Source: Calditrichaceae bacterium (GTDB lineage Bacteria; Calditrichota; Calditrichia; Calditrichales; JBFXGD01). Taken from it: a stretch of DNA of 47,270 bases. The DNA lies in NCBI GenBank assembly GCA_050178385.1, contig JBFXGD010000007.1:1-47270 (forward strand). The letters are read 5' to 3'. The translations under genes were made by a program, and so were the position numbers. Below the pieces are notes generated by a model that was not told the DNA's origin, searched no databases, and was given only the letters and a program-made list of their open reading frames with translations. This document shows positions 1 through 47,270 of this stretch, piece after piece. Positions within the stretch are counted from its first letter, which is position 1; every line of letters starts with the position of its first letter.

Positions 1-9
1 GGGAATGCC

Positions 10-118
10 ACTCCTTTGCCAATTCGGGATGATTCATTCATCCGTCGGGCTGGGTGTCCGGTTACCCGGGTACCCGTCGCGTCCCTGACTTCCCGGAAGG
101 ATCTTCAGGGTTCGGAGT
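10..118 (-). ncRNA. Candidate structured 5' leader / riboswitch-like RNA (P1 and 3' end resemble the Moco/Tuco motif); regulated gene lies outside the window
   Basis: GC-rich and non-coding in all three minus frames. Minus strand: ACTCC...GGAGT closing stem, CCCTGA/TCAGGG stem, GGGT-CCGG-GTAA-CCGG-ACCC GNRA hairpin, GGATGA/TCATCC hairpin, ending CCCGAATTGGCAAAGGAG. Confidence 0.45.
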
Positions 119-161
119 TTTGTTCTCAGAATTCACAGTAACAAATTAAAATCCTAAGACA

Positions 162-190
162 AATTTAGTATGTTTGACCGCCATTTGCAA
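162..190 (-). promoter_or_regulatory. sigma70-type promoter driving the leader RNA
   Basis: Minus strand TTGCAA-17 nt-TAAATT. Confidence 0.45.
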
Positions 191-384
191 TCCCGGATTA
201 TATATCTCTATCCAACACTATGTTTTTAAGTAATTTAACTCGGTGATTATCATTACCGGAAAATTGAAATATAGTCAACAAACCTGGGTAAATAAGGAGA
301 TTATTCCTGTATTTCTAAGGAAAAATGTAGCAGGACAAACCCGGGCGTTTTATTTCCTGAGATAAGATACTCACTACAAAAAGA

Positions 385-921
385 TCATATCATGGCGGAT
401 GCGTTTTTTAATCCTGTCAGCACCGTTAACAGACGTTCAAAAAGCTCGTCACTTAATACGAAAGGTACATTTTCCGTGATGTGACCGGATGATTCAGTCT
501 CTTTTCTCGATAATGTCAGGACTGCTTCATTCAGATCAAGAAGTAGTTCAAAATAGCTCCGGCTTTGTTCTTTGACATACGGCGGATAGCTGCGGATTTG
601 GACACGCTTGTTTTTGCGGTCATTTTCTATGAGTTTAAAACTTTCTGAAAGAAAGGATATCTTTTCACAGAGTAAATTGCTCACCCGTTCCAATTGTTCA
701 TCATTTAATCCAAGATCCTTCAAAAAGGCGTCTTCGACCCTGATTCTGAGAAATTTACTACTCAGGGAGTCGATGCTTAAAAAATCCACTTCAGCTTTTT
801 TACCGTCAATCGATTCCCCAAATCTGTACCCTGAACTGGCGCTCTCCGAAACGCGCAGTTGATCATACCGTTTTTCATCTATGCTTTTAAATGAGCTTAT
901 AAAGTTTTTGACGTTTGCCAT
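385..921 (-). CDS. Hypothetical protein, last gene of the prkA-yeaH-spoVR operon
   Basis: 178-aa ORF with AGAGG RBS, 18 nt after the spoVR stop; no recognised motif. Confidence 0.75.
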   Translation of the reverse strand: MANVKNFISSFKSIDEKRYDQLRVSESASSGYRFGESIDGKKAEVDFLSIDSLSSKFLRIRVEDAFLKDLGLNDEQLERVSNLLCEKISFLSESFKLIENDRKNKRVQIRSYPPYVKEQSRSYFELLLDLNEAVLTLSRKETESSGHITENVPFVLSDELFERLLTVLTGLKNASAMI

Positions 922-939
922 CGTTTATACCTCTCTATA

Positions 940-2415
940 TTAAATACGTTCTGTTTTATGCTCTTTACCGTCAAACTGCAATATGAACTCATCACCTTCT
1001 TCGGATCTGCTCCTAATTAAAACGGGCCGCTTCCACATATACTGTATATTCTCCAGTGTCCGCTGAGCATAATCCACATCAAGCCCTATGGAATCGGTTA
1101 CGTGATTTAAAAGAAGTTCTGTTCTGTTATTATAATTTGCGTTATCAACCTCGATAACCGGCTGCCCCGCGTTCGTAAGTGAAAACAGAATCATATCCTT
1201 AATCTTTTTGAAATTCCTTGAACTGATTTCGTGGCGCTTTGTACGCTCATTATACTCATATGTAAACAGTTTGTGATCAATGCAAAATTCTTCTGTAAGA
1301 AAAGTATCAATAAAATTTACATCATTGTACATTTTTCTGATTTCAAAGATTTTTTGCCTTCCGAGTCCAAGATTTTTATCCCATATTTTTTTTTCGACAT
1401 AATCATCGCATTCATCATACTCTTTTCCAAATTTTCCCTTATCCCATCTCTCCTCAATATCACGGAATATTTCAAGGCCTATTTTATAGGGATTAAGCTG
1501 ACCGGGAGTCATTTGTACCGTTCCCGAATGATGCTCCGCGTAATCTATTATTTCCGAATCATTCAATACCCGTGTGGTCATAATTTTGGAATGCCAGTAT
1601 GAGGCCCATCCTTCATTCATAATTTTTGTCTGCCCCTGTGGTCCAAAATAATAGGCTTCCTCTCTTATCATATCCAATACATCGCGCTGCCATTCCTCCA
1701 GCGGCGCAAACTGTATCAGGAATGCCAGAACATCCCTTTCAGAATGCTCCGGAAATTTTTTTGATTTCTGTCTATCCGTTTCGATATCCGTCATCTGCTC
1801 TTCAATAAATTCAGGAGGGTTAATATATTTTTCCATGTATTTCTTGCTTTTCAATCTCCTGATTTGTTTACCCGCATAAATATCATCCGTCAAAATATCA
1901 CTTCTGCGTTTTATGAACGGCGCCTGATAATCGATTAAATTTTCAAGAGACAAACAGCGGTCTATAAAATTTTCCACATCATCCTGGCCGTGTATATCGA
2001 TATATTTTCTGATACGCATGGCATGATTGGCCATTTCATCCATCATCTTACGATTGGTCTTGGAAAAGTAGTAATTGTTTTTAAAAAAATCGCAGTGCGC
2101 GTAAACATGCGCCATTACAAGTTTTTGATCGACAAGGCTATTGCTTGTCATCAGATAGGCGTAACACGGATCATTATTAATCACCATTTCGTAGATTTTC
2201 TGAAGCCCGTATTGATAACCTTTGCTCAGATGCTCATATTCCATCCCAAACCGCCAATGCGGATAGCGCGTCGGGAAACCACCCTTTGCGGCAATCTCAC
2301 TAATCTGATCATATTGAAGCAGTTCAAAAACAACCGGATAAAAATCGAGATTATACTCCTTTGCATAACCTCCGATTTCCATTTTCGCTTTTGCCAGTTC
2401 ACCTGATAAAATCAT
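940..2415 (-). CDS. spoVR: SpoVR/YcgB family protein
   Basis: Motifs [54 protein letters not shown]; operon context. Confidence 0.95.
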
Positions 2416-3515
2416 ATGCCTTTTCCCAGAAACATTTTTATCGAATCAAAAACGCCCTCTCTGTCAGGGATCGTGGACAACAGCATTTTGTCGTTTTCAT
2501 CAAAACGTTCATCCAGATCCTTGATAAATTGTCCGCTCCCGTAAACACTCTCAACCTGGCCGTAACAAAATACATTCGCAAACGGCAGAATACGGTCTTC
2601 GATGATTTCAAAACAAATTTCATTATCATCTTTAGACCAGTTGTCTCCGTCAGAAAAGTGGAAAGGATAAATATTCCATTCCTCACCGGGATAATCATTT
2701 TCAATTATTTTAGCGCATAAATCATAAGCGGTTGAAATGACCGTCCCGCCGCTTTCTTTAGTCGTAAAGAATGTTTCCCTGTCAACTTCTCCCGCGGCGG
2801 CGTCATGGATTATGTAGCGTGTCTGCAAGCCCGGATAATGAGATCTCAGCCAGGTATCAATCCAGAATGTTTCAATTCGCACAATCTCCTTTTGTTCTTC
2901 TCCCATGGAACCGGATACATCCATCATATAAATAATCGCCGCGTTGCTTTCAGGCTTATATTCCGTTTTCCAGGAACGATAGCGCAGATCCTCTTTAATT
3001 GGGATAATAATGGGGTTGTTTAAATTATACTCTTGTGATGAGATCTGACGTTTAAGCGCTTCTTTATACGTGCGTTTGAAGTGGCGTAATGTTTCCGGAC
3101 CGGTTCTTCTAAGACCGCTGTATTTGGTTTTTATGGATGTTAATTCTTTTTTCCCTTTTGGTTCTATTCGCGGGAGCTCCAGTTCTTCGCCCATAATTTC
3201 AGCAAGTTCATCAATGGTAAGCTCAACTTCTCTTAAATGATCCCCGGGCTGATTTCCGGCGCGGTTTCGGCCTTCACCATCTCCCGGGTCAATCGGATCA
3301 CCTTCATTGCCATCACCTGCCCCCACGCCACCCTGTGCCGGATCACCATAGCGAAATCTCGGCAGATCAATTTGGGGAATTGGGATACTTACAAGATCTT
3401 TACCCTTTTTCCCGATCATTTCGCCGTGTGTAATATATTTCCGGAGATTACCCTTAATTTTTCCTTTAATAATTTTTCTGAAGCGGCTGTGGTCTTCTTC
3501 AATCTGCAATACCAT
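2412..3515 (-). CDS. yeaH: DUF444 family (YeaH/YhbH) vWA-like protein
   Basis: [13 protein letters not shown]-like motif, [22 protein letters not shown]; lies between prkA and spoVR. Confidence 0.93.
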
Positions 3516-3602
3516 GTCATATTTTCTTCGTTAAGTGAACATTGAATGAATTTTATATTAGTGATACCGGCACAGATAATTATTGGACTTAAACGCATTT
3601 TA

Positions 3603-5663
3603 TCATGTTTGAGTTTTCATATCACCGCGCGCGAAAATACTTGAAACATAGTTAAGCACATCAGTTGCGCTTTCTTCCGTATAACCATAATTTTTTATCA
3701 GACGGGCCTTAACCACATCAATTTTTTTCTGAGTTTCCTTATCAACAACATTCGATACCAGGGTCGTGAGTTTAATTGTATCCTTTTGATCCTCAAACAA
3801 CTTCATTTCAAGCGCGCGATGCAGCCTCTCATTTGCTCTGTAATCAAACGTCTTCCCGTCAATGGCGAGCGCTCCGATATAATTCATAATTTCACGCCGG
3901 AAGTCATCTTTTCGGGATTCGGGAATTTCGATTTTATCTTCAATTGAGCGCATCAGTCTTTCATCAGGCTCTTCATCTTCTCCGGTGTATTTATTCTTTA
4001 CCCGTTCTTTTTGAGTATATGCTTTTACGCTATCGATGTAATTGGAGCACAATTTTGAAATAGATTCTTCATCCGCGCTGATTGCTCTCTGCACTTCATT
4101 TTTTACAATCTCTGTATATTCCTGTTTCACAATCCCCAGAATTTCACGGTATCTCTTTTTTTGTTCCTCGCTGGTAATAAGGCTGTGATTTTTAAGACCG
4201 CTTTCGAGCTCATTCATCACCATAAACGGATTGATATATGTTTCTTCAACATCATTTACCAGCGCGTTACTCACCTTATCCTGGATATACCTTGGAGATA
4301 TCCCCTCCATCCCTTCACGTACGACTTCTTTCCGGAGCTCTCTCACATTATCCTCTGTAAATCCGGGCAATGTGCGTCCGTCATATAATTTCATTTTTTG
4401 CAGAAGGGTAAGATTATGTTTTTTGGGTTCTTCCATTCGTGTCAGCACCGCCCACATGGAAGCCATTTCAATGGTATGAGGAGCGATATGCTTTCCGCGG
4501 ATTTTATCCTTATTAAAATCTTTTTCATAAATTTTAATTTCTTCACTCAACCGGGTGATGTACGGAATATCTATTTTTACAGTACGATCCCGAAGCGCTT
4601 CCATAAATTCATTGTTTTGAAGTTTTTTGTACTCAGGCTCGTTTGTATGACCGATAATCACTTCATCGATATCTGTTTGAGGAAACTTTTTCGGTTTAAT
4701 TTTATGCTCCTGTGACGCGCCTAAAAGATCATACAGAAAAGCCACATCCAGCTTCAGCACTTCAATAAATTCAATGATTCCACGGTTTGAAATATTAAAT
4801 TCACCATCAAAATTGAAAGCTCTCGGGTCGGAATCCGATCCGTATTCCGCGATTTTCCTGTAATTGATATCGCCTGTCAGCTCCGTGGAATCCTGATTCT
4901 TTTCATCCTTTGGCTGAAAAGTACCGATTCCAATCCGGTCTTTTTCAGAGAGGCTCAGCCTTCTTACCCTTATATGCTTTATAACAGCAGTCCAGTCACC
5001 TTTATATCTCTGATGCAGCTCGCGGTAAATCTGACGGCATGCCGGGCACAGGTCCCCCTCAAATACAAGTTGTTTCCCGGCCGACAATTTCTTGTTGATT
5101 TCACCGACGAATGACCTTCTCAACTCGATCGGAAGCAGGTGCAGCGGTTCTTCATGCATCGGACATGGCATTTCATCACTGTGCCTGTTTTCATGATCAT
5201 TCAGTGAAACCCAGGAAAAACTATAGAGCGCGCCATCCTGTGTTCTCGAATAATGCTCAATACCTCGTTTCAAAAGACGGGCTATTGTGCTTTTTGCGCT
5301 TCCAACCGGTCCGTGCAGTAAAAGAACTCTTTTCTCTGTCCCGTAACGATGCGCTGCGGATTTAAAAATGTTCACCAGTTTCATCAAAGGGATATCAAGA
5401 CCGTATACGGCATCCTTACCATCATTCATTGGATCGTCAAAAAATTTATAATGCACAATTTTCTTCTTACTATCTACATATTCATTCGATCCGAATGATA
5501 AAATCATATCATATATACGCTGGTACGCGCTCCTTGAGACTGCCGGATTTTTTACAACAATATCCAGATATTCCTCAAATGAGCCCGTCCAGTTCAGATT
5601 TTGAAATTCTTCCACATTGAACTTTTTCTGGAAATCTTCCAGAATTTTTTGGCTGATACTCAT
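3603..5663 (-). CDS. prkA: PrkA/YeaG family serine protein kinase / AAA+ ATPase
   Basis: Walker [51 protein letters not shown]. Confidence 0.95.
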
Positions 5664-6042
5664 AATTTTCTCCTCACTTTATTTTTAAAGGATGAGAACT
5701 AGTATAATCTAATATTTTCTATCGAAGTAAACTTGGATACACCTTAAAGAGTTCCTTATAATATTACATAAGTATTTATATTTATAAGTTCAATACGCGT
5801 ATACTTAACCAGTTCATTTAATATTATACATTTTTATTGAATCGACTCAGCAACGGGAACTGTGATAATACTTCCACCCTGAAATCAATTTTTAACACGT
5901 ATAACACTTCAATGTTTATAAACGAAGTTCAAAAGCATTTAATTCTTATTATTTTTTTATTATATCAAGAGGATGAAATTATTTTACAGATATTCTCAGC
6001 AGGTAAATTATGACCGGTTTTAGACGCTCAGCGCGGTGGGTA

Positions 6043-6801
6043 TTACCCGTTAATTCTCGTTGCTAATGATCGTATGGTTTGCGGCGCATGCCCCTGATAG
6101 CGGTTGTTTGAATAAACATAGACTTCCAGCTCCTTTTCCCGGAACTTTTCGATCCAGTCTGCCCACCAGTCAAGGTCTTTGTCACGGTTAACGCGAACAT
6201 GTGAAAAATCATCCGGAATCTGTTTACGGTTGCCCAGCAATCGCACATAGGTAAAGTCGGCGGTCAGTTCAATTACTCTGGGCAGATAATAAAGATCATT
6301 CAGCACCAGTGCCGCGTTGTGACTTCTCAACAGATCATAAAATTCATTTTTATGCCAGTTTTTGTTGCGGATTTCAATACAAATCCGGAGATCGTCATTC
6401 ATACCGTTGAGAAAATTCTTAAGATTTGAGAAGTGCTCATCAAATGAAAACTTATAATCAAACTGAAGCACAATTGGTCCGAGTTTGTGCTTCAGTATTT
6501 TCATGGTCGAAATAAATTGCTCCCAGGCGCTTTCGCACCGGAGCAGTCTTTTTTCATGAGTTATTTCCTGGGGCGCTTTTGGGGCAAAGGTAAAATTTTC
6601 ATCTGTAATTGCAAACCAGTTTTCCACGGTGGAAGCTCTTGGAATTCCATAAAATGTTGAATCCACTTCCACCGTATCAAATATGCCCGAATAAATCCCC
6701 AGATATCCGCTTTGTTTTGTCCCTTCAGGATAAAACGGCCCAACCCAGTCTTTGTATGACCATCCAGATGTCCCAATGTGTATTTTTGGATGATGAGCCA
6801 T
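6043..6801 (-). CDS. DUF72 (YecE-like) protein
   Basis: IGTSGWSYKDWVGPFYP, TVEVDSTFY, KAPQEITH, NNRYQGHAP. Confidence 0.92.
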   Translation of the reverse strand: MAHHPKIHIGTSGWSYKDWVGPFYPEGTKQSGYLGIYSGIFDTVEVDSTFYGIPRASTVENWFAITDENFTFAPKAPQEITHEKRLLRCESAWEQFISTMKILKHKLGPIVLQFDYKFSFDEHFSNLKNFLNGMNDDLRICIEIRNKNWHKNEFYDLLRSHNAALVLNDLYYLPRVIELTADFTYVRLLGNRKQIPDDFSHVRVNRDKDLDWWADWIEKFREKELEVYVYSNNRYQGHAPQTIRSLATRING

Positions 6802-6859
6802 TTTCGAGATTCCGAATTCAAAATTTATATTAACACCGGACAGTAAATTCGCCTGTTTC

Positions 6860-8191
6860 CTAGTTCATTATTCCGGGAGCTTCCAGGGCTCCTCCTTCCC
6901 GGCGGTCCGATCTTTTGAGCATAAACGCAAAGAACAATCCAAAAACTCCCAGCCCGGCAAACATGAGCATACTTGCCGTATAGGTGTGTGTAGTATCTCT
7001 TAACCAGCCGTTTATATAAGGGAACAACGCGAGTCCGATGTTTTGAATAAACGTAATGATTCCAAATGCGGTGCCCACATGTTCCTTTTTAACAATCAAT
7101 GGAACGGACGGCCACATTGCCGCCGGAACCAGCACAAATGCCGCACCCAGCATAATCATGGAATAAGCCGGATAGATATTTGTAAAACCCATCAGGAGAT
7201 AGGAAGGGATCATCACAATCGATCCGACAATCATCAGGCTTGCCCGTTTACCAAATTTGTCAACCAGGTGACCGGCAAACGGCGCGAGCACCATTGACGC
7301 GAAGATGATGATCGAAGAAACACCGCCGGCTGTTGAAAACATATGGAGTAGATTATTAAAAACTTGATAGAAAAATCCACCGCTTGATTCCGCGACGCGT
7401 GAAATACCCCATTTGTCAACAAAGAAATCTGTCGAAAGCGCGGTGAACGGAAAAATGGCCGAATAGAACAAAACACATAACATTGAAATATGCCAGAATG
7501 ATGGTTTAAACTTTTTAATATCCTTAAACACTATTTTTTCTTCTGAACTTTCATCTTTTAATTGAAGTACGTGCTCGCCTCTCCGGTCCATCACGATATA
7601 AACCAGGTTTGCTATAAGCGATAACAAACAAAAAACCATGGCAGCGATCAAAGCCGCTTTATATCCGCCATAATGACTTGCAATAAGTTCTCCGGTGTTA
7701 AAACTAAACAGCGTTCCCATTCTGCTTACCGTGAGGGCAATACCAAAAGACAAAGCGAGTTCTTTTCCTTTAAACCATCTCGCGAGAATGGCGCTTTGTG
7801 CGACAACCAGAGGTTCGGAACCGGCTCCAAAAATGAATCTGCCAACAAATAAAAGGGTCAGATTATCCGCAAACGCGACAAGCGCCGCCCCAATAAACAC
7901 CAGAATTGAAAAGATTAAACTGGCCTTTCGTGTCCCGAGATAATCGATGAGAAGCCCGCCCAAAAGTACTGAGAGAATCGCCGCGACACTGTACATTGTG
8001 TAAAACGCGCCGACAGTCCCCCGGGAAGCGCCAAGCTCTTCAACCAAAGTCGGTGCAATCGCCCCGATTATATCATACGCGAAGTAGCTGCCAAAAGTCA
8101 GCAGGGAGACAAACAATAGAATTGTAAACCGGTAGAGTTTTGTCGAGGGATGAAATACTGAGTGATTTACTGTTCCGGGAGCCTGGCCCAT
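6860..8191 (-). CDS. MFS transporter (MFSD1-like)
   Basis: About 12 hydrophobic segments; GGLLIDYLGTRK motif A; GRFIFGAGSE...WFKGKELA. Confidence 0.9.
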   Translation of the reverse strand: MGQAPGTVNHSVFHPSTKLYRFTILLFVSLLTFGSYFAYDIIGAIAPTLVEELGASRGTVGAFYTMYSVAAILSVLLGGLLIDYLGTRKASLIFSILVFIGAALVAFADNLTLLFVGRFIFGAGSEPLVVAQSAILARWFKGKELALSFGIALTVSRMGTLFSFNTGELIASHYGGYKAALIAAMVFCLLSLIANLVYIVMDRRGEHVLQLKDESSEEKIVFKDIKKFKPSFWHISMLCVLFYSAIFPFTALSTDFFVDKWGISRVAESSGGFFYQVFNNLLHMFSTAGGVSSIIIFASMVLAPFAGHLVDKFGKRASLMIVGSIVMIPSYLLMGFTNIYPAYSMIMLGAAFVLVPAAMWPSVPLIVKKEHVGTAFGIITFIQNIGLALFPYINGWLRDTTHTYTASMLMFAGLGVFGLFFAFMLKRSDRREGGALEAPGIMN

Positions 8192-8446
8192 ATTAAATTC
8201 CTTTCTGGATTGATGTCCTTCATAAATATAACAAAAATTTCAAATTATAATCGCTTAAAATTTTAAGCGTTCTATTCTGTTTATCATTGAGAGCGCCTGT
8301 TTGGCGCAGAAAAAATTTTATCTGATGAAGCAGTTATCCGGGCCTTACAGTATTTTAAATCAAACGTCCGAAAGCCGTCATCAACAGGAATAGTATATTG
8401 AACAAATACGTTCTTTTGCTGCGGCCATTTTTTATATGTGCACCAA

Positions 8447-8890
8447 TCACTTTCCCGTCGAGCGCGGGTCATCGCCGGCAAACGTCCACAGATCATTTAT
8501 CACAAAATTCATCAGCATGCCCACGGCAATTCCGATTAAATTTGAGAAAAGATAATAGACATCAAACATTTCAGTCAGAACAATCAGAAAAACTCCGTTA
8601 GCCAGCACTGCCGCTATACCCACTGAAAGATGATAGCGGACAATCCGGCCATAAATACCACTTTTTTTCCTGTCTGACCAGGTCCACGCGTCATTCAGAG
8701 TAAAATTGGCCAGTATTGAAAGCTCGATCGCGATGATACTCGAAATCATATAATAGATTTTGAAATATTCCGTAAGCGTGTAAAGCACAAACATGTTAAC
8801 CAGTACGCCGCTGGTACCGACAATCGAAAATTTTAACAGATGCGGTCTCAAAAACAGGTTTCTCAAATAAGTAAGAATAGAAGATGGCAT
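8447..8890 (-). CDS. GtrA family flippase-like protein
   Basis: KFSIVGTSGVLVN, NFTLNDAWTW, NFVINDLWTF; 4 TM helices. Confidence 0.9.
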   Translation of the reverse strand: MPSSILTYLRNLFLRPHLLKFSIVGTSGVLVNMFVLYTLTEYFKIYYMISSIIAIELSILANFTLNDAWTWSDRKKSGIYGRIVRYHLSVGIAAVLANGVFLIVLTEMFDVYYLFSNLIGIAVGMLMNFVINDLWTFAGDDPRSTGK

Positions 8891-9020
8891 GTGATTTCCG
8901 TGTTTGTTAAATTTGAACGGTTAAATCATTCCGCGCGGCACGGATTTAGTATACAAGTTAACCCATTTACGAATCAACAAAAAAATTCCTTTTTTCATGT
9001 TCCTGATTTAAATTGCTTTT

Positions 9021-10505
9021 ATGAAAATACCATTTGTTGATCTGTCAAAAAGAATTCCGATATCCGACAAAACTCTTATTGTTCTTATTGGTATTACCGC
9101 ACTGTTTACCAGATTTTACCATATTGGAAAAGACAGCCTTTGGCTCGACGAAGCCGCGATCATGGCATTTGCCACAGAGCCATTTTGGGAAATGCTTTCA
9201 TCTGCTTTTAGTGATCCGGCCCTGCCGCTTTTCCCGTTCACCTTGTTTTTCTGGCTAAAAATATTTGGTACCGGTATCGTTGCCGCGAGAAGCATCTCTG
9301 TTCTTTTCAGCCTGTTGAGCGTTTTTCTTGTTTTTCAGATAATCAGCTCACTATTTGATAAAAACACCGCTATTATCACCGTTATCCTGTTTGTTCTGTC
9401 CCCTTTTCAGGTCTATTATGCCCAGGAATTACGGGTGTACAGCATGCTGCAATTTCTTGGATTGGTTTCGGTTTATTCATTTATAAATTTGCTGGATGAA
9501 GTCAAACCCAGCCGTGTTTTTATTTATATTCTCACTATCGCATTGATCCTCTACGCGCACGTGTACGGATGGTTTTTACTTTTATTTCAGTGGTTCTGGG
9601 CATATTATGTCTGGCGGAACGGCCGCCTTTCATTGAAGCGGCTCCTTCATGTCCTATATTCCGGCAGCGCCGCCATCTTTTTGTTCATGCCTTATTTTTT
9701 TTATTATTTCAGAATGATACTGAGCGTCCGTAATGAGTTCTGGATCAAAAGTCCAAACCTCATTCATCTCGCGGGTATCTTTGAACAATACGCAGGCTAT
9801 CTTCCCCTGTTTATTTTTTTATTTCCATTCGCTTTTTTAACATCATTTCTATTTATCAGGAATAAAGTTAAAGAGGGTGAGCAGCACCGCATTTTATTTT
9901 TACTTTGCTGGGCCGCATTTCCGATCATCATACCTTTCATTATTTCCCATGTCATATCTCCTATGTTTCAGGTTCGGTACACTATATTTGCCGCTGTTCC
10001 TTTTTACGCGCTGACTGCTTTCGGGATAAACAAAATATCCAATCGTCCGTTGTTCAGGCTATCTCTTCTCCTCTTGATTATAATCGCTGTGATTGGTTTG
10101 CATAAACACAATTCATCCATCACCCGCGAGCCATGGGACCAAGTGGTCATGGATTTAAAATTAAAAACTGCCCCCAACGAACCCATTCTTGTCGGCGCAG
10201 ATTTTTGCTATAATTACCTTTTTCTATACTATGGAAAAGATCTTGCTGAACAATCAACCGGATTGTCTGAAACCGATGTTAAAAGCGGTGAAAAACTGGA
10301 AAAAATGATTTCAGAAATCCGTGACGATTCAAAGAGTGTATGGTTTGTTTCGTCTCACTTTGATCCCTTTGAAGAAACCGTTTTAAACCATCTGAGACCG
10401 TTTTATAAACAGCATGAAAAATTTACCTATTATTACCGTGATTTATATGATCGGGATATTCCCGGAATCGTTGTATATCATCTGACCTCCACTAGTGAGA
10501 AGTAG
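9021..10505 (+). CDS. GT-C (family 39/ArnT/PMT-like) membrane glycosyltransferase
   Basis: SLWLDEA, ARSISVLFS, YYAQELRVYS; polytopic membrane protein divergent from the GtrA gene. Confidence 0.88.
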   Translation: MKIPFVDLSKRIPISDKTLIVLIGITALFTRFYHIGKDSLWLDEAAIMAFATEPFWEMLSSAFSDPALPLFPFTLFFWLKIFGTGIVAARSISVLFSLLSVFLVFQIISSLFDKNTAIITVILFVLSPFQVYYAQELRVYSMLQFLGLVSVYSFINLLDEVKPSRVFIYILTIALILYAHVYGWFLLLFQWFWAYYVWRNGRLSLKRLLHVLYSGSAAIFLFMPYFFYYFRMILSVRNEFWIKSPNLIHLAGIFEQYAGYLPLFIFLFPFAFLTSFLFIRNKVKEGEQHRILFLLCWAAFPIIIPFIISHVISPMFQVRYTIFAAVPFYALTAFGINKISNRPLFRLSLLLLIIIAVIGLHKHNSSITREPWDQVVMDLKLKTAPNEPILVGADFCYNYLFLYYGKDLAEQSTGLSETDVKSGEKLEKMISEIRDDSKSVWFVSSHFDPFEETVLNHLRPFYKQHEKFTYYYRDLYDRDIPGIVVYHLTSTSEK

Positions 10506-10591
10506 CGCACATTTTGGTTTAATTTCTTGCAAAACCGCTCTTAAAATCTTAAGTTTTATATTTAATATTTTTAACAAAATAAGGATTAATA

Positions 10592-11422
10592 ATGGAAGAA
10601 ATTCGAATTGCACATAGCCCGGATTCTGATGACGCCTTTATGTTTTACGCGCTCGCGAATGATGTGTTTGATACCGGTAACCTGAAGTTCACACATATTT
10701 TAAGTGATATCGAGACTCTTAATCAAAAAGCCATGAATGGCGAATATGAAGTTTCTGCAATTTCTATTCATGCTTATCCATATGTTGCGGATAAATATAT
10801 CCTCATGCCAACCGGATCAAGTATGGGTGATAAATACGGACCGATGGTCGTTTCCAAAAAGAATCTTAATGCCCGCGATCTCCAGAACGTTAAAATCGCT
10901 GTACCCGGAACCCTGACCACCGCCTTACTCGCGCTCAGGTTATATAATCCGCTTATCGATTATGATATAGTCCCGTTTGATCAGATCATTCCAAAAGTAC
11001 TTTCCGGCGAATATGAAGCCGGTTTGATTATCCATGAGGGACAGCTCACTTATGCCGAACAGGGTTTGAACAAAATAGTGGATATGGGAGAATGGTGGTA
11101 CAAAGAGACGGGTCTTCCTCTGCCTCTTGGAGGAAATGTGATACGCCGTGATCTCGGCTCAGTGCTCATGCGCGAAGTATCGGATTTCATAAAGCGCAGT
11201 ATTCAATATTCTCTCGATAACAGAAAAGACGCGCTGAAATACGCCCTGAAATTTGCCGGAGAGATGGATCCAAAATTGGCTGATAAGTTTGTCGGGATGT
11301 ATGTCAACCACTGGACTCTTGACTATGGCGAGAAAGGCAGGAAAGCGATTAAAACTATCCTGAAACGAGGTTTTGAAGCCGGTATTATCGATCATGAAAC
11401 AGAAGTTGAATTTCTTGATTAA
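10592..11422 (+). CDS. mqnD: 1,4-dihydroxy-6-naphthoate synthase (futalosine menaquinone pathway), MqnA/MqnD family
   Basis: HSPDSDDAFMFYAL, DIETLN, IIHEGQLTY, WWYKETGLPLPLGGN, GMYVN. Confidence 0.88.
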   Translation: MEEIRIAHSPDSDDAFMFYALANDVFDTGNLKFTHILSDIETLNQKAMNGEYEVSAISIHAYPYVADKYILMPTGSSMGDKYGPMVVSKKNLNARDLQNVKIAVPGTLTTALLALRLYNPLIDYDIVPFDQIIPKVLSGEYEAGLIIHEGQLTYAEQGLNKIVDMGEWWYKETGLPLPLGGNVIRRDLGSVLMREVSDFIKRSIQYSLDNRKDALKYALKFAGEMDPKLADKFVGMYVNHWTLDYGEKGRKAIKTILKRGFEAGIIDHETEVEFLD

Positions 11423-11487
11423 TAATGATTTAAGCATACAACCGATAAATTTTTTATCATATTAAATACAGAAAGAACAGATTTATC

Positions 11488-12321
11488 ATGGGACGCGATT
11501 TAAAAGAGCTAAAAATTACCGCTAACACCATTCGCCAGGAAGTGGTAAAGATGATTTATGAAGCCCAGTCCGGACATCCCGGCGGGTCACTTTCGGCGGT
11601 TGAAATTCTGACTGCCTTGTATTTTGAAATCATGAATTATGATGTGGAAAATCCCAATTGGAGCGGCAGGGATCGTTTTATTCTCAGCAAAGGGCACGCG
11701 GCGCCTGTTTTATATGCGACTCTGGCGGAGGCGGGTTTTCTCGACAAGGGTCATCTTAAAACACTGCGCAAACTCGGAAGCCCTCTTCAGGGACATCCCG
11801 ATAAGCGTGTATTGCCGATACTTGAAACTTCTACCGGATCCTTGGGACAGGGCATATCCACGGGAATCGGGTTAAGCCTGGCCGCCAGGCTTGACGGCGC
11901 CGATTATCATACCTACGTGGTGATAGGAGACGGCGAAAGCAATGAGGGGCAGATTTGGGAAGCCGCCATGTATGCCGGTCATCATCATCTTGACAACCTG
12001 ACAGTAATTCTCGACTTAAACGGATTTCAGCTGGATGATGCCAACTCGGTCATTCTCGATTTAAATCCTATTAAAGATAAATGGGCCGCCTGCAACTGGC
12101 ATGTTATCGATATTGACGGTCATGATATGGCTGCCGTTGTTGACGCTCTTAAGGAAGCCAGGACAACGAAAGGTAAACCAAGCGTGATTATTGCCCACAC
12201 TGTAAAAGGAAAAGGAGTTTCCTTTATGGAGAATAACAATAAATTCCATGGTGTGGCGCCCACAGCCGCTGAGCTGGAAACCGCGCTGCAGGAACTTGCG
12301 AATGCAAGAGAACAAATCTGA
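11488..12321 (+). CDS. Transketolase, N-terminal (TPP-binding) subunit
   Basis: SGHPGGSLS, DRFILSKGHAAP, TGSLGQG, GDGESNEGQIWEA. Confidence 0.95.
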   Translation: MGRDLKELKITANTIRQEVVKMIYEAQSGHPGGSLSAVEILTALYFEIMNYDVENPNWSGRDRFILSKGHAAPVLYATLAEAGFLDKGHLKTLRKLGSPLQGHPDKRVLPILETSTGSLGQGISTGIGLSLAARLDGADYHTYVVIGDGESNEGQIWEAAMYAGHHHLDNLTVILDLNGFQLDDANSVILDLNPIKDKWAACNWHVIDIDGHDMAAVVDALKEARTTKGKPSVIIAHTVKGKGVSFMENNNKFHGVAPTAAELETALQELANAREQI

Positions 12322-12355
12322 GTATTTTAACCTTCTGAAAGAACAGGTAATAAAA

Positions 12356-13297
12356 ATGAAAAAAGAATATAATCTCGGGAAAGCAACCCGTCAGGCCTAT
12401 GGCGAATCCCTTGTTGAACTTGGCAAAACAAATGAGAATATTGTCGTCCTTGACGCTGATTTATCAAAATCAACCTATTCAAACAGGTTTCAGGACGCGT
12501 TTCCGAACAGATTTTTCAACATAGGTATCGCCGAGGCCAATATGATCTCAATTGCGGCAGGCCTCGCGGCAGGAGGAAAAATTCCGTTCGCGAGCAGTTT
12601 TGCCACATTTTTAATGAGCAAGGGTTTCGACCAGCTTCGTCAATCCGTTGCATATCCTAATTTCAATGTAAAGATATGCGGATCTCACTCGGGTATCAGT
12701 ATCGGCGAAGACGGGCCTTCGCAGATGGGTATCGAAGATATCGCGCTTGCCTGCGCGTTACCCGGCTTTACTGTTGTTATCCCTGCCGATGAAGTCGCGG
12801 TCAAACAGCTGATGCCTCAGATTTTGAATCACAAAGGTCCTGTTTATATAAGAACCGGCCGGCCGAAGTCTGCTGAAGTGTATAATGATCACTCAAAGCT
12901 GGAACTTGGCAAAGCAAATTTGCTCAGGGATGGCAGTGATATCACCATCGCGGCCATGGGTTTAATGGTCGTTGAAGCCTTAAAGGCGGCCGATGAACTG
13001 GAAGACCTGGGTATTTCCACGCGGGTTGTTGATTTTCATACTGTTAAGCCCATAGATAGAGAAATGGTGGCAAGCTGCGCGAGGGAAACCAAAGCGATCT
13101 TATGTGTCGAGGAACATCTGCTTGACGGCGGCCTTGGAAGCATCGTATCCCGGGTTGTAACTGAAACTGCTCCGGTTAAAATGGGATTCATCGGTTTGGA
13201 ATCATACGCCGAATCCGGCACGCCGGATGAACTTCTGGATCGTTATGGCCTGAGAGCGGTAAATATTGTCGATAAAGCCAAAGAATTGCTTAAATAA
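12356..13297 (+). CDS. Transketolase, C-terminal subunit
   Basis: DADLSKST, GIAEANM, GEDGPSQ, GPVYIRTGR, EEH. Start moved to ATG 12356 to remove overlap with the upstream subunit. Confidence 0.93.
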   Translation: MKKEYNLGKATRQAYGESLVELGKTNENIVVLDADLSKSTYSNRFQDAFPNRFFNIGIAEANMISIAAGLAAGGKIPFASSFATFLMSKGFDQLRQSVAYPNFNVKICGSHSGISIGEDGPSQMGIEDIALACALPGFTVVIPADEVAVKQLMPQILNHKGPVYIRTGRPKSAEVYNDHSKLELGKANLLRDGSDITIAAMGLMVVEALKAADELEDLGISTRVVDFHTVKPIDREMVASCARETKAILCVEEHLLDGGLGSIVSRVVTETAPVKMGFIGLESYAESGTPDELLDRYGLRAVNIVDKAKELLK

Positions 13298-13329
13298 AAA
13301 AAGACTGCCCGCGGGCAGTCTTTTTTTTT
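13296..13329. terminator. Bidirectional intrinsic terminator
   Basis: A7-GACTGCC-CGCG-GGCAGTC-T9 between convergent genes. Confidence 0.9.
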
Positions 13330-13338
13330 CTTATAATG

Positions 13339-13788
13339 CTAAATCCCGTGACAATTTGTTCCTGTATCTCCGCAAGAACTTGATGGTCTTGCAAGCGAAT
13401 TCTCACCGCTGTGGCATTTGTTGCATGTGGTGACCGATTCATTGAGAACACCTTTCACAAATTGGCCATGGAAAACAGGACCGGCGAGTGTCCAGCCACT
13501 CGGGTGAGGATAGCTGGCGCGAGGATAATCTTTATGACAATCCACACAGAATGTTCCCGCCTCCGCGGACAGAATATTTTCTCCATGACATGATTTGCAG
13601 GAAGTTGCTCCTGCTTCAGCCACTTTATTAGAGTGGAAAACTTCGGCCTTGACCACGGCATTATCTCTAATTGTTATTTCGCTCCATCCATCAGGGTGCG
13701 TAACACTGACGACCGGTGAAGTATCTTCGGAACATGCCAGAATTCCGAGAACGAACAATAACATAAATGCGTATCCAAATACTCTCAT
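13339..13788 (-). CDS. Small multiheme c-type cytochrome lipoprotein (3 CXXCH plus a C-terminal CX6CH)
   Basis: Lipobox ILAC; CKSCH, CVDCH, CNKCH, CGDTGTNCH; repeated HPxGW. Confidence 0.85.
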   Translation of the reverse strand: MRVFGYAFMLLFVLGILACSEDTSPVVSVTHPDGWSEITIRDNAVVKAEVFHSNKVAEAGATSCKSCHGENILSAEAGTFCVDCHKDYPRASYPHPSGWTLAGPVFHGQFVKGVLNESVTTCNKCHSGENSLARPSSSCGDTGTNCHGI

Positions 13789-13831
13789 CTCTCTATTCCT
13801 TTGTTAGTAATATTATGATTTTTTTTATTAT

Positions 13832-16603
13832 TTAAATTTTATATCCAAATAATACTGAATATATAATTAATAGTATCAGTACAATTCCTATTGTAAGAAA
13901 GGTAAATCCCAATACATGAATAAACCGCTCCCTGCGTTTCGATATGTATTCTTTCACAACCATCTTTTTTAATGCGCCGCTTTTCTTAAGTTCTGCATAA
14001 TCTTCGGGACGATCTTTCATATATTCTTCAATGGGAACAAGCCCTGTAAATATTACTTTATCCATCGGGAAGGCTTCGGGTCTCAGATGTGTATTAAAAA
14101 AATGAATCGTAAAAATGAACCCAACGGCCAGCAGCGCCTCATCACTGTGAATAATTGTAGCCACGTTAATCAGCCATCCGGGGAAAAATTTTGTGAAAAA
14201 TTCAGGGAACCAAAGCATCAAGCCCGATAATCCGATCACCGCCACGCCCCAAAAAACCGCGAAATAATCAAATTTTTCCCAGTATGTCCATTTCCCGTAA
14301 TCCGGCCGTTCTCCCTTTCCCAGAAACCATTTAAGAGTTCCCCAGAAATCGGCAGCATCTTTTTTATTGAACATCATGGAATCCCGTCCAAATATAAAAT
14401 CTTTCCATGGCGTCTTGCGGCTGATTTTTCTTTTTATCAACTGGTAGAGATGACTTGTAAAATAACCCGCCGTCAATATGGCCGCAAACCTGTGAATCCA
14501 TCCGGCTGCCTCCACACCGCCGACTAATTTCGACAGGTATCCGGCCCAGGGCATACCCGAAAACTTTAGCATCATCCCGGTTAGCGCGAGCAAAATAAAA
14601 CTGATAATTACAAATATATGTGTGAGCCTCTGTGAAAATTCAAAGCGCCGTATGTAATATCTTGTCTGCGGTTCTTTTTTTTGTTTCTGCCTTTCTCTAA
14701 GATGACGGAAAGAGCGTGGAAGCCACAAAAGCGTATGTATGCCGAAAAAACCGAATACGCTTACAAGCAGGATTGTCATCGCCCAGTATGTATAATAAAG
14801 GATCGGATATTTTACCGGATCATGATGAGTGGCATGCGTCAGATATCCCGTAAATCGCTGATTCGCGTCATCATGACATTTTTGACAAGTATTCACGATA
14901 TGATGCAGCCCGACACTGGAATTCGGATCATTGATACCAAAAATAAGATGTGAATTATGGCAGTCTGAACATTTCGCCGATTTTAGATAACCAAGCTGGT
15001 ATGTTTTTCCATGCATGGTCTGCAAATAAGTCTCGGAAAGTTCTTTATGGCAGGTTCCGCATTGATCGGTTACCTCGGTCATAAACTGGTCTTTCTCCAC
15101 TTCGGTTATCTTGTGTGAAGAATGACACTGTGTGCATGTCGGGAGCTTTTCCATTTCCCGGTCATCCACTGAGAAATGAATGCTTTTTGTATAATCCTTA
15201 TAGATTCCCCTATGACATGTGGCACAGGTAGCCGGAATATTTTTGGGATGGACAGATGAACGGGTATCCTCGTGATTGAGCTCCATATGCGCGGTATGAC
15301 AATCCGTGCAAACCGCGCTCGGCAGCAACCCCTTCTCGGTCAGGCCCCGGCCGTGAACGCTTTTTGAATAATCGAATAACGCGTTTGTTTGTGATAAATG
15401 CCGGGTCTCTTCCAGACTGCTGTCTGAACGGTGGCATTCCCCGCACAACTTTGGTATGCTCGCCCTGTACGTATTGGATGTTTCATCCAGTGATGATTTT
15501 GTATCATGATAACCATGGCAGGCGGTACAATACGGTACGTGATTATTTCCCTCCTTGTACCCTTTCCCGTGCCCGCTGGCCATGTATTCTTCGCCTATCT
15601 TTGTATGGCAGCCCGAACAATCAACAGGTCCAGCCGTTTTACACGGCCGGTCCAATTGCGGGTTAACATCCGAATGGCATTTTACACAGCTAACTTCATT
15701 ATGAACCGATTCAGAGATAGTGGTTTTTGTAACCTGCAGATTAATAATTTCGCCATTCTTGATTTTGTGGATATTCTGATCATCGTGGCATTTAAGACAT
15801 GATTTGTCAGATACTTTTAATGTTAGCGATTCCTTTCGCGCTTTATGCGGGAGATGGCAATCGGTGCACGCCGGGATAGAACCGGGATCTCTGCTCCATT
15901 TTTCACCTTCAATCACTTTGACATGAACATCTTCGATTCGGCTGTGACATTTCATACAGGTGGATGCGATATTCCTTGGTGAAATAGATGATTTAGTATT
16001 AGTATGGGGCAAAATAAAGTGACTTCCGTGACAATCGGCGCACGCGGCGCTGACAATCAATCCTTTTTTAAATAAACCTTCTCCATGAATACTCAGGCTG
16101 TAATTTTCAAGAATATTATGTTCTGTGATATTATAAACACGCGCGACCGGGGCGCCCTCTCTGTGGCATTTACCGCAAAGAAAGGGGATGTTCATTTTAT
16201 ATGATGGAGATTTTGGGTTCTCTGGCGAGAGAATATCATGTTTTCCATGACACTCACTGCAATTAGGGGCATATATTTGTTTTTGCTTGAGAGCCATTCC
16301 GTGAATTCCTGAATCGAATTCAAGCTGCGTATCATCATGACAATCGCCACAGTGGACAGGAGTTAACCTTTCAGGATGAGGGAATTCTTCTACATCCGCG
16401 TCGGGGTGGCAACTAATACACTCCACATCTTTATGCACCGAATTTTTTAAAACCGACGGATTGATATAAAGCGAAACCATCCTGTTTCCGCGCTGAACTG
16501 TCAGCTCGGGATCAGAATGACATTCAAGGCAGGTTTCGTCATCGACAGCAAATAGATTACTGCCGGCTAACAAAATTAATAATGTCAGCCAGATTCTCAT
16601 CAT
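13832..16603 (-). CDS. 19-heme cytochrome c fused to an FdnI/HydC-type diheme cytochrome b membrane domain (CbcL-like quinol oxidoreductase)
   Basis: Signal peptide; 19 CXXCH counted; TM domain with RLTH, WIHR, IIHSDEA, TIHFF and [12 protein letters not shown]. Start uncertain (16600-16630). Confidence 0.9.
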
Positions 16604-16647
16604 ATTCATCCATGGTACTCTGGAACACAATCGCTTTATTTATAAAG

Positions 16648-16729
16648 ATCCGGTTGCCGCTCCAAACAATTTCCAATCATCAGTGACCGGAAATTATACT
16701 GCTATATTCGTTTGGAGCGGCAACCGGAT
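16648..16729. repeat. Perfect 20-bp inverted repeat (stem-loop) between the two cytochrome c/b genes
   Basis: ATCCGGTTGCCGCTCCAAAC (16648-16667) and GTTTGGAGCGGCAACCGGAT (16710-16729), 42-nt loop. Confidence 0.9.
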
Positions 16730-16739
16730 AATAAATACC

Positions 16740-18662
16740 CTATATTTTGGGTTGATGTGAATTGTCTTTTTGCTCCATCAGCTTTTCATACTCAAGCGGA
16801 TGATGATGCTTCATTTCATCCAAAGTAATTTTCCCATCCATCCAGGTCGTGCTCATCGGATATTTTTCAGGATGGAGAATAACAAAGAACCAGTGCCAGA
16901 TTACAATCGCAAGAGTAGCCAGCCATGCCTCATAATAATGAATCACCTCCGAGGTTTCAAATAGCCAGGTCGGGAGAAAACCTATAAAAATTTCAGGGAA
17001 CCACAACACCAGACCGCTTGCCCCCATCACAATCACACCCCAAATCAGAGCCAGATATTCAGCCTTTTCGGCATAATCAAATCGCCCGAAACGAGGTCTA
17101 TCCTTACTCAGTCCCAGATAAAAAGAAATATTTTTCCATAATCCGATCACATCATCCAGCGTCGGCATTAATTCTATTAGTTCTCTTCGTCCTTTCTGAG
17201 TGAACAAAAGATATCCCAATTGAACCAATGAGATTGTACCCATAACAACCGCCGCGACTCTGTGGGTTACGGATCGTATGACCTCTGTCATACCGAGTGA
17301 GACAAGTAGTTTTACCCAGCCCGCTTCCGGAAATTTCAGCGCAAAGCCTGTAATCGCTAGCAAGGTAAAACTAAGAAACATCAACATGTGCTGATAAACT
17401 TCAAACGACTGAAACCTCGGCACACGTTCCGCGTATTTGTCCGCTTTTCTTTTTTCACGGATATGATGAACAAGGATGATCAGATTGTGGATGAACATTC
17501 CGCCGATCACAACAACAATCATCCATATATATAAGTTTTTAATGAAGAAAGCGATCGGATTTCTGACCTGCTGATTTATCGGATGCACATCAATCTTAAC
17601 AAAACTGTCCGAAATATTTGCATGGCAATTGCCGCACGTTTCCTGCAGATGCGCGGGATGAACACTCGCCAGACTATCCGATTTTGATTTGATCGCGTGT
17701 GTTTCATGGCAGCTTGTACAGGTTGCCACCTCAGGAGATCCTTTCAGCGCGGCCAAACCGTGATAGCTTTTCATATAGGAATCCAGCCGCTCAGCATCCA
17801 ATCCGAATCTCGACATGAGTGTTGGAGAAGAATGACAGCTTGCGCAAAGTTTCGTGGACTGAAGAAGACCGCTGGTTGTCGCGTTTTTATCCGATGCCAT
17901 CTTTATATCATGTTCACCGTGACAATCTGTACAAACCGGTGATTCGCCATGTCCACGCTGTAATGAATTCCAGTGAATACTGTCATGATATTCATCTTTT
18001 TCACTTTCATGACAAGTACCGCATGTTTCCGGTATATTCAGGGCATTCAAATGTGATTCAGGATTAATGGCCGGTAAGATGGCATGATAATCATGACAGT
18101 CCGTACAGGTTGCCACTTCTGCCTCGGGATCTTCGGTAATCATTTTCCCGTGAACACTTTCAAGATAACTTGCAACCGGATTAACGTTTCTTCTGCCAAA
18201 CAGTCGAATAACTTCCGGTTTCGCATGGCAAGCCGCGCATGTATAAGCTAGATTTCCGTGATGGACCTTTGACTCCGGCTCATCTGAACTCAGAATATCG
18301 TGTACCCCATGACAGTCCGTACAGCTGGCGGCGGCTTCCGACCCCTTTGCCAGCGCCTGACCGTGAATGCTCCGGTTATATTCTTCCTGGGCATCCTCAT
18401 GGCAGTTGGCACAATTCACAGGAGTCAGAATCTCCTCGTGCGGTAATTCTTCAATCCCCTGATGACAATCGATGCACTCAAATCCACCATGAATGGAATT
18501 CTCGAAATTTTCCGCATGTACAAAAACAGAAACTTCCGTAGTGTCATTGATCATCCTTGTCAGATCCGGATCGCTATGGCATTCCATACAATCTTCGTTG
18601 GACTGTCCAAAAGCAAATACCGCGGCTGCGAATAGCAATAATAGCACTCGTTTCAAAAGCAT
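16740..18662 (-). CDS. 11-heme cytochrome c fused to a diheme cytochrome b membrane domain (CbcL-like)
   Basis: GAGG RBS before ATG 18662; signal peptide; 11 CXXCH; TM His in YQHM, THRV, IHYYEA, IWHW; FGRFDYAEKAEY. Confidence 0.9.
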   Translation of the reverse strand: MLLKRVLLLLFAAAVFAFGQSNEDCMECHSDPDLTRMINDTTEVSVFVHAENFENSIHGGFECIDCHQGIEELPHEEILTPVNCANCHEDAQEEYNRSIHGQALAKGSEAAASCTDCHGVHDILSSDEPESKVHHGNLAYTCAACHAKPEVIRLFGRRNVNPVASYLESVHGKMITEDPEAEVATCTDCHDYHAILPAINPESHLNALNIPETCGTCHESEKDEYHDSIHWNSLQRGHGESPVCTDCHGEHDIKMASDKNATTSGLLQSTKLCASCHSSPTLMSRFGLDAERLDSYMKSYHGLAALKGSPEVATCTSCHETHAIKSKSDSLASVHPAHLQETCGNCHANISDSFVKIDVHPINQQVRNPIAFFIKNLYIWMIVVVIGGMFIHNLIILVHHIREKRKADKYAERVPRFQSFEVYQHMLMFLSFTLLAITGFALKFPEAGWVKLLVSLGMTEVIRSVTHRVAAVVMGTISLVQLGYLLFTQKGRRELIELMPTLDDVIGLWKNISFYLGLSKDRPRFGRFDYAEKAEYLALIWGVIVMGASGLVLWFPEIFIGFLPTWLFETSEVIHYYEAWLATLAIVIWHWFFVILHPEKYPMSTTWMDGKITLDEMKHHHPLEYEKLMEQKDNSHQPKI

Positions 18663-18672
18663 TAATTCCTCA

Positions 18673-19560
18673 CTACTTTCCATGACAGGTGACACAAACT
18701 ACATCCGTATAAGCATCATTGTGACAACTCATACAGTTATCAAAATCAGACCGGCCGACTCTCGCATGTCTGCCACCGTTTCCCGGAACCGTATTTGACC
18801 AGTTTGCAAAAGCATGGTTTTGGGGCATAACTCTCTCTGTCTGATGGCAGTCGATGCAGAATGAAAACTCTTCATGGCAGGTCAAACAATTGTCTTTATT
18901 CCCTTTGGCCTGCATCCCGTGAGTCTGTCTGAAATTAAGCGGATGTACTTCACGATTCAAATTGTCGCCTTCATGACAAGTCGTGCAATAACTATTCTGA
19001 TGACAGTGGTTGCATGAAGTTGTCTGTGACATCATACCGTGGTCTTTTTTCCAGTTAAGCCGGTGTGTCTCAGGCACAAATTTCATATCTGATTCATGAC
19101 AGCTTAAACAAGCCTGCTTATTCTCACTGTAATCCGGATTTTCATGGCAAGTGGCGCAAACCTGATTATCGGGTATATGCGAGGATCCAACTTTTTCTTT
19201 TTTATCTATCCCCTGATGGCAGGTCAAACAGTTTTTATCACCTGACACATGTGTTTTATGAGGAAATTTACTTCCATAATCAACGACACGCTGGGCGACA
19301 CCCGGTTCATCGGTATTTGTGTGGCACATAGCGCATTCTACTTCATCCGGATCATGGCAGCTATTACAAGTCTCCATTGCCGGGAGCAAATTATCCGTCT
19401 GCGAAAGACTGCTACTGGCATTGGCATGACAATCTGTGCAGGCTGCGCCGACATCTTCCGCATGCAATTGATGCGAGAATATTATCTGATCCGGAGCCTG
19501 AGCATTGGCAAAACCGGTCAGACAGAACATTACGATGGTTACAACTGATATGACTTTCAT
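18673..19560 (-). CDS. Periplasmic 12-heme c-type cytochrome (cytochrome c3-like repeats)
   Basis: Signal peptide ending ANA; 12 CXXCH in 295 aa; FSHQLH and FPHKTH c3-type motifs. Confidence 0.92.
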   Translation of the reverse strand: MKVISVVTIVMFCLTGFANAQAPDQIIFSHQLHAEDVGAACTDCHANASSSLSQTDNLLPAMETCNSCHDPDEVECAMCHTNTDEPGVAQRVVDYGSKFPHKTHVSGDKNCLTCHQGIDKKEKVGSSHIPDNQVCATCHENPDYSENKQACLSCHESDMKFVPETHRLNWKKDHGMMSQTTSCNHCHQNSYCTTCHEGDNLNREVHPLNFRQTHGMQAKGNKDNCLTCHEEFSFCIDCHQTERVMPQNHAFANWSNTVPGNGGRHARVGRSDFDNCMSCHNDAYTDVVCVTCHGK

Positions 19561-19573
19561 ACGACAGCACCTT

Positions 19574-20770
19574 TTACCAAATGAAATGGATATGGTTTAA
19601 TATACGTTGATCCGAGTCTTTCTCCCGGTTTGTCAGCCACTGATATTCCAGATCAGCGCTCCAGTTTTTTGAGAAACTATATGATGCCCTGACAGCATTT
19701 GCCAACTGATCTTCGTACTCATACACTTCCTCAAATCGGTATTGAGAATAGTCAACACTGAGTGATGCCAGAAGCTTTGGTGTAACCTGGTATCCGTAAT
19801 CGACCGTTACACCTGCCTGATCACCCAGATCACCGGTTTCAAAAATGAATCCCAACGCTCCATTAGAATTATTCAGTGTCAGCAGTACCCTCTGTCCGTC
19901 TGCGTCTTCCATCTGGAGAAACTGATATTCCGCGCTAAGATAGTATTCATCTGTCAGCGCGTAAGAACCGTTAAACGCGCTTAGGGTGTACTCTTCCAAA
20001 TCAAAAATACGGAAATATGAGTCACCATAAATTTGCGGATGCTGCTGCTTAAAGTAAAGGTTAGCGCTAAATTTATTCGACACGCGATATCTTCCGGACA
20101 AGTAGAAACGATGCAGGCGGTCATTTACCAAATCATAATGAGTCTGCAACATAATCCTCAGATTATTGACCGATGAGTTATATAAATTCAAACCTGCGAT
20201 TTGCCACTGCGTTTCACCGGAATTCGTTTTTTGAAGATATACACCCTGAAAATCTGTGTCATAAAAATTCTTGTATTTCAGGGCCGTCCCATAAACAGCC
20301 GCATCATCTGATTCGTAGATCTCAAAAGCTTTGTCAAAATGAGATTCGACACCGCCATAAAGTTGCCATTCCACGTTTTTGATCGGACGAAAGATCATAT
20401 TCAGGCCATCAATACTCCCCAGAACCAACCCGGGATGAAGAAATTGCCTTCCTAATTCAAAATCCATCAGATTATTAAACATTCCTTTGCCGGATATGGA
20501 CATGCGGTATGCGTTAAATCTTCTTTCATCCGCAAGATCTTCATCAAGATCGGTGAGAATCCTGCCTGAAACATTAAATCTAAGATCTCCCCACTCTTTC
20601 ATTCTGGCCTGAAAACGGACGGTCTGATACAAACGTGTATGCGAAGTGGTATCTTCATATGAATATACCGTATTCGAAATGCGTCCGTTTGTCTGAATAC
20701 CCTGGGCAAAAAGACTCGTTGAAAGAAAACCCAGTACCATAATGCTAGATAAAACAATTTTCGTTTTCAT
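19574..20770 (-). CDS. Outer-membrane beta-barrel porin of a porin-cytochrome conduit
   Basis: Signal peptide; Tyr/Phe/Gly-rich alternating strands; C-terminal aromatic residue (HIHFIW); flanked by multiheme cytochromes. Confidence 0.8.
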   Translation of the reverse strand: MKTKIVLSSIMVLGFLSTSLFAQGIQTNGRISNTVYSYEDTTSHTRLYQTVRFQARMKEWGDLRFNVSGRILTDLDEDLADERRFNAYRMSISGKGMFNNLMDFELGRQFLHPGLVLGSIDGLNMIFRPIKNVEWQLYGGVESHFDKAFEIYESDDAAVYGTALKYKNFYDTDFQGVYLQKTNSGETQWQIAGLNLYNSSVNNLRIMLQTHYDLVNDRLHRFYLSGRYRVSNKFSANLYFKQQHPQIYGDSYFRIFDLEEYTLSAFNGSYALTDEYYLSAEYQFLQMEDADGQRVLLTLNNSNGALGFIFETGDLGDQAGVTVDYGYQVTPKLLASLSVDYSQYRFEEVYEYEDQLANAVRASYSFSKNWSADLEYQWLTNREKDSDQRILNHIHFIW

Positions 20771-20792
20771 AACTCTACTCTTATGATTAGGT

Positions 20793-20826
20793 AAAAAGAG
20801 GCGGATTCAACATGAATTCCGCCTCC
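20793..20826 (-). terminator. Internal terminator-like / stabilising hairpin after the Sec-cytochrome gene
   Basis: Minus strand GAGGCGGAATTC-ATGTT-GAATCCGCCTC-TTTTT. Confidence 0.6.
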
Positions 20827-20841
20827 GGATTGGCTCAACAC

Positions 20842-22233
20842 TTATCTTTTTGGTACTACAACATTTTGATTTGCTGCTTTTTCCTGGTCTAGAAATTGCT
20901 GAAGACTTGGATCGCTTACGCCAATTGTCAGAGAATCTTCACGCAGGAAATATTTATCGCTGTTTCCAAGGAAAGTACCAACATTATGACAGGTTCCTCT
21001 ACCGCAGGAAACTCCGCCGGTCGTGTCGGTCATAACCGTCCAGCGCTGTATATTATGAGGTGTCGCGTATTTCCATGTCGGTTCCGCAGTAAAATTTGCA
21101 AGCGAAATACTGCCGCCCCAGTTGTCATAGGTATCCGGAACAATCGGAATATGTCTTACCGGAGTAAAATCATATGGCCGGGTGGCGCTTTTAAGATAAT
21201 TTTTACCAATTTTAAAGGTGAGATAAGATGACCCGGTGATACCTTCACCGTTAACATGACAGCCGTTACAATTTTTGTAGGCTTGTGAATGGCAGGTCTG
21301 GCATGATAATTTGGATCCGCTTCCTGACCAATGCTGATTGTGATAACTATTTGAAGTTGCTACGTCAGCATGACAGTCTTCGCACTTAGCGATGATCTGA
21401 GAATCTTCAATATAGCGATAATCATACGGGTTACCGTCGCCATGCATTTCGTGACCGTCATGACAGAACATGCAATCATATCCTTTTGATGAATGGACAT
21501 CCATGAAGATCCCTTTATCACTGTGAGCGCCGGTATATTCTTCTCCAACGCGTGAGCCGTGACATGCGGTGCAGTTGTTTGACTGACTGGGCGTCCTTCT
21601 GAAGGTGTGCCCTGATACCAGTCCGCCATTGACCGATCGCGGTTTACTGATATGGCATTCCCCGCATGTGGCGTGACATTTCGCGCAATCTTTTGTAAAT
21701 CCGGCCACCATTGCGTCATCCGTCCTAAGATCCATTCCGCCGGACCGCACTTCAAATCTCTGGTGGTAGCCTTCCTGTGTAAGGTGCAGACTTGTTTCAA
21801 AACTTGAAACTTGCTGCGAATGGCAGGGACCGCAATAGGTCTCAGCATCTGATAAAGACGGATATGGCACTAAATCGGTATGTGCATCCGTTTTTGTAAA
21901 TTTTTCGGGATTGCCCTTATGACAGGCGGTACACCCTAGATTTCCGTGCGTGGAAGTAAGAAATTCTGCTCTAACAAAAACACGTTCCCATGCCTCAACC
22001 TGAGGCACTTCGCCGCCTCAGCCCTCGCCGGTTTCACCGCCGGTATCGGGAAGAGCATCGGCAACCTTAATCAACAAATCTTTGTCTGTATGACAGCTGA
22101 CACAACTGGTTTCATCTACAGAAGCGAATTTCTTCGTTTCCACAGGATACTTTTCTTCACATGCTGTCATCCATGTGACCGCTAAAACGAAGAGGACAAG
22201 AAGAACAATTTTTCTAACCATGACCTTATCCAT
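20842..22233 (-). CDS. Predicted selenocysteine-containing multiheme c-type cytochrome lipoprotein (463 aa; 10 CXXCH plus CX4CH; Sec at codon 72)
   Basis: ORFs 22018..22233 and 20842..22008 are in one frame, joined by TGA-GGC-GGC-GAA. Only the N-terminal part has the lipoprotein signal (MTAC). A SECIS-like hairpin follows the UGA. Confidence 0.8.
21990..22020 (-). promoter_or_regulatory. UGA codon plus bacterial SECIS-like element
   Basis: UGA-GGCGGCGAA-GUGCCUCA-GGU-UGAGGCAU: 8-bp stem, G-first apical loop 17 nt after UGA. Confidence 0.75.
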
Positions 22234-22270
22234 TTTTTTGTGTTTATATCATAGTAAGTTTAATCATATC

Positions 22271-22306
22271 AAAAAACAAACCAGGCTCATTTTCTGAGCC
22301 CAGTTT
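22271..22306 (-). terminator. Terminator-like hairpin between the rhodanese and Sec-cytochrome genes
   Basis: Minus strand AAACTGGGCTCA-GAAAA-TGAGCCTGGTTT-GTTTTTT. Confidence 0.6.
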
Positions 22307-22344
22307 ATATAACATTTAACATCAAGAAAGATCAAACATTCATT

Positions 22345-23382
22345 CTATGGATTAACTCCGGCTGTTACCGGGTAGTCATGACCGGTTGCTTCGTTAAATG
22401 GAGCCACTCCTGCTCTCGCGGCTGTATTCTTCGTCCACGACATAATGCCATGTTTTAAATTAACAGCATTATATCCAAGAAGATTCAAAGCGGTTGTAGC
22501 GATACCACCGGTATGCCCTGTATAACAATATACAACAACGAGACGAGTCGGATCAATCTTTTTTAAATTATCTTTAGTGGCGATTTCTTTCCAGGGAATA
22601 TTGATTGCGCCCGGGATATGACCAATTGCATAATGGTCAGCGGAACGTACACTTACGATCTGCGGATCATTGCTAGTGTCACCATCATTAATCACTCCAT
22701 GAAGAACATCCGCGTTATAGGTCGCCGACCCTAATGAAGCATAAAGATCCGAAGACGCCAATATAATATCATCAGCATTTGCTGAAGAACTGAATTCAGG
22801 ATTCGCCAGGTCATATGTTGAAGAAGCATTAATAGTCGTTTCCAGTTCATAGTCAAAACTGGTCTCTTCGCTGAACGGCGCGACACCGCCTCTGGCCGCG
22901 TCATCTTTTGTCCAGTCCATTATACCAAACTTGACATTATAAGCGTCATAACCAAGCGCTCGCAAAATAGTAGTTGCAACTGCGCCCGTATGGCCTGTAT
23001 AACAATAAACGGCAATCTTACCACTATTCTGCACAGAAGCGATTCTTGCCTCAAGAGCTGTAAGCTTGTCTGCTTTTGCGATATCTCTCCAGTTAATATT
23101 GATCGCGCCCGGGATATGGCCGATTTCATAATGAGACGCGCTTCTGACGCTGACTATTACGTAATTGTTTGTATCATCACCATCATTAATATTATCATAC
23201 AAAACCTGTGCTGTCACGATAGGTGTAACATCAACATTTACACTCGCGTCCACAATCGGCTGGACTGCATCAAAATCACTAATAACCGTGCTGCTGCCGC
23301 CGTCATCACTGTCACTGGAACAGCCGACAAACATCGCAAACATTAAAGCCATAATGAAATACATTAATCTTTTTACCAACAT
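22345..23382 (-). CDS. Tandem-domain rhodanese (sulfurtransferase) lipoprotein
   Basis: Lipobox FVGC plus Ser/Asp linker; two repeats each with GHIPGAINI and YCYTGHTG active-site loop. Confidence 0.92.
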   Translation of the reverse strand: MLVKRLMYFIMALMFAMFVGCSSDSDDGGSSTVISDFDAVQPIVDASVNVDVTPIVTAQVLYDNINDGDDTNNYVIVSVRSASHYEIGHIPGAININWRDIAKADKLTALEARIASVQNSGKIAVYCYTGHTGAVATTILRALGYDAYNVKFGIMDWTKDDAARGGVAPFSEETSFDYELETTINASSTYDLANPEFSSSANADDIILASSDLYASLGSATYNADVLHGVINDGDTSNDPQIVSVRSADHYAIGHIPGAINIPWKEIATKDNLKKIDPTRLVVVYCYTGHTGGIATTALNLLGYNAVNLKHGIMSWTKNTAARAGVAPFNEATGHDYPVTAGVNP

Positions 23383-23473
23383 AATACACCCCTCGCAATT
23401 AAATAGTTAATATTTAAATAATGGAATAAGGCTCTTTCCTATCCCCCCTTGTGAAATAATTATCTTTTGATGA

Positions 23474-23490
23474 TGCAAAGGCTGTGCCAA
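23474..23490 (-). promoter_or_regulatory. sigma54 (RpoN) -24/-12 promoter of the cytochrome operon
   Basis: Minus strand TTGGCAC-AGCCT-TTGCA, exact consensus about 90 nt upstream of the rhodanese start. Confidence 0.85.
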
Positions 23491-23533
23491 TCAGCGGAGC
23501 CTTAGTTAATGGCGTTAACTAATTGTTTTAGAA

Positions 23534-23546
23534 TATCAAAAAATTG
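23534..23546. promoter_or_regulatory. IHF binding site
   Basis: TATCAA-AAAA-TTG matches WATCAANNNNTTR, located between the sigma54 promoter and the candidate enhancer. Confidence 0.6.
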
Positions 23547-23563
23547 ATTTACTAATGCCAATT

Positions 23564-23678
23564 TGAAACAATCTGATTCACACATTCTCAAGTTCGTTGA
23601 TGAATAAGGGTTTTATAGCAATGAACATCGTCTGAAACATTTTGTTTCATTTTCTCGGTTGGAACAATTTTTGGAACA
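23564..23678. promoter_or_regulatory. Candidate enhancer-binding-protein sites
   Basis: TGAAACA-TTT-TGTTTCA (23633-23649), TGAAACA-ATC-TGATTCA (23564-23580), plus two TGGAACA half sites. Confidence 0.55.
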
Positions 23679-23786
23679 CATATTTGTCCAATCTTTATTA
23701 AATCCTTTCACTTAAATGGCGAATTGGCATGTATTTTTTATTTTCTGTATATTTCAGAACCTATCACTATTTCAAAGCGATTCTAA

Positions 23787-24461
23787 ATGAAGACAATTTT
23801 ATGTTTTGCCGCGCATCCCGACGATCTTGAATTCTCATGTACAGGAACTTTACATCAATTTTTAATAGAGGGGTATGAGGCTGTTTTTGTCATTTTGACC
23901 AATGGAGAAAATGGTTTCAAGGCAAAAAGCGATTCCCGTGAAGAACGCGTTGAAACCAGAAAAAAAGAACAACTTGATGTAGCAAAAAAATTAGGGCTTA
24001 AAGATGTCATTTTTCTTGATAAAATAGATGGCTTCCTTGAGTACGACGAGGACTTACGCAGCAGTTTAGTAAAGATAATAAAACAGTATAAGCCGGAAAT
24101 TATTTTTTCATTCGATCCCGCGAATAATGACTTTGACAGCCTTAATCTTTTTCACCGCGACCACCGCACCGCTGCCATTGCAGTCTTTGACGCCTGTTTT
24201 GCCGCTAAAAACAATTTAATGTATCCCGGACCTCAGCATAAAGTTGAGAAGATTTATTTTTTCGCGACAAATAAACCAAATCATTTTGAAGATATTTCTG
24301 ATTTGATTGAATTCAAACTTGAGCTGCTCCGATGCCATAAATCCCAGTTCCCGGATTTTTCAAAAGTCGAAAAGTATCTTAAGGAAAGGGTTTCCGTCAG
24401 TCACGGGTCATACAAATATTGCGAAGCATTTCGTGTTATCGAAGTAAAACAGCTGACATAA
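23787..24461 (+). CDS. PIG-L/LmbE family deacetylase
   Basis: AAHPDDLE, TNGENG, HRDH, HKSQF, EAF. Confidence 0.92.
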   Translation: MKTILCFAAHPDDLEFSCTGTLHQFLIEGYEAVFVILTNGENGFKAKSDSREERVETRKKEQLDVAKKLGLKDVIFLDKIDGFLEYDEDLRSSLVKIIKQYKPEIIFSFDPANNDFDSLNLFHRDHRTAAIAVFDACFAAKNNLMYPGPQHKVEKIYFFATNKPNHFEDISDLIEFKLELLRCHKSQFPDFSKVEKYLKERVSVSHGSYKYCEAFRVIEVKQLT

Positions 24462-24579
24462 TGCGTTATTCTGAAAGATTTCCTTCTTTTAATCTGTCGC
24501 GAATCCGCTTAGGATAATTGCTCATTATACTAAATCCCCTGGCCTAAAGTTATGTAAGACGACATTAAAGCGACAAAAG

Positions 24580-24622
24580 AAATGCCCGATGAGATCATCA
24601 CTGATTTCCCACCGGGCACTTT
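24580..24622 (-). terminator. Possible terminator after the prpD-like gene
   Basis: Imperfect stem TGCCCG...CGGGCA followed by a U-rich run on the minus strand. Confidence 0.45.
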
Positions 24623-24647
24623 ATAATAATTACACAATTAGTTGGAT

Positions 24648-26015
24648 TTATTTCATCAGTAATCTCATAAAATCCGCCACGTCTTTTTCCTTTTCGATAC
24701 TCATGATGGCATCCACTAACCGGTCACGCTTTGCTTTCCCAACCACCGGTATAACCATGGAATCAAATTTTGAAAGCAGCGTTTTTTCATCCATTGGTTC
24801 ACGGTAATCTCCAAGGGGATAATCAAGTATAATTTTATGTTTTTTACCGTCTTTTGTTTTGATTTCCGCGCTGGCCTGCTTAAGCCCCGGAAAGGTTTTT
24901 TCAAATTCCGGATCAGCAACCACATTAATTTTGGGAAGAAAAGACCGCACTTCCTTATCCATGATTTTTTCTGTTTTAAAGGATGCCGGAGTAACACTGC
25001 CGTCAACGATCGCCGCCGATATACAGTAAGGCAGGCTGTGATCTGCCGTTTCCCTGGTTCTTGGATCATATTTTGTCGGGTCGGCAAGAATATCAGCGGC
25101 TCGGGCTACAGTGCCTATTGTTACTTCATCGATATCATCTTTGGAAATGTTTTGTTCCTTCATTATTTTTATTACGGCTGATAGCGGTGTATGGGTCAGC
25201 GCTTCGGTAGGGAACGCTTTCATTGAGCATTTATTGATGCGGAAAGTCTCTCCCAACCCGTCAGTAAGGATATTCAAATCGAAACGTCCGCCAAATGTAT
25301 CAGTCAACCCTTCTTTTCCATCGATGACATGCGCGGGGCCTTCATAACCTCTCTTTGCCAGCAGAGCTGAATATAATCCGGCCTGAGTAGCCATCGGATC
25401 AACCGTGTTCTTCATCATCGTTAATTTCCCTGCCGTAACCGCTCCCAATGTGAGATTATGGCTGCCGGAAATCCCGATGGCGTGAACCATCTCATCCACA
25501 GATAAATCAAGTACTTTACCAGAAACCAACGGCGAAGCAAACTGTGTAAGCGTGGCATGGTGCCATTTACGCTCCCTGATACCCGGTATCGCGAATTCAC
25601 ACATCCGCATTTCCCATTCATAGGCAAGGACAATCGCCGTAATCAGATCTTTACCGCTTTTGTGAAGCACTTCCGCGGGCGTCAACGCGGCCGGTATGAT
25701 ATCACTTGGATGTGACGGGTCCTGATCCCAGTAAATATCATTATAATCCAGCGCTCTGATCATCAATGAATTTAAGAGCGCCTGGTTGATCATGGGTAAT
25801 TTTTTATCTGAATTGATGACAGTCGCTTCCGCTTTACCGCCCATTTCATTATAAAAATCGAGCATAATTTCAACATCTTCTGTCTGACTGCCACCATAAG
25901 CGCAACCGATCGAGTCGAGCAGAAACCTTTTTACGTTGGTGACGGTCTCTTCTGTCAGATTTTCATATTTCAGTTCTTTTGTAAATTCAGCAAGTTTATA
26001 AGTGATATTTTGCAT
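24648..26015 (-). CDS. prpD: MmgE/PrpD family protein (2-methylcitrate dehydratase-like)
   Basis: LLDSIGCA, RALDYND, HPSDII, RETADHSLPY. Confidence 0.85.
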   Translation of the reverse strand: MQNITYKLAEFTKELKYENLTEETVTNVKRFLLDSIGCAYGGSQTEDVEIMLDFYNEMGGKAEATVINSDKKLPMINQALLNSLMIRALDYNDIYWDQDPSHPSDIIPAALTPAEVLHKSGKDLITAIVLAYEWEMRMCEFAIPGIRERKWHHATLTQFASPLVSGKVLDLSVDEMVHAIGISGSHNLTLGAVTAGKLTMMKNTVDPMATQAGLYSALLAKRGYEGPAHVIDGKEGLTDTFGGRFDLNILTDGLGETFRINKCSMKAFPTEALTHTPLSAVIKIMKEQNISKDDIDEVTIGTVARAADILADPTKYDPRTRETADHSLPYCISAAIVDGSVTPASFKTEKIMDKEVRSFLPKINVVADPEFEKTFPGLKQASAEIKTKDGKKHKIILDYPLGDYREPMDEKTLLSKFDSMVIPVVGKAKRDRLVDAIMSIEKEKDVADFMRLLMK

Positions 26016-26113
26016 GTTTCCTCCGCCGCAAAACAGGGCGGGGTAAACGAAAGCTTACCCCGCAGTTATTAATTTTTGTCAATATTTAAATGATGTAAAG
26101 GTTCCGGATAGAA

Positions 26114-27232
26114 TCAGAGATTCCGCGCAACTTCCTCAGCGACTTCGAGCGAGGTATTCTTCCCGTCCATATCGTAGGTTTTTACTTTCCCTGCTTTAAT
26201 TACTTTTGCGATGGCGGCTTCAAGCCTTTCAGCATCTTTCTTTTCTCCCAGCCAGTCCAACATCAGTTTTGCGGTCAGGAACATGGCCATTGGATTCACC
26301 TTATACTGCCCGGCGTATTTTGGTGCCGAGCCGTGAGTCGGTTCAAACACCGCGTAATCATCACCGATGTTTCCGCTGGAGGCGAATCCTAAACCGCCGA
26401 CCAACTGAGCCGCCAGATCCGAAAGAATGTCACCAAACATGTTTTCTGCAACCAGCACATCATAATCAAAAGGATTTTTCAGCAGCCACATCGTCTGGGC
26501 GTCAATATTGGTTTCCCACATCTGAATATCAGGATATTTTTTTGCCACTTCACGCGCTGTCCGCACCATTAACCCGCCTGTTTCACGCAGAACATTCGGC
26601 TTATCCACAACTGTGACCGATTTCCGACCGTGTTTTTTGGCGTATTCAAATGCCTGAGTGACAATATTATCGCATTTCTGCCGACTCATAATTCTTGTGG
26701 ACATAGCGAGATTATCGAGTCCGTACTGACCGAATTTTTTCATTTTCGGATGATTTTTACTCAAAACGTCAAACACTTCCTGCGGAATCGGATGAAATTC
26801 AACTCCACCGTACATTCCTTCCGTGTTTTCACGGAAAATTACCAGATCAATGCCCTCTTTGAAGTTCAGAGGATTGCCCGGATACGCTTTACAAGGCCTT
26901 AGATTTGTATGCAGGTTAAATTCCTGACGTAACCGAACGATCGGTGAGAAATACACAAATCCTTTATCTGCCAGCTCTGCGTCAAGTTCCTTTGCCGCTT
27001 CCTCTTTTGGCTTGGAGGTAATCGCCCCAAAAAGCGCGCAATCCGTATTCTTCATCATATCAATCGTACGCTGCGGCAGAGGTTCGCCTTCGTGCCGCCA
27101 GAATTCCCAGCCGATATCACCATGAATATATTCGGCATCAAATTTCAATGCGTCCAAAACTATACGCGTCGCTTCCATCACATCGTTACCTACTCCGTCA
27201 CCGGGGAGCCAGGCGATTTTATACTTCGACAT
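26114..27232 (-). CDS. Isocitrate/isopropylmalate (beta-decarboxylating) dehydrogenase family
   Basis: PGDGVG, NLRP, RENTEGMY, DKPNVL, NMFGDILSD, FEPTHGSAPKYAG, VNP. Confidence 0.92.
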   Translation of the reverse strand: MSKYKIAWLPGDGVGNDVMEATRIVLDALKFDAEYIHGDIGWEFWRHEGEPLPQRTIDMMKNTDCALFGAITSKPKEEAAKELDAELADKGFVYFSPIVRLRQEFNLHTNLRPCKAYPGNPLNFKEGIDLVIFRENTEGMYGGVEFHPIPQEVFDVLSKNHPKMKKFGQYGLDNLAMSTRIMSRQKCDNIVTQAFEYAKKHGRKSVTVVDKPNVLRETGGLMVRTAREVAKKYPDIQMWETNIDAQTMWLLKNPFDYDVLVAENMFGDILSDLAAQLVGGLGFASSGNIGDDYAVFEPTHGSAPKYAGQYKVNPMAMFLTAKLMLDWLGEKKDAERLEAAIAKVIKAGKVKTYDMDGKNTSLEVAEEVARNL

Positions 27233-27375
27233 TTTTCACCCCTTTTGATTTTTTACAATCCGGCCCGTAAAAGCGCCGAATAATATTATAGGATTATTTA
27301 TATTTTGCCACAATTCATATTCATTACAGCAGAGACTTTTAACTATTCATTTGCAATAAGTCAGTCGCCGCCAAT

Positions 27376-27912
27376 TTATTTTACGAGCTCAAAATCAATG
27401 AAATCCACATGGTGAAAAATAATTGCTTCCGGTGAGCGTTTTTCACCCGCGCCCTCTTTTGAATGAACCGCGATGATGTGCATAACTTCTGACGGAATAT
27501 CATGTTTGAAAGCCAGTCCCACACCGCTGAACGGATGCCGGATGTGCTTTCCGTATTCGCTTTTAATGATGGTCCCGTCAGCCTTTTTTTCAAACTCAAA
27601 CAGCTTCCCCACATCCGCGAGCAGTGATCCGGCGATCAAATAATCTCTGTTTACCGGTGTTTTTCTTGAACCATATGCATCATCAAGAACCTTATCACAA
27701 GCGATGGCCATTTTACAGCAGGTTCTGACATGTTCGATAAAATGTATTTTTACATTATCGGCCAACAGGGTAAACGGAATGGATTTCAGCTCCGCGTTTG
27801 TCCAGTTTCTGTATTCTACCGCTTCTGACCAGCACGCAATGACCTTCTCTCTTAGTTGTTTTTCTTTTATTTCATTAATTTCAGGCAATAGTTCCAAAAC
27901 CTGACCGCTCAT
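27376..27912 (-). CDS. HD-superfamily (HDIG/MptB-like) protein with AD in place of HD
   Basis: IEHV...LIAGSLLADVGKLFE...RHPFSG...IIAVHS...HHVD. Confidence 0.8.
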   Translation of the reverse strand: MSGQVLELLPEINEIKEKQLREKVIACWSEAVEYRNWTNAELKSIPFTLLADNVKIHFIEHVRTCCKMAIACDKVLDDAYGSRKTPVNRDYLIAGSLLADVGKLFEFEKKADGTIIKSEYGKHIRHPFSGVGLAFKHDIPSEVMHIIAVHSKEGAGEKRSPEAIIFHHVDFIDFELVK

Positions 27913-27966
27913 AAATCATTTCCTTTCATTAATTATAGTCAAATGACACAAAATCCTGCTCCCACC

Positions 27967-28218
27967 TTCTTACTTCTTACTTCTAACTTCCTACTTCTTA
28001 CTTCCTACTTCTTACTTCTAAACCACTCCCGAACCGGACAAAGATCCTTCCAGGATGACATTTTCGAAGGAATCAAAACCGTTCCAATCTTCTTTCTTTT
28101 ATCTTTTATCTTTTATCTTTTTTCTTATCCTACCCTCTTCGGGCGCGAGCATCACACCCCCTACTCTTAACTCTTAACAATTCTTACTTCCTACTTCCTA
28201 CTTCTTACTTTTTACTTC
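27967..28218. repeat. Three blocks of heptamer tandem repeats (TTCYTAC, TTTTATC)
   Basis: About 8 units at 27967-28022, about 4 TTTTATC-type units at 28097-28124, further units at 28164-28218. Confidence 0.9.
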
Positions 28219-28985
28219 CTGTCATCCGGCCCGTCATACTCCACATCGGTGGGATGGATTTTACGCATTGGTTTATAGCGTAGTTTTTCCTCATAAACAT
28301 GCGCCACCAGACCGGGAACCCTGGCAATCATAAAAAAGGCGTTTGCCAGCATCGGATCAAAATCCATTTCACACAGCAGCGCCGCAATCGCGCCGTCAAC
28401 ATTTAATGGCAGAATTTTACCTGTTTCCTTTTTAAGCATTCTAACAAAAGCATCGGCCATTTGAACATAATCACCGGCTACTCCAAGCTCCCGGGCAATG
28501 CTGAACAGTTTTTTTGTGCGGGGGTCATCTGTATGCACCCGATGGCCAAATCCGGACAGCCGTTTTTTGATCGCCTGGTAATCATCAATCACGATTTTTG
28601 CCGCCTCGTCAAAACTTTTACCGTCGTTTTTTACAAGATCCATCCCCTGACGAAGAATATGCATACAATCTTCTATCGCTCCTCCGTGGTACTTGGAAAT
28701 TGATAAAATCCCGGCTGCCACAGCCGCGTTCATCGGCGCTCCGGTAGAAGCGACCGTCAAGGCGCTCAGCACCGACGGCGGTGTTGTGCCGTGATCCACT
28801 GATGATACCAGGATGGCCTCGATCATCTTTCCAACATTCTCCGAAGGCATATCGCCTTTAAACAAAAGGTAAACCATCCGGGCATAACTCACATTCCCCA
28901 TTAATTCATCAAGCTTATAACCCCTGACTGACAGATTGTTTGGTTCGACTTTTGTTATCGCTGATTTCCAGTGTAGATCAGACAT
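28212..28985 (-). CDS. Citryl-CoA lyase / short citrate-synthase-family protein
   Basis: WKSAITKV, DHGTTPPS, HGGA, GFGHRVH.DDPR, LNVDGAIAA; about 257 aa; AGGAG RBS before ATG 28985. Confidence 0.85.
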   Translation of the reverse strand: MSDLHWKSAITKVEPNNLSVRGYKLDELMGNVSYARMVYLLFKGDMPSENVGKMIEAILVSSVDHGTTPPSVLSALTVASTGAPMNAAVAAGILSISKYHGGAIEDCMHILRQGMDLVKNDGKSFDEAAKIVIDDYQAIKKRLSGFGHRVHTDDPRTKKLFSIARELGVAGDYVQMADAFVRMLKKETGKILPLNVDGAIAALLCEMDFDPMLANAFFMIARVPGLVAHVYEEKLRYKPMRKIHPTDVEYDGPDDRK

Positions 28986-29057
28986 GATTGTCTCCTGTAT
29001 TTCGTTGACTTTTCGATCATTCAAAATGAAATATTTAACCGTTTATTATCACCTATA

Positions 29058-29825
29058 TTATACCTTCTCAAAAAGCTCCATTGCCTCGTCACCATATTTT
29101 TTATGAATTCGAATCGTATAGATATCATGGACGATGTAATCCTTCGCCAGCATCACCAATCCTGAATTAGCAGTCCACACCGCATTGCAGGAGCCGTCTT
29201 CAAGAAAATGACCGACAATAACCTTTTTATCATCCACAATAAGTGTGATCCTCCTGCCGCCTCGTTCCAGACGGATATGATGTTCTCTCCCGTGAGGGAA
29301 CTCCTTACCGATTCCAAATGACTTTTTCCCAAAATGAACAATCGAAATCCGGACCCCGTTCTTTTCCGCCAGTTTTAGACTTTCGCCTATTTCATCCACC
29401 TCTTCATCCCAAACAGACAAATATAGCTGTTTGCTGCTTTGTGCGATGAATTCATTTACCTTGCGGAGAATGGTATCCCGGTCAGCAATATTCCAGATAT
29501 AATTATCAGACAACTGCTCTTCGGAGTAAACCTTATTCAGCTTGTCGCTAAGCTGATCAAGGGTATGCATATAATCCCCCTTAAACCTTGAAAGAATCTC
29601 ATCCGGCGAAACGGGGACATATTTTTTGGGTTCGGAGTCAATCGGCAAAATAACATCTTTATCAATCAGTTTATTTAATATCTGGTATATCTTTGACGCC
29701 GGTATGCCGGAATTTTTGGCCAGCTCGTATCCTGTCACATTGGATTGCTGCACCAGAGCAAGGTAAGCCTGTGACTCATATTGCGTGAATCCGATATTTT
29801 GAAGAAGCGAGATTATTTTTTTCAT
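29058..29825 (-). CDS. TrmB family transcriptional regulator
   Basis: GFTQYESQAYLAL, TGYELAKNSGIPASKIY HTH, C-terminal effector domain. Confidence 0.92.
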   Translation of the reverse strand: MKKIISLLQNIGFTQYESQAYLALVQQSNVTGYELAKNSGIPASKIYQILNKLIDKDVILPIDSEPKKYVPVSPDEILSRFKGDYMHTLDQLSDKLNKVYSEEQLSDNYIWNIADRDTILRKVNEFIAQSSKQLYLSVWDEEVDEIGESLKLAEKNGVRISIVHFGKKSFGIGKEFPHGREHHIRLERGGRRITLIVDDKKVIVGHFLEDGSCNAVWTANSGLVMLAKDYIVHDIYTIRIHKKYGDEAMELFEKV

Positions 29826-30055
29826 ATTGCCTGCATTAAATTTTTTTGAGTATATTGCCTACCAGAGTAGTTATTAATTTATGGATTCAATATTACTGTC
29901 ACAAGAGGAATTTGAAAATCTTTTTCCGGCCGGGCTTTTTTACTCACTAATTCAGTTGCCGGATATCAGGAATAATCAGTAACATATGTGGATTTTTATT
30001 AAAATAAGATTCAACTCAACTGCTTCTTGAAAGCCTAAAATATGCAGGAGTCATT

Positions 30056-31600
30056 ATGAAGTTAGCTAAAAATGTATTGGGTCGGGAAGTACCTGTCGAA
30101 ATAAACGGCAATAAAGCCATCCCGTTCCAAGGTATCGGTAAACATAAACCATCCGGGAGAAAAGCGGGGCCTCCTATTCCTTCCGGCGCGGATTATAAAA
30201 CAAAAGTATTGAAAAATATTGACGAAGCCCTGGACCGGTTGGAATTAAAAAACGGGATGACCATTTCTTTTCATCATCATCTGCGTAACGGCGATGTTAT
30301 CGTCAATCTGATTGTGGGTAAATTATCGGAGCGTGGTCTGAAAGACCTGGTTCTGGCGCCATCGGCTCTTTTCCCGGTCCATGAACCAATTGTTGATCAT
30401 ATAAAAAAGGGAACCGTTTCCCATGTACTCGGATCGATGAATGGCCCTATCGGAAAACTCTGCACTGTGGGTGGAATGAAAAAAACCGCCATTCTCAGAT
30501 CACACGGCGGGCGCTATCGCGCCATTCAGGACGGCGATCTTCATATCGACGCGGCATTCATCGCCGCTCCGACAGCGGATACTCACGGAAACGCCAACGG
30601 GGTGCACGGTCCATCCGCCTGCGGTCCGCTCGGCTTTGCCCTGGCCGATTCCCTTTATGCCGATAAGGTCGTGGTCATCAGCGATAATATCGTGCCCTTT
30701 CCCACCTATCCCTGGTCTATTGAAGGCGGGAATGTGGATTATGTAGTCCCTATAGCTAAATTAGGTGATCCATCGAAAATTGTTTCCGGTACCACACAGA
30801 TAGCCACCGAACCCGATCGTCTTAAAATCGCCTCCATGGCCGCTCAGCTTGTCCGTGATACCGGTCTTATATATGAACCTGAGTTTTCATTTCAGGCCGG
30901 CGCGGGAGGAATGTCTCTGGCATTTATTCAATATATCGCCGATTATATGCGCGAAAAGAACATTGTCGCCGACTTTGTCCGCGGCGGGTCCACGCAGCTT
31001 CTTGTCAACATGCTTAAAGAGGGAATGACCCGGTTTATTCTTGACGGTCAATCGTTTGACCTCGCCGGTGTTGAATCTCTCCGGAATAATCCGAATCATA
31101 TCGAAACCAATCCGTTTGTTTCATATAACTATCATACCAAGGGATGTTTTGCTCCCAGGGTAAAAGCATCCGTGCTCGGGGGGACAGAGGTAGACCTCGA
31201 TTTTAACGTAAATGTCAACACGCACTCTGACGGATGGCTGCTGCACGGGATCGGCGGATTCCAGGATGCAGCCGATGCTTATATGACGATTATAACAGCA
31301 CCATTGTACCGCAAAACGAATCCGATAGTTGTCGAACGGGTTCACACCATTACCGCCCCCGGTGAAACGATTGACGCCATCGTAACTGACCACGGCATTG
31401 CCATCAATCCCAACCGCAAGGATCTGCTTGACCGTCTCAAAAAGAGTGATCTGCCGATCGTCTCCATCGAAGAATTACATGAGAAAGCCATTGGATTCAC
31501 AGGCAAGCAGGAAAAACCAAAGACAAAAGACAACATAGTCGCGGTGATAGAATGGCGGGATGGAACGGTCATTGATTCAGTTCGGGAACTGGATATTTAG
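30056..31600 (+). CDS. citF: Citrate lyase alpha subunit / citrate CoA-transferase
   Basis: TISFHHHLRNGD, RSHGGR, FQAGAGG, GTEVDLDFNVNV, VIEWRDGTVID. Confidence 0.92.
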   Translation: MKLAKNVLGREVPVEINGNKAIPFQGIGKHKPSGRKAGPPIPSGADYKTKVLKNIDEALDRLELKNGMTISFHHHLRNGDVIVNLIVGKLSERGLKDLVLAPSALFPVHEPIVDHIKKGTVSHVLGSMNGPIGKLCTVGGMKKTAILRSHGGRYRAIQDGDLHIDAAFIAAPTADTHGNANGVHGPSACGPLGFALADSLYADKVVVISDNIVPFPTYPWSIEGGNVDYVVPIAKLGDPSKIVSGTTQIATEPDRLKIASMAAQLVRDTGLIYEPEFSFQAGAGGMSLAFIQYIADYMREKNIVADFVRGGSTQLLVNMLKEGMTRFILDGQSFDLAGVESLRNNPNHIETNPFVSYNYHTKGCFAPRVKASVLGGTEVDLDFNVNVNTHSDGWLLHGIGGFQDAADAYMTIITAPLYRKTNPIVVERVHTITAPGETIDAIVTDHGIAINPNRKDLLDRLKKSDLPIVSIEELHEKAIGFTGKQEKPKTKDNIVAVIEWRDGTVIDSVRELDI

Positions 31601-31645
31601 TTTTAACTTCTCATCAAAACGGAGCATGAGACTTTGGTATAAAAC

Positions 31646-31677
31646 AAAAGAGGCCATCTAACAGACGGCCTCTTTTT
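31646..31677. terminator. Bidirectional intrinsic terminator
   Basis: AAAAGAGGCC-ATCTAACAGAC-GGCCTCTTTTT between convergent genes. Confidence 0.85.
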
Positions 31678-31688
31678 ATAAAAACAGA

Positions 31689-32240
31689 TTATTTCTTTTT
31701 GCCTGCTATTGAATTTTTCTTTTTTGCTTTACGCTCGAGATAATCCGGGTGAGATGTCAGATTGTGCGACATGAACACATGCTGAATTTCATTCCCGAAT
31801 CCCTGCTGTTTAAAGAATTGAATCGCCGCCTTATTGCTTTTTTCCGTATCGACAATCATCATCCTGGCCCCCTCTTCGATAAACTTATCCCGAAGCCGAC
31901 TGGTTAACCGTTTTCCTATACCCTGTCTTTTTATATCCGGTTCAACACCCAACCAGAGTATCCACCCGTAACTCCATGCGCTGTGCCTTTTTGTAATAAA
32001 AGTCCCCAAAACAAAACCGGCGAAAACATCATCCAATTCGGCGACAAGACAGAAATCGCCATCTGAGGCAAATAATCCTACAATCTCATATTCATCCCAG
32101 GTGCGGTGAAGGTTCGGCCATTTTTCGGCTGTAAACAATTTTTCACCAAGAGCAAATACTGCCGGAAGGTCCTCCAGCTCCATTTCCCGAATATATACAT
32201 TTCCTGCCAGACCTTTTTTCTTACCTGTTTTCGTAGCCAT
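31689..32240 (-). CDS. GNAT family N-acetyltransferase
   Basis: LGVEPDIKRQGIGKRL, NKAAIQFFKQQGF; start uncertain. Confidence 0.9.
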   Translation of the reverse strand: MATKTGKKKGLAGNVYIREMELEDLPAVFALGEKLFTAEKWPNLHRTWDEYEIVGLFASDGDFCLVAELDDVFAGFVLGTFITKRHSAWSYGWILWLGVEPDIKRQGIGKRLTSRLRDKFIEEGARMMIVDTEKSNKAAIQFFKQQGFGNEIQHVFMSHNLTSHPDYLERKAKKKNSIAGKKK

Positions 32241-32458
32241 AAATTTCCCATGATAGTTCCACATCAACAATTAAGTCAATCAACTTTGAATATTACTCAA
32301 AAATAACGCCTGATCAAGACAAATCTTTCCCAAATTTTGATTCTTTTCTAAAGAATACCCAAAAATATTCATTTTTTCGAAATATAATTTGATTGACAAA
32401 AGTTTGGCAGATTTAAGAACCAAAACAATTAATTTTGTTGATTTTTGAGGAGTATTTT

Positions 32459-33166
32459 ATGCGATTTAATATATATCCTGTTTTATTGTTAATATTTTTA
32501 TTTGTCAGTACCGTGCTTGCCGATCGTAGAAGTTACGTTTGGACCTATCAGTACATGACCCTTCCGGCGGGATTAACTGAACTGGAGTTTTACCAGACCA
32601 CACGCCTGAGCGATACCGATCTGTGGGAATACAGAATCGAAATAGAACACGGTTTCACCGACCGGTGGGATTTTTCCGTTTATCAGATTTTTAGTCAGCT
32701 TGAAGATGAAGCTTTAAAATGGGATGCTGTGCAGTTTCGCACCCGGTACAGAATCGGGGAAGTGGATCAGTATTTCATGGATCCCCTTCTTTATCTGGAA
32801 TACCGTCGAAAAACTGACTTTAGCGAAGCCAACAAACTGGAAGCTAAACTCATTCTCTCGAAAACAATCTCAAAATTTAATCTCGCAATAAATCCCGTCT
32901 ATGAATATTTCTTCGCTCCGGGTGAGGAACATGAGGCCGGACTCGATACCGGACTTTCCTGGGAATTCAGTCCTAAATTTGTGGCCGGATTGGAATCAAC
33001 CACCCGATTTGAATTCAAAGATTCAGAAACTGAAATAGGGAGTTATCTCGGACCGACAGTGTCATTTGCTTCCGGCAACTGGTGGTACACAATAGGCGCG
33101 GCCTGGGGGCTGACCAGTGATTCTGATGACGCCAGGGTACGATTTTTAATGGGTATTGAGTTATGA
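32459..33166 (+). CDS. Small outer-membrane beta-barrel protein
   Basis: GAGGAG RBS; signal peptide; alternating aromatic strands; C-terminal VRFLMGIEL. Confidence 0.75.
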   Translation: MRFNIYPVLLLIFLFVSTVLADRRSYVWTYQYMTLPAGLTELEFYQTTRLSDTDLWEYRIEIEHGFTDRWDFSVYQIFSQLEDEALKWDAVQFRTRYRIGEVDQYFMDPLLYLEYRRKTDFSEANKLEAKLILSKTISKFNLAINPVYEYFFAPGEEHEAGLDTGLSWEFSPKFVAGLESTTRFEFKDSETEIGSYLGPTVSFASGNWWYTIGAAWGLTSDSDDARVRFLMGIEL

Positions 33167-33426
33167 CAAAGTTTTCCGGGTTTTTCATATTATTGCTGTC
33201 CGCCGGAGTGATCCTGCATTGTTCTGCATCGAAACAAAACCAAAAACCAATTTCTGAAGGGGAGCAATTATTCAAGGCAAAATGCCGGTCCTGTCATACA
33301 CTACCAAAGCCTGAAAAATTTGATGACAACGGGTGGGTTCCGGTAGTGACCAAATACGGAGAACGGGCCAAACTGAATAATGAACAGATCAGACTCATTA
33401 TTAAATATTTACAGGATCATAACTAA
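33163..33426 (+). CDS. Monoheme cytochrome c lipoprotein
   Basis: Lipobox-like ILHC; GEQLFKAKCRSCH; ATGA overlap with the barrel gene. Confidence 0.82.
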   Translation: MTKFSGFFILLLSAGVILHCSASKQNQKPISEGEQLFKAKCRSCHTLPKPEKFDDNGWVPVVTKYGERAKLNNEQIRLIIKYLQDHN

Positions 33427-33550
33427 TTTAAAAAAAATTCGGAGATATGAGAATATTTCCGGATTTTTTTTCGTTATGACGTCATCACTCGATTTTTGTC
33501 GGGGGAGGCACGGCTGTAACGTCTGAATTTTCAGCGTTGCAGCTTTATTT

Positions 33551-34588
33551 TTATTGAGCGTGATTGTATTCCGGGCTGTTGATGTTTTGTATCCGGACAC
33601 GATATTCAGCTTCAGATATTTTATTCTTCCAGTGACCGGACAGCATTGCGGCACCGGTACCAAGCATAAAAACTCCAACAATAATTACTCCATACACCCA
33701 AACCGGTATCGACTTAGACTTCTTAGTAATTTTGAACTGGAGGGCCTCGTCAACCGGGCATGCGGTAATACACTCGCCGCAGGCCATACATTCGTCGGAA
33801 TATACGCGGTTCGCCTTATGCACCTGAATCGAAGACGGGCAGACTTTTGTACATTTTTTGCAGTCGATACAAGTTTCTTCATCTCTTGTGACTTTAACCG
33901 GACTAAACATGCTTAAAAATCCCAGCAGCGCCCCATAAGGGCAAAGATACCGGCACCAGAAATTTTTTATAATCACTGAGAGAATAACAAGAATAAGAAT
34001 TGTCCACATGGCAAATTCACTGATGTTTGCAAAAAACAGCAGCATTTTAACATCAGCCAGCTTGTTGTAGGGACTTTCAATAAACATTTTAAGGGCAAAT
34101 TCGTTCATTCCCAGTAATATGGCGTTCGCGAAGAATATCAAAATAAGATACTTTAATGATCTCAGAGGGTAATCTATCCATTTAGGCAGGGCAAAAGTTC
34201 TTCCAAATATTTTCTGCCCAAAATTCCAGAGCATTTCGGAAATAAAACCGACGGGGCAGATCCAGCCACAGAATCCTTTTTTTAAAAAAACCGCGGTAAA
34301 AACAAAAATCAGGAATAACACAAGAGCCGAAGGATGAATCATGCTGAACTCCCCGCTCAGAAGCCAGTATTTGAAGCTTACCAGAGCGCCGATCGGGAGG
34401 AATCCTTCCACACCGGGAGGCCTTTCAAAACGCGCCGTCTGCCCTCCGCTTAGGTGATACTGGACAAATCCGTAGAATTCATATCCGATCCACAAAATCA
34501 AAATCAGAAACCCGATCTGCACACAAAAACGGACATTCTGGCCATCCCTCAGCCAGTGATATATATCTAAAAACATCTTCTTAATCAT
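33551..34588 (-). CDS. Membrane 4Fe-4S binding protein (NapH/MauN/YccM-like)
   Basis: FCGWICPVG, WCRYLCPYG, CxxCxxCxxxCP twice. Confidence 0.9.
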   Translation of the reverse strand: MIKKMFLDIYHWLRDGQNVRFCVQIGFLILILWIGYEFYGFVQYHLSGGQTARFERPPGVEGFLPIGALVSFKYWLLSGEFSMIHPSALVLFLIFVFTAVFLKKGFCGWICPVGFISEMLWNFGQKIFGRTFALPKWIDYPLRSLKYLILIFFANAILLGMNEFALKMFIESPYNKLADVKMLLFFANISEFAMWTILILVILSVIIKNFWCRYLCPYGALLGFLSMFSPVKVTRDEETCIDCKKCTKVCPSSIQVHKANRVYSDECMACGECITACPVDEALQFKITKKSKSIPVWVYGVIIVGVFMLGTGAAMLSGHWKNKISEAEYRVRIQNINSPEYNHAQ

Positions 34589-34904
34589 TTTAATCCACCG
34601 ATCAACACATAATTACTATAACATGGTAGCAATTTAATTATCAGGTCAGATTTTTGCAATAAAATAAAAAATTAAAAGAAATAATCTCATGCACATTTGA
34701 TGAAAACAATTCGGCTTATTCTTATTAAGATGTTCATGATATTTTAGAACAGGCATTCAGGAAGGTACATCATCAGCCATCTCCCATGAAACGACTAAAT
34801 TCGATTTTTATCCTGTTTCAGGCATTTATTCCTGTTGAATTAATTACTTCATGTTTATATTTTGCATCTTATCTTTGTGGAATTATTATGGATTCACGAA
34901 AAAT

Positions 34905-35606
34905 ATGAAATTTAAAAACAAGCTAATCGAAGGAACTCTGATAAAAAGATATAAACGGTTCCTTGCCGATGTAAAATTAACTGATGGAAACTTTTTAACC
35001 GTTCATTGCCCCAATTCAGGCAGCATGAAAACCTGCAAAGAACCCGGCTGGAAAGTGATGTTAAGTGATTCCGGCAATCCCAAACGTAAATTTCGTTTTA
35101 CATGGGAAATGGTGCATAACGGTTTCTGCTGGATCGGCATCAACACCCACCTTGCCAATCGTATCGCCGTTGAGGCTGTTCAGAATGGATGGATTCCTGA
35201 GCTACAAGGCTATGATGAACTCAAAACAGAGGTTGGATACGGTAAAAACAGCCGCATCGATATTCTTCTCAACAGTAATCAGCGCTTTTGTTATGTCGAA
35301 GTAAAAAACGTGACCCTGGTTGAAGATGACGGCTACTACAAATTTCCAGATTCGGTGACTGTACGCGGACGAAAGCATCTCTATGAGCTTGCTGATATGG
35401 TCAAACAGGGGCACAGGGCGGTGATGCTGTATGTCATTCAACGGAGCGACGGAAGCATCTTCCGGCCGGCCGCGCATATTGATACCGCTTATTCAGAAAG
35501 CCTTAGAGAAGTTCATCGGCTCGGAGTAGAAATTTTACCCTACCGCGCTGATGTCACCCCCGGGGAAATAGAATTAAAACACAAAACAGATTATTTTTTA
35601 GGATAA
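34905..35606 (+). CDS. sfsA: DNA/RNA nuclease SfsA (sugar fermentation stimulation protein)
   Basis: KRYKRFLADV, HCPNSGSM, SRIDILL, YVEVKNVTL, FPDSVTVRGRKHL. Confidence 0.95.
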   Translation: MKFKNKLIEGTLIKRYKRFLADVKLTDGNFLTVHCPNSGSMKTCKEPGWKVMLSDSGNPKRKFRFTWEMVHNGFCWIGINTHLANRIAVEAVQNGWIPELQGYDELKTEVGYGKNSRIDILLNSNQRFCYVEVKNVTLVEDDGYYKFPDSVTVRGRKHLYELADMVKQGHRAVMLYVIQRSDGSIFRPAAHIDTAYSESLREVHRLGVEILPYRADVTPGEIELKHKTDYFLG

Positions 35607-35610
35607 AATT

Positions 35611-36402
35611 ATGTCCAAAAGATACGGTTTTACCGAAGAATTTGAAAAAATACGCGAAAATCTGCATTTTATTCTGGTCTCGCCTGAATTTCCCGGAAAT
35701 ATCGGCGCCGTGGCCAGGGCGATCAAAACCTGCGGTTTTAAGAAACTCATTCTTGTGAATCCCTGCGACCTGAATCATCTTGATTTGAGGATGATGGCTC
35801 ATCGTTCCATCGATATTATTGAAAACGCCAAAATAGTTGACTCATTCGATGAAGCCATATCCGATATGTGTCTTACCGTAGGCACGACAATGAGAAATCG
35901 TCACTTTAAATTCCCTTTCATTGACCCGAAAGAAACCGCGCTCCGGCTCCAGGATGTTGCGCGTCAACATCCCGTCGGCATCGTATTCGGCAGAGAAAGA
36001 ACCGGACTGACCAATGAGGAACTGACCAAATGCCATCTGCATTCCAGCATTGCCACCGCTACCCAAAACCCGGCTTTAAATCTGTCACAGGCGGTTATGA
36101 TTTACGCTTACACTTTCTTTGATTTACATAATACGGTAGAAAAAAGTTATTCTTATGATCTGGCGTCTCAAAACGAACTCGAAATTTATTATGAGCATCT
36201 GATCGACTCAATGAAGCGGGTAAATTTCGTTCCCCGTGACGGATACGACAAATTTATCATCCGGGTTAAACGGATGCTGGGCAGGTCCATGGCGGAAAAA
36301 CGCGATGTGAGGCTACTCCACAAGTTGCTGCAGATTTTTGAAACCAGGATCACCGATCTTGAAAAAATGTGTCAAAATCATGATAAAAGAGATATATTTT
36401 AA
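35611..36402 (+). CDS. trmJ: SPOUT RNA methyltransferase, TrmJ/LasT family
   Basis: PGNIGAVARAIK, VFGRERTGLTNEEL, LNLSQAV. Confidence 0.85.
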   Translation: MSKRYGFTEEFEKIRENLHFILVSPEFPGNIGAVARAIKTCGFKKLILVNPCDLNHLDLRMMAHRSIDIIENAKIVDSFDEAISDMCLTVGTTMRNRHFKFPFIDPKETALRLQDVARQHPVGIVFGRERTGLTNEELTKCHLHSSIATATQNPALNLSQAVMIYAYTFFDLHNTVEKSYSYDLASQNELEIYYEHLIDSMKRVNFVPRDGYDKFIIRVKRMLGRSMAEKRDVRLLHKLLQIFETRITDLEKMCQNHDKRDIF

Positions 36403-36571
36403 CAATCCATCGCTGTTCACTGTGGTTCGGACTTAACTATTTTCTTTCAATTCCAAGGAATTTGATTCATAAAATCTACGTTATTTCAGAATGAAAGTGA
36501 TCAAAACATTTTGTTCTGAAAGTGTTTAATTTTGTTACCGTAGTTCATATAATCAAAAATTGAGGTAAAAA

Positions 36572-37093
36572 ATGGCAAACATTCCTGAAAATCTTGAAGA
36601 TATTTTAAAAAAATCAATTCAGCTTGAGGAAGATGGAAAAAAGTTTTATCTGGAGTCGGCAAAAAAGATCAAAAATTCACTAGGCAAACGGATGCTGGAA
36701 CGTCTCGCGGCAGATGAAGTTCATCACATCGAACGGATCAAGGAAATTTATGAAGCGATTACCGATGACAAAGTGGAAAACTTTGTTGTATCCGATGCCA
36801 ATCCCGTGTCTTTTGACGATATTTTTAACCGGATGAAAGAACAGCTTCAGGACGCGGTTGAGGAAATGTCTGAAACCGGAGTGGATGACGCGGAGATGAT
36901 CGAAATGGCGCTCGAGCTTGAACATCACGGTCACTTTTTTTACGCTGAGGCGGCAAAGAAGGTAAAAGGCAAAAAGGTAAAACAGTTCTATGAAATGCTG
37001 GCTGAAGAAGAAAAAGCTCACTACGACGTACTGAGAAAAACACACAGCTTCCTTGAAGATCCCGGTCTGTTTTTCGGTATGGCTCATCATTAA
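36572..37093 (+). CDS. Ferritin-like / rubrerythrin-domain protein
   Basis: Two E...FY...LAxxExxH repeats. Confidence 0.88.
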   Translation: MANIPENLEDILKKSIQLEEDGKKFYLESAKKIKNSLGKRMLERLAADEVHHIERIKEIYEAITDDKVENFVVSDANPVSFDDIFNRMKEQLQDAVEEMSETGVDDAEMIEMALELEHHGHFFYAEAAKKVKGKKVKQFYEMLAEEEKAHYDVLRKTHSFLEDPGLFFGMAHH

Positions 37094-37121
37094 GAAAAAG
37101 CCGGTTCACGCCGGCTTTTTC
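37094..37121. terminator. Bidirectional intrinsic terminator
   Basis: GAAAAAGCCGG-TTCACG-CCGGCTTTTTC. Confidence 0.88.
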
Positions 37122-37140
37122 TATTATAACTCCGCTTTTA

Positions 37141-38214
37141 TCATTCCACCCAATCAGCGATAAAAACATTTGTGTCTCTCGGATTCCGGTTAAAACGGTT
37201 TGAAGCAAACACCAGTTTCTTGCCGTCGTGCGTAATCATCGGGAAACCGTCAAAATTGTCAAAAAAGGTAATTTGCTCTAATCCCGTTCCATCTTCATTA
37301 ATCATCCAGATATTGAAATCCGGTTTACGCCGGTCGACACTGTTTAAATTCGAACAAAACAGGATGCGATTATTATCAGGATGATAAAACGGAGCAAAAT
37401 TGGCAAATTCGTTATCAGTCACCTGATGCTTGTTGTTCCCATCCGCGTCCATCACCCAAATCTGAAAGGCATTAGGTTCAATCAGTTCTTCTGAGAGAAA
37501 ATCCTTATACCTTTTAATTTCTTCATCGGTTTTGGGATGATAAGAACGGTACACAATTTTACTTCCGTCCCATGAGAAGAAGGGACCGCCGTCATAACCG
37601 ATTTCGGTTGTTAATCGTTTCAGATCACTGCCGTCAATATTCACAGTGTAAATGTCCAGATCACCGTCACGCATTGATGTGAATACTATTTTATCACGCT
37701 TTGGGGATATGGTTGCTTCCGCGTCGTAACCCGGCGAGGCCAAAAACGGCTCGGGATTACTTCCGTCAGAATTAGCGATATACAAATCAAAACTGTTATA
37801 AACTTTCCAGACATATCCCTTTGAAAAATCCGCTCGCGGTGGGCATTCGGAGCTTGTCGCGTGTGTTGAGGCGTATATGATTTTCTGATCACCCGGCAAG
37901 AAATATGAACATGTGGTTCTGCCTTTTCCCGTGCTGACCAGCGACTTGCCCGATCCATCAATATTCATGGTAAATATCTGATCACATTTATATTCTCCGT
38001 GAGCTGACTGGAATATCAGCCGCTTTTCATCGAAGCTAAAGTAGGCTTCGGCGTTTTCGCCTTCAAATGTCAGCATTCGAATGTTCTTCAGATGCTGTTC
38101 CCGCGCAAACCGGAGCGTATCCGCGTCAGCGACGGAAGATGACTTCTGATCACTATTGCCGCATGAGAACATGATAAACGAGATACTCATCATAATTAAT
38201 AATCGAATCATCAA
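37141..38214 (-). CDS. TolB-like PD40 beta-propeller lipoprotein
   Basis: Lipobox FSC; GENAEAYFS, GYDAEATISP, GYDGGPFFS, FDGFPM repeats. Confidence 0.88.
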   Translation of the reverse strand: MMIRLLIMMSISFIMFSCGNSDQKSSSVADADTLRFAREQHLKNIRMLTFEGENAEAYFSFDEKRLIFQSAHGEYKCDQIFTMNIDGSGKSLVSTGKGRTTCSYFLPGDQKIIYASTHATSSECPPRADFSKGYVWKVYNSFDLYIANSDGSNPEPFLASPGYDAEATISPKRDKIVFTSMRDGDLDIYTVNIDGSDLKRLTTEIGYDGGPFFSWDGSKIVYRSYHPKTDEEIKRYKDFLSEELIEPNAFQIWVMDADGNNKHQVTDNEFANFAPFYHPDNNRILFCSNLNSVDRRKPDFNIWMINEDGTGLEQITFFDNFDGFPMITHDGKKLVFASNRFNRNPRDTNVFIADWVE

Positions 38215-38288
38215 TCCCCCATTGTTATGTTCTACGAACTATTTTCGCTTTACGAGTCCAGATTATATCCATAATGGAAATATTATGC

Positions 38289-38320
38289 AAAAAAAAAGGA
38301 GATGCATTGGCACCTCCTTT
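38289..38320 (-). terminator. Terminator after the peroxiredoxin gene
   Basis: AAAGGAG-GTGC/GCAT-CTCCTTT stem followed by a U-run on the minus strand. Confidence 0.7.
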
Positions 38321-38342
38321 CACAACATTTTTAGACCAAATA

Positions 38343-38948
38343 TTAACCCATATTAGCGGAATAGGAGCCAAAATATTCTTTCAGCCCTTCCTGATCCGCC
38401 TTCATTGATTCTTTGCCTTCTTCCCAGTTCGCCGGACAAACCTCACCATACTTTTCAGTGAATTGAAGAGCGTCCACCATACGGATCATTTCATGAATAT
38501 TACGTCCAAGAGGCAGATTGTTGATGACGGCGTGCTGTAAAACACCTTCCCTGTCAATCAGGAACGATCCCCGCAAAGCCACTCCTTCATCTTCCAACAA
38601 AACGCCGTAGTCGCGGGAAATTGTCTTTGCAAAATCGGATACAAGCGGGTAGCGGATATCGCCAATTCCGCCGAGTTTCACATCCTGATTTTTCCAGGCC
38701 AGGTGGCTGAAATGTGAATCTGTTGACACGCCGACGACCTGAACACCACGTTTTTCAAATTCTGATAATTGATTGTTAAACTCTAGAATTTCCGTTGGGC
38801 ATACAAATGTGAAATCCAGCGGCCAGAAAAACAAAACTACATGTTTTCCACGGTAATCTTCAAGTTTGAAATTTTCGTTAAACGAATTATCCGGCATCAC
38901 AGCCGTTGCCTTAAATACAGGTGCATTTTTACTAACCATTGCAGGCAT
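38343..38948 (-). CDS. ahpC: 2-Cys peroxiredoxin (AhpC/TsaA)
   Basis: [21 protein letters not shown]. Confidence 0.93.
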
Positions 38949-39048
38949 CTCAAGATACTCCTTATGTTTATTTAGTTCAGTTAATCAGTTATTGTCTATA
39001 TCCCGAACCCGGACCCGGACACCTGAATGCAACGATTAAATCGTTCAA

Positions 39049-40443
39049 TTACATATGAACAGCTTCACCATCGGCGTCTCCCGCTGCTTCCATAATCATT
39101 TCTGAAAGTGTGGGATGCGCGTGCATGGTTTTGCTCAATTCGACCGGAGTCGCCTCCAGTGCCTTCGCCATTCCGAGTTCGGCAATTAATTCAGTGGCTT
39201 CCGTGCCTATAATATGAGCACCCAGAAGCTCGCCGTATTTTTTATCAAATATTAGTTTTACCATCCCCTCCCGGGCGCCTATGGCGCGGGCTTTTCCGGA
39301 AGCGGAGTAAGGGAACCGGCCAATTTTTAATTCATAGCCGGCTTCTTTTGCTTTTTCTTCCGTCATACCGATACTGGCAACCTGTGGTTGACAATAGGTA
39401 CAACCGGGTACACTGTTATAATCAACTTTATGCGGATTTTTACCCGCGATTTTTTCGACACAAACAATGCCCTCATGCGAGGCAACGTGGGCCAGCAAAG
39501 GCGGACCGATAATATCACCGATGGCGTACACACCCTTGACGCTTGTTTCATACCACTCGTTTACCTTAATAAAACCGCGCTCCTGCTTTACACCGACCGC
39601 ATCCAGATTCAGATTTTCAACATTTCCCTGAATACCGATTGCCATAAGCGCCTTGTCGGCCTTAAGTACTTCGGTTTTACCATCCGCGGAGATTGTAACT
39701 TCAACACCCTTCGCAGATTTTTTCAATGACTCGACCTTTGTTGACAAGTGTGTTTTAATTCCGTACTTCTTGAACGATTTTTCAAGAATTGCCGTTATTT
39801 CTTTATCTTCGATCGGCAGAAGAGTTCCAAGCATCTCTACGACTGTTACCTTGGTTCCGATGGTGTTATAGAAATAGGCGAATTCAACCCCGATTGCTCC
39901 CGCGCCGATGATCACCAGCGACTCGGGCTGTTTGTCCAGTGACATGGCTTCGCGGCTGCTGATTACCTTATCCCCATCGATTTCAACACCCGGAATGGTT
40001 CTTGGACGTCCGCCGGTAGCGATGATAACATTTTTGGCGCCGACTTCGGTTTTTTTGCCATCCTTATCGGTGACCTCGACCAAACCCGCTTTTTTAAGCT
40101 TACCTGTGCCGTATATTACATCGATTTTGTTCTTCTTCATCAGGAATTCGACACCCTTTGAATTGGTATCGGCAACCCTGCGGCTGCGCTTGATCACCGC
40201 CGGGAAATCCACTGTGACATTCTCGACTTTAAATCCGTGATCCTTTGCGTGTGTGATCTCTTCATACACTTCCGCGCTTTTCAACAAAGCCTTTGTCGGA
40301 ATACAGCCCCAGTTCAGACAGATACCGCCGAGCTTATCCCGTTCAATCAGAGCCGTTTTTAAATTTAGCTGCGCCGCCCGGATTGCCGTAACATAGCCGC
40401 CCGGACCCGAACCTATTATCAGTACATCATATTGCTGTGCCAT
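39049..40443 (-). CDS. lpdA: Dihydrolipoyl dehydrogenase
   Basis: GSGPGGY, GGICLNWGCIPTK, GAGAIGVE, HAHPTLSE; GGAG RBS before 40443. Confidence 0.96.
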   Translation of the reverse strand: MAQQYDVLIIGSGPGGYVTAIRAAQLNLKTALIERDKLGGICLNWGCIPTKALLKSAEVYEEITHAKDHGFKVENVTVDFPAVIKRSRRVADTNSKGVEFLMKKNKIDVIYGTGKLKKAGLVEVTDKDGKKTEVGAKNVIIATGGRPRTIPGVEIDGDKVISSREAMSLDKQPESLVIIGAGAIGVEFAYFYNTIGTKVTVVEMLGTLLPIEDKEITAILEKSFKKYGIKTHLSTKVESLKKSAKGVEVTISADGKTEVLKADKALMAIGIQGNVENLNLDAVGVKQERGFIKVNEWYETSVKGVYAIGDIIGPPLLAHVASHEGIVCVEKIAGKNPHKVDYNSVPGCTYCQPQVASIGMTEEKAKEAGYELKIGRFPYSASGKARAIGAREGMVKLIFDKKYGELLGAHIIGTEATELIAELGMAKALEATPVELSKTMHAHPTLSEMIMEAAGDADGEAVHM

Positions 40444-40737
40444 ACTTTCTCCTGCTAATTGATTCACAATTTATCTATACACACAAGCCATTTGTTTATG
40501 GTTAGTTTGAGTTAAAATAGATTGATGTACGATAAATGTCAAGCGTAAGTTCCGGGAGTGTTTAAGGCAGTTTAGCACTGATACATCCTTGTTTTATTGT
40601 AATTGATTTTTTAAAAACGCAAATATTATATTAATATTCCCTTCTGTGAGAAAACTGTGTATTTTTTTGGAACGGATTAAAAATGAGCCTTTGGCGCTTA
40701 TATACTATTTCATTTTCATATCAACGGAAAGGTCTTT

Positions 40738-41271
40738 ATGAACTTACTTAAAGATAAAAGAATCTTAATGTTTGTGGATGAATTGTATGAAGACCTTGAG
40801 CTCTGGTATCCAAAACTGCGTCTTATCGAGGAAGGCGCGGAAGTGGTAGTAGCCGGACCGCTGGCCGGAAAAATTTACGGCGGAAAAAACGGATATCCTT
40901 GCAAGGCAGACGCGGCCATTGAAAAAATAAATGAATCAAATTTTGACGGCCTTGTTATCCCCGGCGGATTCGCGCCCGACAAACTTCGACGGATTCAGAA
41001 GGTCAGGGAATTAACCCGCGATTTTCATACCCACGGAAAACCGGTTGCCCATATCTGCCACGGTGGTTGGATACCCATTTCCGCTGGAATCATGAAAGGA
41101 TTTAAGTGCACTTCCACCCCTGGAATTAAGGATGATCTTGTGAATGCCGGCGCCGAATGGGTCGATGAAGCGGTGGTGACCGACCGCAATATGGTTTCAA
41201 GCCGCAGACCCGATGATTTGCCGGAATTTTGCAAAGCAATTATACAACTAATGAAAGTGACACCCGCGTAA
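40738..41271 (+). CDS. PfpI/DJ-1 family protein (type 1 glutamine amidotransferase-like)
   Basis: YEDLELWYP, PGGFAPDKLR, ICHGGW, SRRPDDL. Confidence 0.93.
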   Translation: MNLLKDKRILMFVDELYEDLELWYPKLRLIEEGAEVVVAGPLAGKIYGGKNGYPCKADAAIEKINESNFDGLVIPGGFAPDKLRRIQKVRELTRDFHTHGKPVAHICHGGWIPISAGIMKGFKCTSTPGIKDDLVNAGAEWVDEAVVTDRNMVSSRRPDDLPEFCKAIIQLMKVTPA

Positions 41272-41282
41272 ACGGATTAAAA

Positions 41283-41873
41283 ATGGCCAAAAAAAAATCA
41301 ATAAAACAAAATAGTTTTGAATGGGCGCTTATTTTGGGCATACCGGCTATTCTTTATCTGACCGGACTTCATACCGAAGTGATCGGCAGGATTCAGCAAG
41401 GCCTGTTATGGACAGGTCTGATCAGACCCGAAATTTCCATCCCGGTGGACAAACAGATCCAGGCAGATTATAATCTCGATCTGCTATCCCTTGACGGCAA
41501 CCTGGTTCATCTTTCTGATTATAAGGGAAAAGTCATTTTTCTAAACTTATGGGCAAGCTGGTGTCCTCCCTGCATCGCCGAAATGCCAAACATTTATGAC
41601 TTATATAAAAAAACGGATAAAGAGGAAGTTGTCTTTTTCATGGTCTCCCTTGATGATACTGCCGAAAAAGCAGCTAACTTTATTAAGAAATACGGTTATA
41701 CTTTTCCGGTATATCTTCCCGCGGGATCCATTCCCGATGTGTTTCGTTCTCCGACGATTCCCACGACTTATATTATCAGTCCCGACGGCAAAATTGTCAG
41801 TAAAAGAGAGGGCATGGCTCAATATGATACGCCGGCTTTCCGGAGTTTTCTGAAAGGATTGGCAAATCCTTAA
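41283..41873 (+). CDS. TlpA/ResA family thiol-disulfide oxidoreductase
   Basis: N-terminal TM; NLWASWCPPCIAEMP; IPTT. Confidence 0.93.
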   Translation: MAKKKSIKQNSFEWALILGIPAILYLTGLHTEVIGRIQQGLLWTGLIRPEISIPVDKQIQADYNLDLLSLDGNLVHLSDYKGKVIFLNLWASWCPPCIAEMPNIYDLYKKTDKEEVVFFMVSLDDTAEKAANFIKKYGYTFPVYLPAGSIPDVFRSPTIPTTYIISPDGKIVSKREGMAQYDTPAFRSFLKGLANP

Positions 41874-42046
41874 ATCAATCATGTTCTAAATGACGGGTTC
41901 AATATGCAGAACTATGTCGGAAAAAATGGTTGAAGACCGGTTGGTGATTCCGGAATTTTTTAATCCGTAAACCTGTTTTCCGCAATAGTGAAAATTGTAT
42001 GCCGAATTGTTTATAACCGTTATGAACTAAACTGAGAGGATATATC

Positions 42047-42451
42047 ATGAGTGAAGCAGCCAAACCGGAAGTCGGTATGATTGCATGGACCGACCTTACC
42101 GTAAAAAATGCCGAGAAGGTGAGAGATTTTTACAGCCAGGTTGTTGGCTGGAGCCCATCAGCCGTTCCGATGAACGGATATGAAGATTTTACCATGAATA
42201 CCCCCGAAAGCGGTATAACCACCGCCGGTATTTGCCATGCCCGGGGTGTCAATGCGGATCTGCCTCCGCAGTGGCTCATCTACATCACCGTCGAAAATGT
42301 GGATAAAAGCGCGGCGTTCTGTACCCAATTAGGGGGTAAAATCATACTGGAGCCCAAAAACATGGGCGGACACGGGCGTTTTTGTGTAATTCAGGATCCC
42401 GCCGGCGCCGTATGTGCCCTTTTCGCGCCCGCAATAGTGGAAAATTACTAA
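42047..42451 (+). CDS. VOC / glyoxalase family protein
   Basis: WTDL...FYSQVVGW, PQWLIYITV, GRFCVIQDPAGA. Confidence 0.9.
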   Translation: MSEAAKPEVGMIAWTDLTVKNAEKVRDFYSQVVGWSPSAVPMNGYEDFTMNTPESGITTAGICHARGVNADLPPQWLIYITVENVDKSAAFCTQLGGKIILEPKNMGGHGRFCVIQDPAGAVCALFAPAIVENY

Positions 42452-42490
42452 TCATCGTCAATTTAAATATTTAGCGACAGGGATCTCAGA

Positions 42491-43195
42491 ATGAATCAGA
42501 AATCCGCGTTTATCATAAGCGCTGCGGTTGTGTTGGCGGCGGTAATTCTCGGTATCTTTTTTTATTCAGCCAGGAGCAGCAGCGATACTATTCGTGTTAC
42601 CGGATACGCTACTGAAGATTTCGAGGCGGACATCGTTAAATGGAATTTTAAACTGAGTACCACCGTTTCGCTTGACCGCTTAACTCAAGGCTATGGTGAG
42701 ATGAGACAAAAACTTGTCCTTTTCAGAAAGATTTGGGACTCTAAAAACATACAGGTTGATGAATTTAATATTCAGCCGGTTCAGGTTCAGAAACAGTATG
42801 GAGAATATGGGAAGATCACCGGTAATATTCTTCAACAGGATATTTATATCGTCTCTAAAGAAATAGAAAAAATCGAAAAGATCGCAGTCAATCCGGTCGA
42901 GTTCACACAGAACGATCTTGCCTTTGAATATTCACAGATCGAATATTTTTCGACCCGACTTCCTGAATTAAAGAAACAGCTCCTGTCAATGGCGATGGTA
43001 AACGCGCGTGAACGGGCTGACGAAATTGTAAGCGCCGCAGATGGCAGCATCGAAAAACTCCGCTCCGCCTATTCGGGTGTTTTTCAAATTACCGAACCAT
43101 TCTCAACGGAAGTTTCAGGATACGGCATGTATAATACATCTTCCAGGAAAAAATCGATTAAGGTTACGGTTACGGCAACCTTTTCGCTTAAATGA
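42491..43195 (+). CDS. SIMPL (DUF541) domain protein
   Basis: N-terminal TM; TIRVTGYA, ARERA, GVFQIT, VTVTATF. Confidence 0.88.
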   Translation: MNQKSAFIISAAVVLAAVILGIFFYSARSSSDTIRVTGYATEDFEADIVKWNFKLSTTVSLDRLTQGYGEMRQKLVLFRKIWDSKNIQVDEFNIQPVQVQKQYGEYGKITGNILQQDIYIVSKEIEKIEKIAVNPVEFTQNDLAFEYSQIEYFSTRLPELKKQLLSMAMVNARERADEIVSAADGSIEKLRSAYSGVFQITEPFSTEVSGYGMYNTSSRKKSIKVTVTATFSLK

Positions 43196-43431
43196 GTGGT
43201 CCCGCTTTCTTATTTATCGAACAATGAGAATGGGATGTAAAGTAACACCGCCAGGATTTGATCGTATATATTTCTGATGAAAGACTATCCGGCCGGTAAT
43301 AAACCATGAAGATTTAAATTTATGCATAGTTGACTTTTCAGCCTGCCATAATTTGTTTTTCTTTACTTGAATTTTTTCCCCGTTAAACGTATCATGTTAT
43401 AATTATCCCCCACTTTGTAGGAGTATTGATC

Positions 43432-43980
43432 ATGGCGAATCAAACTATCCGCCTCAGCGAAGAGGCGGTATTAAACAAAACGGGAAAAACCTGGGATGAA
43501 TGGTTCCATATTCTTGATTCCGCAAAGGCTGACAAAATGAGCCATAAGGACATCGCCACATATTTGAACAGTTATCATGAGGTGGGTCCATGGTGGGCTC
43601 AAATGCTAACGGTTACCTATGAACAGGCGCGGGGAATGCGCAAACAGCATGAAAAACCGGATGGATTTTAAATCAGCAAAAGCAAAACGATCAGCGCCAC
43701 GCCTGGAAAATTATTTGATGCCTGAAAAAATCCTGAAATTCGATCTCAATGACTCCCGGGCGCATCTCCGGAAACAAGAACGGCTAACCCGTTTACGTCA
43801 CTTCGGATTCAATGGATCGACAGCCGGACCATTGTTATGGTAAATTTATATCCTCAAAAGAACGGAAAATGTCAGGTTGTCGTGCAGCATGGTAAACTGA
43901 GCAGTTCCGATGATGCCGAAAAAATGAAAGAATTTTGGACAGAACAACTTGAAAAACTGCAAAAAATCGTCGAGGAATAA
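43432..43980 (+). pseudogene. DUF4287-like / SRPBCC (AHSA1-like) protein gene interrupted by three in-frame stops
   Basis: One frame from ATG 43432 to TAA 43978-43980, with TAA 43669, TGA 43723 and TGA 43750; the downstream part reads as protein-like (VVVQHGKL...EFW). Confidence 0.8.
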
Positions 43981-44057
43981 ATTTATTCATCATATATTTC
44001 GACTGCTTCGATCGTTTTCAGACGCATGAATTCTGAATAAAGACTTAAGGGATCCAT

Positions 44058-44549
44058 TTGAATAATCATCTTAAGATATTGATTCTATACACACTAATAT
44101 TATTTTTATCAGGATTACTCATCCCGGGTTTCACCCCGGAGAAGCTTGATACGGATCTGCGCGGTCTGGAGTGGTTTTTGGGTGATTGGGAATCTGATGA
44201 CGGTAAAACTATCACAAGAGAAACCTGGAAAAAGGTGAGTCCAAAAACTTATGAAGGAAAAGGATTTACAGAGAATAAACTAACCCGTGAGATTTTAAAT
44301 TCGGAAACATTAAGATTAGCTGTCATGTCCGATGATATTTTTTATATCGCGGACGTATCTCATAATGAGTTTCCTGTCGCTTTTAGATTAACTGAATCCA
44401 CCGACAGTCTCGCTGTGTTTGAAAACAAGACACACGATTTTCCCAAAAAAATTGAATATAAATTGATCAGCATAGACAGCATGAATGTAAGCGTGAGCGC
44501 TGGAGACCAAGGATTTATTATCAGATTTGTACGAGTCGATGACCTTTAA
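44058..44549 (+). CDS. Exported DUF6265-like lipocalin-type protein
   Basis: LEWFLGDW, ETW, VFENKTHDFPKKIEY. Confidence 0.75.
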   Translation: MNNHLKILILYTLILFLSGLLIPGFTPEKLDTDLRGLEWFLGDWESDDGKTITRETWKKVSPKTYEGKGFTENKLTREILNSETLRLAVMSDDIFYIADVSHNEFPVAFRLTESTDSLAVFENKTHDFPKKIEYKLISIDSMNVSVSAGDQGFIIRFVRVDDL

Positions 44550-44668
44550 TAACTTTACATCTGAGATTCTGAAAATCTAATTTTAAACCCTTGATTCGAA
44601 AAATGCCTGCATCGAAAATACGATTTACTTTGAAATCTTACATTTTAAATGTAAGTTTGCCATCTGAT

Positions 44669-44689
44669 AATTGAGAATAATTATTAATT
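44669..44689. promoter_or_regulatory. Possible Fur-family box upstream of the sensor gene
   Basis: AAT-TGAGAAT-A-ATTATTA-ATT resembles the 7-1-7 TGATAATNATTATCA box, but the context is AT-rich. Confidence 0.35.
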
Positions 44690-44735
44690 TTTCCATATTG
44701 CGCAAGGATGCCGGGAATTTTTACGGGGGCCGGCT

Positions 44736-47270
44736 TTGAAGAATGATTTAAAATCCAAAAAACAATATCACAGAAATATAAACCCATCTCAAACCGAATC
44801 CGGACTGCCGGACACTAAACATAATCCGCCTAAAATAACAAATGAATCTTTTCAGCTTATTAACCGCGGCCTTAATATTCTGGGTGAATTCAATAAAGTT
44901 CTTATTCAGAATCTAAAGGAACCTGAACTATTATCCGAGATTTGCAGAATTCTCGTTGAAATCGGTCAATACCGCCTCGCCTGGGTCGGATACGCGGAGA
45001 AAAACAAACAGAAAAGCGTAAAACCGGCAGCGCAGTTTGGTTTCGAAGATGGTTATCTTAATTTGATCAACATTTCCTGGGCAGATACCAAAAAAGGCCA
45101 AGGCCCTGCCGGATCAGCCATCCGTAATTCAAAAATCACAGTTTCTCAGAATATTCTCAATGATAACCATTTCAAACCATGGCGCGAACAGGCTCTTGAA
45201 AGAGGTTATCAGTCATCCATTGCTCTTCCCCTCCTGGCCAATAATAAAGCATTTGGCGCATTAATCATTTATTCATCCAAGCCTGACGCGTTTAATGAAG
45301 ACGAAGTAAATCTCCTGGCCAGAATTACCTTGGATCTGGCTTTGAGCGTAAATGCCGCGCGGATCCGAAAATCACGACAATCCATGGCTGAGCGGTATCG
45401 TCTCCTGTTCGATAACAATCCGCACCCTATGTGGGTGTATGATATTGAGTCTTTAAAATTTCTGTCGGTTAATAACGCTGCCATTAAACATTATGGATAC
45501 AGCCTCGATGAATTCCTCAATATGACAATTAAAGATATCCGCCCCCCCGAAGAGATACCGGCGCTGCTTGAAAACATCAGGAAGATTTCAATCGGGATTG
45601 ATAAGGCGGGCATTTGGAAGCATAAGAAGAAAGACGGATCGTTAATTGATGTAGAAATCATTTCTCACACCACCGAATTTGAAGAAAAGAGAGCGGAAGT
45701 TGTACTGGTCAATGATGTAACCAAAAGAATTCTGACCGAATCAGAATTACAGGAATCAGAAAAGCGGTTTCGTTTATTAGTTGAATCAGCTCCAAGTATA
45801 TTGATGATTACCGATGAAAAGGGCCGTAATATATACGTCAGTCCCAATAGTGAGAAGATTACAGGATATTCGGAAAAGGACCTTCTCGGAAAAATGAAAT
45901 GGTGGGTTCACCCGGATGATTCCGATCGAAGTAAGATCATTTATGAAGAGGCATTCAAAGCGCATACGGCCGGAGCAAACTTTGAATATAAAGCAGCCAG
46001 AAAAAACGGGGATGTCTGGTATGCCTCCAGCTCCTGGCAACCAATAAAAGATGAAAAGGGCCGTTTTACAGGAACCGTTTTCCAGACGATCGATATTACT
46101 GACCGCAGACTGGCTGAAGATGCTTATCATGAAAGCCATGAGCATCACAGTCTTGTGCTAAACAACATCGATGAAATGATTTATCAGATGGAGCAGGATG
46201 AATCTGATCCCGAAAACGGCAACATTCTTTTTGTCAGCCCGAAAGTTGAAAATATTCTCGGTTATAAACCGGAAGACTTCTATAATAATTTTCATCTTTT
46301 AATTAATATCATGCATCCGGATGATGTAAAAAAATTTAGTGAGAATACGCGGCGTATTTTTAAAGATAAGAAGCCTCGAATCCGTTATTATCGTCTTCAA
46401 ATAAAAGGAAATAAAGAATATCGATTTATTGAAGACGGTGTCACTCCGCAAATTGATAAGAAAGGCCGGGTGATCGGATTTTTTGGCGTCGCGCGTGATA
46501 TTACCGATCGAAAAATGACTGAAGAGAAACTCCTTAAAAGTGAAGAACGATTCCGGCTCGCATTCCGGACAAGCCCTGACGCGATATCTATTACAACATT
46601 GAATAATGGGAAATATATCGATATAAATAAAGGATTTACAACTATTACAGGCTATACTCATAAAGAATTAATCGGCAAATCATCTATCGGTAAATTGTGG
46701 GATTCAGTCACTGATCGGAACAGGATGGCAGCCACGTTGAAATCTCATGGATATATTGATAATCTTGAAGCAAAATTCAGGATGAAGGATGGAAGTATCA
46801 GGATAGGACTTATGTCGGCCCGGATCATCGAGCTTGACGGTGAACAATGCGTTCTTTCCATTACAAGAGATATTACGGACTTCAATCAAATAAGGGATGC
46901 CCTGCGGGAGAGCGAAAAGCGGTACGAACTGGCCACAAACGCAGGGAATGTCGGTGTATGGGACTGGAATATTATAAGCGGTGAACTCTATATTGACCCA
47001 CACCTGAAAGCCATTCTTGGCTATAAAGACCATGAAATCAGTAATCGTGTCGAAGCATGGCAAAAACTCGATTATCCGGATGATCAGCCGGATGTATTGA
47101 CCGCGGTGAACGAGCACCTTTCAGGCAAATCCCATATTTATCAGATTGCCCACAGAATGGTCCATAAAAACGGGGAGCTCAGATGGTTTCTCTCCAGAGG
47201 AAATACCCTGCGTGATGAAAATGGAAAAGCTTCCCGGATGGTCGGTACCGAAACCGATATAACTGAAAAC
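44736..47270 (+). CDS. GAF plus multiple-PAS sensor protein (probable histidine kinase or cyclase); partial, runs off the window and is missing from the ORF track
   Basis: Frame from TTG 44736: GAF (YRLAWVGYA, GQGPAGSAIR, SSIALPL), then about five PAS repeats (YRLLFDNNPHPMWVYD, WWVHPDD, HPDD, RDITDRK, GVWDWN). Continuity spot-checked only. Confidence 0.85.
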   Translation, partial: MKNDLKSKKQYHRNINPSQTESGLPDTKHNPPKITNESFQLINRGLNILGEFNKVLIQNLKEPELLSEICRILVEIGQYRLAWVGYAEKNKQKSVKPAAQFGFEDGYLNLINISWADTKKGQGPAGSAIRNSKITVSQNILNDNHFKPWREQALERGYQSSIALPLLANNKAFGALIIYSSKPDAFNEDEVNLLARITLDLALSVNAARIRKSRQSMAERYRLLFDNNPHPMWVYDIESLKFLSVNNAAIKHYGYSLDEFLNMTIKDIRPPEEIPALLENIRKISIGIDKAGIWKHKKKDGSLIDVEIISHTTEFEEKRAEVVLVNDVTKRILTESELQESEKRFRLLVESAPSILMITDEKGRNIYVSPNSEKITGYSEKDLLGKMKWWVHPDDSDRSKIIYEEAFKAHTAGANFEYKAARKNGDVWYASSSWQPIKDEKGRFTGTVFQTIDITDRRLAEDAYHESHEHHSLVLNNIDEMIYQMEQDESDPENGNILFVSPKVENILGYKPEDFYNNFHLLINIMHPDDVKKFSENTRRIFKDKKPRIRYYRLQIKGNKEYRFIEDGVTPQIDKKGRVIGFFGVARDITDRKMTEEKLLKSEERFRLAFRTSPDAISITTLNNGKYIDINKGFTTITGYTHKELIGKSSIGKLWDSVTDRNRMAATLKSHGYIDNLEAKFRMKDGSIRIGLMSARIIELDGEQCVLSITRDITDFNQIRDALRESEKRYELATNAGNVGVWDWNIISGELYIDPHLKAILGYKDHEISNRVEAWQKLDYPDDQPDVLTAVNEHLSGKSHIYQIAHRMVHKNGELRWFLSRGNTLRDENGKASRMVGTETDITEN

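Follow-up and report, generated by a model that had tools for sequence, protein, structure and literature searches.

The window, the whole stretch of DNA that was analysed, comprises 47,270 nt of a Calditrichaceae bacterium contig (JBFXGD010000007.1). On its minus strand lie seven co-oriented genes (13339-23382), separated by gaps of -23 to 111 nt and preceded by a sigma-54-type promoter, confirming the single sigma-54 operon given in a preliminary description of this DNA. The features of the locus are listed below.

22345-23382, minus strand: tandem-rhodanese lipoprotein, 345 aa (PF00581 in two stretches, E = 6.5e-35)
20845-22233, minus strand: selenocysteine (Sec) lipoprotein cytochrome, 11-haem, 463 aa (10 CXXCH and one CX4CH)
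22018-22020, minus strand: in-frame TGA, selenocysteine by comparison (TGA/Cys column in 80 loci; SelA and SelB in the genome)
21992-22006, minus strand: SECIS-like hairpin (covariation across homologues)
19574-20770, minus strand: predicted outer-membrane beta-barrel, 398 aa (AF2 model, Foldseek)
18673-19560, minus strand: periplasmic 12-haem cytochrome, 295 aa, signal peptide (motif count, complex model)
16740-18695, minus strand: CbcL-like quinol oxidase, 651 aa (PF01292, E = 2.3e-15; formate dehydrogenase gamma, E = 7.6e-11)
13832-16630, minus strand: second CbcL-like protein, 932 aa (19 CXXCH and a cytochrome b domain)
13339-13788, minus strand: small lipoprotein cytochrome, 149 aa (3 CXXCH and one CX6CH)
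23474-23489, minus strand: -24/-12 sigma-54 promoter TGGCACAGCCTTTGCA (sole exact match in the window)
23633-23649, unstranded: candidate enhancer (bEBP) palindrome TGAAACATTTTGTTTCA (two matches at up to one mismatch, 0.01 expected)
13296-13327, unstranded: bidirectional intrinsic terminator hairpin, separating the operon from a convergent transketolase gene

From the rhodanese to the small lipoprotein, the proteins carry 0, 10, 0, 12, 11, 19 and 3 CXXCH motifs. This recount gives the same total as before, 55, plus two non-canonical motifs (CX4CH in the Sec-cytochrome and CX6CH in the small lipoprotein). A domain search detected no molybdopterin domain in any of the seven proteins, in line with the earlier reading of the operon, and the mqnD gene mentioned as nearby corresponds to an MqnA/MqnD-family gene at 10592-11422, outside the operon.

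The promoter element lies 92 nt ahead of the rhodanese ATG. A scan of the window for the sigma-54 motif returned 12 matches at up to two mismatches (approximately 20 are expected by chance at two mismatches), and this element alone had none. An exact sigma-54 element also precedes the homologous operon in G001, G028 and G025, and rpoN is encoded in the genome. The palindrome precedes the -24/-12 element by ~150 nt, with a second copy at 23564-23580 (one mismatch). Exact copies are found upstream of the homologous operon in six genomes (G001, G010, G025, G031, G016 and G008) and also in L065, and we regard it as a candidate bEBP enhancer site. The operon is closed by the terminator hairpin; sub-threshold Rfam leader and sRNA matches at 13296-13327 were rejected as they correspond to this hairpin.

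The 651-aa CbcL-like protein has a signal peptide, a C-terminal cytochrome b561/FdnI-like domain and approximately five transmembrane helices, in addition to its 11 CXXCH motifs. The listed TTG start of the 932-aa protein is uncertain; translation may instead begin at an ATG 7-10 codons downstream. In the small lipoprotein (lipobox ILAC), which has a weak match to ExtS (16 bits), the C-terminal CX6CH aligns with the fourth CXXCH of five orthologues (L040, L041, L043, L054 and L055), suggesting that this protein is a tetrahaem cytochrome.

The selenocysteine cytochrome and its rhodanese partner

The Sec-cytochrome has the lipobox MTAC (Cys25), and its Sec72 lies in the motif GEG-U-GGE, a glycine-rich loop after haem 1. 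Its CX4CH motif at residue 410 is an invariant 11th haem site (80/80 aligned homologues), and the alignment contains 11 invariant haem sites but only nine invariant non-motif histidines. The Sec/Cys residue is the sole non-haem cysteine in 74 of the 80 homologues. The protein belongs to no named family; Pfam returned only generic cytochrome c7, and the best NCBIfam score, for the N-terminus of ExtM, was 39 bits where the cut-off is 800. The pentahaem domain of MtrC/MtrF (PF22113) was matched by 7 of 17 family members. The AF2 model of the Sec-cytochrome is too low in confidence (pLDDT 39.6) to place Sec relative to the haems.

Exactly one in-frame TGA is present in 29 of 32 strong matches in relatives, and none in the other three. 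Across 80 loci, the same alignment column holds a TGA codon in 62 and a Cys codon in 18. The hairpin GCCUCA-GGU-UGAGGC begins 11 nt after the UGA, and in its alignment 84.4% of cells are paired, with compensatory change at three pairs; 0 of 500 shuffles reached this level of pairing and slid registers gave at most 57.8%. Five or six of the six pairs form in 51 of the 62 Sec genes, while at least four pairs form in just 2 of the 18 Cys genes. Furthermore, no signal peptide is encoded by the open reading frame downstream of the TGA, and c-type cytochrome maturation would therefore need read-through. These sequence comparisons indicate that the TGA is a real Sec codon. We give almost no credence to a true stop, which would leave a split or decayed gene consisting of a 71-aa monohaem lipoprotein and a 388-aa ORF without a leader: public gene calls do shorten the protein and the top database matches span just ~83% of the query, but the single TGA at a column otherwise occupied by Cys, the conservation of reading frame and hairpin, and the presence of SelA and SelB in the genome all argue against it.

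The rhodanese has the lipobox FVGC (Cys21), followed by SSDSDDGG, and two CYTGHTG active-site loops; the lipobox and loop cysteines are its only three. A rhodanese gene adjoins the Sec-cytochrome homologue in 74 of 80 loci, under a dozen phylum labels, and among these neighbouring rhodaneses two active-site loops are found in 61 and a lipobox in 61. Related cytochromes are fused to the same type of rhodanese in P0279, P0310 and P0311, the fusions inspected lacking the Sec/Cys loop, and also in an Atlas cluster (106 members, a rhodanese in 100%). The Sec-cytochrome family occurs in Calditrichota, KSB1, Bacteroidota, Chloroflexota and others. Judged by gene neighbourhood, the cytochrome and rhodanese form a two-gene unit that is far more widespread than the conduit described below. 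Electron input is a 4Fe-4S protein with cytochrome b in Dehalococcoidia loci, and NrfD with a multihaem protein in one Chloroflexota locus. Such variation by lineage is the pattern expected of a terminal catalytic module.

The barrel and the 12-haem cytochrome

The 398-aa protein, previously described as a porin, has a signal peptide and ends in HFIW. AF2 modelled it as a 22-strand barrel (pLDDT 90.2, pTM 0.78) with a longest loop of ~17 aa and no plug domain, and Foldseek matched the model to outer-membrane barrels only. No Pfam or NCBIfam family was matched. Its homologues fall into 131 clusters, every one named "hypothetical", and P0170 of Caldithrix abyssi is 48% identical to it.

A complex model of the barrel with the 12-haem cytochrome gave an ipSAE of 0.65 (0.65, 0.56 and 0.71 in three runs), against 0.02 for the best control; 116 of 157 solved complexes attained the ipSAE mark, as did 2 of 215 mismatched pairs. 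The runs had 64% or more of their contacts in common and partner pLDDT was at least 71. Residues 140-293 of the cytochrome touch lumen-facing residues of the barrel, on strands around its whole circumference. The cytochrome's C-terminal half is thus predicted to form a wire inside the barrel, in keeping with the trans-envelope conduit proposed earlier, from a model that was built without haems and may partly reproduce learned MtrCAB-type structures.

The operon was found again across Calditrichota and KSB1, whereas no RNA run was found to contain it. The order rhodanese, Sec-cytochrome, barrel, 12-haem cytochrome is kept in 7 of 16 relatives' loci, with a variant order in six more, so the genes do recur together. 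Among the 80 wider loci, 16 have a barrel homologue; the 12-haem gene adjoins it in 14 and the other two end at contig edges (i.e., adjacency in 14/14 loci not cut by a contig end). Chloroflexota are not known to have a classical outer membrane. Outside Calditrichota and KSB1, Chloroflexota included, most loci with the cytochrome-rhodanese pair have no adjoining barrel, which suggests that catalysis needs no conduit.

Proposed function and alternative readings

We lean, with modest confidence, towards a sigma-54-controlled respiratory operon in which quinol electrons pass through the conduit to the Sec-cytochrome and rhodanese, acting as a molybdenum-free sulfur/polysulfide reductase. The two CbcL-like proteins, each with a multihaem c and a dihaem-b-type membrane domain, would take electrons from menaquinol, and the 12-haem periplasmic cytochrome would pass them on, its C-terminal half threaded through the plug-less 22-strand barrel as in MtrAB-type conduits. 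The terminus of the conduit would be the lipoprotein pair, the 11-haem Sec-cytochrome and the tandem rhodanese with its two active cysteines, accompanied by the tetrahaem lipoprotein. The rhodanese would accept sulfane sulfur from polysulfide or S0, forming a persulfide that the selenolate would attack, and reduction of the Se-S (or S-S) bond by the haems would yield sulfide; selenite is a possible side substrate. We infer the direction of electron flow, the surface location of the lipoproteins and the hand-over between Sec and rhodanese, and, by analogy, sulfur/polysulfide (or selenite) reduction as the substrate chemistry.

The same chemistry could take place with the Sec-cytochrome and rhodanese facing the periplasm, the barrel serving as an entry channel for polysulfide or selenite and the 12-haem cytochrome bridging the periplasm, an arrangement that we consider rather unlikely. 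An entry-channel role was proposed for ExtI of Geobacter, whose loss is described as impairing selenite and tellurite reduction, and MccSep is reported to be periplasmic (PMC13510729, PMC5877670). In most of the 80 loci, moreover, the cytochrome-rhodanese pair has no nearby barrel gene. However, an open 22-strand pore with no plug and no loop longer than ~17 aa would probably be leaky, the barrel bears no sequence likeness to ExtI, and both the predicted threading of residues 140-293 and the unbroken adjacency of the barrel and 12-haem genes argue for a conduit.

Multihaem wires are reversible. The system might instead oxidise sulfide, S0 or metal sulfides outside the cell and supply the quinone pool with the electrons, nitrate respiration being one possible use. 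The relatives of CbcL are described as including MtoC, from Fe(II) oxidisers (PMC6295460), and PMC13510729 cites TsdA and SoxAX as His/Cys-haem enzymes that oxidise compounds of sulfur. We nevertheless judge this reversal decidedly improbable: the MccSep account documents Sec as a nucleophile that breaks S-S and Se bonds reductively, and no Sox, Dsr or Sqr genes were found within the operon or window. Very improbable indeed is a general conduit to Fe(III)/Mn(IV) oxides or electrodes, with the Sec-cytochrome a plain outer haem protein and the rhodanese accessory or unrelated, for although the porin-cytochrome layout is that used in metal reduction, some family members match PF22113 and Geobacter extHIJKL has a part in reducing the oxides of Mn(IV) and Fe(III) (PMC6148476), the invariant Sec/Cys, together with a rhodanese gene that adjoins in 74/80 loci under a dozen phylum labels, favours chalcogen chemistry over plain electron egress, and conduit genes are absent beside the pair in most carriers.

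Comparison with known systems

The extHIJKLMNOPQS cluster of Geobacter sulfurreducens includes MccSep (= ExtKL) (PMC5877670, PMC6148476, PMC13510729), reported in August 2026 as a haem-selenium polysulfide reductase that is required for respiration with S0 (PMC13510729). This activity sharpens the analogy with the window operon. Both encode a rhodanese, an outer-membrane barrel of ~400 aa and a Sec multihaem cytochrome of ~450 aa (PMC5877670), and both also have a cytochrome with 12 haems, a quinol module with cytochrome b in the membrane and a lipoprotein cytochrome with four haems, and lack a molybdopterin subunit. However, the three signature parts have no detectable homology. The NCBIfam models for ExtH, ExtI and ExtKL, which reach 545-690 bits on a Geobacter-type locus, matched no window protein at E values up to 10, hhalign of the Sec-cytochrome against MccSep gave a probability of 25% over 23 columns, and ExtJ was not found in the genome.

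MccSep is described as a soluble periplasmic tetramer with five haems, a haem-ligating Cys, and Sec325 in a DGUP loop within a C-terminal Ig-like domain, whereas the window protein is an 11-haem lipoprotein that has Sec72 in the GEG-U-GG loop following haem 1 and lacks any other free Cys. As MccSep uses a Cys-ligated haem together with Sec, and the window protein has no second free Cys, the mechanisms must differ. The quinol module consists of two CbcL-like fusions in the window but of a Rieske protein and cytochrome b (ExtO/ExtP) in the Geobacter descriptions, which also give a divergent LysR gene in place of sigma-54 control. The MccSep family is mainly reported from Desulfobacterota and Nitrospirota, unlike the phyla listed above for the window family. 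Together, these sequence-based comparisons support the operon being a non-homologous analogue of the Ext/MccSep system, as the preliminary description had anticipated in calling it differently built.

Geobacter CbcL, a quinol oxidase for low-potential acceptors, resembles the window fusions in domain layout: a multihaem c domain makes up the N-terminal part and a HydC/FdnI-like b-type membrane domain the C-terminal part (PMC6295460). It is described with nine haem motifs versus 11 and 19 in the two tandem window paralogues.

In MtrCAB/Pcc systems, as in the window, the barrel gene adjoins genes for a periplasmic haem-dense cytochrome and an outer lipoprotein multihaem cytochrome, the wire lies inside the barrel (in the window, according to the complex model), and some Sec-cytochrome family members match the MtrC/MtrF pentahaem domain. 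MtrB has 26 strands and ~700 aa, unlike the window barrel with its 22 predicted strands, 398 aa and no sequence family. Unlike MtrCAB, the outer cytochrome of the window bears a putative catalytic Sec/Cys and has a rhodanese partner.

In Wolinella Sud/Psr and Aquifex SbdP (cited in PMC6148476, refs 75-77), a rhodanese passes sulfur from polysulfide on to a reductase, and the window likewise places an extracytoplasmic rhodanese beside a putative sulfur reductase. The partner is a molybdopterin enzyme for Sud/Psr and SbdP, but a selenium-haem protein in the window, which, if the proposed function is correct, would be a sulfur/polysulfide reductase without molybdenum.

Anatomy and regulation of the operon

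Seven minus-strand ORFs make up the operon; they occupy 23382 to 13339 and are separated by -23 to 111 nt. It is flanked by a divergent PIG-L family gene upstream and a convergent, split transketolase gene downstream. The seven products were characterised using Pfam, NCBIfam and motif counts.

Genes and DNA elements of the operon
23633-23649, palindrome TGAAACATTTTGTTTCA, TGAAACA-N3-TGTTTCA, approximately 150 nt upstream of the promoter
23564-23580, second copy of the palindrome with one mismatch, 70 nt nearer the promoter than the first copy
23474-23489, sigma-54 promoter TGGCACAGCCTTTGCA, exact TGGCAC-N5-TTGCA, GG-N10-GC type
Minus strand, rhodanese protein, 345 aa, two rhodanese domains, lipobox
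20845-22233, minus strand, Sec-cytochrome, 463 aa with one TGA read through, 10 CXXCH and one CX4CH, lipobox
19574-20770, minus strand, barrel protein, 398 aa, no family match, ordinary signal peptide
Minus strand, 12-haem cytochrome, 295 aa, 12 CXXCH, ordinary signal peptide
Minus strand, first c/b fusion, 651 aa, 11 CXXCH followed by a cytochrome b561/FdnI-like membrane domain, ordinary signal peptide
Minus strand, second c/b fusion, 932 aa, 19 CXXCH followed by a cytochrome b561/FdnI-like membrane domain, ordinary signal peptide
Minus strand, small lipoprotein cytochrome, 149 aa, 3 CXXCH and one CX6CH, lipobox
13296-13327, hairpin terminator, closing the operon

The gene anatomy confirms the seven-gene operon proposed in the preliminary description. 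The total of 55 CXXCH motifs reported there was counted again, and both of its non-canonical motifs lie at haem sites of homologues. The rhodanese protein has two PF00581 domains, each with a C-Y-T-G-H-T loop, a six-residue loop that is predicted to hold the catalytic cysteine. Acidic residues follow the lipobox cysteine (CEEK, CSSDSDD), a stretch which resembles the surface-export signal of Bacteroidota, although the resemblance is not decisive. Both c/b fusions have matches to PF01292 and formate dehydrogenase gamma after the CXXCH region, with four to five hydrophobic helices. Their layout, an N-terminal multihaem c domain followed by a C-terminal HydC/FdnI-like b-type membrane domain, matches that of CbcL as given in the available text of its description (PMC6295460).

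No site in the window other than this promoter matches the sigma-54 consensus exactly. The genome encodes rpoN, and three further genomes carry the exact promoter. The palindrome has two matches in the window against 0.01 expected. Seven other genomes (eight with the one studied here) carry an exact copy ahead of the homologous operon, and the palindrome is kept across several genera and in both gene orders. Its positions at loci in other genomes include L026:12966-12982, L027:3327-3343, L029:12210-12226, L031:2969-2985, L037:9764-9780 and L065:9418-9434. The palindrome is probably where a dedicated sigma-54 activator binds; the window encodes no such activator. The promoter, rpoN and the palindrome together bear out the earlier designation as a sigma-54 operon. 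A search of sequencing runs listed no RNA run that contains the operon.

The G+C content of the window is 38-47%, and the closest relative among the matches listed is L038, a locus labelled as a Calditrichaceae MAG (94% protein identity). Elsewhere in the window, positions 385-5663 (minus strand) encode a PrkA kinase, DUF444 and SpoVR-like trio, a conserved stress or stationary-phase module. Positions 24648-31600 encode MmgE/PrpD, an isocitrate/isopropylmalate dehydrogenase, a short citrate-synthase-like ORF, a TrmB-type regulator and a CitF-like citrate lyase alpha subunit, which may form an unusual citrate or methylcitrate pathway.

Selenocysteine decoding and distribution of the Sec-cytochrome family

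Thirty-two strong matches to the Sec-cytochrome were identified in 41 related genomes; 29 contain exactly one in-frame TGA and three contain none. Alignment of 17 sequences shows invariant glycines on both sides of the TGA column (G-x-G-U-G-G), and the forms that lack TGA have cysteine in that column. The window protein has Sec72 at this position (local sequence ...TGGETGEG-U-GGEVPQVEAWER). A wider scan, of one genome per species, returned at least 584 matching stretches. Among the best 80 of these, the column is invariant, with TGA in 62 loci and TGC or TGT in 18.

A SECIS-like hairpin with a 6-bp stem and a GGU or GUU loop lies 11 nt past the UGA. When 15 sequences are compared, pairing is possible in 84% of cells and compensatory change is seen at three pairs; none of the shuffles was as good, and slid registers reached at most 58%. 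Because the hairpin was picked by eye and then counted on these same 15 sequences, the contrast between Sec and Cys genes at the 80 other loci is a fairer test. There, 5-6 of the 6 pairs form in 51 of 62 Sec genes, while just 2 of 18 Cys genes form at least 4. The Cys-type genes at loci L044 and L048 retain the hairpin (6 and 4 of 6 pairs, respectively), as would be expected of recent Sec-to-Cys conversions. RNAalifold missed the hairpin when run on 66 nt around the TGA, and an Rfam search of 13000-24000 at E up to 1 gave sub-threshold matches alone, most of them on the terminator and none to a SECIS family.

The genome encodes SelB (372 bits) and SelA (514 bits), both above model cut-offs. 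The ORF that remains past the TGA has no export signal, so a stop at the TGA would rule out haem attachment. The features by which bacterial selenoproteins are recognised, namely a UGA/Cys column, a SECIS-like stem-loop, and SelA and SelB in the genome, are thus all present, and on this sequence evidence the in-frame TGA is a selenocysteine codon.

The best 80 loci are labelled as Calditrichota, KSB1, Marinimicrobia, Gemmatimonadota, Bacteroidota/Ignavibacteria, Krumholzibacteriota, Eisenbacteria, Planctomycetota, Cloacimonadota, Thermodesulfobacteriota, Chloroflexota and Pseudomonadota, these names being the submitters' MAG labels in record titles. With at least 584 matching stretches and a dozen phylum labels in the best 80 loci, the family is, as judged from sequence matches, far more widespread than MccSep, the Geobacter Sec-cytochrome ExtKL. 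All homologues seen were annotated as "hypothetical" or "cytochrome c family". We found no description of the family or of the operon in a search of main texts in a literature collection that covers few subscription journals. The available part of a 2026 selenoproteome review lists ExtKL and the octahaem tetrathionate-reductase-type cytochrome, and nothing there resembles the window protein. The Sec-cytochrome therefore appears to represent an undescribed selenoprotein family.

The cytochrome-rhodanese pair and the proposed porin-cytochrome conduit

We examined synteny at 16 loci from the same taxonomic order or class. Seven keep the rhodanese, Sec-cytochrome, barrel and 12-haem cytochrome, followed by the small cytochrome and CbcL-like genes. 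In six, the Sec-cytochrome and rhodanese are followed by an unrelated protein of 398 aa with a signal peptide, and then by the 12-haem cytochrome and CbcL-like genes. One locus is ended by a contig edge, and two consist of a Cys-type cytochrome and rhodanese alone. The operon genes thus co-occur in relatives. In the variant order, the different 398-aa protein occupies the barrel position at L026:9074-10270 (genome G010) and in the equivalent gap at L029, L030, L031, L032 and L037. Despite the equal length it has no significant similarity to the window barrel (E 0.035), and it may be a non-orthologous replacement. The same locus also has a divergent gene for a Tat-signal 4Fe-4S protein with a membrane anchor (L026:13200-14102), which may belong to a further quinol-linked complex.

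Among the best 80 loci, a rhodanese gene adjoins the cytochrome gene in 74; of these 74 rhodaneses, 61 contain two active-site loops and 61 a lipobox. Those from Chloroflexota have up to six loops. A barrel homologue was found at only 16 of the 80 loci, with an adjoining 12-haem gene in 14 and the other two cut by contig ends. At barrel-free loci the pair is found by itself or next to quinol modules of other kinds, such as a 4Fe-4S protein and cytochrome b at a Dehalococcoidia locus, or NrfD and a multihaem protein at another Chloroflexota locus. The retention of the pair among varying neighbours suggests that it is the conserved catalytic unit and that the conduit is one of several feeds. None of the 80 loci was found to encode a cytochrome fused to a rhodanese. 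Elsewhere, three Chloroflexota-labelled proteins (P0279, P0310 and P0311) join a membrane-anchored multihaem cytochrome to two or four CYTGHTG-type rhodanese domains. The fusion cytochrome is related to the Sec-cytochrome (25% identity, E 4e-12), but the fusions lack the Sec/Cys loop and so bear only loosely on cytochrome-rhodanese coupling.

The 398-aa protein, earlier described as a porin, models as an outer-membrane barrel that would be wide enough to hold a cytochrome. An AlphaFold2 model built from a 52-row homologue alignment (all "hypothetical", one named from Caldithrix abyssi) has 22 strands, short loops and no plug (pLDDT 90.2), and Foldseek retrieved outer-membrane barrels exclusively, none of them close (TM at most 0.58). 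We co-folded the barrel with the 12-haem protein, each supplied as an alignment, in three runs with three controls. The haem-free model gave a median ipSAE of 0.65 (0.65, 0.56 and 0.71) compared to 0.02 for the best control; 116 of 157 solved complexes attained the ipSAE mark applied to it, as did 2 of 215 mismatched pairs. The runs had at least 64% of their contacts in common, and partner pLDDT was at least 71. Contacts involve alternate strand residues all round the barrel and cytochrome residues 140-293, a pattern that would place the C-terminal half of the cytochrome in the lumen, with the N-terminal half hanging into the periplasm. As the model is haem-free and MtrCAB has already been solved, it indicates likeness to a porin-cytochrome complex rather than binding, and it may draw on memory of MtrCAB.

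The available text of PMC5317091 states that Caldithrix abyssi reduces S0 and thiosulfate to sulfide, though its Psr was judged non-functional. The barrel homologue of this species is P0170. An operon of this type may explain its sulfide production, which we offer as a lead only.

Relationship to the Geobacter Ext cluster and MccSep

The Geobacter extHIJKLMNOPQS cluster encodes, according to the available text of its descriptions, a rhodanese, a 45-kDa porin, ExtJ, the Sec-cytochrome ExtKL, 12-haem and 10-haem cytochromes, a Rieske protein, a cytochrome b, ExtQ and a 4-haem lipoprotein (PMC5877670, PMC6148476). As a positive control, we retrieved a Geobacter-type locus via the ExtM model; it matched all ten Ext models well above cut-offs, except for ExtP (222 bits, cut-off 290). 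The MccSep/ExtKL model NF040886 (cut-off 250 bits) did not match the window Sec-cytochrome at E up to 10. Its best place in the whole genome, on another contig, scored 26 bits, compared to 627 bits for the Geobacter-type ExtKL, and hhalign gave a probability of 25% between the window Sec-cytochrome and MccSep. No window protein matched NF040901 (ExtH) or NF040900 (ExtI) at E up to 10, where the controls scored 545 and 690 bits. In BLASTP, the window rhodanese shared the GHIPGA motif alone with the Geobacter-type ExtH, and the window barrel matched ExtI at E 0.11. ExtJ (NF040942) had no match in the whole genome (94% complete) at E up to 1. These negative model and pairwise tests argue that the operon is an analogue assembled from unrelated parts and not a member of the Ext family. 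The "differently built analogue" of extHIJKL in the preliminary description is thus upheld, and its anatomy and analogy to Ext are supported.

Characterisation of ExtKL in August 2026, under the name MccSep, showed it to form a periplasmic tetramer that contains five haems, a His/Cys haem and Sec325; it reduces polysulfide, and selenite less well, and is required for S0 respiration (available text of PMC13510729). According to the same text it is soluble and periplasmic, has five CXXCH motifs, carries Sec/Cys in a D-G-U-P loop within its C-terminal domain, and ligates a haem through a conserved cysteine. In contrast, the window protein has a lipoprotein signal and 11 haem sites, its Sec72 lies in G-E-G-U-G-G, and it has no free cysteine beyond the lipobox. 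Its AlphaFold2 model from a 17-row alignment was unusable (mean pLDDT 39.6), and when the family alignment was searched as a profile against solved structures, the best E was 0.013.

In the 80-sequence alignment all 11 haem sites are invariant, as is Sec/Cys72, which in 74 of 80 sequences is the sole Cys/Sec outside haem motifs past haem 1. Just nine non-motif histidines are invariant (H96, H118, H150, H209, H247, H264, H298, H301 and H393), along with R163, R228, R360, D245 and Y319. Eleven haem sites and nine such histidines leave two haems without a conserved histidine partner. One of these could be ligated by Sec/Cys, like the cysteine on the active haem in MccSep, TsdA and SoxA, or be open. 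As the Sec-cytochrome has no second thiol, a Se-S intermediate would need the rhodanese cysteine persulfide as its partner.

Our overall proposal is tentative, and we hold it with somewhat more doubt than confidence. The 11-haem GEG-U-GG cytochrome would be an unrecognised selenoprotein family. It would be a second haem-selenium reductase of sulfane sulfur that evolved independently of MccSep and is unrelated to it, and a lipoprotein rhodanese would always accompany it. The sulfur partner, which in MccSep is the haem-ligating cysteine, would come from the rhodanese persulfide. In Calditrichota and KSB1 the pair would sit at the outer end of a porin-cytochrome wire, and solid sulfur would be respired outside the cell without molybdenum. 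If this is true, it would add one new selenoprotein family, reassign sulfur-cycling potential for MAGs of Calditrichota, KSB1, Marinimicrobia, Ignavibacteria/Bacteroidota and Chloroflexota, and provide the first porin-cytochrome conduit whose end point is an enzyme active on chalcogens and not simply an outlet for electrons.

How S0 is respired without the molybdenum enzyme Psr was an open question until the 2026 description of Geobacter MccSep. By analogy, the operon combines a predicted porin-cytochrome conduit with a putative selenium-haem sulfur reductase, and it points to a second selenium-haem solution that would be unrelated to MccSep and taxonomically much broader.

Follow-up and report, generated by a model that had tools for sequence, protein, structure and literature searches.

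We propose that positions 22233..20842 on the minus strand of the window (the whole stretch of DNA analysed, 47,270 nucleotides of a Calditrichaceae bacterium) are a single gene encoding one selenoprotein of 463 residues. Judging from the sequence and its homologues, this is nearly certain. The product would be an undecaheme lipoprotein cytochrome with selenocysteine at position 72. Taken as a whole, the best explanation of the locus is a single-gene Sec cytochrome together with the translation, maturation, electron supply and sulfur role proposed below; we put its probability at roughly 0.8. Features of the gene and its cluster are collected in Table 1.

Table 1. Features of the selenoprotein gene and of neighbouring cluster genes (positions in the window)
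Feature	Positions	Strand	Evidence
Complete gene of 463 codons for the undecaheme lipoprotein cytochrome with Sec72	20842..22233	-	Frame, homologue codons, AF2 pLDDT 80
Signal peptide and lipobox Cys25, sole export signal of the protein	22159..22233	-	Cys25 nearly invariant in alignments A2 and A3
Heme motif 1, CVSCH, residues 44-48, upstream of UGA	22090..22104	-	C44, C47, H48 invariant
In-frame UGA, selenocysteine 72, inside invariant U/C-G-G motif	22018..22020	-	Homologue codons; contigs from two further runs agree
SECIS hairpin, 8-9 bp stem, GGU loop	21990..22008	-	Pair counts; TGA/Cys contrast
Heme motifs 2-10, residues 101-326, OTR-like core	21256..21933	-	All motif Cys/His invariant; 1sp3_A Z 9.2; profile E 7e-8
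Atypical heme motif near the C terminus, CGRGTCH (CX4CH), residues 410-416	20986..21006	-	C415, H416 invariant, C410 at least 90%
Double-rhodanese lipoprotein, 345 aa, conserved active-site Cys in both domains	22345..23382	-	PF00581 twice, E 6.5e-35
Outer-membrane beta-barrel, 398 aa, about 22 strands	19574..20770	-	AF2 pLDDT 82; OM porins among Foldseek hits (E about 1e-8)
Exported 12-heme cytochrome, 295 aa	18673..19560	-	Cytochrome c7/c3 domains
Multiheme domain fused to membrane cytochrome b, 651 aa	16740..18695	-	PF01292 E 2e-15, formate dehydrogenase gamma-like, multiheme domains
Second, larger multiheme and cytochrome b fusion, 932 aa	13832..16630	-	Domain matches
Small cytochrome lipoprotein, 149 aa, last cluster gene	13339..13788	-	In 12/111 loci

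The reading frame, its UGA codon and the hairpin

The minus strand holds one 463-codon frame, whose sole interruption is the TGA at 22020..22018. ATG 22233 starts a 71-codon frame with the signal peptide, the lipobox Cys25 and one CVSCH. Past the TGA the same frame runs on as GGC GGC GAA GTG and ends with a TAA at 20842; the read-through product has 463 residues. The downstream part of 388 residues contains nine CXXCH motifs and no export signal, which is found only upstream of the TGA. The stop codons of the seven other cluster genes are TAA or TAG. In all these points the sequence-only reading, which had described a 71-residue monoheme lipoprotein ORF ending in TGA (22018-22020), an in-frame ORF of 388 residues and no TGA stop elsewhere in the operon, was correct.

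Its central claim, that annotation splits one gene into these two ORFs, is borne out by the homologues. We compared 104 distinct homologues, drawn from many phyla: the codon aligned with the Sec site is TGA in 85 and a Cys codon in 19, and neither GGN nor TGG nor anything else besides TGA, TGT and TGC occurs there. The sequence is conserved on both sides of the UGA (alignments A2 and A3), as the earlier reading had asked of homologues. In the tree of homologues, the Cys forms make up two clades nested among Sec forms. A TGA that recurs at one aligned position in 85 of the 104 is far beyond chance.

Stop of translation at the TGA and restart at GTG 22008 would instead produce two proteins, a 71-residue monoheme lipoprotein and a 388-residue cytochrome. 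Gene callers handle the locus in precisely this way, and in public records the family is listed as split "hypothetical" fragments of 346-413 residues, which span 72-84% of the read-through protein. GAGG also precedes the GTG, by 7 nt, and for this reason reinitiation had been kept as a caveat. The same bases belong to the conserved UGA-GGC-GGC coding string, and of 29 relatives with the TGA, 8 have GTC or GTA in place of the GTG. A restarted 388-residue product would have nine CXXCH motifs and no export signal of its own. Further, the frame and its flanking residues are kept across the stop in all TGA forms (85/85), the single frame is uninterrupted in the 19 homologues with Cys, and the hairpin described below goes along with the TGA. 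These observations answer the caveat, and we consider two separate genes very improbable.

Equally improbable is that the TGA represents an assembly error, a pseudogene lesion, or a codon that a reassigned code turns into Trp or Gly. The assembly behind the window is a draft in 320 contigs, and the motif G-E-G-TGA-G-G is rich in Gly, which might suggest Gly at this position. Against this stand the TGA in 85 distinct homologues of many phyla and the restriction of the site to TGA, TGT or TGC. The TGA 22020..22018 is also kept in contigs assembled from two further sequencing runs, of which one represents a strain variant, so that independent assemblies speak against the sequencing error for which a check had been suggested; a third run gave no contig over the stretch compared. 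Since 629 of 2399 long frames of the genome end in TGA, this codon is not reassigned. The Sec machinery, whose absence would have spoken against the earlier reading, is complete: the genome contains tRNA-SeC with anticodon tca, SelA (451 bits), SelB (62.6 bits) and SelD (370 bits).

Bacterial SECIS elements share a stem-loop that closely follows the UGA and carries a G in its apical loop. Such a structure lies just downstream of the UGA here, namely GUGCCUCA-GGU-UGAGGCAU at 22008..21990. The conserved 7-bp helix begins at the 11th base after the UGA and the loop G is the 18th, which leaves 17 bases between the UGA and the loop G. With the helix in register with the UGA, 80% of cells are paired, as compared with 36-54% when it is slid, and three hairpin pairs show compensatory change. 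At least six of the seven pairs are formed in 68 of 84 TGA forms and in just one of 19 Cys forms; a G-first loop is present in 83/84 and 4/19, respectively. The hairpin that had been read from this single sequence, directly after the UGA and with its G-first loop 17 nt downstream, thus accompanies the TGA and is mostly absent from the Cys forms. In three loci (L006, L007 and L011) it is one base out of register and invisible to the gap-free coding alignment.

The case for the hairpin is built on the pair counts and the TGA/Cys contrast, not on the fold energy of this sequence. The single-sequence MFE fold of 81 nt is unremarkable (z -1.6) and pairs the UGA region with a 5´ arm rather than as the hairpin, and RNAalifold on alignment A1 gave only a 4-bp helix around the UGA, without recovering the hairpin. 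An Rfam scan of the entire window at gathering thresholds returned no matches, a result that is uninformative on bacterial SECIS elements. We suggest that SelB and Sec-tRNA(Sec) would bind the hairpin at 22008..21990 and selenocysteine would go in at codon 72.

Protein architecture and related cytochromes

The protein consists of an N-terminal add-on (heme 1 and a Gly-rich loop with an invariant Sec/Cys-Gly-Gly) followed by a core distantly related to octaheme tetrathionate reductase (OTR; Shewanella oneidensis, PDB 1sp3). One CXXCH upstream of the UGA, nine downstream of it and one C-terminal CX4CH amount to 11 heme motifs. In relatives the C-terminal motif is CX2-3CH; it sits in a beta-rich C-terminal domain. 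The 463-residue lipoprotein with 10-11 hemes that had been predicted is thereby recovered, with the lipobox at Cys25, and so is the placement of Sec in a Gly-rich loop after heme 1 outside any CxxU motif, Sec72 being part of G-U-G-G. During maturation, the N-terminal signal peptide would export the whole chain, Cys25 would be lipidated, and eleven hemes c would be attached, ten at CXXCH and one at the C-terminal CX4CH. The AF2 model of the read-through cytochrome has pLDDT 80 overall. In the Sec loop (residues 65-73) pLDDT is below 50, and the model thus does not fix the placement of this loop relative to the hemes.

OTR, a multiheme enzyme for sulfur and nitrogen oxyanions, is the best and only clear structural match. 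A structure search with the cytochrome model found 1sp3_A with Z 9.2 (rmsd 4.4, 270 residues), the next match having Z 4.4, and model residues 93-463 align on 1sp3 chain 1-429. The profile match to OTR has E 7.2e-8. Foldseek against the PDB gave nothing at E 0.001 or better, and OTR came only from the wider VIA search. Together, the modelled fold and the profile show OTR to be a distant relative by fold of the multiheme core; they do not make the window protein a member of the OTR family. TIGR04315 (OTR, cut-off 375 bits) misses the window gene even with E relaxed to 10, and it detects a separate true OTR in the same genome (contig C45, 586 bits). OTR has eight hemes as opposed to the 11 motifs counted here, and heme 1 and the Sec loop fall outside the OTR-aligned core. 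In OTR the active-site heme is ligated by Lys; in alignment A3 the window family has no invariant or nearly invariant Lys to match it. A Sec-containing form of the TIGR04315 OTR is listed in a review (PMC13188914), whose table of selenoprotein families names, among heme proteins, only ExtKL, GSU2204 and OTR.

To our knowledge, MccSep (August 2026) is the only Sec multiheme enzyme characterised so far. According to its description in PMC13510729, MccSep (ExtKL, GSU2937-2936, of Geobacter sulfurreducens) was shown to be a polysulfide and selenite reductase and is required for sulfur respiration. Set beside this description, the window protein is like MccSep in several respects. Each is a multiheme cytochrome c whose single Sec is encoded by an in-frame UGA with a SECIS-like hairpin behind it, both families are split in two by annotation, and in both the Cys homologues that pair with Sec ones are nested among the Sec forms. 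Both clusters also contain a rhodanese lipoprotein and an outer-membrane porin, ExtH and ExtI in the case of MccSep. The two proteins also differ. MccSep has five hemes against 11 motifs, and its Sec325 is part of a D-G-U-P sequence in an Ig-like domain at the C-terminal end, beside the heme-ligating Cys239, whereas Sec72 lies in G-U-G-G after heme 1. The marks of MccSep (five conserved CXXCH, a C-terminal D-G-U-P Sec/Cys site and a heme-ligating Cys) are not those of the window protein.

Family models and searches agree with this distinction. NF040886 (MccSep/ExtKL, cut-off 250 bits) has no match to the window gene at E 0.01 or E 10, and NF041027 (GSU2204-family CXXCH selenoprotein) none at E 0.01 in the NCBIfam scan. 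A PDB sequence search with the single protein returned only weak cytochrome c7 matches and no MccSep. The structure library behind the Foldseek and VIA searches ends in April 2026 and may predate the MccSep release. The MccSep family is reported mainly from Desulfobacterota and Nitrospirota, whereas the window family occurs in Calditrichota, KSB1, Ignavibacteriota, Bacteroidota, Chloroflexota, Planctomycetota and others, a further phylum being Krumholzibacteriota. The earlier reading was right that Geobacter ExtKL has fewer hemes and another Sec position. The window protein almost certainly belongs to a second Sec multiheme cytochrome family, missed by the MccSep family model, which has the same accessory genes (a rhodanese and in some loci a porin) and differs in architecture and Sec position.

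This family is large: one scan of species-representative genomes gave at least 584 loci, and its sequence clusters number 1834. No description of it was found in the freely accessible literature searched (selenocysteine, multiheme, rhodanese, OTR, Calditrichota). Together with the split "hypothetical" records, this upholds the suspicion of an undescribed family broken in two by annotation.

Gene cluster and proposed function

A rhodanese lipoprotein adjoins the cytochrome in 101 of 111 loci. Its C21, C127 and C286 are invariant in 29 sequences, i.e. the lipobox Cys and both active-site Cys. At E 1e-5 it was not found in L048, L056 and L088 (full flanks) or in L069 (1.75 kb flank on that side). 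By comparison, the barrel gene is present in 31/111 loci and the 12-heme cytochrome gene in 19/111, and the conserved unit is hence the cytochrome with a sulfur carrier. The earlier idea that the rhodanese is the sulfur source of the Sec cytochrome gains strong support from this adjacency, of an indirect kind.

A comparable pair may exist in Dethiobacter alkaliphilus, which has neither psr nor dsr and nonetheless reduces sulfur, polysulfide and thiosulfate (PMC5609068; PMC10376724). The multiheme cytochrome DealDRAFT_1917, distantly like OTR/SirA, lies directly beside the rhodanese DealDRAFT_1918; the passages on DealDRAFT_1917 in these two papers mention no Sec. This cytochrome was misnamed "thiosulfate sulfurtransferase", and JGI puts the same wrong name on 5 of 120 listed members of the window family. 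Being Gram-positive, Dethiobacter offers no outer-membrane context.

We lean, by a modest degree, towards a role of the family as terminal reductase for sulfane sulfur fed by the rhodanese; in broader terms, a sulfur-compound reductase is likely. Substrates would be polysulfide, elemental sulfur and possibly thiosulfate or tetrathionate, with selenite as a side activity. The double-rhodanese lipoprotein would load sulfane sulfur onto a Cys, forming a persulfide, and present it. The Sec72 selenolate would then attack the presented sulfur, forming an Se-S adduct, and electrons from the heme chain would reduce this adduct and free sulfide. A sulfur transfer of this kind from rhodanese to reductase reportedly operates in the Sud-Psr system of Wolinella. 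MccSep, as a Sec multiheme polysulfide reductase with a rhodanese and a porin in its cluster, provides another analogy. In the lineage studied here, electrons may pass from menaquinol to the two multiheme/cytochrome-b fusions, of which the 651-residue one is a candidate quinol oxidase by its domains, and further to the 12-heme cytochrome and the 22-strand outer-membrane barrel. Caldithrix abyssi, a cultured member of Calditrichota, failed to respire either sulfur or thiosulfate when given H2 or acetate (PMC5317091), which would count against the sulfur role if this strain has and expresses the gene.

The same selenoprotein could have another job, either as the terminal cytochrome at the outer end of an extracellular electron-transfer conduit (Fe(III)/Mn(IV) mineral reduction or electron uptake) or as an oxidative enzyme (thiosulfate or sulfide oxidation, as in TsdA/SoxAX), with Sec tuning a heme instead of attacking sulfur. 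Like the porin-cytochrome conduits (Mtr, Geobacter Pcc/Ext), the window combines an outer-membrane barrel, an exported 12-heme cytochrome, lipoprotein cytochromes and two multiheme/cytochrome-b fusions, an anatomy that could point to metal instead of sulfur chemistry. Some family members match MtrC/MtrF domains (PF22113) weakly, and there are weak structural matches to Mtr and OcwA (Z 3.5-3.6). ExtM scores 39 bits where its cut-off asks for 800, ExtS is likewise a weak match, and the barrel has no family-level match, in distinction from the known conduits. We hold such a job to be improbable: the barrel and the 12-heme cytochrome are missing from most family loci while the rhodanese is nearly always there, the top fold and profile match is OTR, a reductase of sulfur and nitrogen oxyanions, and an invariant Sec/Cys is typical for chalcogen chemistry.

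A rather speculative extension of the reductase role concerns the hemes. Alignment A3 contains nine conserved non-motif His (seven invariant, two nearly so) and no conserved Met or Lys or other non-motif Cys. With 11 heme motifs against nine such His, the arithmetic allows Sec72 (or Cys) to be the distal axial ligand of one heme, i.e. a natural His/selenolate-ligated heme c. We regard this as doubtful. TsdA, SoxAX and MccSep have heme-bound Cys, and the proposed Sec72 ligand would play that role with selenium on iron. To accept sulfane sulfur from the rhodanese, the loop would move off the heme; a swinging arm or heme ligand had already been suggested in the sequence-only reading. If true, the family and its rhodanese would represent another selenium-heme answer to sulfur respiration, the second to have evolved independently, and one shared by many uncultured phyla.

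Significance of the family

Because annotation cuts the gene at the UGA and leaves a signal-less "hypothetical" cytochrome, it is invisible to metabolic reconstructions. The phyla that carry it are ones with poorly understood sulfur metabolism. MccSep proved to be the long-missing enzyme of sulfur respiration in Geobacter. Its recognition would yield a new family model for annotation pipelines, give many genomes a candidate sulfur/polysulfide (or thiosulfate/tetrathionate) reductase and link sulfur chemistry to selenium supply. The family also offers a clean natural Sec/Cys experiment for selenoprotein and heme chemistry.

Decoding of the in-frame UGA

Four independent lines agree that the UGA of the window gene is decoded as selenocysteine: its homologues, the RNA, the decoding machinery, and the absence of an error or changed code. 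The part of the gene before the TGA encodes a signal peptide, Cys25 of a lipobox and a single heme motif, CVSCH. Nine further CXXCH motifs follow, making ten in the read-through protein, and an additional motif, CGRGTCH, occupies residues 410-416. Inspection of the part after the TGA found no export signal. Because heme c is attached outside the cytoplasm, both halves are sensible only as one chain. The description of gene, hairpin and cluster in the sequence-only reading proved accurate in every item, including the TAA or TAG stops of the other seven cluster genes. Its caveat, reinitiation at the GTG behind a GAGG, fails: GTC or GTA replaces the GTG in 8 of 29 relatives, and the GAGG merely lies within UGA-GGC-GGC. 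Together with the missing export signal, this makes two separate genes extremely improbable.

Features of the window cytochrome locus
Feature	Position	Strand	Remarks
Sec cytochrome gene	22233 (ATG) to 20842 (TAA)	-	one frame, 463 residues on read-through
In-frame TGA	22020..22018	-	followed by GGC GGC GAA GTG; same frame unbroken to TAA
SECIS hairpin GUGCCUCA-GGU-UGAGGCAU	22008..21990	-	directly after UGA
Terminator-like hairpin	22276-22308	-	between rhodanese and cytochrome genes; 14 pairs, then T run
Second GC-rich hairpin and T run	~20795-20835		between cytochrome stop and barrel gene; seen by eye, unlisted by scan
398-residue barrel protein			31/111 loci; no family match; modelled 22-strand barrel, resembles outer-membrane porins
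12-heme exported cytochrome			19/111 loci, including window
Two multiheme/cytochrome-b fusions	13832-18695	-	932 and 651 aa, tandem; subset of loci, including window

A survey of 41 genomes from the same order or class yielded 32 full-length loci. Exactly one in-frame TGA is found in 29 of them, always at the same aligned codon; the other three have none and encode Cys there (TGC or TGT). When species-representative genomes were scanned more widely, at least 584 relatives emerged, and in the best 80 of these the site codon is TGA in 62 and Cys in 18. After removal of 8 duplicates, 104 distinct homologues remained, with 85 TGA, 19 Cys and no other codon. The residue lies inside an invariant U/C-G-G and both flanks are conserved in our two protein alignments, as the sequence-only reading had predicted. 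A 109-row tree places the Cys forms in two clades nested among Sec forms, a pattern known from other selenoprotein families.

The hairpin was examined as a 7-bp helix with 3-base loop, beginning at the 11th base after the UGA, in a gap-free nucleotide alignment of the 29 TGA-type loci. Standard pairs fill 80% of cells of the named helix, versus 36-54% after a shift of the 3' arm by 1-3 columns. Compensatory changes occur at three pairs (G-C to C-G, U-A to C-G, C-G to A-U), and one of them couples a synonymous Ala-codon change with a Glu-to-Gly replacement. Counted over every distinct sequence, six or more of the 7 pairs form in 68/84 TGA forms but only 1/19 Cys forms, and a G-first loop is present in 83/84 and 4/19, respectively. 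On the opposing side, the named hairpin was absent from RNAalifold output, the single-sequence folding energy of its region was unremarkable, and an Rfam search of the window gave zero matches.

The window's genome encodes tRNA-Sec, SelA, SelB and SelD. Its SelD (contig C51:8792-9727, locus L036, 370 bits) contains one in-frame TGA and is probably a selenoprotein itself. Of 2399 long frames in the genome, 629 terminate with TGA, and the TGA of the cytochrome is kept in contigs of two other sequencing runs, one of them from a strain variant (9 differences in 167 bases). It is thus neither a sequencing error nor a reassigned codon. As no codon except TGA and Cys occurs among the 104 homologues, an error or another reading of TGA is scarcely credible.

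Several side observations concern the same genes. The Gly codons after the UGA (22012-22017; alignment columns 10-15) are nearly always GGC GGC, column 12 being C in 28/29 loci and column 15 in 22/29, with T or A in the remainder. This bias exceeds the need of the protein and suggests an RNA-level constraint on UGA context. In one genome of the class (G042, C10:142169-143403) the homologue falls into two pieces and has an additional TAA; it may have decayed. Two copies each are present in two genomes, G034 (C202 and C197, from different clades of the tree) and G073 (C70 and C33).

Public records and family placement

In public protein collections, the members of the family are fragments 346-413 residues long, named "hypothetical protein", "cytochrome c family protein" or "multiheme c-type cytochrome". 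At E 1e-20 or better, 1834 clusters there match. Of the 120 matches listed, only two (429 and 439 residues) reach at least 95% query cover; one of them, P0006 (locus L044, from an Actinomycetota MAG), has Cys at the site when checked against its locus. No source name among these 120 bears a selenoprotein label. Five (P0026, P0032, P0087, P0102, P0103), all cytochrome fragments, have the JGI name "thiosulfate/3-mercaptopyruvate sulfurtransferase", a misnomer that probably stems from the adjoining rhodanese. In the window's phylum, the gene is present in 39/86 species genomes and 26/53 high-quality ones.

An AlphaFold2 model from a 33-sequence alignment has mean pLDDT 80, with values below 50 for residues 65-73, which form the Sec loop, and for the signal-peptide linker. 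Foldseek against PDB returned nothing for it. A full structural scan gave one clear match, Shewanella octaheme tetrathionate reductase (OTR) 1sp3_A (Z 9.2, rmsd 4.4, 270 residues; model 93-463 on chain 1-429; runner-up Z 4.4), which the family profile also matches by sequence (E 7.2e-8). Judged by these matches, the core, hemes 2-10 with a beta-rich C-terminal domain, is a distant OTR relative, to which heme 1 and the Sec loop are added at the N-terminus.

Membership in named families was rejected. The OTR model TIGR04315 misses the window gene even at E 10 and matches another gene of the same genome, an uninterrupted OTR (C45:2861-4123, L118, 586 bits); about 12 kb from it, a cytochrome (C45:16338-17048; L126, L127) weakly resembles the ExtKL/MccSep model, at 26 bits. 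That model, NF040886, has no match to the window gene at E 10. The NCBIfam scan yielded just a partial match to ExtM, with 39 bits against a cut-off of 800. In the accessible part of a 2026 review, the selenoprotein table includes only ExtKL/MccSep, OTR and GSU2204 as heme-protein families (PMC13188914). In the openly accessible literature, as far as main texts go, we found no prior description. Sec multiheme cytochromes as a kind are already known; the present one is a large, novel family among them, distinct in architecture and in the position of Sec.

The rhodanese partner and other neighbours

In 101/111 loci, the immediate neighbour of the cytochrome gene encodes a protein with two rhodanese domains and about 330 residues. 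It lies upstream in close relatives of the window and mostly downstream elsewhere. In six of the ten loci that lack it, the contig ends on the side in question. Across 29 diverse partner proteins, three cysteines never vary: that of the lipobox and the active-site one in each domain (C-Y-T/S-G-H/Q-T). What is conserved as a unit is therefore the cytochrome together with a sulfur carrier. The terminator-like hairpin between the two genes suggests that they may not be strictly co-transcribed.

In Chloroflexota loci (L093, L095, L096, L104, L106, L108, L110, L111, L114, L115), the cytochromes have 12-13 CXXCH motifs and the rhodanese-bearing frame reaches about 600-870 residues, which suggests a fusion or extra domain.

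Barrel, 12-heme cytochrome and cytochrome-b fusions are limited to a subset of loci that includes the window. The fusions combine a periplasmic multiheme domain with a membrane cytochrome b of formate-dehydrogenase-gamma / Ni-hydrogenase type, and we take them to resemble Geobacter CbcL-type quinol oxidases. Such conduit-like neighbours would fit a metal-reducing or oxidative role of the same selenoprotein, which is nevertheless unlikely, as most loci lack them while nearly all have the rhodanese.

According to the accessible parts of PMC5609068 and PMC10376724, cultured Dethiobacter alkaliphilus lacks psr and dsr and yet reduces both sulfur and thiosulfate. Its OTR-like multiheme gene DealDRAFT_1917, misnamed "thiosulfate sulfurtransferase", adjoins a rhodanese. 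It shares this context and the naming error of the JGI entries with our family, of which it may be a cultured member.

A possible role in sulfur reduction

Recoding anatomy, architecture and gene partnership of the window cytochrome are established. We propose, with a probability of roughly 55%, that it reduces sulfane sulfur. The Sud-Psr system is one precedent for this model. The other is MccSep, where Sec, beside a Cys-ligated heme, is essential for polysulfide reduction and whose cluster, too, encodes a rhodanese and a porin, as far as the accessible text of PMC13510729 goes.

Sec72 would be inserted in a SelB-dependent manner, and the chain would then be exported, lipidated and furnished with 11 hemes. 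The rhodanese would bring persulfide to the cytochrome, where the selenolate of Sec72, carried by a flexible Gly-rich loop, would attack it and form Se-S. Electrons from the heme chain would then lead to release of sulfide. Sec72 itself may also be an axial heme ligand, since the family alignment has 9 conserved free histidines for 11 heme motifs and no conserved Met, Lys or further Cys. In the window's lineage, electrons would flow from quinol through the cytochrome-b fusions and the 12-heme protein to the barrel. Such a route would put the chemistry at the outer membrane, possibly at the cell surface.
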